From a virus: a stretch of 15,767 nt of DNA. The stretch lies in IMG/VR virus record IMGVR_UViG_3300045988_125934. One strand, 5' to 3'. Below are positions 1 through 15,767 of this stretch, one piece after another (positions within the stretch are counted from its first letter, which is position 1; each line of letters starts with the position of its first letter). The notes under the pieces are model-generated. The model ran no database searches. It had not been told where the DNA came from and saw only the letters and a list, made by a program, of their open reading frames with translations. The position numbers and the translations under genes were made by a program.

Positions 1-177
1 TTAAAAAAGTATAGTCAAATACCCCAACGATTTTACATGTCAAAATTAACACCATAAAACTAACCTCCATTTCCTTACACAAATAATACTCCCATAAAAC
101 AATACAAAATCAAGAACAAAAATTAACACCAAAATGAACACCGTTCACCTGGCCCACCAAGCACCACCACTCTCTAT

Positions 178-284
178 CACAACACAAACCACCACACCAA
201 AACTCACCCCACCTCAACACACCAAAACACATACCACGCAATCACACACCAACAAACACAGCACAAAACAAACCACACCCAAAC
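178..284. repeat. C+A-only tract on the + strand, with about 3 G in about 130 nt. It contains degenerate iterons CAC(A)CC(A)AAAC at about 178, 193, 218, 245 and 274. The mirrored copy at 15484-15590 is G+T-only on the + strand.
   Basis: Counted bases. G occurs only in acgca (about 238) and cagca (about 261) between 162 and 290. Repeats cacaccaaaac at 193-203 and 218-228, cacaccaacaaac at 245-257, cacacccaaac at 274-284. Confidence 0.8.
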
Positions 285-339
285 TTTCCAATTATTCATA
301 ACGAAAATACCTCCATAAAAACAAGCAATAAATAAAGCA

Positions 340-370
340 CTATTAATTATAGCTAATATCGGATATAATG
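340..370 (+). promoter_or_regulatory. Inward-facing early promoter candidate. The -10 is TATAAT at 364-369 and the -35 is weak and AT-rich. It drives the 74-aa gene through a leader conserved at both genome ends.
   Basis: Perfect TATAAT 29 nt upstream of the RBS gggggaaag and the ATG at 399. The same element (TACAAT) and leader are mirrored at the right end. Confidence 0.4.
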
Positions 371-398
371 AAACTACCACATAAGGAAAGGGGGAAAG

Positions 399-623
399 AT
401 GAAACAGTATACAGTGGCTTATATCAAGAATGGTGAAGAGTATGCGTATGATAATTATATGGTAGGCGCTACTATTTCCGAAATTCTCGAAGTACTCACC
501 TGGGAGTTTAACCGTTACGGCGTAGACTATGACGAGATCGCTATATGCGAAATGGATAGCGATGAGCCTACTGTCTATTATGAGGTAGTAGAGATCGATG
601 GCAAGTATCAATTAGAAGCATAG
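399..623 (+). CDS. Early small protein of 74 aa. It is strongly acidic (about 17 D/E against 5 K/R). Function unknown.
   Basis: ORF with RBS aaggaaagggggaaag upstream of the ATG. It is the first gene after the left-end promoter. Confidence 0.6.
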   Translation: MKQYTVAYIKNGEEYAYDNYMVGATISEILEVLTWEFNRYGVDYDEIAICEMDSDEPTVYYEVVEIDGKYQLEA

Positions 624-633
624 GGAGGAAATC

Positions 634-798
634 ATGTGCGTCTTAAAAGCAATGGGTGAACGTATCAGTAACGGGGAACTTGAAAAGCATGTAATCTTTA
701 TTATCGCACCAACCATTAATGAATGTTTCGAAGAATTAGTTAAGTATAAAAGCACAAGCGATTTATATATCAAAGTTGATAGTATCTACTTACCTTAG
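634..798 (+). CDS. Early small protein of 54 aa. Function unknown.
   Basis: ATG at 634 preceded by GGGAGG with a 6-nt spacer. It ends at TAG 796-798, directly followed by the next RBS. Confidence 0.5.
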   Translation: MCVLKAMGERISNGELEKHVIFIIAPTINECFEELVKYKSTSDLYIKVDSIYLP

Positions 799-807
799 GA
801 GGAAAAG

Positions 808-990
808 ATGAAAGAGTGTAGAATTGACTACACAATTTAGGGTCACTATTGCGATTCATATTTATCTGTAGAAATTAAAACATCCAATAACGTGAAAATA
901 CCAGAGGAAGCATTTAATAAAGCTATAATGACCGCAATGAACTACTTACTCGAAAACCTAGAAACAATCGACCAGGAAGAGCCCGCATAG
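808..990 (+). pseudogene. Sixty-codon reading frame split by a single in-frame TAG at 838-840. This gives a 10-codon ORF (MKECRIDYTI), then 49 more open codons in the same frame that end 10 nt before the terminator.
   Basis: AGGAGG lies 5 nt upstream of the ATG at 808. The frame 841-990 has no stops and no independent RBS or start. Confidence 0.35.
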
Positions 991-1000
991 GGCTCTTTTT
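977..1000 (+). terminator. Rho-independent terminator: aagagccc-gcata-gggctctt followed by TTTT. It ends the plus-strand left-end module. The TAA stop of the minus-strand ATPase gene lies inside its T-run, so it may act in both directions.
   Basis: An 8-bp GC-rich stem with a 5-nt loop and a T-run on the plus strand. It sits at the junction of convergent transcription. Confidence 0.7.
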
Positions 1001-2054
1001 ATCTCAAGTTCAGCAGTTTACACATCTTAAAATAATTCTCACGCAATACAGGGCTTTCGAACCGTACTACCCCGTTAAGATATAATCTTTTCAACGTGCG
1101 TATAAATTCACGAGAATTTTCTACCGCTATCATGTTTAAGTCATAATCATCAATAGTTAACGCAATAACTTGTTTATCAGACGGTACTTTATCATTAATG
1201 AAATAAATGAAACTACTCTCATCATACCAACAAGCGAAAACATAATCGTTAAACTTAAACCCGTACCTATATTTCGCCGTCGAGGGCTTTTTAGCTATGA
1301 ATTTGTCGGTTGCATTAGTAAACTTATTGCCTGTAATATAATCGCCGTACTTAGTACCATCAGCAATGGCACCGCCTATAGTATTCAACGATTCGTCTTG
1401 GAAAGCCTCAGGAGGTACATAGTCAATAAGCAATACAATATCGGCACCATCTTTTGTTTTACCCAATTTATATTGAGTGTATCCCTTTTTAGGCTCATTG
1501 CTGATATGCAAAAACCTAAACAGCGGGTTTACGATATTACAAGAGTTTGTTAACAAGAAAAATGTTACATCCCGCCTTTTACGTGAGATTGTAATAAGCA
1601 ATGACAGAATAGCCCCAACCTCATCAACCAAATAACCAGGCGGTCTATTATTTTCGCGCAAGTATTCATCCCAAACGATATACTTTACTTTCGGAAATGG
1701 TACACCCTTATAATCTTGATAACGTGAAGCTATTAAGAGATAACAGAACGTTCTCCACTCTGGCTTTTCCTTATCCTTAGTTCGTTTTGCAATTTGATAT
1801 TCAGACCCTACAAGTCTAAAAACATAATCCTTGAACTCTGCATCGGTTGCCACATCTGAAAACACGTACTTTTTAACAGCCTTTAATTCTGGCTCGTAAC
1901 GCCTGATATAAACGCATTCCTCACCGTGTTTGATAAACCGCTTAACACAATGCTTAAGCGTGGTGTATGTTTTTCCGATAGAACGGGCACCTGCCACCAT
2001 TACAATGTTTGCATTGTACGAAAGTGCCTTATTTATGTTCCAATACTTAGCCAT
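999..2054 (-). CDS. DNA packaging ATPase, a phi29 gp16 homologue of 351 aa.
   Basis: Walker A GARSIGKT. Strong resemblance to phi29 gp16 as recalled from memory (LSY...GARGIGKSY...RFIKYGE...YVRRYKPEL and VFDEFIRE). It is the last gene of the late array, as in phi29. Confidence 0.9.
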   Translation of the reverse strand: MAKYWNINKALSYNANIVMVAGARSIGKTYTTLKHCVKRFIKHGEECVYIRRYEPELKAVKKYVFSDVATDAEFKDYVFRLVGSEYQIAKRTKDKEKPEWRTFCYLLIASRYQDYKGVPFPKVKYIVWDEYLRENNRPPGYLVDEVGAILSLLITISRKRRDVTFFLLTNSCNIVNPLFRFLHISNEPKKGYTQYKLGKTKDGADIVLLIDYVPPEAFQDESLNTIGGAIADGTKYGDYITGNKFTNATDKFIAKKPSTAKYRYGFKFNDYVFACWYDESSFIYFINDKVPSDKQVIALTIDDYDLNMIAVENSREFIRTLKRLYLNGVVRFESPVLRENYFKMCKLLNLR

Positions 2055-2057
2055 AGT

Positions 2058-3326
2058 CTATATATTAACATACCGCCTTATCTGCCAACTATTCCAGTTG
2101 TAATTGCCCGCGCAATAAGCATTTGCATCTTCTCGTAATTTCGGACCCTGTCCCGAACCATGTCCTATGCATTGGTTATTGCCTATATACATTTCTACGT
2201 GAGTTGTATTAGAGCCGTAGCCAAAAATAATCAAATCGGCAGGCTGCATCTTATCCTCTGGTAGATTACCACCACTGCCCGTTGCTATCTGTTGCCCCTG
2301 TTCAGCTTGCGCACCTGTCCAGGTACCAATCTCAAGACTACAAACTTTTTGGTAGCAATACCAGCAAAACCCGCTACAGTCGGTATAACCCGATGTTTCA
2401 GGTGATAATCGCCCAGCGCCCTGGCTATACTGAAACTTTCCTAAACAACTTTTTGCAAACTCTACTAATTGTTGCTGTGCTTCGGTGCCTGTAGCATTAC
2501 CGCCGCCCGTGTTTCCACCTGTAATTGCTTCACCTGTATTGTTAAGTGAGGGCTTCCAGGTCTGAGGCGAAACAGGGACACATATAAGCCCGTTTTCGAG
2601 CCCATCGGTGCCATATATTGTAAGCGTATTATTATAAAGTGTTATATGAGATATAACATTCGCTAATTCTTGGGTTCCGCTATTCTCTCCGCCCTCTCCT
2701 GTACCCGCGCCGCCGTTTTGCCCGAAATCAGGCGGCATGCTCTCACCGTCCCATTCGTTCAAACGATTGTAAACGGTAGTATAGCGGTTGCGATATTGCC
2801 CCAATACTCCGTTATTAAGGCATACCTGATAAATTCTATCAAGAGTAGCACTACCCCCCGCCGTTGTCACTACTTTGCCAGCGCTTCTCGGGCTTTGATG
2901 GTACATGCTCATCGCAAAAATTAAGGGCTTGGGGTTATCTTGCGACAACCCCCACCCCTCAAGCGTTGATATATACCCCTCAAAATCAGTTATCGCCTGG
3001 TTTTCTTGCACGATATGTGATTCAGTCGAGGCGAAAGCGTTTGAAACACTTTCGCCCTCCGTCTGATTTAGATATCGTGCGTTCCAATAGCCGCTATTTT
3101 GATCGTTGCTTGATAACGAACTCTTCAAGCTATCAGCCAACATTTCAAAATCAGTCGGGCGCTCTGATTGCATACGGTTTAGCAATGCAGCGGCGCGGGT
3201 GCCGTACCATTGCATCATGCCAATAGTAATTGGATCGTTATAATTAACGGATTGCCAATTCCAATTACTTTCTACTTCACCTATTACATACATGGCATAG
3301 TAGCATATTGTTCTTGTATCAGGCAT
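2058..3326 (-). CDS. Tail-associated peptidoglycan hydrolase, gp13-like (422 aa). The N-terminal domain is lysozyme-like (IC...ES...WQ...GxGxxQW pattern as in phi29 gp13). Two Gly-rich linkers follow. The C-terminal domain is NlpC/P60 or CHAP-type with a Cys/His pair (DCSGF...H).
   Basis: Motif similarity to the phi29 gp13 N-terminal domain. C-terminal SGYTDCSGFCWY...THVEMYIGNNQCIGHGSG. The gene sits immediately upstream of the ATPase gene. Confidence 0.75.
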   Translation of the reverse strand: MPDTRTICYYAMYVIGEVESNWNWQSVNYNDPITIGMMQWYGTRAAALLNRMQSERPTDFEMLADSLKSSLSSNDQNSGYWNARYLNQTEGESVSNAFASTESHIVQENQAITDFEGYISTLEGWGLSQDNPKPLIFAMSMYHQSPRSAGKVVTTAGGSATLDRIYQVCLNNGVLGQYRNRYTTVYNRLNEWDGESMPPDFGQNGGAGTGEGGENSGTQELANVISHITLYNNTLTIYGTDGLENGLICVPVSPQTWKPSLNNTGEAITGGNTGGGNATGTEAQQQLVEFAKSCLGKFQYSQGAGRLSPETSGYTDCSGFCWYCYQKVCSLEIGTWTGAQAEQGQQIATGSGGNLPEDKMQPADLIIFGYGSNTTHVEMYIGNNQCIGHGSGQGPKLREDANAYCAGNYNWNSWQIRRYVNI

Positions 3327-4108
3327 TATTTATCACTAATAGGGCTCAAGTTTAAGTCTTTAACTGTTAACAGCGGTTGCATGAACGATATATTAAATGC
3401 ACCGCTAACTGTGAATTGTTGGTCTGATGACGGATACAAATAAAATTTTCCATCAGTCCCGAGAACAACCCCTTGCGTACCGAAAAAATTATATCCACTA
3501 CCATCTTTAAATGCGATAGCTACACTATTGTATTCGATAGCAGTTGTTGTTGGTATTACTAGGTCGGTTATGAATTGGAAGCCATACATAGTAGTTCCTG
3601 GTATAGTTTGGCGGGTGGCATTTCCAGTATGAGTTATTGACCCAGCCAGTTTAATTAGCGATTTATCGGGGTTGTAAAATATGTAAATAGATTGACCGGA
3701 ATTTACTGAAAAACCGCTAAATTGAGTTACTTTTTCAACACTAAAATTAAAAAGTGAGGATAGGTAATTTTTAGTGCGGGATAAATCGCTATTAGTAGAT
3801 TGTAAGCCACTTTGAAGCGTGCCGATATTGTTATTAGCAGTCTGCAAACCAGATTGCAATGTAGAAATGTCACCGTTTGCAGTTCTCATCTGTGATTGCA
3901 GCGTAGTAATCTGTGTTCCTTGCGAACCTGTTAAAGTCTGCAAAGCGCTAATCTGACCCTGCATCTCTGTAATGTTTTCTGTTGGCACAAGTCCCGCAAC
4001 CTGTGCAAGTGCTGCATCGGTTGCATTTGCGAGTGCGTTATAGTCGGTTACTAGATCGAAAAGCGCCGTGTTTTCAAGCGTTGGCAATGAATAGTTAGTA
4101 GTAGCCAT
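3326..4108 (-). CDS. Tail fibre or receptor-binding protein of about 260 aa. It has five 14-residue coiled-coil repeats (...ISTLQSGLQTANNN / IGTLQSGLQSTNSD...) and a C-terminal beta-rich knob.
   Basis: ATG at 4108 preceded by GAGGAGG with a 9-nt spacer. The ORF-track start at 4141 has no RBS. Heptad-type repeats are visible in the protein and as DNA repeats around 3800-3960. Confidence 0.6.
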   Translation of the reverse strand: MATTNYSLPTLENTALFDLVTDYNALANATDAALAQVAGLVPTENITEMQGQISALQTLTGSQGTQITTLQSQMRTANGDISTLQSGLQTANNNIGTLQSGLQSTNSDLSRTKNYLSSLFNFSVEKVTQFSGFSVNSGQSIYIFYNPDKSLIKLAGSITHTGNATRQTIPGTTMYGFQFITDLVIPTTTAIEYNSVAIAFKDGSGYNFFGTQGVVLGTDGKFYLYPSSDQQFTVSGAFNISFMQPLLTVKDLNLSPISDK

Positions 4109-4112
4109 TGTT

Positions 4113-4769
4113 TTAATCCTCCTCAATATAGGCAAGTGCACCGTACTTCTTTAAATCGGCCCAGGTATGAATAGTCTTGGGGGTTGACGGTGTATATATT
4201 GTATCATCAATCGTGTAGGGCTTGCACCGCGCTAGTACTTGCTCAAAGTTGCCAAAATCAATCAAATCAAGCAGCACCGCAGAATAAATTGCAAGCTGGT
4301 ATAGTGTCCAATCATGCAAAGCAGTAGTCACTTGCGAATAGGTCATCTCACCGTATTTAGTCTTAAATTCAGCGTAAGTTGCCGCGTAAGGCCGCGCCAC
4401 ATTAAACAATTGTTTATTAATATAAGGGGCGTAGCGTTTATTACCATCGACCACAGGGGACAACCACATACTAATACCGGCATAGATGTTAGTAATGCGT
4501 TCATCCAGTTCTTCGTAGTTTTCCGCTATCTGATTTTTCAAAACGTTATATAACGCGTCGGCATATTCTTTAGCTTGCTCTAAATTATCAGCTAGCCCCT
4601 CATCAAGAATAGATTGAGAAATTGCTTCATCGTTTATTTTTAGAATCGCCTGCAAAAGCCACTGAATCTGATCTTCGAGACGAATTGCGTACTTCCAACT
4701 TGGCGGCAAGGGATACTGGTATCCCTGATACGCAAAATCAAAGTCGCTCGGATAATTAAGCATGCTCAT
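4113..4769 (-). CDS. Structural or neck protein of unknown function, 218 aa. It could be a lower-collar/tail-tube protein or a fibre assembly protein.
   Basis: ORF within the co-linear late array, with RBS AAGGAGG 10 nt upstream of the ATG. Confidence 0.55.
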   Translation of the reverse strand: MSMLNYPSDFDFAYQGYQYPLPPSWKYAIRLEDQIQWLLQAILKINDEAISQSILDEGLADNLEQAKEYADALYNVLKNQIAENYEELDERITNIYAGISMWLSPVVDGNKRYAPYINKQLFNVARPYAATYAEFKTKYGEMTYSQVTTALHDWTLYQLAIYSAVLLDLIDFGNFEQVLARCKPYTIDDTIYTPSTPKTIHTWADLKKYGALAYIEED

Positions 4770-4788
4770 TTTTGCGATACCTCCTTTA

Positions 4789-5367
4789 CTAATATACCTG
4801 TATAAAGCACGGTTCTAAGACGCCGAAAACTATTTGTAGTGCATTGTTCACACCTGATAGCCACTCACTTAACGCCGTTGATACCATGTTATTAATACCA
4901 TAATGCGTTGCTTCAGTAGTAGCGTTATTGGTGTTAGTACCTGTCGATTGTGTAACGTTGGTGGCGTAATTTTCGCCGCCGTCCTCATACAATCTATTTT
5001 GCGGTGTGTTAGAAAAAATCTGTTCGCTTTCGTTTCCTGCATTGTTGGTTGTGGTCGATTTATCGCCCGTCATATAAGACAACCAGGTTTCGTCTTGCGC
5101 CGCTTTTTCAAGCGCAATAAAAACGGGATTGATAGCGGACATGTTTTCGTCTAATGTGCGGTTTAAGAAAAATACAAATTGTGTTGACGTTTGGGCGCTT
5201 ATTTTTCTATAACGAAAATGATTGATAATTTTTTCATTCAACCATTCGCGCTTGTTTTCATCCCAGATTGGATAATCTTGCATACCCAAATCATAGCCGT
5301 ACAATCTTAATACACTGTCGAGGTCGGGCGTTTCATAGTAATTATCATAACTACCAGCTACTAACAT
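4789..5367 (-). CDS. Structural protein of unknown function, about 192 aa. It could be a lower-collar or tail protein.
   Basis: ATG at 5367 preceded by GAGGGGTGG. It starts 1 nt after the connector stop. Confidence 0.5.
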   Translation of the reverse strand: MLVAGSYDNYYETPDLDSVLRLYGYDLGMQDYPIWDENKREWLNEKIINHFRYRKISAQTSTQFVFFLNRTLDENMSAINPVFIALEKAAQDETWLSYMTGDKSTTTNNAGNESEQIFSNTPQNRLYEDGGENYATNVTQSTGTNTNNATTEATHYGINNMVSTALSEWLSGVNNALQIVFGVLEPCFIQVY

Positions 5368-5368
5368 T

Positions 5369-6367
5369 TTATAACCACCCCTCATTTCCCGTTAAGGTTG
5401 GGTAACGCGCGTCGTCTGGTTCTGCCATATGGGGCACCGCCCACGATACACTAATAGGCTTCTCCAGCTCAAAGGTTCTATTAGCTTCTTCACAAAAGCG
5501 TTCGCGACACATTAAACGAGAACGGCGCAAAAGCATAATTTGCTCATTGTTGCTCATTGCTTCTTTTGTTTGCACGCGTTCGCGCTTTTCAGTGTTGGAA
5601 TTATCCGCACCGAAAATGGTCATTGCCAGGTCAAGAATTTTCTTTTGGTTATTAAAAATATCTTCCGCAATGTAGGGTGCTTGCGTCTGCATAACCTCAG
5701 GCATTCCCGCGCCTGGTGCGTCATTTACATATAATACCTGGTCATTACGCTCAAGCTTAGAATATAACTCCTGGTTTGACTTTAGAGCCTGCTCCGTTGT
5801 GCGCATAATATAGGGCGTGCGTTGCGCGCCCGTGTTGAGATCGGCTATAGCGTCATACTTTGCCAAACGACGAGCGAAATACTTAATATGAGAATTGAGC
5901 GGGGTACGGCGCATGTTGTCGAACCCTACTACACAATCGCGAGGGCGATACGTTATTTCTTCCCCCTCTCCTGCGATTCCCCAGGGCTGATTGTGTCTAA
6001 TCCAGGTACGCCCTACAGGGCTTACTAGGGTCACTTCGTTTGGGTTGTAATAAAGATTGTACGTGTCAACGGGCGTACACTGTGCAAACAAAAAACCGCC
6101 ACTTTCCTGAAACAGGCCGCCCATTCCCCAATTCAAAAAGATAAATTCTAATGCGCGGGGGTCAATTCCAGCGGGTAAGTTTTCCCACTTAAAAGCTGCA
6201 AGGGCGATATTACTTAAATAATCTTCCCAGAACATGAACGCCTGGTTATCGTAGTATTCATATTTATTGGAATACTTTTCGCGTATCCAATTGCGCCCTA
6301 TTGCCATATCTGATAGCGGAATAGGGTAGTCCGTCGGGTACTCTCCAGGTTTTAATTGTTTAGTCAT
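5369..6367 (-). CDS. Head-tail connector (portal), a phi29 gp10 homologue of about 332 aa.
   Basis: Matches to phi29 gp10 as recalled from memory: FKWENLPAGIDP against FEWENLPPTINP, GAQRTPYIMR against NAQKTPVLIR, MTIFGADNSNTEKRERVQTKEAMSNNEQI against [29 protein letters not shown]. ATG at 6367 with a GGGGG RBS. Confidence 0.9.
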   Translation of the reverse strand: MTKQLKPGEYPTDYPIPLSDMAIGRNWIREKYSNKYEYYDNQAFMFWEDYLSNIALAAFKWENLPAGIDPRALEFIFLNWGMGGLFQESGGFLFAQCTPVDTYNLYYNPNEVTLVSPVGRTWIRHNQPWGIAGEGEEITYRPRDCVVGFDNMRRTPLNSHIKYFARRLAKYDAIADLNTGAQRTPYIMRTTEQALKSNQELYSKLERNDQVLYVNDAPGAGMPEVMQTQAPYIAEDIFNNQKKILDLAMTIFGADNSNTEKRERVQTKEAMSNNEQIMLLRRSRLMCRERFCEEANRTFELEKPISVSWAVPHMAEPDDARYPTLTGNEGWL

Positions 6368-8426
6368 ACAATACACCCCCTAACGGTTCATTATCTGCAA
6401 TATCTATATTACCAATTTTCGTGGCATCTCTCCACACGGTAACGCCTTTTTCAAAAATACCTCGTAGCGTTTCTTTTGCGCCCTCGTCGGCTTTCGAGCA
6501 GTTGAGATACACCTCTTTACATTGCCAATAGGTAAAGTTTTCCATGCAGTTAAGATTATCAGGCAAGGCCATAAACTCGTGTATTGCGTATCCGTAGCGA
6601 AGAAAATACTCACCGACAACGTGTTGCATATTGCTATTGATATTTTTGAAACGAATCGCAATTTCGAAAATTCCGTTACATAAATTAAAGCCGTCGCCTC
6701 CTTGCTGTCCAATAACGCTAGGCTGTGACAAGGCCATATCTTGAACGGTTGCATTAATTCCGGCGATTGCATTCTGGTAGTCTCCTTGCGCCGCCCACTG
6801 TGCAAGGTCGGCGTTTTGTGTTGCGAAGCCTGATTGTAAGGCCTGGTTATTATTGAACTGTTCGTTTGCCGCCCAATAGTCAACTCCAGCACCGACTAAT
6901 CCCATGACCGCGCCGCCATAGTTTCCGCCTGCAAGATTGCCCACGGTGCCCAATGCAGCGTTTGCAATTCTGCTTGCGTTTTGAACATCCATGTTTGCTT
7001 GATTATTAGCCAACTGTTGCTGTGCTTGGCTATAACTTAGTTGTGTATTCGCGTTTGACTTGTTAAGTGCCCAACCAGCACCGCTATATTGCCAATTGCG
7101 AGTATTTACTGTTGTCGCCTGATAAAGAATGTAATTGTCGTTAACGATGCTAAACGTTGGCAAATTGTTAAACCATAGGGCATTGTCTATATAATTTTCG
7201 GGGCGATAGGTGCCCTCTCGTCTTGGATTGGTGTCATCCAAAACAAAATAATAGTATTCTTCGTCACTTGGCAAGTTGCCATTAACTCCTACATCACTAC
7301 CATAGTAAGGCACATAAAACGCAAGTCTCATATAAGGCGGTGCAGCACATGCAACTTGTCGCAAGGCTAGCGCGTTTTCATTGGTTAATTCAGGTTTTAA
7401 CAATAAAGGGCTACCAGTATAATTGGTTAGTTCAATTACTGAATACGGATAACATAACAACTTTTTTAGGTTTTTATAGCGATTATTTATAGATTGCCCT
7501 AGCCTATCAGCTAGTGAGCGTCTGTCACTCCAAAACTCCCCCTCATCGGGCGTGGTGCCTAAAAATCTTGCGTTTACACCGTTTAATTGCACATAGGGGC
7601 CATCTGTGAGAAATGCCTTTGGAAAAAGCGTGACAGATAAAATCGTACGGGCTACCCAAGGTGCCTCGCGCAACCGTTCGCACAAAATCTTATAATCATC
7701 TGAGCTTAATTCGTAGACGTTGCACGATGAAATAATACCATCGGTAAATTGCCCATCTGATGTTCTAAAAGAGGGATTAGTAACAGTGCCCCAATCGGCG
7801 GCAAGGTCGCCCGTTGATTGGACAATCAACGAAAGACCGTTTAAGTTTTCCGATCCTTCCGACCGGTTAATCGATAAATTAAGTACTTGCACATCCGATA
7901 TATTGTATTCGTTGCCAATATCAAGCGATTCTGGCACAGAGCAATACCGCCGCCATGTATAGGGTGCGTTATTGTTTGCAACGTTGCAACTTGCCTGTAT
8001 AGCAGCGTGACCACGCACTACAAACGCTTGACTTATTCGAAAATTGAATAAATACGTTTGAAACACATCTAATTGTAACGTGATAGCCGTAGTAGACGGA
8101 TTAACCATAGCAACGCTTGTTATAAAGTAATACAGTTTTGGTGGTGTTAATTCACCCGGCACGGGCTGTTCAGGGTTTTCAACAACGCAATAATTATAGG
8201 TATAGGCTGCACTATACGGCAGTCCTAAATTGATTGGTTCGTTAGGTTTTAAGTATGAATAATTTTCAAGAATTAACGAATCACTATTAAGTGACGCGAA
8301 ATAGTTATCCCTCGCTTCTTGGTCGGCAAACGATACTACATCTTTATATGACGAGTCCCACGTCACGCGGCAGAGCGTAACGCGGGACTGTGCTGACCAT
8401 GAAGAGGGCGTGAATGCGGTTTTCAT
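6360..8426 (-). CDS. Tail knob or distal tail protein, a phi29 gp9 homologue of 688 aa. It has a Gly-rich, probably membrane-active loop (NLAGGNYGGAVMGLVGAGV).
   Basis: LQLDVFQTYLFNFRISQAFVVRGHA against phi29 gp9 [25 protein letters not shown] (from memory). C-terminal similarity and a Gly-rich loop that also occurs in gp9. GGGGG RBS. Confidence 0.8.
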   Translation of the reverse strand: MKTAFTPSSWSAQSRVTLCRVTWDSSYKDVVSFADQEARDNYFASLNSDSLILENYSYLKPNEPINLGLPYSAAYTYNYCVVENPEQPVPGELTPPKLYYFITSVAMVNPSTTAITLQLDVFQTYLFNFRISQAFVVRGHAAIQASCNVANNNAPYTWRRYCSVPESLDIGNEYNISDVQVLNLSINRSEGSENLNGLSLIVQSTGDLAADWGTVTNPSFRTSDGQFTDGIISSCNVYELSSDDYKILCERLREAPWVARTILSVTLFPKAFLTDGPYVQLNGVNARFLGTTPDEGEFWSDRRSLADRLGQSINNRYKNLKKLLCYPYSVIELTNYTGSPLLLKPELTNENALALRQVACAAPPYMRLAFYVPYYGSDVGVNGNLPSDEEYYYFVLDDTNPRREGTYRPENYIDNALWFNNLPTFSIVNDNYILYQATTVNTRNWQYSGAGWALNKSNANTQLSYSQAQQQLANNQANMDVQNASRIANAALGTVGNLAGGNYGGAVMGLVGAGVDYWAANEQFNNNQALQSGFATQNADLAQWAAQGDYQNAIAGINATVQDMALSQPSVIGQQGGDGFNLCNGIFEIAIRFKNINSNMQHVVGEYFLRYGYAIHEFMALPDNLNCMENFTYWQCKEVYLNCSKADEGAKETLRGIFEKGVTVWRDATKIGNIDIADNEPLGGVLYD

Positions 8427-8444
8427 TTTACCCCCTTAATAATT

Positions 8445-9833
8445 TTAACCTGCGGAATAGCCTACCTTGTGAAGTTCCAAGTTAGCAAGCTTAGTATTAT
8501 TAGCTGCTGCGTAAGCCGTAATGTTGAGTGTTTCATACGTGCTATTACGTGATACGTGTAATACATTCTGATCGTCTACATACGTGCCAGTATCAGGGCT
8601 AATAACGTTAGGAGTTGGTGCGCTGGTATCAGTCGGTGCGGCCGCGCTCATATCAGTAATGAGGTAAAATACCGCTTCATCTGTTGAGGTATCACTATAG
8701 GTTACCTTTGGAGTAAGCTCAATTTCTGCGCCTGGTTCAAGAACTGCTTTATCGGCTACCGTATTAGTAAGTGCAAGGCTAACACTCGTTACCGTCTTAG
8801 CGGTAACGGAGCCCAAATTATCCTCTTCCGTGGAAGAGAACAAAAGCATGTTGCGCATATCAGATAACGCATAAGTGCCCCAATGGTGCAAGTAACTAAT
8901 CCAATCACGTGTACGCGGATTATAAATAGTATCGTTTGCTACGAGATTATCAGCACAAATGTAAGCACTAGCATCAATAAGTACCGCTTGGGCACCTGCA
9001 ATGTCAAAATCATCGACTACGATGGTACGGTCGGCGATGAAATTGGCTTTATCCATATGGAACGCTGCTGCCAAAACTTCTACGTCGAAATAAGCAAAGA
9101 AAGCAGGTGTACCCAGAATTACCAGCTCATCGCTTGATACGGGCATATGCTTAGGGTTGTACTGCGTCTTAATAAAATCGCGCATCATTAAATAATGCTC
9201 ACGCATAGCCACCGCAATTTCTTTCCCGGCTGCTTCTTTGTCGCTGGCTGTTGCAATGTCGGGTACCTTAACAGTTGGCATAGTCCACGCGTCATGTGCA
9301 CCCTTTACCAGATTTCGCATAATCAAATATTCGTCCCACTGATCAGACTTCAAAGGCATCGCCAAAATGTCATTAATCATGGAGGACAAACCGCCATCAT
9401 TTACAAAAGCTTGACGCAACTGGTCGCGATTGTAGCGCATCGGGTAAACGTCTTGACGGTTGACGCTGTAGTAATTTGCCTCAATATCAGGCTTAGGCGC
9501 GCCAAACGGATTAGTATTATTCGCGTCGTAGCGTTCGGCCTTGATTAATCCGCCCTGAATTTCCTGGATAATACCGCCGAACTGCTGTTCGCCTCGCTTC
9601 AATGGTGCTAGTGAATTGCGGAATGAATTCGTTTGGAAGACGGTTAAACCAATACGGTTTACCAACAAATCGCAAAACTCATTCATGATTGGATTATAAG
9701 CGTCCATTGTTTCAAAAATGCGTGCAATGTTGCCGCGCGTTGCTGCAGGAATGCGTTCCTGATAACCCGCCGATGCTTCACTACGTACCATATTAAGCAC
9801 TTCGGCGTTGGATAGTGTCAAATTTGATGACAT
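8445..9833 (-). CDS. Major capsid protein, phi29 gp8-like, 462 aa. The C-terminus carries a Big_2 Ig-like domain.
   Basis: LVNRIGLTVFQT against phi29 gp8 LVDRIGLVVIRQ (from memory). The size (462 against 448 aa) and the position after the scaffold gene both fit. The C-terminus is Thr/Ser/Val-rich and Ig-like. Confidence 0.75.
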   Translation of the reverse strand: MSSNLTLSNAEVLNMVRSEASAGYQERIPAATRGNIARIFETMDAYNPIMNEFCDLLVNRIGLTVFQTNSFRNSLAPLKRGEQQFGGIIQEIQGGLIKAERYDANNTNPFGAPKPDIEANYYSVNRQDVYPMRYNRDQLRQAFVNDGGLSSMINDILAMPLKSDQWDEYLIMRNLVKGAHDAWTMPTVKVPDIATASDKEAAGKEIAVAMREHYLMMRDFIKTQYNPKHMPVSSDELVILGTPAFFAYFDVEVLAAAFHMDKANFIADRTIVVDDFDIAGAQAVLIDASAYICADNLVANDTIYNPRTRDWISYLHHWGTYALSDMRNMLLFSSTEEDNLGSVTAKTVTSVSLALTNTVADKAVLEPGAEIELTPKVTYSDTSTDEAVFYLITDMSAAAPTDTSAPTPNVISPDTGTYVDDQNVLHVSRNSTYETLNITAYAAANNTKLANLELHKVGYSAG

Positions 9834-10126
9834 TAGTCCTCCTTTAACAAATTCTCTTTAACTTTGTCTTCAATAGTTAATTCTTCGTCTTCCTCTGGGT
9901 CTTCCTCTTCCTCGGTCTTACCAGTTTCAGCCATGATTAGTTCGTAATTTTTGGCTTTTAAGTCGGTGTTTTCACGACGCAATTCTTCTATTTCCTGGTT
10001 ACGCTGTTCAATCAATGCTACTTGACCATCGTTATATGATGTAAACGCATCATTGATATTTGATAGATAGGCTGGGTAGTCCTCAATCTCATCTGTGATA
10101 CCCGCTAGCAGCTCGAAAATGTCCAC
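9833..10126 (-). CDS. Scaffolding protein, phi29 gp7-like, about 97 aa, acidic with a coiled-coil. The probable start is GTG at 10126, not the ORF-track start at 10267.
   Basis: AGGAGG lies 8 nt upstream of the GTG. Sequence EIEELRRENTDLKAKNYEL with an EEEEDPEEDEE tail. Its TAATG stop-start overlaps the MCP gene. phi29 gp7 is 98 aa. Confidence 0.65.
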   Translation of the reverse strand: MDIFELLAGITDEIEDYPAYLSNINDAFTSYNDGQVALIEQRNQEIEELRRENTDLKAKNYELIMAETGKTEEEEDPEEDEELTIEDKVKENLLKED

Positions 10127-10140
10127 TTGTTTACCTCCTA

Positions 10141-10181
10141 AAATAAAAGGGCTATTGGTAATAATTATATACCAATAGCCC
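10141..10181 (-). terminator. Intrinsic-terminator-like hairpin with an 11-bp stem (gggctattggt/accaatagccc) and an 11-nt AT loop, followed on the minus strand by TTTTATTT. It lies between the endolysin stop and the scaffold RBS.
   Basis: Perfect inverted repeat 10149-10159 / 10171-10181. The reverse complement of 10141-10148 is ttttattt. AGGAGG of the scaffold gene lies a few nt downstream. Confidence 0.55.
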
Positions 10182-10328
10182 ATATTTTTACAGATAGACC
10201 ATACCGAGAAAGAGCTGAGCCAGGGACAAGGAGCTATATCACCAATAGCCGTAAGGCTTAGTCGCATGATGATACTTTACATACTACTTATAATCGGCGG
10301 CGCTATCTGTATAAACAATCTTACCATT

Positions 10329-11132
10329 TTACGCGTTATCGTTCAACCAACGCTGCCATGCGCTCGCTGTGTTCTGCCCAAGAATGCCATCAACGTCAAC
10401 GCCTAGAAACTTTTGCATTGCCTTGACGGTTTTAATTCCCATGAAGCCGTCATCTTTTACACCAAATAATCGCTGCATTGCTCCTACTAAGTTAGAACCG
10501 TTACCACCGTTGTAATTGATCGCGCGCGAATCAATGCGCGGATAGTAGCGCTTTTGTTTAGGGTCTTGATTGGACATTACCCCGTCTACAGGAGTACCAA
10601 AATAACGTTGTGCCTTTTTGTTGGTGTTTACTCCAATCCAGCCGTCAATGGCCAGATCATCGGAACCACCCGAAACAGTAGCAGAAGTTGACGAGCCATT
10701 ATTAGCAATTTCGCTAAACGGAAAATTGACGCCTGGGCAATCAGTAGCGCATACATCTTTGTGACGTTGAACCGTGCTAATTCCGTATTTGCTCTTGAGA
10801 TATGAAACGAGTTCAGCGCCTGCGTTTTTCTGCGTATCGCCCATAGTCTCGCTCATAAAATCGCCCTCGAAACATACCCCCAGCGAATCGGAGTTAGACC
10901 CCGACGCATGCGCGCCCACTTTATTTTCGGGGCGCAAGCGGTAAATTTTTCCGTCCTTACGAACTAGGAAATGATATCCAGCGCCAGACCAGCCATTATT
11001 AAGGTGCCATTGATGAATCTGTTCGGCTGTGCATGACTTAGCCGCCGCATGATGCAAGATTATGCGAGTAGTGCGAGATCGGTTAGACATCGCCTTAAAA
11101 GACAAATTGGTTTCTATAATGTTTACTTTCAT
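10329..11132 (-). CDS. Endolysin, 267 aa. The N-terminal domain is an N-acetylmuramoyl-L-alanine amidase (Amidase_2/PGRP). The C-terminus has two PG_binding_1-like repeats.
   Basis: HHAA...GYHFLV...GAHA...CPG amidase_2 signature. DGWIGVNT..AQRYFG and DGILGQNTASAWQRWL PG-binding repeats. Its TAATG overlaps the holin gene. Confidence 0.85.
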   Translation of the reverse strand: MKVNIIETNLSFKAMSNRSRTTRIILHHAAAKSCTAEQIHQWHLNNGWSGAGYHFLVRKDGKIYRLRPENKVGAHASGSNSDSLGVCFEGDFMSETMGDTQKNAGAELVSYLKSKYGISTVQRHKDVCATDCPGVNFPFSEIANNGSSTSATVSGGSDDLAIDGWIGVNTNKKAQRYFGTPVDGVMSNQDPKQKRYYPRIDSRAINYNGGNGSNLVGAMQRLFGVKDDGFMGIKTVKAMQKFLGVDVDGILGQNTASAWQRWLNDNA

Positions 11133-11491
11133 TATTCTTCCTTATTATCGGTAGTATTCTCACCAAAAAGCGATAAAAATTTGCTTGTCTTTAATTCAGG
11201 ATTAATTTCACCTAAGTTTTCCAAAATGCTTACTATTTCGGTGCACGAGATATAAACGGCTACAGCCATATATACCGCCCCGAAAACATCAGGCAAGCCC
11301 AAAATAGGCATTGACCACTCGCAGAGCCAGCCCAACAATAGCGCAAGAATAAAACTTAGCTTGTGCATAAGCCCCTCACGCATTTTCGTGCTTGATAGCT
11401 CGCTTTCGATAACTGCTTTTACAATTCCTGTCACAAAATCAAGAATTATAAAAAGCATCACAACTAAGGCCGCATATAATTCAACTTGCAT
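11132..11491 (-). CDS. Holin, 119 aa, with two or three TM segments and a charged C-terminal tail.
   Basis: Hydrophobic segments LYAALVVMLFIILDFVTGIV, LSFILALLLGWL and VFGAVYMAVAVYI with a polar, acidic C-terminus. It is directly upstream of the endolysin gene and has a GGGGG RBS. Confidence 0.8.
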   Translation of the reverse strand: MQVELYAALVVMLFIILDFVTGIVKAVIESELSSTKMREGLMHKLSFILALLLGWLCEWSMPILGLPDVFGAVYMAVAVYISCTEIVSILENLGEINPELKTSKFLSLFGENTTDNKEE

Positions 11492-11493
11492 AT

Positions 11494-13200
11494 TTACCCC
11501 CTTATAGTAAACGGTCTTTCCTCAAGTATAACCCCGCCCTTAACTAGCTTAGGCACCAATTTATAACATTCTTTTGATAAGTATTTTTTATCGAAGCTAT
11601 TCATATCATGAATAAGTTTAATGTCATTAGTAAAACCTATCTTAAAATCATCAAAGTTCATTACATCTTTTAACCCTTGCGGCATACCTGCGCAGGTGTA
11701 ACTATAATCACCATTATCAAGCTGCACTGCATACGTTTTAGGCCTGATAAAACGGCACTTCTTGAAACGGTATTCGCAATCAAAATATCCCAATTTCTTT
11801 GGGTCTGTTTCTAACCAATCGGGCACATCGCCAAAAGCTTTTATGCTGTCGGTATCGCTGTATATATAATTATCGCCAAACTTTACGGCGGTTCTTATTA
11901 AATAGTCGCGCGCGTAAGCGGTAACAAACGATGCAATAGGGATATATACAGGGTCGCGGTCATCACCGTCTACCAGCTTGTAATGAACCGCATCATCTTC
12001 TAAAACGGGTATTTTCTTGCTTCCCTGTATCTTTTGCCCGAACTTACCATACAGCGAATTATTGCACAATTTCGCTTGAAACCGTTCCCCAGGATTGGTT
12101 GCGTGCGTCTTATTGTAGTTATTTATATCTATATAATCATCAAATAGCCCGTATTGACTACTGAACTTATAAGCGCCCAAAAAGTCGATTATATTCAGGT
12201 CATACATATCACGCATAAGTTCCAAATCTACACTAGTAAACCATCCTATCAAGGGCTCCGTAATGTTTCTCTGATACTCTCTAGGATTGAACTTAGGATT
12301 GTCTTTAATCTGTATACAGGGCAAACAACCAGGCTTTAATTTTGCGGTGTATTCAATACAGGCAACAAAAAGCCCGCCCAATTCTTTTTCGTTCATAACA
12401 AATTCAGGCAACCCATAGGGATATGACTTATAGCGCATCTGGTAGGGATACATGCTATTTACATCTAGCGATACACCGTCTTTAATATAAGTCTTGTTTT
12501 GATGTATCGGATTAACGTAGACGTATCCGCCCCTATAAGACTTGCGTATATCGTGGTCGGCTCTTTTTGGTAACATCGGAAACAATTTATTGAACTTCTT
12601 TCGTTCGATTAAATCTTTATAGACCGCTAAACAATCCGCCGACGTGGTGAGTTTCGTTCCCATTTTAAGACGTTGTTCTAAAACTTGCGCTAATATACAA
12701 ACATCACGCCGCAAGTAGTCCAATTCTTGCACGGTCAATTCATGCCCAGATGGTCGGTAAAGACTATAGTCTATTTCGCCTTTTGACATATTAAGATGAT
12801 AGGTATTGGCTGCTTCTGCAAGGGACATAGTTACTTTTTTAAGGCTGTCGGCAAAAACTATTTCCTTATCCATCGCGCGAAACTTAATTGAATAGAACCG
12901 TCCCATATCATCAATGAGCGTGCTTAGTTGCATATTGTCATTTATCTGATCAACGTGCTTAAAATCGTGCCTTAGCAGATAGTCGATTATAAATTTTCCA
13001 TCAAATGCCAAATTATGAAACCATATGCGGGCCTTATTAAAATTTAGAATTGTGTCTATAAAACTTTCGATTGATACCCCGTAAATAAAACTATTGTTAT
13101 CTCCTACTAGGCACAAGCCCCAAGCCCATACAGGGTTTTTCGCAACTCCCTCTTCGGTTGTGTTGGTTTCAAAGTCGGCTGCGTACTCTGCATAATCCAT
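11494..13200 (-). CDS. Protein-primed family-B DNA polymerase, phi29 gp2-like, 568 aa.
   Basis: Motifs Exo I YAADFETNT, Exo II NLAFDGKFI, Exo III YLRRDVCILA, Pol A DVNSMYP, Pol B KLCNNSLYGKFGQ, Pol C YSDTDS and KxY RPKTYAVQ. Size matches phi29 DNAP (575 aa). Confidence 0.95.
   Translation of the reverse strand: MDYAEYAADFETNTTEEGVAKNPVWAWGLCLVGDNNSFIYGVSIESFIDTILNFNKARIWFHNLAFDGKFIIDYLLRHDFKHVDQINDNMQLSTLIDDMGRFYSIKFRAMDKEIVFADSLKKVTMSLAEAANTYHLNMSKGEIDYSLYRPSGHELTVQELDYLRRDVCILAQVLEQRLKMGTKLTTSADCLAVYKDLIERKKFNKLFPMLPKRADHDIRKSYRGGYVYVNPIHQNKTYIKDGVSLDVNSMYPYQMRYKSYPYGLPEFVMNEKELGGLFVACIEYTAKLKPGCLPCIQIKDNPKFNPREYQRNITEPLIGWFTSVDLELMRDMYDLNIIDFLGAYKFSSQYGLFDDYIDINNYNKTHATNPGERFQAKLCNNSLYGKFGQKIQGSKKIPVLEDDAVHYKLVDGDDRDPVYIPIASFVTAYARDYLIRTAVKFGDNYIYSDTDSIKAFGDVPDWLETDPKKLGYFDCEYRFKKCRFIRPKTYAVQLDNGDYSYTCAGMPQGLKDVMNFDDFKIGFTNDIKLIHDMNSFDKKYLSKECYKLVPKLVKGGVILEERPFTIRG
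11560..11568 (-). promoter_or_regulatory. Candidate extended -10 promoter (TGtTATAAA) inside the 3' end of the polymerase gene, about 70 nt upstream of the holin ATG.
   Basis: Reverse complement of 11560-11568 is tgttataaa. No convincing -35 was found. Confidence 0.2.
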
Positions 13201-13204
13201 GATG

Positions 13205-14059
13205 CTATATATTCTTGACGATCTTCAGCATAGACCATACAACGTCATAATTATCGCCTTTGGTTTCCTCGGCAACGCTAGAATGCCCCTTGTCATAGTC
13301 TTGCTGATAGCGATAAACCGCCGTCAATGCATCAAAATCGGTATAGTGATAAAGGTAATATATTTGGTCATCATTTAAGTTATTTAATATGTTGGCTAAT
13401 TCCTCGGTTAAATAGCCTTCATCGCTTAAACGATTAGTAACTGATTCTATATAACCCCTGTTCTGTTTCGTTAAGGCTTCATCTGTTTTAGGAGCATTTT
13501 TAACAGAACGGTTGTAAGCTTTAATAGCATTTTCTAACTGCTCTAATGACTTAAAAGGGGTATTACGCGGTTCTACTTGTGCCACTAGATTTTCTGCACC
13601 GCCGCGCCCAAAATCTTCTCGGCTAATCTTTTCTGGTAAATTCTTAGTGATCGATTCAATGGCTGCTACTACGTCATCGGGCTTGTTTAGTTCCACATTT
13701 TCCTTAATTTTTTCAAGCCTTGCACGGCGTCCTGCCCTGATTATATTTCTCTCTGCTTCTACAATGCGGTATTCAAAAACTTTTTCATAAGGTAGAGCGA
13801 TATTACTGTTACGTTGCAATACGTAATTAAGCGACTTACCCTGTGTCTCAATTCGATTTTCACGAGAATTAAATTCTCGCAATTGTCGTGCATAGGCGTT
13901 CTGTTCACGAACACTCATACTCTGCACTTCTTCCCAACTTTTAACAGGCACCGTCATTTGATTTATTTGAGCGTTCGTGATTCCTTTTTTACGTAGGCGG
14001 TATAGCTTGTTACGCGCGTTTTTCTGCAATCGTGATAATTCTTTTTTGGTAATAGCCAT
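13205..14059 (-). CDS. Putative terminal protein (replication primer), about 284 aa. The start is probably the ATG at 14059 (MAITKKELSRLQKN...).
   Basis: Immediately upstream of and co-directional with the protein-primed polymerase, as TP genes are in phi29-like phages. Lys/Arg/Glu-rich. The ORF-track N-terminal 20 codons run through a GC-rich hairpin and have no RBS. Confidence 0.6.
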   Translation of the reverse strand: MAITKKELSRLQKNARNKLYRLRKKGITNAQINQMTVPVKSWEEVQSMSVREQNAYARQLREFNSRENRIETQGKSLNYVLQRNSNIALPYEKVFEYRIVEAERNIIRAGRRARLEKIKENVELNKPDDVVAAIESITKNLPEKISREDFGRGGAENLVAQVEPRNTPFKSLEQLENAIKAYNRSVKNAPKTDEALTKQNRGYIESVTNRLSDEGYLTEELANILNNLNDDQIYYLYHYTDFDALTAVYRYQQDYDKGHSSVAEETKGDNYDVVWSMLKIVKNI

Positions 14060-14085
14060 ACCGCACCGCCTAAACTGATAAATTA

Positions 14086-14114
14086 AGCCCCTCCCCAGTT
14101 GAGGGGTAGGGGCT
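14086..14114 (-). terminator. GC-rich hairpin (AGCCCCTACCCC / GGGAGGGGCT, about 10 bp with a 1-nt bulge) followed by a U-rich stretch, between the SSB-like gene and the TP gene. It may be a partial terminator or attenuator.
   Basis: Inverted repeat 14086-14096 / 14101-14114. On the minus strand it is followed by TAATTTATCAGTTT. Confidence 0.4.
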
Positions 14115-14141
14115 ACCAATAACTAGAATTTATAAAACGTA

Positions 14142-14588
14142 TTACATATCCAAATAGCGATAAGTTCGACCGTTGCGCGTTGAACGTGTTTTGGTCACTA
14201 CCTTAATTGGATGTTCCCATGTCTTAGGCATTCCATAAGAGTTAATAAGTGCCTTTACTGATTCGTATACACCCAATGATGCGGAAAAATAGCACTCTCC
14301 CTCTTGATCGATAAGGATAACGGCGGGATTGTCTGTCTTTTCGCCCTCTTCGTCACCACCGATAAAAGAAGAAGTGGTGAATGCGATGTCTACAATGTCA
14401 ATATAAGTTCCGTCCATATCAGACAGGGGCGCGGCGGTATTCTGCGCCTTGAATAAACGGCGCTTATCCTCATCGGTTTCAACGTCGAAAGAGGTCACAA
14501 TGCCGTAAGCCTTTACGCCTGTTCGGATTGATTCATCAAACGAAAGAGTTTCATTAGTTTCACGAATGAGTGCGAGTGATTCAGCCAT
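14142..14588 (-). CDS. p5-like single-stranded DNA-binding protein, 148 aa, acidic.
   Basis: Resemblance to phi29 p5 as recalled from memory: TSFDVETDEDKRRLFKAQNT...DGTYIDI against ATFDTETLEGQIKIFNAQTG...DGTIIEA, and IDQEGECYFSAS against FAADGSLYSAIS. RBS AAAGGAGAA. It lies two genes upstream of TP, as p5 does. Confidence 0.5.
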   Translation of the reverse strand: MAESLALIRETNETLSFDESIRTGVKAYGIVTSFDVETDEDKRRLFKAQNTAAPLSDMDGTYIDIVDIAFTTSSFIGGDEEGEKTDNPAVILIDQEGECYFSASLGVYESVKALINSYGMPKTWEHPIKVVTKTRSTRNGRTYRYLDM

Positions 14589-14590
14589 TG

Positions 14591-14821
14591 TTAGTTCTCC
14601 TTTACGGTAGCATGTTTAATAAATTCATCTTCGGGCATTTCAAAAACTTTTTCAGTCTTAATAATGCCCTTGAGCGTTGCGAAACTGTTTCCCGTTTCAG
14701 CACGTACCATTTTCAACAATCGCATGTCTGAAATAGGCTTACCCGTGTAAGTATATACACCCAAATCTTTTTCACCATCGGTGATAGTTGCTTTTACTTC
14801 TACAAACTTTTTGCGAATCAT
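14591..14821 (-). CDS. p6-like small double-stranded DNA-binding (histone-like) protein, 76 aa.
   Basis: VEVKATITDGEK...EKVFEMPEDEFIKHA against phi29 p6 VNVAKMVMVDGEV...EEVLYAMSLEDFMKLG (from memory). GGGGGTG RBS. Its position upstream of the p5-like gene matches the phi29 order 6-5-(4)-3-2. Confidence 0.4.
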   Translation of the reverse strand: MIRKKFVEVKATITDGEKDLGVYTYTGKPISDMRLLKMVRAETGNSFATLKGIIKTEKVFEMPEDEFIKHATVKEN

Positions 14822-14823
14822 AT

Positions 14824-15081
14824 TTATTCACCCCCTTGCCCTGTGTCTTTATTCATAAAGCGCCTAACCGCTTTACAACACTCTTTATATATACTGTCGG
14901 TATCGTAAGCTATAATGCGTTGTTTGCTCTCAACTCTGCGACCTAGTTTATCTCTGTTTCTCATAACCAGTATAAAGCGAGTTTCATAATAGGTATAATC
15001 AAATGCAGTTATGATTTTGATAAATTCGAGTGATGGAAAAGTAAGCTTAAGTGCTTTGTTTACTTCGTTTGTATCTACCAT
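14824..15081 (-). CDS. Early protein of about 85 aa, function unknown. The start is probably the ATG at 15081, which overlaps the stop of the upstream micro-ORF, rather than the ORF-track TTG at 15090.
   Basis: There is no RBS of its own. The ATGGTAG overlap with the upstream ORF stop suggests translational coupling. Confidence 0.5.
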   Translation of the reverse strand: MVDTNEVNKALKLTFPSLEFIKIITAFDYTYYETRFILVMRNRDKLGRRVESKQRIIAYDTDSIYKECCKAVRRFMNKDTGQGGE

Positions 15082-15158
15082 ATAAACCAACTCGAAATAG
15101 GTATTGAAAAGAATAATAGAAGCGTTAGTGTTATTAGTGCTTTATCTAAGACACTCAT
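15075..15158 (-). CDS. Micro-ORF of 27 aa predicted to be a single-pass membrane peptide (MSVLDKALITLTLLLFFSIPISSWFIW).
   Basis: GAGGTG lies 7 nt upstream of the ATG. Its stop overlaps the ATG of the 85-aa gene. It is absent from the ORF track only because of the length cutoff. Confidence 0.35.
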   Translation of the reverse strand: MSVLDKALITLTLLLFFSIPISSWFIW

Positions 15159-15179
15159 TTTATCACCTCACTAATCATG

Positions 15180-15368
15180 TTACAAAGACCAATTAGCACT
15201 CAAAGCTTCAAAACCATAGTACGGGCATGCACCACCTCTAAAATACACCCATAAACAACGTTTACCTTTATAATACCCAGAACTAACTTTTACTGAATAA
15301 AATTTACCATGCCTCAAACCCATAGAACCATCTTCACCAATAAACATAGCGTCAATTACCTTAGTCAT
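15180..15368 (-). CDS. First right-end early protein, 62 aa, basic and Gly/Tyr-rich, function unknown.
   Basis: The ATG at 15368 is preceded by the conserved leader and RBS (aaaggggaaaag) that are shared with the left-end first gene. Confidence 0.55.
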   Translation of the reverse strand: MTKVIDAMFIGEDGSMGLRHGKFYSVKVSSGYYKGKRCLWVYFRGGACPYYGFEALSANWSL

Positions 15369-15398
15369 CTTTTCCCCTTTCCCTTATGTGGTAGTTTC

Positions 15399-15430
15399 AT
15401 TGTAGTCGATCTTGGCTATAATTAATAGGG
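15399..15430 (-). promoter_or_regulatory. Inward-facing early promoter candidate at the right end. The -10 is TACAAT, the reverse complement of 15399-15404. It would drive the early operon from the 62-aa gene through to the DNA polymerase gene.
   Basis: Mirror of the left promoter. The leader aatgaaactaccacataagggaaaggggaaaagATG matches the left leader. Confidence 0.4.
15417..15422 (+). promoter_or_regulatory. Outward-facing -10-like TATAAT within gctataattaata, conserved at both ends (the left copy is the reverse complement of 346-351). It points toward the genome terminus and sits upstream of the ITR RBS and mini-ORF.
   Basis: Perfect TATAAT 30 nt upstream of GGAGGT (15453-15458). No good -35 was found. 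Confidence 0.25.
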
Positions 15431-15468
15431 TCAATTTTATTACTTGTTTTTATGGAGGTATTTTCGTT

Positions 15469-15564
15469 ATGAATAATTGGAAAGTTTGGGTGTGGTTTGT
15501 TTTGTGCTGTGTTTGTTGGTGTGTGATTGCGTGGTATGTGTTTTGGTGTGTTGAGGTGGGGTGA
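15469..15564 (+). CDS. ITR-embedded 31-codon ORF (MNNWKVWVWFVLCCVCWCVIAWYVFWCVEVG) reading outward. An identical copy lies on the minus strand at 204-299. It may be a compositional artefact of the G+T-only strand.
   Basis: ATG at 15469 is preceded by GGAGGT with a 9-nt spacer. The frame stays open through the GT-rich tract and ends at TGA 15562-15564. Confidence 0.2.
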   Translation: MNNWKVWVWFVLCCVCWCVIAWYVFWCVEVG

Positions 15565-15767
15565 GTTTTGGTGTGGTGGTTTGTGTTGTGATAGAGAGTG
15601 GTGGTGCTTGGTGGGCCAGGTGAACGGTGTTCATTTTGGTGTTAATTTTTGTTCTTGATTTTGTATTGTTTTATGGGAGTATTATTTGTGTAAGGAAATG
15701 GAGGTTAGTTTTATGGTGTTAATTTTGACATGTAAAATCGTTGGGGTATTTGACTATACTTTTTTAA

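What the first reader, a model, noticed from the sequence alone, without database searches (positions are those of the whole stretch)
1..398. A complete phi29-like genome with 325-bp perfect ITRs (about 395 bp including imperfect extension), far longer than in the family
phi29-group phages whose proteins resemble these (DNAP, gp16, gp10, gp9, gp13, p5) have 6-8-bp ITRs. Long ITRs of hundreds of bp are reported for Cp-1-type phages, not for close phi29 relatives. The homology does not stop at the perfect repeat. After a roughly 15-bp diverged patch it resumes (tattaattatagc, then aatgaaactaccacataagg-aaagggg-aaag) right up to the ATG of the first gene at each end. Both ends therefore carry the same inward promoter, leader and RBS fused to different first genes (74-aa acidic protein on the left, 62-aa basic protein on the right). 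At 15.8 kb it is also smaller than typical Salasmaviridae genomes (18-27 kb).
Basis: partly seen in the sequence, partly recalled or inferred. Interest (0 to 1): 0.6.

Follow-up and report, generated by a model that had tools for sequence, protein, structure and literature searches.

The report
Long ITRs of a gut phi29-like phage
The window is a nearly complete linear genome of an uncultured human-gut phage distantly related to phi29; its 325-nt (about 400-nt with the imperfect part) inverted terminal repeats are real and shared by its whole clade, but repeats this long are already known in other phi29-like phages, so the main claim is ordinary, while the contents of the repeat (a tiny conserved gene and swappable first genes) are mildly new.

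Summary
Window 1-325 is the exact reverse complement of 15443-15767, and homology continues imperfectly to the two start codons (397 nt at 96%). It is not an assembly artefact. An independent ENA contig equals window 326-15442 exactly. More than 10 related human-gut contigs carry 280-512-nt ITRs of the same architecture.

This is not a close phi29 relative: DNAP is 35% identical to phi29 and at most 38.6% to any deposited phage. ITRs of hundreds of nt are already annotated in phi29-like phages: Cp-1 236, Mycoplasma P1 350, asccphi28 577. The last two have promoters inside the ITR. A 15.8-kb genome is ordinary for gut phi29-like phages.

The ITR is best read as a composite telomere of a protein-primed genome. 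It has a conserved terminal box, variable A/C-rich iteron and tandem-repeat arrays (about 4% G on the 5' strand), and back-to-back -10 boxes. One box, with a shared leader, faces the first inward gene at each end.

Two things are new. An outward-facing 31-codon ORF inside each ITR shows coding-type conservation. The ITR-adjacent first genes sit at opposite ends in different relatives, which implies exchange between ends. Terminal-protein linkage and the exact termini remain untested; the window probably lacks about 3-6 nt per end.

The parts
1..325 (.). Left ITR, perfect part (mirror of 15443-15767).
   Evidence: The independent contig L027 begins at 326.
15443..15767 (.). Right ITR, perfect part.
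326..398 (+). Left imperfect ITR extension. It holds the diverged patch 326-340, the promoter-like region, the leader and the SD sequence up to ATG 399.
   Evidence: All 14 differences between the arms lie here. The two arms carry two different 'alleles' of this region, and both alleles also occur in relatives.
15370..15442 (-). Right imperfect ITR extension (the same elements, with -10 TACAAT).
17..29 (+). Conserved terminal box AAATACCCCAACG, a candidate core of the replication origin (mirror 15739-15751).
   Evidence: Conserved in L009, L011, L014, L052 and L053, always 13-22 nt from the contig end. A comparable C-tract lies 9-25 nt from the ends of phi29, Cp-1, Av-1 and asccphi28.
42..142 (+). 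Iteron-like motif AAAATKAACACC at 42-53, 119-130 and 131-142 (mirrors 15626-15726). The palindrome TGAACaccGTTCA lies at 135-147.
   Evidence: Six matches, all inside the ITRs, against 0.02 expected. TRF finds 12-nt arrays. Copy number is 0-6 in relatives, and the palindrome is present in 0-2 copies.
64..95 (+). Module CCTCCATTTCCTTACACAAATAATACTCCCAT, present in 1-4 tandem copies in relatives. On the outward strand it reads as a -10-like plus SD-like sequence.
   Evidence: L016 has 4 copies with a 64-nt period and L003 has 2. Function is unresolved.
148..300 (+). Extremely A/C-rich, G-depleted stretch with 15-nt and 25-nt imperfect tandem repeats. Its inner part is the antisense of the micro-ORF.
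   Evidence: There are 11 G in positions 41-340. GC skew is -0.71 to -0.90.
204..299 (-). Outward-facing micro-ORF of 31 codons plus stop: MNNWKVWVWFVLCCVCWCVIAWYVFWCVEVG. The SD sequence GGAGG is at 314-310.
15469..15564 (+). Second, identical copy of the micro-ORF in the right ITR.
   Evidence: Mirror of 204-299. It ends at 15564, as in the ORF listing.
346..351 (-). Outward -10 box (TATAAT on the bottom strand), upstream of the micro-ORF.
   Evidence: Read from the sequence. Conserved in 13 of 15 arms, with 1-nt variants in the other two. The sigma-70 consensus scan did not call it because it has no good -35.
364..369 (+). Inward -10 box TATAAT (right arm: TACAAT at 15399-15404, minus strand).
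   Evidence: Conserved in relatives at both ends. Not called by the consensus scan.
385..394 (+). Shared Shine-Dalgarno leader GGAAAGGGGG, ahead of ATG 399.
399..623 (+). First gene at the left (gp16) end: 74 aa, acidic. It belongs to a mobile cassette family.
   Evidence: Homologues sit at the opposite end in L001 and L050.
15180..15368 (-). First gene at the right (early) end: 62 aa, basic. It belongs to a mobile cassette family.
   Evidence: An 89%-identical homologue sits at the opposite end in L014.
977..997 (+). Terminator hairpin ending the short left-end operon, next to the gp16 stop codon.
   Evidence: The stem shows compensatory changes in relatives.
11494..13200 (-). Protein-primed type-B DNA polymerase.
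   Evidence: PF03175, E = 3e-60. Aligns end to end with phi29 DNAP at 35% identity, with the Exo and Pol motifs conserved.
13205..14059 (-). Candidate terminal protein (284 aa from the ATG), assigned by position only.
   Evidence: It lies between the SSB and DNAP genes, as in phi29, Cp-1 and Av-1. It has no family or structure hit. It has 183 homologues; the 120 listed are all 284 aa and 85-93% identical.
14142..14588 (-). phi29-type SSB.
   Evidence: PF17427.
999..2054 (-). gp16-type packaging ATPase.
   Evidence: PF05894, E = 3e-46.

Best explanation
The window is the near-complete linear genome of an uncultured human-gut phi29-like podophage that replicates by protein priming. Its 325-nt perfect and roughly 400-nt total ITRs are the genome's two identical telomeres.

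Reading inward from each end, the ITR holds:
1. A conserved terminal box (AAATACCCCAACG, about 20 nt from the end), inferred to be the origin core recognised by the terminal-protein/DNAP complex.
2. A fast-evolving array of A/C-rich iterons and tandem repeats that is almost free of G on the 5'-ended strand. I infer that it binds phage replication or organising proteins and/or keeps the displaced strand unstructured.
3. An outward-facing 31-codon gene for a Trp/Cys/Val-rich hydrophobic peptide, present twice per genome.
4. Two back-to-back -10 boxes 12 bp apart. One faces the micro-gene. The other, with a shared leader and Shine-Dalgarno sequence, faces the first inward gene at that end.

Identity of the two copies is kept by copy-correction or recombination between the ends during strand-displacement replication (inferred). 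The same process moves the ITR boundary and shuttles 'promoter plus first gene' cassettes from one end to the other. The window's imperfect 326-398 segment is the edge of the last such conversion tract.

Shown here: the repeat, its clade-wide conservation, the phi29-like gene set, the coding-type conservation of the micro-ORF, and the placement of the same cassette genes at opposite ends in different relatives.

Inferred: terminal-protein linkage, origin function, promoter activity, protein binding to the iterons, and the conversion mechanism.
For: The ITR is real:
- Searches show the repeat.
- The independent ENA assembly L027 equals window 326-15442. It carries both imperfect inner repeats.
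- Relatives with 91-96% identical MCP have perfect terminal ITRs of 512, 508, 443, 419, 368 and 280 nt with the same module order but different sequence.
- Contig ends of six relatives stop within a 10-nt span, 13-22 nt outside the conserved box.
- Among the 120 listed of 183 homologous TP-candidate proteins, no contig exceeds 15.8 kb. The longest related contig seen is 16.4 kb. This fits physical ends.

The replicon is of the protein-primed type:
- PF03175 DNAP, phi29 SSB, gp16 and phi29-type structural genes.
- Full-length alignment to phi29 DNAP.
- The SSB, candidate TP, DNAP gene order matches Av-1, Cp-1 and phi29.

Precedent for long, promoter-bearing ITRs.

Shared promoter and leader.

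Iterons occur only in the ITR: 6 matches against 0.02 expected.

Micro-ORF:
- 14 alleles are all open for 28-33 codons, with ATG and SD kept and one in-frame codon insertion.
- Nucleotide diversity at codon positions 1, 2 and 3 is 0.11, 0.105 and 0.25.
- Synonymous to non-synonymous counts are 331:154 in frame, against 86:408 and 159:388 in the other two frames.

Cassette exchange:
- The p62 family is at the early end in the window, L005 and L009, but at the gp16 end in L014 (89% identity).
- The p74 family is at the gp16 end in the window but at the early end in L001 and L050.
- The p54 and p82 families are likewise found at either end.
- In L003 the 512-nt ITR runs 27 nt into the coding sequence, giving two ORFs that share MKKYSKQDI and then diverge.
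Against: - No direct evidence exists for a covalently bound terminal protein. The candidate TP has no detectable homology to any known TP.
- The exact termini are unknown, and the window probably lacks a few nt.
- The -10 boxes have no convincing -35 partners, and the consensus scanner did not call them.
- No pRNA was found, although gp16-type motors in phi29 need one.
- Long ORFs are expected by chance in G/T-rich sequence (about 20% chance of 31 open codons by my estimate), so the micro-ORF rests on substitution pattern and SD/ATG conservation in only 14 non-independent alleles.
- Perfect identity of the arms is partly an assembly property.
Confidence: 0.85

Rival explanations
1. The ITR is an assembly artefact: one terminal sequence was wrongly appended to both ends, or the contig is chimeric or palindromic, and the real genome has short or no ITRs.
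For: The two arms end at the same nucleotide and are 100% identical over 325 nt, as expected when a collapsed repeat unitig is attached twice. One assembly of the same genome (L027) lacks the 325 nt at both ends.
Against: L027 still contains both imperfect inner repeats (window 326-398 and 15370-15442). These differ at 14 positions, so a duplication artefact cannot explain them. At least eight other assemblies from different samples and assemblers show long ITRs with different sequences but the same architecture. The repeat joins two different unique flanks.
Confidence: 0.03
2. The element is not a free linear phage genome. It is a segment bounded by inverted repeats, such as a transposon-like or integrated element, a phage-plasmid, or part of a larger or circular replicon.
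For: Terminal inverted repeats also bound transposons. The review notes that some phi29-related sequences are deposited as plasmids.
Against: A full virion, lysis and replication gene set fills the whole 15.1-kb unique region. No relative was found in 185,579 bacterial and archaeal genomes. Among the listed relatives no contig exceeds about 16.4 kb, and none of those examined at the ends shows flanking host DNA. There is no transposase or integrase.
Confidence: 0.03
3. The long ITR is real, but apart from the terminal origin it is functionally neutral: a slippage-prone spacer copied between the ends. On this view the micro-ORF, iterons and outward -10 box are by-products of biased composition, not functional elements.
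For: The outer ITR is hypervariable in length and repeat content among close relatives. Open frames are expected in G/T-rich sequence. Neither -10 box has a proper -35. phi29 itself manages with a 6-nt ITR.
Against: Frame-specific synonymous excess, conserved ATG and SD, an in-frame indel and conservative replacements in the micro-ORF. The -10, leader and SD block is conserved at both ends in all relatives although the genes behind it differ. The exact 12-nt motif is confined to the ITR.
Confidence: 0.12

Closest known systems
Streptococcus phage Cp-1 (Cepunavirus; 19,343 bp, ITR 236 nt)
   Same: Both are protein-primed phi29-like podophages with an ITR of hundreds of nt. Homology between the Cp-1 ends continues imperfectly to 352 nt at 97.7%. 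Early promoters lie at or next to the inner ITR edge at both ends, and outward-facing promoter boxes are annotated inside the ITR. The gene layout is the same: a long rightward operon plus a few genes converging from the other end. The 5' strand of the ITR is G-poor (6% G).
   Different: DNAP is only 31% and MCP 31% identical. The Cp-1 ITR has no counterpart of the micro-ORF or the iterons. Strand asymmetry is much more extreme here (A+C 79% against 63%).
Lactococcus phage asccphi28 (Salasmaviridae; 18,762 bp, ITR 577 nt)
   Same: Its ITR is even longer. It carries annotated inward promoters (P2 and P7) that serve different first genes at the two ends, and an outward transcription unit (P1 to T1) inside the ITR. 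Homology extends imperfectly beyond the perfect part, to 609 nt at 98.7%.
   Different: It is very distant (DNAP 24% identical). Its gene order differs, with two divergent halves. The outward unit ends in an annotated terminator and has no annotated peptide gene. It has no A/C-rich arrays.
Mycoplasma phage P1 (Delislevirus; 11,660 bp, ITR 350 nt)
   Same: It has a 350-nt perfect ITR with the same promoter annotated inside both copies, driving different first genes (orf1 DNAP and orf11). It has a small genome, and the 5' strand of its ITR is G-poor.
   Different: Similarity is barely detectable. Its structural genes are not recognisably phi29-type in this comparison.
Actinomyces phage Av-1 (Dybvigvirus; 17,171 bp) and Hungatella phage CH17P1 (15,915 bp)
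   Same: These are among the closest deposited relatives by DNAP (38%) and gp9 (29%). Gene order is nearly identical to Av-1: small ORFs, SSB, TP, DNAP, then head, tail, connector and ATPase, with small genes converging from the far end. Av-1 has a 210-nt ITR at 94% identity, with -35 and -10 signals annotated close to its inner edge (206-238 and 16933-16966). CH17P1 has a similar size.
   Different: Identity is only family-level or lower. The Av-1 ITR is imperfect and not strand-skewed. Av-1 has an annotated packaging RNA, and none was found here. The CH17P1 record is partial, with only 55-58 nt of ITR.
Bacillus phage phi29 (Salasvirus)
   Same: It shares the replication and morphogenesis gene set. 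It has a C-rich tract near the 5' end and an outward transcription unit (promoter A1 to pRNA) at about the same distance from the left end as the outward -10 box and micro-ORF here.
   Different: Its ITR is 6 nt. Its early and late operons are divergent. Its outward unit encodes a structured pRNA, whereas the outward RNA here is less structured than shuffled controls (z = +1.34) and shows coding conservation. Protein identity is 21-35%.

Membership tests
phi29-like protein-primed podophages (broad group: Salasmaviridae and allied unclassified genera) | Protein-primed family-B DNA polymerase | tested here: met
   PF03175, E = 3e-60. It aligns over its full length with phi29 DNAP at 35% identity, with ExoI-III, motifs A-C and KxY conserved.
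phi29-like protein-primed podophages (broad group: Salasmaviridae and allied unclassified genera) | Terminal-protein gene next to the DNAP gene | tested here: inconclusive
   A 284-aa ORF sits between the SSB and DNAP genes, as in phi29, Cp-1 and Av-1. It has no hit in Pfam, PHROGs, PDB sequences or the Av-1 TP. The listed homologues are all clade-internal and carry no informative name.
phi29-like protein-primed podophages (broad group: Salasmaviridae and allied unclassified genera) | Linear genome with inverted terminal repeats | tested here: met
   Related contig ends cluster within 10 nt.
phi29-like protein-primed podophages (broad group: Salasmaviridae and allied unclassified genera) | [quoted passage not shown] | not testable with these tools
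   This needs virion DNA: proteinase-K-dependent mobility or exonuclease sensitivity.
phi29-like protein-primed podophages (broad group: Salasmaviridae and allied unclassified genera) | gp16-type packaging ATPase, phi29-type MCP, connector and tail knob | tested here: met
   PF05894, PF25622, PF05352 and PF20934. Adaptor Ad4 by PHROGs.
phi29-like protein-primed podophages (broad group: Salasmaviridae and allied unclassified genera) | Packaging RNA (pRNA) | tested here: inconclusive
   No Rfam hit at E <= 1. The outward ITR RNA is unstructured. Conservation of the gap downstream of gp16 is explained by a plus-strand ORF and a terminator. The Rfam model covers only the Bacillus group, so absence is not shown.
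   No megablast hit to any deposited phage. DNAP is 35%, MCP 28% and gp16 32% identical to phi29.
   Almost all genes lie on one strand, running from the early end. The ITR is 325-397 nt, against 6 nt in phi29.
Long-ITR phi29-like phages (Cp-1, asccphi28, Mycoplasma P1): a descriptive class, not a taxon | ITR of hundreds of nt with promoters at or next to its inner end that serve different first genes at the two ends | tested here: met
   The window has a shared -10, leader and SD block ahead of the 74-aa and 62-aa genes. Promoter activity itself was not tested.
Dybvigvirus (Av-1) or Cepunavirus (Cp-1), genus level | Nucleotide-level genome similarity at genus level (about 70% by current ICTV practice, from my own knowledge) | tested here: not met
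   There is no nucleotide match. Protein identities are 28-38%.

The most novel reading that the evidence does not exclude
In this gut phage clade the ITR is not only a replication origin. It is a gene-bearing, recombining telomere. Each copy encodes an outward-transcribed 31-aa Trp/Cys-rich transmembrane peptide, so there are two gene copies per genome, transcribed toward the DNA end. The ITR also acts as a platform that moves 'promoter plus first early gene' cassettes between the two ends and between co-infecting relatives. The G-free 5' strand with variable iteron arrays is a selected feature of protein-primed ends, since the same polarity of skew is seen more weakly in Cp-1, P1 and phi29.
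Probability: 0.4. Interest if true: 0.55.

Novelty: new member of a known kind. Interest (0 to 1): 0.35.

Why it matters
As first stated (a phi29 relative with unprecedentedly long ITRs) the finding matters little. Long, promoter-bearing ITRs are documented in Cp-1, asccphi28 and P1, and small phi29-like genomes are common in gut metagenomes.

The modest added value is threefold:
- The window represents an abundant, undescribed human-gut lineage: 183 clusters of the TP candidate, with no deposited phage above 39% DNAP identity. Its ends are nearly complete, which is rare for metagenomic protein-primed genomes.
- The many natural variants of its ITR amount to a comparative dissection of a protein-primed telomere, with a conserved terminal box, expendable repeat arrays and a conserved promoter block.
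- The ITR-embedded micro-gene and the end-to-end shuffling of first genes suggest how such phages diversify early (possibly host-takeover or anti-defence) genes. Both can be tested directly with existing metagenomic reads and metatranscriptomes.

Tried and rejected
- pRNA. The Rfam scan of the whole window at E <= 1 found only a chance mir-16 hit. The outward ITR transcript (340 to 1) folds worse than shuffles (z = +1.34). The 200-nt gap downstream of gp16 folds moderately (z = -2.35), but its conservation in relatives is explained by a plus-strand small ORF and a terminator hairpin with compensatory changes. No pRNA candidate was retained.
- Terminal-protein homology. Pfam, PHROGs, PDB sequences and BLASTP against the Av-1 TP were all negative. 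The large protein search returned no named or visibly distant homologue among the 120 listed.
- Micro-peptide homologues. The query is too short for the search for homologous proteins. tblastn against deposited phages found nothing. No analogous outward ORF is evident in the ITRs of Cp-1, asccphi28, Av-1 or P1. phi29 gp0.2 (31 aa, same position) is unrelated in sequence.
- Sigma-70 consensus scan. It did not flag the ITR promoters. They rest on conserved -10 hexamers only.
- Paralogy of the two first genes. None was found.
There was no meaningful hit in deposited phages.
- DNA-pattern scans of IMG/VR. They returned only the same clade plus chance hits (L029 inside a coding region, L043).
- Host or prophage search in 185,579 genomes. 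It found nothing, so the host is unresolved. Bacillota or Clostridia is a guess from the Hungatella phage hit and the GC content.
- Mutational explanation of the skew. I considered that the A/C skew reflects cytosine deamination of the displaced strand. I rejected this because the displaced 5' strand is C-rich and T-poor, the opposite of the expectation.
Full report
**1. Observation.**
Reading the two ends directly shows that window 1-325 equals the reverse complement of 15443-15767 without a mismatch. The first difference is at position 326. After a 15-nt diverged patch (326-340) the homology resumes and runs to the two start codons. The repeat finder reports 397-nt arms at 96%. BLAST of the ends gives 1-402 against 1-403 at 96.5% with one gap. 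The first genes are different and unrelated. On the left is a 74-aa protein of pI 4.05 (399-623, plus strand). On the right is a 62-aa protein of pI 9.26 (15180-15368, minus strand).

**2. Is it an artefact?**
- An independent ENA assembly (L027, 15,117 nt) is identical to window 326-15442. It stops exactly where the perfect repeat begins. That is the behaviour of a graph assembler at a true two-copy repeat. This contig still contains both imperfect inner repeats, which no duplication artefact could create.
- IMG/VR and public metagenomes hold about 25 contigs with 90-96% identical capsid protein, several labelled human gut metagenome. Those that reach the ends have perfect terminal ITRs of 512, 508, 443, 419, 368 and 280 nt. 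They share the module order but differ in sequence.
- Six of these contigs end 13-22 nt outside one conserved box, AAATACCCCAACG.
- Among the listed members of the 183 protein clusters of the gene upstream of DNAP, no contig is longer than 15.8 kb. The longest related contig seen is 16.4 kb.
- Together these points indicate physical DNA ends. The window probably lacks about 3-6 nt per end, because relatives read (GTG)TAG before the window's TT.
- The perfect identity of the arms is partly a property of assembly.

**3. What the genome is.**
- Pfam and PHROGs identify a protein-primed family-B DNAP, a phi29-type SSB, a gp16 packaging ATPase, a connector, adaptor Ad4, the gp9 tail knob, Phi29_MCP, a gp13-like NlpC/P60 protein, an amidase and a holin.
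- The DNAP aligns end to end with phi29 DNAP, but at only 35% identity. MCP is 28% identical.
- There is no nucleotide match to any of 50,697 deposited phages.
- The best DNAP matches reach at most 38.6%: Hungatella phage CH17P1, Actinomyces phage Av-1, actinobacterial phages and a human faecal contig.
- Gene order is that of Av-1 and Cp-1: small ORFs, SSB, X, DNAP, lysis, head, tail, connector and ATPase on one strand, with two or three small genes converging from the other end. It is not that of phi29.
- The phage is therefore a separate, uncultured lineage of phi29-like phages, roughly equidistant from phi29, Av-1 and Cp-1.
- The candidate terminal protein (13205-14059, 284 aa) is assigned by position only. 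No homology method recognised it.

**4. Comparison with known ITRs.**
GenBank annotation gives phi29 6 nt, Cp-1 236 nt, asccphi28 577 nt (classified in Salasmaviridae) and Mycoplasma P1 350 nt. I measured about 210 nt at 94% for Av-1, and imperfect extensions to 352 nt in Cp-1 and 609 nt in asccphi28. asccphi28 and P1 have the same promoter annotated inside both ITR copies, serving different first genes. asccphi28 and Cp-1 also have outward-facing promoter boxes inside the ITR. Hence a long ITR, an imperfect inner extension and a shared inward promoter all have precedents. The 2024 review of phi29-like phages lists many human-metagenome genomes of 12-17 kb (PMC11476376). A Dutch-cohort study notes ITR-bearing Caudoviricetes in 5% of gut vOTUs with terminal repeats (PMC9610469).

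**5. Anatomy of the ITR.** From the end inward:
- (a) Positions 1-16 are variable among relatives.
- (b) Positions 17-29 hold the conserved box AAATACCCCAACG. Comparable C-tracts lie 9-25 nt from the ends of phi29, Cp-1, Av-1 and asccphi28.
- (c) An exact 12-nt motif, AAAATKAACACC, occurs three times per arm and nowhere else (6 matches against 0.02 expected). A palindrome TGAACaccGTTCA lies at 135-147. Relatives carry 0-6 iterons, in 13-nt or 25-nt tandem arrays, and 0-2 palindromes.
- (d) A 32-nt module (64-95) is present in 1-4 tandem copies in relatives.
- (e) A/C-rich 12-, 15- and 25-nt imperfect tandem repeats follow.
- Over 41-340 the 5'-ended strand has 11 G in 300 nt, and GC skew reaches -0.90.
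- The same polarity of skew is present more weakly at the ends of Cp-1, P1, asccphi28 and phi29, but not of Av-1 or CH17P1.

**6. A conserved micro-gene inside the ITR.**
- On the outward strand, a GGAGG (window 314-310) is followed 10 nt later by ATG (299-297) and a 31-codon ORF ending at 204. The product is MNNWKVWVWFVLCCVCWCVIAWYVFWCVEVG (GRAVY 1.36). The mirror copy is 15469-15564.
- All 14 distinct alleles recovered keep the ATG, an SD-like purine run and an open frame of 28-33 codons. One has an in-frame one-codon insertion.
- Nucleotide diversity is 0.11, 0.105 and 0.25 at codon positions 1, 2 and 3. Replacements are conservative: V/A/I, W/Y and F/L.
- Among codon pairs differing at one base, synonymous to non-synonymous counts are 331:154 in this frame, against 86:408 and 159:388 in the other two frames.
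- Open frames are expected in G/T-rich DNA, so openness alone means little. The frame-specific substitution pattern is what argues for a translated gene.
- The outward RNA is less structured than shuffled controls (z = +1.34). It is therefore not a pRNA, although it occupies the position of the phi29 A1-pRNA unit.
- No homologue was found in deposited phages.

**7. Promoter block.**
Upstream of the micro-ORF, a TATAAT on the bottom strand (351 to 346) is conserved in 13 of 15 arms, with 1-nt variants in the other two. Twelve bp away, on the top strand, is TATAAT (364-369; TACAAT on the right arm). It is followed by a conserved leader and the SD sequence GGAAAGGGGG before each first gene. Neither box has a good -35, and the consensus scanner missed both. 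Promoter function is therefore inferred from conservation and position only.

**8. Exchange between ends.** The first gene behind each ITR belongs to a small set of families that occupy either end in different relatives:

| Family | Usual end | Opposite end in |
|---|---|---|
| p62 | early end (window, L005, L009) | L014, gp16 end, 89% identity |
| p74 | gp16 end (window, L005, L009, L003) | L001 and L050, early end |
| p54 | gp16 end (most relatives) | L011, early end |
| p82 | early end (most relatives) | L002, gp16 end |

- The second gene at the early end (88 aa) never moves.
- In L003 the 512-nt ITR extends 27 nt into the coding sequence. The two end genes share MKKYSKQDI and then diverge, and one of them is a chimera with the C-terminal part of the p74 family.
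- The window's two imperfect inner arms correspond to two 'alleles' of the promoter region that both circulate among relatives.
- The simplest reading is recurrent copy-correction or recombination between the two ends, and between co-infecting genomes. This moves the ITR boundary and carries promoter-plus-gene cassettes with it.
- The mechanism (panhandle repair, template switching or homologous recombination) is inferred, not shown.

**9. Verdict.**
The repeat is real, clade-wide and best explained as the telomere of a protein-primed linear genome (confidence about 0.85). The claim of exceptional length within the family is not supported, and the size is ordinary. The ITR's contents are modestly new and testable, but they rest on comparative sequence evidence alone. 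These contents are a duplicated outward micro-gene, ITR-exclusive iterons in variable arrays, extreme G depletion of the 5' strand, and first-gene cassettes that change ends. I rate the finding a new member of a known kind, interest 0.35.

Noticed in passing
window 204-299 (-) and 15469-15564 (+): A conserved 31-codon outward-facing ORF lies inside each ITR. It encodes MNNWKVWVWFVLCCVCWCVIAWYVFWCVEVG, which is hydrophobic and rich in Trp and Cys. It has an SD sequence and shows frame-specific synonymous excess across 14 alleles.
   Followed up: yes
window 399-623 and 15180-15368; loci L001, L002, L003, L011, L014, L050: The first gene behind each ITR belongs to families found at either genome end in different relatives. 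In L003 the ITR runs into the coding sequence and creates a chimeric ORF. This points to ITR-mediated exchange between ends.
   Followed up: yes
window 1-340; L023 (Cp-1), L026 (P1), L024 (asccphi28), L025 (phi29) ends: The 5'-ended strand at the termini is G-poor and C-rich in several protein-primed phages (GC skew -0.3 to -0.6). It is extreme here (-0.7 to -0.9, and also T-poor). This is the same strand polarity as in eukaryotic telomeres. Av-1 and CH17P1 lack it. The cause is unknown, and deamination of the displaced strand would predict the opposite.
   Followed up: partly
window 64-95 and the outward strand from 55 to 1: A repeated module reads, on the outward strand, as a -10-like TATTAT plus GGAGG. 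It is followed by an ATG-initiated frame (MVLILTCKIVGVFDYTFL...) that runs off the assembled end without a stop codon. In L011 the equivalent frame stops 6 nt before the contig end. It may be spurious, because it overlaps the conserved terminal box.
   Followed up: partly
L016 1-250, L003 1-140, L009 46-100, L052 52-140, L060 165-225: The outer ITR behaves like a variable-number tandem-repeat region. Observed arrays are 4 x 64 nt, 2 x 68 nt, 4 x 13 nt, about 4 x 25 nt and 4 x 15 nt in different relatives.
   Followed up: partly
window 977-997: A hairpin followed by a T-run on the plus strand lies next to the gp16 stop codon. It probably terminates the short left-end operon. Relatives show compensatory stem changes: GAGCCC/GGGCTC, GCGCC/GGCGC and GAGTCC/GGACTC.
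   Followed up: partly
window 808-990 (+): Relatives appear to have a third small plus-strand gene here. In the window the frame is broken (a 10-codon ORF from ATG 808, then a 32-aa ORF from GTG 892). This may be a decaying gene.
   Followed up: no
L061 4341-5333 versus window 10329-11132: The endolysin module is swapped within the clade. One relative carries a 330-aa Glyco_hydro_25 lysin where the window has a 267-aa Amidase_2 plus PG_binding_1 lysin.
   Followed up: no
window 13205-14119 (-): The mechanical ORF (304 aa, TTG start) is probably too long. All 120 listed homologues are 284 aa, which matches the ATG at 14059. The family is abundant in Logan and ENA gut assemblies, and no informative source name was seen apart from one misannotation as a V-ATPase subunit.
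   Followed up: partly
whole window: No pRNA was detectable by Rfam or by folding, although a gp16-type ATPase is present. Av-1, with the same layout, has an annotated packaging RNA antisense to its far-end small genes.
   Followed up: partly

Follow-up and report, generated by a model that had tools for sequence, protein, structure and literature searches.

The strand-asymmetric ends of this viral DNA are not telomere-like; each tract consists of approximately 13-bp repeats that run in the same direction, with a small gene encoded on the opposite strand. The window, meaning the whole stretch of 15,767 bp that was analysed, is a complete linear genome. It carries a perfect inverted terminal repeat (ITR) of 325 identical bases at both ends in inverted orientation (positions 1-325 and 15443-15767), with partial similarity continuing up to about nt 397. 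The + strand of the left copy contains 151 A, 107 C, 53 T, and 14 G (79% C+A); in the right copy the tract is reverse-complemented, making its + strand G+T-rich. Given this geometry, the strand running 5' to 3' toward each terminus is G+T. The initial annotation had singled out the core of the tract, positions 162-290 of the + strand, as containing about three G and very few T, and the count (58 C, 58 A, 11 T, and 2 G; 90% C+A) bears this out; the wider interval 150-295 has 63 C, 63 A, 15 T, and 5 G. What it said of the polarity and the extreme strand asymmetry is likewise supported.

The skew is restricted to the ITR. The three longest G-free runs of the + strand, of 76 nt (162-237), 74 nt (40-113), and 41 nt (262-302), all lie in the left ITR, and the right ITR holds the mirror C-free runs; outside the ITR, G-free runs are no longer than 39 nt. 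In 100-nt windows, C+A peaks at 94 in the left ITR and drops as low as 6 in the right one; windows in the interior lie between 32 and 71 (mean 50, sd 8). The binomial probability of finding at least 116 C+A in 129 nt is 3.7e-22, and genomes simulated with a first-order Markov model give a maximum C+A of 84.9 ± 2.3 (highest 93), compared with the 116 observed. A composition scan along the whole genome, of the sliding-window kind that the initial annotation had proposed, found no stretch comparable to the C+A tract elsewhere, an occurrence that had been named beforehand as a refutation. The idea that the displaced strand would be unable to fold is also upheld, since with DNA parameters the minimum free energy of 162-290 is 0.0 kcal/mol for either strand, and no 130-nt window of the genome is less structured (genome mean -10.6, sd 4.1). 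A structured or pRNA-like RNA is rejected: the G+U strand folds more weakly as RNA than shuffled sequences do (z=+1.67), and an Rfam scan of the whole window at E<=1 yields only a chance miRNA match and no pRNA.

Positions 3-290 of the + strand contain a phased array of approximately 13-bp direct-repeat units, each an A-tract with a C-rich spacer, which is apparent from period, phase, and TRF. A-tracts start at positions 3, 17, 42, 56, 81, 96, 106, 118, 131, 186, 199, 224, 254, 265 and onward, with spacings of 12-14, 25-27, 39, and 53 bp. Within positions 1-300, the best AA period is 13.0, with a normalised power of 14.7 (shuffle maximum 8.5 ± 1.8, P=0.004); internal 300-nt windows have an AA-period power of 2.05 ± 1.46 and a maximum of 7.8. 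The phase of the A-tracts modulo 13 stays within 1-5 from nt 3 to 224, and the phase of the array as a whole holds from nt 3 to about nt 265-290. In each ITR copy the array extends between nt 3 and about nt 290, counted from the end of the genome. TRF applied to the window reports a period of 12 (105-142) and a period of 25 (193-247), and in the outer part of this ITR alone the periodicity is marginal (P=0.075). The window has three weak iteron copies, AAAATTAACACC at 42-53 and AAAATGAACACC at 119-130 and 131-142 (all on the + strand), together with degenerate units, and clean direct repeats are seen in relatives; the window's array would be a decayed form of the iteron TTGAACCACAAAA, which is found intact in those relatives. 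Two inverted half-iterons make up a palindrome at 135-147, TGAAC-ACC-GTTCA. This palindrome, which several relatives conserve as CTGAACAACGTTCAAC, is the tract's sole island containing G/T. (Neither the phased 13-bp array nor the small ORF on the G+T strand had been noticed in the initial annotation.)

Other elements in and beside the ITR include a conserved terminal motif, AAATACCCCAACG, at 17-29 on the + strand, which is the presumed origin core, and AAAGTA at 6-11, which is identical to the phi29 terminal repeat. Back-to-back -10-like boxes lie at 346-369 (TATAAT at 351-346 on the - strand and TATAAT at 364-369 on the + strand), between the small ORF and the first inward gene, and are conserved in relatives. 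Neither box passes a strict sigma-70 scan, and a strict sigma-70 and terminator scan of positions 1-1000 finds nothing in the ITR, so promoter assignments are tentative. The sequence TGAACCACA bears a weak resemblance to a DnaA box. Two further ideas were considered: Chi-like decoys for AddAB/RecBCD on the 3'-ending strand, and a Rho-loading leader (C-rich and G-poor), if the C+A strand were transcribed inward.

The same architecture recurs in about 20 relatives, whose DNAP is 90-95% identical where measured. Their outer ITRs are non-alignable and yet have the same 13-bp period: the best period is 12.75-13.75, or the harmonic 6.25-6.5, in 12/12 relatives, and five additional members have periods of 12.8-13.6. 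TRF across the ITRs returns periods of 13 (up to 9.8 copies), 26/27, 39, 52, and 64/65. Tandem copies of TTGAACCACAAAA or CAAAATTGAACCA number from 3 to more than 9; one contig end (L091) has at least nine tandem TTGAACCACAAAA units, and another contig (108249) has 9.4 copies with period 13. The composition of the relatives' tracts is kept (66-90% C+A, 3-8% G), and their sequence and length are variable. Within a genome the two ITR copies stay identical while relatives diverge, and therefore some end-to-end homogenisation operates.

Beyond these relatives the pattern disappears. None of 73 other phi29-like contig ends has 13-bp periodicity or at least 80% C+A, and their mean GC skew is +0.03, which rules out a general 5'-end skew of phi29-like phages; a sister contig (L101) alone has a weak version. 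Other protein-primed phages were checked as well, and the extreme terminal tract is absent in Cp-1, Av-1, Voltaire, CH17P1, and Mendel, as is the 13-bp periodicity in phi29, Cp-1, Voltaire, Av-1, and CH17P1. Searches of 50,697 phage records with the genome (megablast), the ITR (blastn), and the peptide (tblastn) returned nothing relevant, and a pattern scan of metagenomes gave mostly chance matches and five true members. Logan and ENA contain hundreds of contigs of ~15 kb (171 protein clusters). No published description of such an array or tract was found in the literature, in keeping with the earlier remark that the asymmetry had not been described for phi29-like phages. On these sequence comparisons, the feature is clade-specific.

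The small gene, ORF-A, occupies 204-299 on the - strand (ATG 299-297, TGA 206-204), where it runs outward on the G+T strand and encodes a 31-aa hydrophobic peptide, MNNWKVWVWFVLCCVCWCVIAWYVFWCVEVG. A Shine-Dalgarno sequence, GGAGGT, lies at 309-314 (- strand), 9 nt upstream of the ATG, and a second copy encoding the identical peptide is present in the right ITR (15469-15564, + strand). ORF-A is a conserved predicted membrane-peptide gene under purifying selection at the protein level. It is intact (28-33 aa) in 17/19 distinct relatives; in the remaining two it is 23 aa long (L068) or cut by the contig end (L093), and a homologue is present in the public gene call of the latter. The GGAGG of the Shine-Dalgarno sequence is kept in 15/18 listed ends, with the variants GGGGG, GGGAG, and GGAAG, and the alignment contains one in-frame 3-nt insertion. 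The NG86 dN/dS is 0.20, with dN<dS in 66/66 pairs, and 15/43 events are synonymous (null 7.5 ± 2.4, P=0.003); the signal is weaker when more divergent sequences are included (19 sequences; 15/54 events, null 9.1 ± 2.7, P=0.027). Eight of the 18 changes to A or C are synonymous. The peptide has one hydrophobic helix behind a short polar N-terminus. Relative to the other small hydrophobic peptide of this phage, it has an excess of W, C, and V and a shortage of L, I, and A. This odd make-up (22/31 codons are G/T-only) suggests that ORF-A arose from, or is co-constrained with, the repeat array. No sequence relatives of ORF-A were found outside this phage clade, and there is no convincing outward promoter for it, only the -10-like TATAAT at 351-346. 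A separate holin is located at 11132-11491.

Three other reading frames were rejected. The + strand ORF at 134-301 (55 aa, T/P/Q/H-rich) is an artefact of stop-free C+A, with 31 synonymous versus 520 non-synonymous differences. A frame on the C+A strand that shares third positions with ORF-A equals it in synonymous count but lacks a Shine-Dalgarno sequence and, in two genomes, a start codon. An outward ORF-B behind the Shine-Dalgarno-like AAGGAAATGGAGG at 77-64 encodes a peptide that is not conserved, and the frame of the terminal motif differs between genomes.

The phage encodes a candidate ligand for the array. At 14591-14821 (- strand), just upstream of SSB and two genes upstream of the terminal protein, is the gene for a 76-aa homologue of the phi29 histone-like dsDNA-binding protein p6, and the gene order around it, upstream of SSB, terminal protein, and DNAP, matches. 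BLASTP aligns the protein with p6 over 68 aa (E=9e-5), hhalign places the two in the same register (E=0.005), and transitive tblastn matches support membership of the p6 family. The AF2 model (pLDDT 77) has the order beta-beta-alpha(12 residues)-beta-alpha; in a Foldseek search of 350,542 PDB chains the top match is phi29 p6 (8pw4_A; E=3.2e-3, with the runner-up at 0.08), and the top matches among viral models (BFVD) are 'Double-strand binding protein' and 'Histone-like protein p6' of phi29-like phages. A Pfam scan of the protein at E<=1 returned no family, the p6 model being assumed to be included. The homologue is 86-96% conserved across the contigs that include the region (14/15). (A p6-like homologue, P0122, which is 46% identical, lies on a contig that lacks its end.) The replication genes of the phage are PolB, a putative terminal protein, SSB, and the p6-like protein; PolB has a Pfam match, and the 304-aa ORF that adjoins it (13205-14119), at the position of the terminal protein, has no family match. 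There is no Rep-type initiator among the annotated genes, and no reverse transcriptase was seen in the genome.

The phi29 p6 complex is the textbook example of a sequence-independent, histone-like activator of a protein-primed origin. Its monomers contact DNA through the minor groove at intervals of 12 bp (phi29) or 11 bp (GA-1); the protein nucleates at bendability signals near both ends, activates initiation, and represses an end-proximal early promoter (PMC4974454, PMC10899789, and the phi29 record). Phi29 p6 reads shape rather than sequence (PMC4974454). We propose that the ITR array is a nucleation and assembly track for the phage's own p6-type protein and that the skew is a by-product of unit orientation, a reading to which we assign a probability of about 0.5. 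The ITR would be built from degenerate head-to-tail units of about 13 bp, each an A-tract followed by a C-rich spacer, and the strand asymmetry would arise because the units all point one way and contain almost only A and C, leaving one strand C+A and the other G+T. One p6-type monomer would bind each 13-bp unit via the narrow minor groove of the A-tract, giving about 20 monomers per end. The resulting p6 array would wrap the origin into a superhelical nucleoprotein complex, with an expected 52-55 bp or so per superhelical turn if each unit contributes about 86 degrees. This complex would help to open the end for initiation primed by the terminal protein, and perhaps cover the back-to-back early promoters next to it. 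Outward on the G+T strand, the inner 96 bp (204-299) would also encode the 31-aa Trp/Cys/Val-rich peptide. Binding of the p6 homologue to the array with a 13-bp register, and activation of the origin by the complex, are both proposals; the 25-27-bp higher-order period of several genomes could correspond to a p6 dimer.

Several points count against this p6 track. The same periodicity test finds no significant periodicity at the ends of phi29 itself. Dimers of phi29 p6 are arranged tail-to-tail with approximate two-fold symmetry; such dimers have no obvious need for asymmetric direct repeats, and A-tracts on either strand would suit recognition through the minor groove. Protein binding alone thus leaves the one-strand A-tracts unexplained, and descent by tandem duplication is invoked. 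Unequal crossing-over among 13-mers would likewise yield a 13-bp period and its multiples without selection for phase. A bolder and distinctly tentative extension is that the ends form a self-organised 'chromatin cap', in which the 13-bp unit matches the p6 register, the array varies by unit multiples and is homogenised between the ends, and a de novo microprotein gene has emerged from the stop-codon-free G+T strand.

Among the rival explanations, it is most improbable that the ends are telomere-like, with the G+T strand acting as yeast TG1-3 does, for example by binding an end-protection factor or by forming a G-rich structure. Composition and polarity do agree with the initial annotation, and repeat number and length vary between relatives as they do in telomeres. 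However, the G+T strand runs 5' to 3' toward the end automatically in any strand-skewed inverted repeat, and the tract is internal, 162-290 nt from the end, with the terminal 160 nt containing conserved, non-repeat, origin-type sequence (64-78% C+A). Stretches of (TG1-3)n with n>=2 account for only 71/146 nt and are 11 nt long at most, and the repeat unit is instead one of 13 bp that contains A-tracts. With seven runs of 3 or more T but only three of G, the tract is unable to form a G-quadruplex; the G+T strand has no predicted structure as DNA, and the genes for a putative terminal protein and a type-B DNA polymerase point to a different mode of end replication. Even harder to credit is a mutational bias acting on DNA left single-stranded while strand-displacement replication proceeds. 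The two ends do mirror each other in skew, as is usual where replication drives it, but the direction of the skew is wrong: deamination of C to U and of A to hypoxanthine pushes an exposed strand toward G+T, so the 5'-ending strand, which is single-stranded longest, should become G+T-rich, and the opposite is seen. The tract also has sharp boundaries, is periodic, and is partly conserved in sequence, and other phi29-like ends show no such trend in their GC skew. Selection for structure-free single strands, which would favour faster coating by SSB, passage of the polymerase, or annealing of the ITRs into a panhandle, accords with the unfolded state of both strands and with the identity of the ITR copies while relatives diverge. 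It gives no reason to expect iterons, a 13-bp periodicity, or a phase locked to the terminus, and Cp-1 and Voltaire (ITRs of 176-236 bp), like the 73 other contig ends, lack such a skew; it is rather unlikely as the explanation, and it may act alongside the array.

Coding might instead impose the skew, if a hydrophobic peptide on the G+T strand, written in GTN, TGG, TGT, TTT, and GGN codons, had it as a pure by-product. ORF-A does take up 87/129 nt of the C+A core and has a Shine-Dalgarno sequence, an ATG, a conserved stop, and the low dN/dS given above. We consider this unlikely, as G-free runs extend beyond ORF-A at 40-113 and 162-203, the relatives have 85-310 nt of 66-90% C+A outside the ORF, outer ORFs of the G+T strand are not conserved (the frame of the terminal motif differing between genomes), and the odd W/C/V-rich peptide suggests that nucleotide composition drives the peptide and not the reverse. 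A possibility that deserves some weight, though still a minor one, is that the array binds another factor, such as the DNA-binding N-terminal domain of the terminal protein, an 88-aa (14824-15090) or 62-aa (15180-15368) early protein, or a host protein. The units of the relatives are sequence-specific iterons, TTGAACCACAAAA, whereas phi29 p6 reads shape, and the palindrome TGAAC-ACC-GTTCA resembles an operator for a dimeric regulator. No supporting homology exists for any of these candidates, however, and the conservation of the p6 homologue, together with a monomer spacing in its family of 11-12 bp, close to 13 (PMC10899789), argues for the p6 track.

The recognition signal of phi29 p6 has been elusive, consisting only of a faint bendability pattern; this clade of gut phages appears to make it explicit, in about 20 phase-locked 13-bp units that accompany a minimal 76-aa p6 homologue. 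If binding is confirmed, the array would offer a natural, high-contrast substrate for studying how a p6 filament reads DNA, its register (11, 12, or 13 bp), and the opening of the origin, and it could guide efforts to build stronger origins for phi29-type amplification and orthogonal-replication systems. The microprotein encoded in the ITR is a candidate for gene birth from a compositionally skewed repeat, and the 'chromatin cap', if true, would be a bacterial-virus analogue of telomere-plus-shelterin that arose along an unrelated path. A skew that looks telomere-like can thus resolve into a repeat architecture and a small gene.

Several known systems invite comparison. Like the yeast TG1-3/C1-3A repeats, the tract is strand-asymmetric, has its G+T strand running 5' to 3' toward the end, and varies in length between isolates; unlike yeast telomeres, it is non-terminal, has a 13-bp unit with A-tracts and T-runs and no G-quadruplex potential, and belongs to a genome that has no telomerase, with ends capped by a covalently linked (putative) terminal protein. 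The iterons of plasmid and phage origins are similar in that multiple 13-bp direct repeats in the same orientation adjoin the origin, one inverted copy forms a palindrome, and copy number varies among relatives. They differ in that there is no Rep-type initiator here, replication is protein-primed from the ends, and most units are degenerate, keeping just the A-tract and the C+A composition. Pneumococcal phages of the Cp-1 type provide a precedent for a long ITR in a phi29-like phage (236 bp in Cp-1) that holds promoters, the Cp-1 record annotating an outward-facing -35/-10 pair inside the ITR; the Cp-1 ITR, however, is 54-66% C+A and lacks 13-bp periodicity. ORF-A, with its 31 aa, one helix, and strong Shine-Dalgarno sequence, recalls the small hydrophobic peptides (about 30 aa) of phages and type I toxins, but it is encoded twice, inside the ITR, and its Trp/Cys content is unusual.

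A close parallel is the p6 complex of phi29 and GA-1. As in those phages, a p6-family gene lies upstream of SSB, terminal protein, and DNAP, a recognition region lies near both genome ends with an early promoter adjoining it, and an A-tract signal has a period (13 bp here) near that at which the monomers are spaced (GA-1, 11 bp; phi29, 12 bp). In phi29, no sequence repeat is detectable and the signal amounts to a subtle bendability pattern over about 20-60 bp, whereas here the putative signal is an overt tandem array of 250-450 bp that fills a long ITR, is strictly one-stranded in composition, and varies in copy number between close relatives.

The stretch at positions 162-290 of the left inverted terminal repeat (ITR) is composed of 58 C, 58 A, 11 T, and 2 G, which bears out the strong strand asymmetry noted in the initial annotation. 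This skew is real and far beyond chance: its binomial probability is 3.7e-22, and the 116 C+A residues in 129 nt exceed the maximum of 93 found in Markov-simulated genomes. Nothing similar is present elsewhere in the genome, so the refuting condition set in the initial annotation fails; internal 100-nt windows hold 32-71% C+A (the extremes, 94% and 6%, lie in the ITRs), and the longest G-free + strand runs (76, 74, and 41 nt) all fall within the left ITR, those elsewhere being at most 39 nt. The tract strand was also said to be unable to fold, and indeed the folding energy predicted with DNA parameters is zero for either strand, making these the least structured windows in the genome.

The sequence is the complete linear genome, 15,767 bp, of a phi29-like podophage. 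By Pfam/PHROG scans, its minus strand encodes a gp16 packaging ATPase (999-2054), a type-B DNA polymerase (DNAP; 11494-13200), a phi29-type SSB (14142-14588), and a connector, tail knob, phi29-type major capsid protein, holin, and amidase; a 304-aa ORF at the terminal protein (TP) position (13205-14119) has no family match in these scans. A perfect inverted repeat of 325 bp forms both genome ends, and partial similarity extends to about nt 397, taking in, on each side, a -10-like box, a ribosome-binding site, and the beginning of the first gene that reads inward. The contig is probably complete at its termini, or almost so, because the terminal sequence TTAAAAAAGTATAG places AAAGTA, the 6-bp terminal repeat of phi29, at 6-11 and 15757-15762, and because a relative (L071) begins with TCAAAAAG, spaced from the conserved motif ATACCCCAACG by the same 19 nt as in the window. 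(The distantly related phi29-like IMG/VR contig L121 starts, at 1-19, with ACGTGTGCTCTTCCGATCT, which corresponds to Illumina TruSeq adapter sequence, joined directly onto AGTAGG, the start sequence of its relative L114; this suggests a true genome terminus with the adapter left in the public record.)

A close DNA-level match is absent among GenBank phages, and the identity of the polymerase to those of known phages does not exceed 38%; many close relatives of about 15-16 kb, at least one of them from the human gut, are found in IMG/VR, ENA, and Logan. The comparison set comprised 15 full IMG/VR relatives, rebuilt, whose DNAPs are 90-95% identical, together with seven further ends. The first genes beside the ITRs are mosaic although the relatives are otherwise 90-99% identical: proteins of 74, 54, and 62 aa (399-798; 15180-15368) are each present in some genomes only. 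Given that the ITR-proximal promoter and ribosome-binding site are conserved, this mosaicism suggests that cassettes are exchanged where the ITR ends. Between the convergent left operon and the packaging ATPase gene is a gap of 200 bp (799-998) with one terminator-like hairpin (816-833, minus strand). Rfam recognizes no pRNA in this gap or in the rest of the genome, so that a packaging RNA, if used by the phage, is unrecognisable; an outward G+U RNA was rejected as a pRNA-like candidate, being less structured than shuffles (z=+1.67).

The tract had been read as telomere-like on account of its likeness to yeast TG1-3 repeats, a resemblance that proves superficial. The tract is internal, and the outermost 160 nt are less skewed and bear motifs conserved among relatives, e.g., AAATACCCCAACG. 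On the G+T strand, a (TG1-3)n parse covers only half of the sequence, no piece being longer than 11 nt; the strand has many T-runs and only three G-runs. The polarity of this strand toward the terminus is as described, but it fails as a telomere argument, since any skewed inverted repeat shows it. A mutational bias arising from single-strandedness would predict a skew opposite to that observed, because, by established chemistry, deamination of C and A on a long-exposed 5' strand would enrich G+T, and no trend is seen across 73 other phi29-like contig ends. Finally, a probable small gene on the G+T strand, ORF-A (204-299, minus strand), overlaps 87 of the 129 nt of the core and cannot account for the skew outside its own span.

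At the level of architecture, the asymmetry is explained by a phased array of 13-bp direct repeats: because the units are co-oriented and contain almost only A and C, one strand is necessarily C+A. The ITRs are perfect, and 280-512 bp long, in relatives whose contigs reach the terminus. Alignment divides them into a sequence-conserved inner block (equivalent to window 213-397) and an outer part of 85-310 bp that is 66-90% C+A with only 3-8% G; since this outer part is non-alignable yet C+A-rich, composition is maintained while sequence turns over. A-tracts, which have narrow minor grooves, start in the window at 3, 17, 42, 56, 81, 96, 106, 118, 131, 186, 199, and 224, with A always on the 5'-ending strand and phases modulo 13 all between 1 and 5. 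From the extreme end of the genome up to the early promoters, about 20 A-tracts keep phase with a spacing of 13 bp. Fourier analysis of AA in the window yields a best period of exactly 13.0 (power 14.7, versus a best peak of 8.5 +/- 1.8 in shuffles, P=0.004, and 2.05 +/- 1.46 in internal windows). The best period is 12.75-13.75, or its harmonic 6.25-6.5, in the non-alignable outer parts of 12/12 relatives, and 12.8-13.6 in a further five members; the periods detected by Tandem Repeats Finder are 13 (up to 9.8 copies), 26/27, 39, 52, and 64/65. The iteron is clean in some genomes (TTGAACCACAAAA in L091, with nine or more copies; CAAAATTGAACCA in 108249, with 9.4 copies). The window has three copies, all weak (42-53, 119-130, and 131-142), and a palindrome of two inverted half-units, TGAAC-ACC-GTTCA (135-147).

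Larger repeats also occur in these ITRs. In IMGVR_UViG_3300045988_110784 (L007/L032), one end has one more copy of a 40-bp repeat unit than the other, so that either ITR copies are not always perfectly homogenised or one copy collapsed in assembly. Tandem duplications of 52, 64, and 68 bp are seen within the ITRs of other relatives. The window itself has a 30-nt direct repeat with 73% identity (30-59 and 291-320; ATTTTACATGTCAAAATTAACACCATAAAA and ATTATTCATAACGAAAATACCTCCATAAAA) and three occurrences of CCATAAAAC (52-60, 92-100, and 313-322).

ORF-A encodes 31 codons (MNNWKVWVWFVLCCVCWCVIAWYVFWCVEVG) running outward from an ATG at 299-297 to a TGA at 206-204, with the SD sequence GGAGGT (314-309, minus strand) 9 nt before the ATG. 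Its open frame alone is uninformative, because G/T-only DNA has no stop codons and always encodes G, V, W, C, L, and F. The reading frame is nevertheless kept, along with its start, SD, and approximate stop (28-33 aa), in 17 of 19 distinct relatives (the exceptions being a 23-aa version in L068 and a copy in L093 truncated where the contig ends); one relative carries an insertion of 3 nt that preserves the frame, and the L093 homologue appears independently in a public gene call. The NG86 dN/dS is 0.20, with dN<dS in 66/66 pairs. Synonymous changes make up 15 of 43 distinct substitution events, compared with 7.5 +/- 2.4 expected (P=0.003; weaker, P=0.027, with 19 sequences), and 8 of the 18 changes departing from the G/T-only pattern. 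Only the C+A-strand frame that shares third positions ties with ORF-A, and it lacks a start codon in two genomes; the + strand ORF at 134-301 is not conserved as a protein (31 synonymous versus 520 non-synonymous). ORF-A is likely to be a real gene. Its product is strongly hydrophobic (GRAVY 1.36), and the holin is encoded separately. The abundance of W (6), C (5), and V (8) and of G/T-only codons (22/31) suggests that nucleotide composition shapes the peptide and not the reverse. A second small hydrophobic ORF (15075-15158, minus strand; 27 aa, MSVLDKALITLTLLLFFSIPISSWFIW) is situated between the first and second early genes of the right end and is 48-85% conserved in most relatives; unlike ORF-A, it has the ordinary L/I/F-rich composition of a transmembrane helix.

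Most relatives also keep a module, CCTCCATTTCCTTACACAAATAATACTCCCATAAAAC (64-100), whose minus strand presents a promoter-like TTGAYN-17-TAGTAT (with an upstream TG in relatives), then an SD-like AAGGAAAGGAGGG and an ATG; the peptide downstream is not conserved. The module could be the source of a short outward run-off RNA. For Streptococcus phage Cp-1 (NC_001825), the GenBank record annotates an outward -35/-10 pair at 150-177 inside the 236-bp ITR, so outward transcription from the ITR of a phi29-like phage has a precedent. An 11-nt inverted repeat (67-77 and 382-392; CCATTTCCTTA and TAAGGAAAGGG) pairs the module with the ribosome-binding site of the first inward gene, and may simply represent two oppositely oriented SD-like sequences. 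It dominates the fold predicted for a hypothetical inward C+A RNA (z=-1.9); such an RNA, for which no promoter was found, would fold only through pairing of 64-77 with that ribosome-binding site at 382-394.

The phage encodes a homologue of p6, the histone-like dsDNA-binding protein of phi29. This basic 76-aa protein (14591-14821), encoded just upstream of SSB, TP, and DNAP, is 86-96% conserved in 14 of 15 rebuilt contigs (those that include the region). It is 28% identical to phi29 p6 over 68 residues (E=9e-5), and hhalign finds the same register (E=0.005). In its AlphaFold model (pLDDT 77), the elements follow the order beta-beta-alpha(12 residues)-beta-alpha, as has been described for p6, whose fold has been called unique (PMC10899789). 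With Foldseek, the top viral models are annotated 'Double-strand binding protein' and 'Histone-like protein p6' of phi29-like phages, and among 350,542 PDB chains phi29 p6 (8pw4_A) ranks first, 25-fold ahead of the second match. By tblastn, ORFs of three other phages that phi29 p6 matches strongly are also matched, weakly, by the 76-aa protein.

Taken together, the evidence best supports a phased array of 13-bp direct repeats, probably the platform of a p6-type origin complex, in which a small outward gene is embedded. The p6 homologue would bind the array, and the complex would activate the origin. Protein binding alone does not explain why the A-tracts never switch strand, so descent by tandem duplication must contribute; selection for structure-free single strands may be a further contributor. 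The extreme tract is absent from the ends of Cp-1, Av-1, Voltaire, CH17P1, and Mendel, and the 13-bp periodicity from phi29, Cp-1, Voltaire, Av-1, and CH17P1. A weak C+A-rich version of about 100 nt occurs only in the sister contig L101 (DNAP identity 47%), and the feature is confined to this clade. In the known systems, p6 wraps DNA as a right-handed superhelix, nucleates at bendability signals near both ends, stimulates TP-primed initiation, and represses an end-proximal early promoter; its monomers contact and bend DNA via the minor groove at intervals of 12 bp in phi29 and 11 bp in GA-1 (PMC4974454; PMC10899789; phi29 record). A track on which such a protein nucleates and assembles would be expected to look like this A-tract train. 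With units of 13 bp, each site would be turned by about 86 degrees relative to the one before, so that the same face would recur every four units (52 bp), and the 25-27-bp higher-order period of several genomes could correspond to a dimer repeat.
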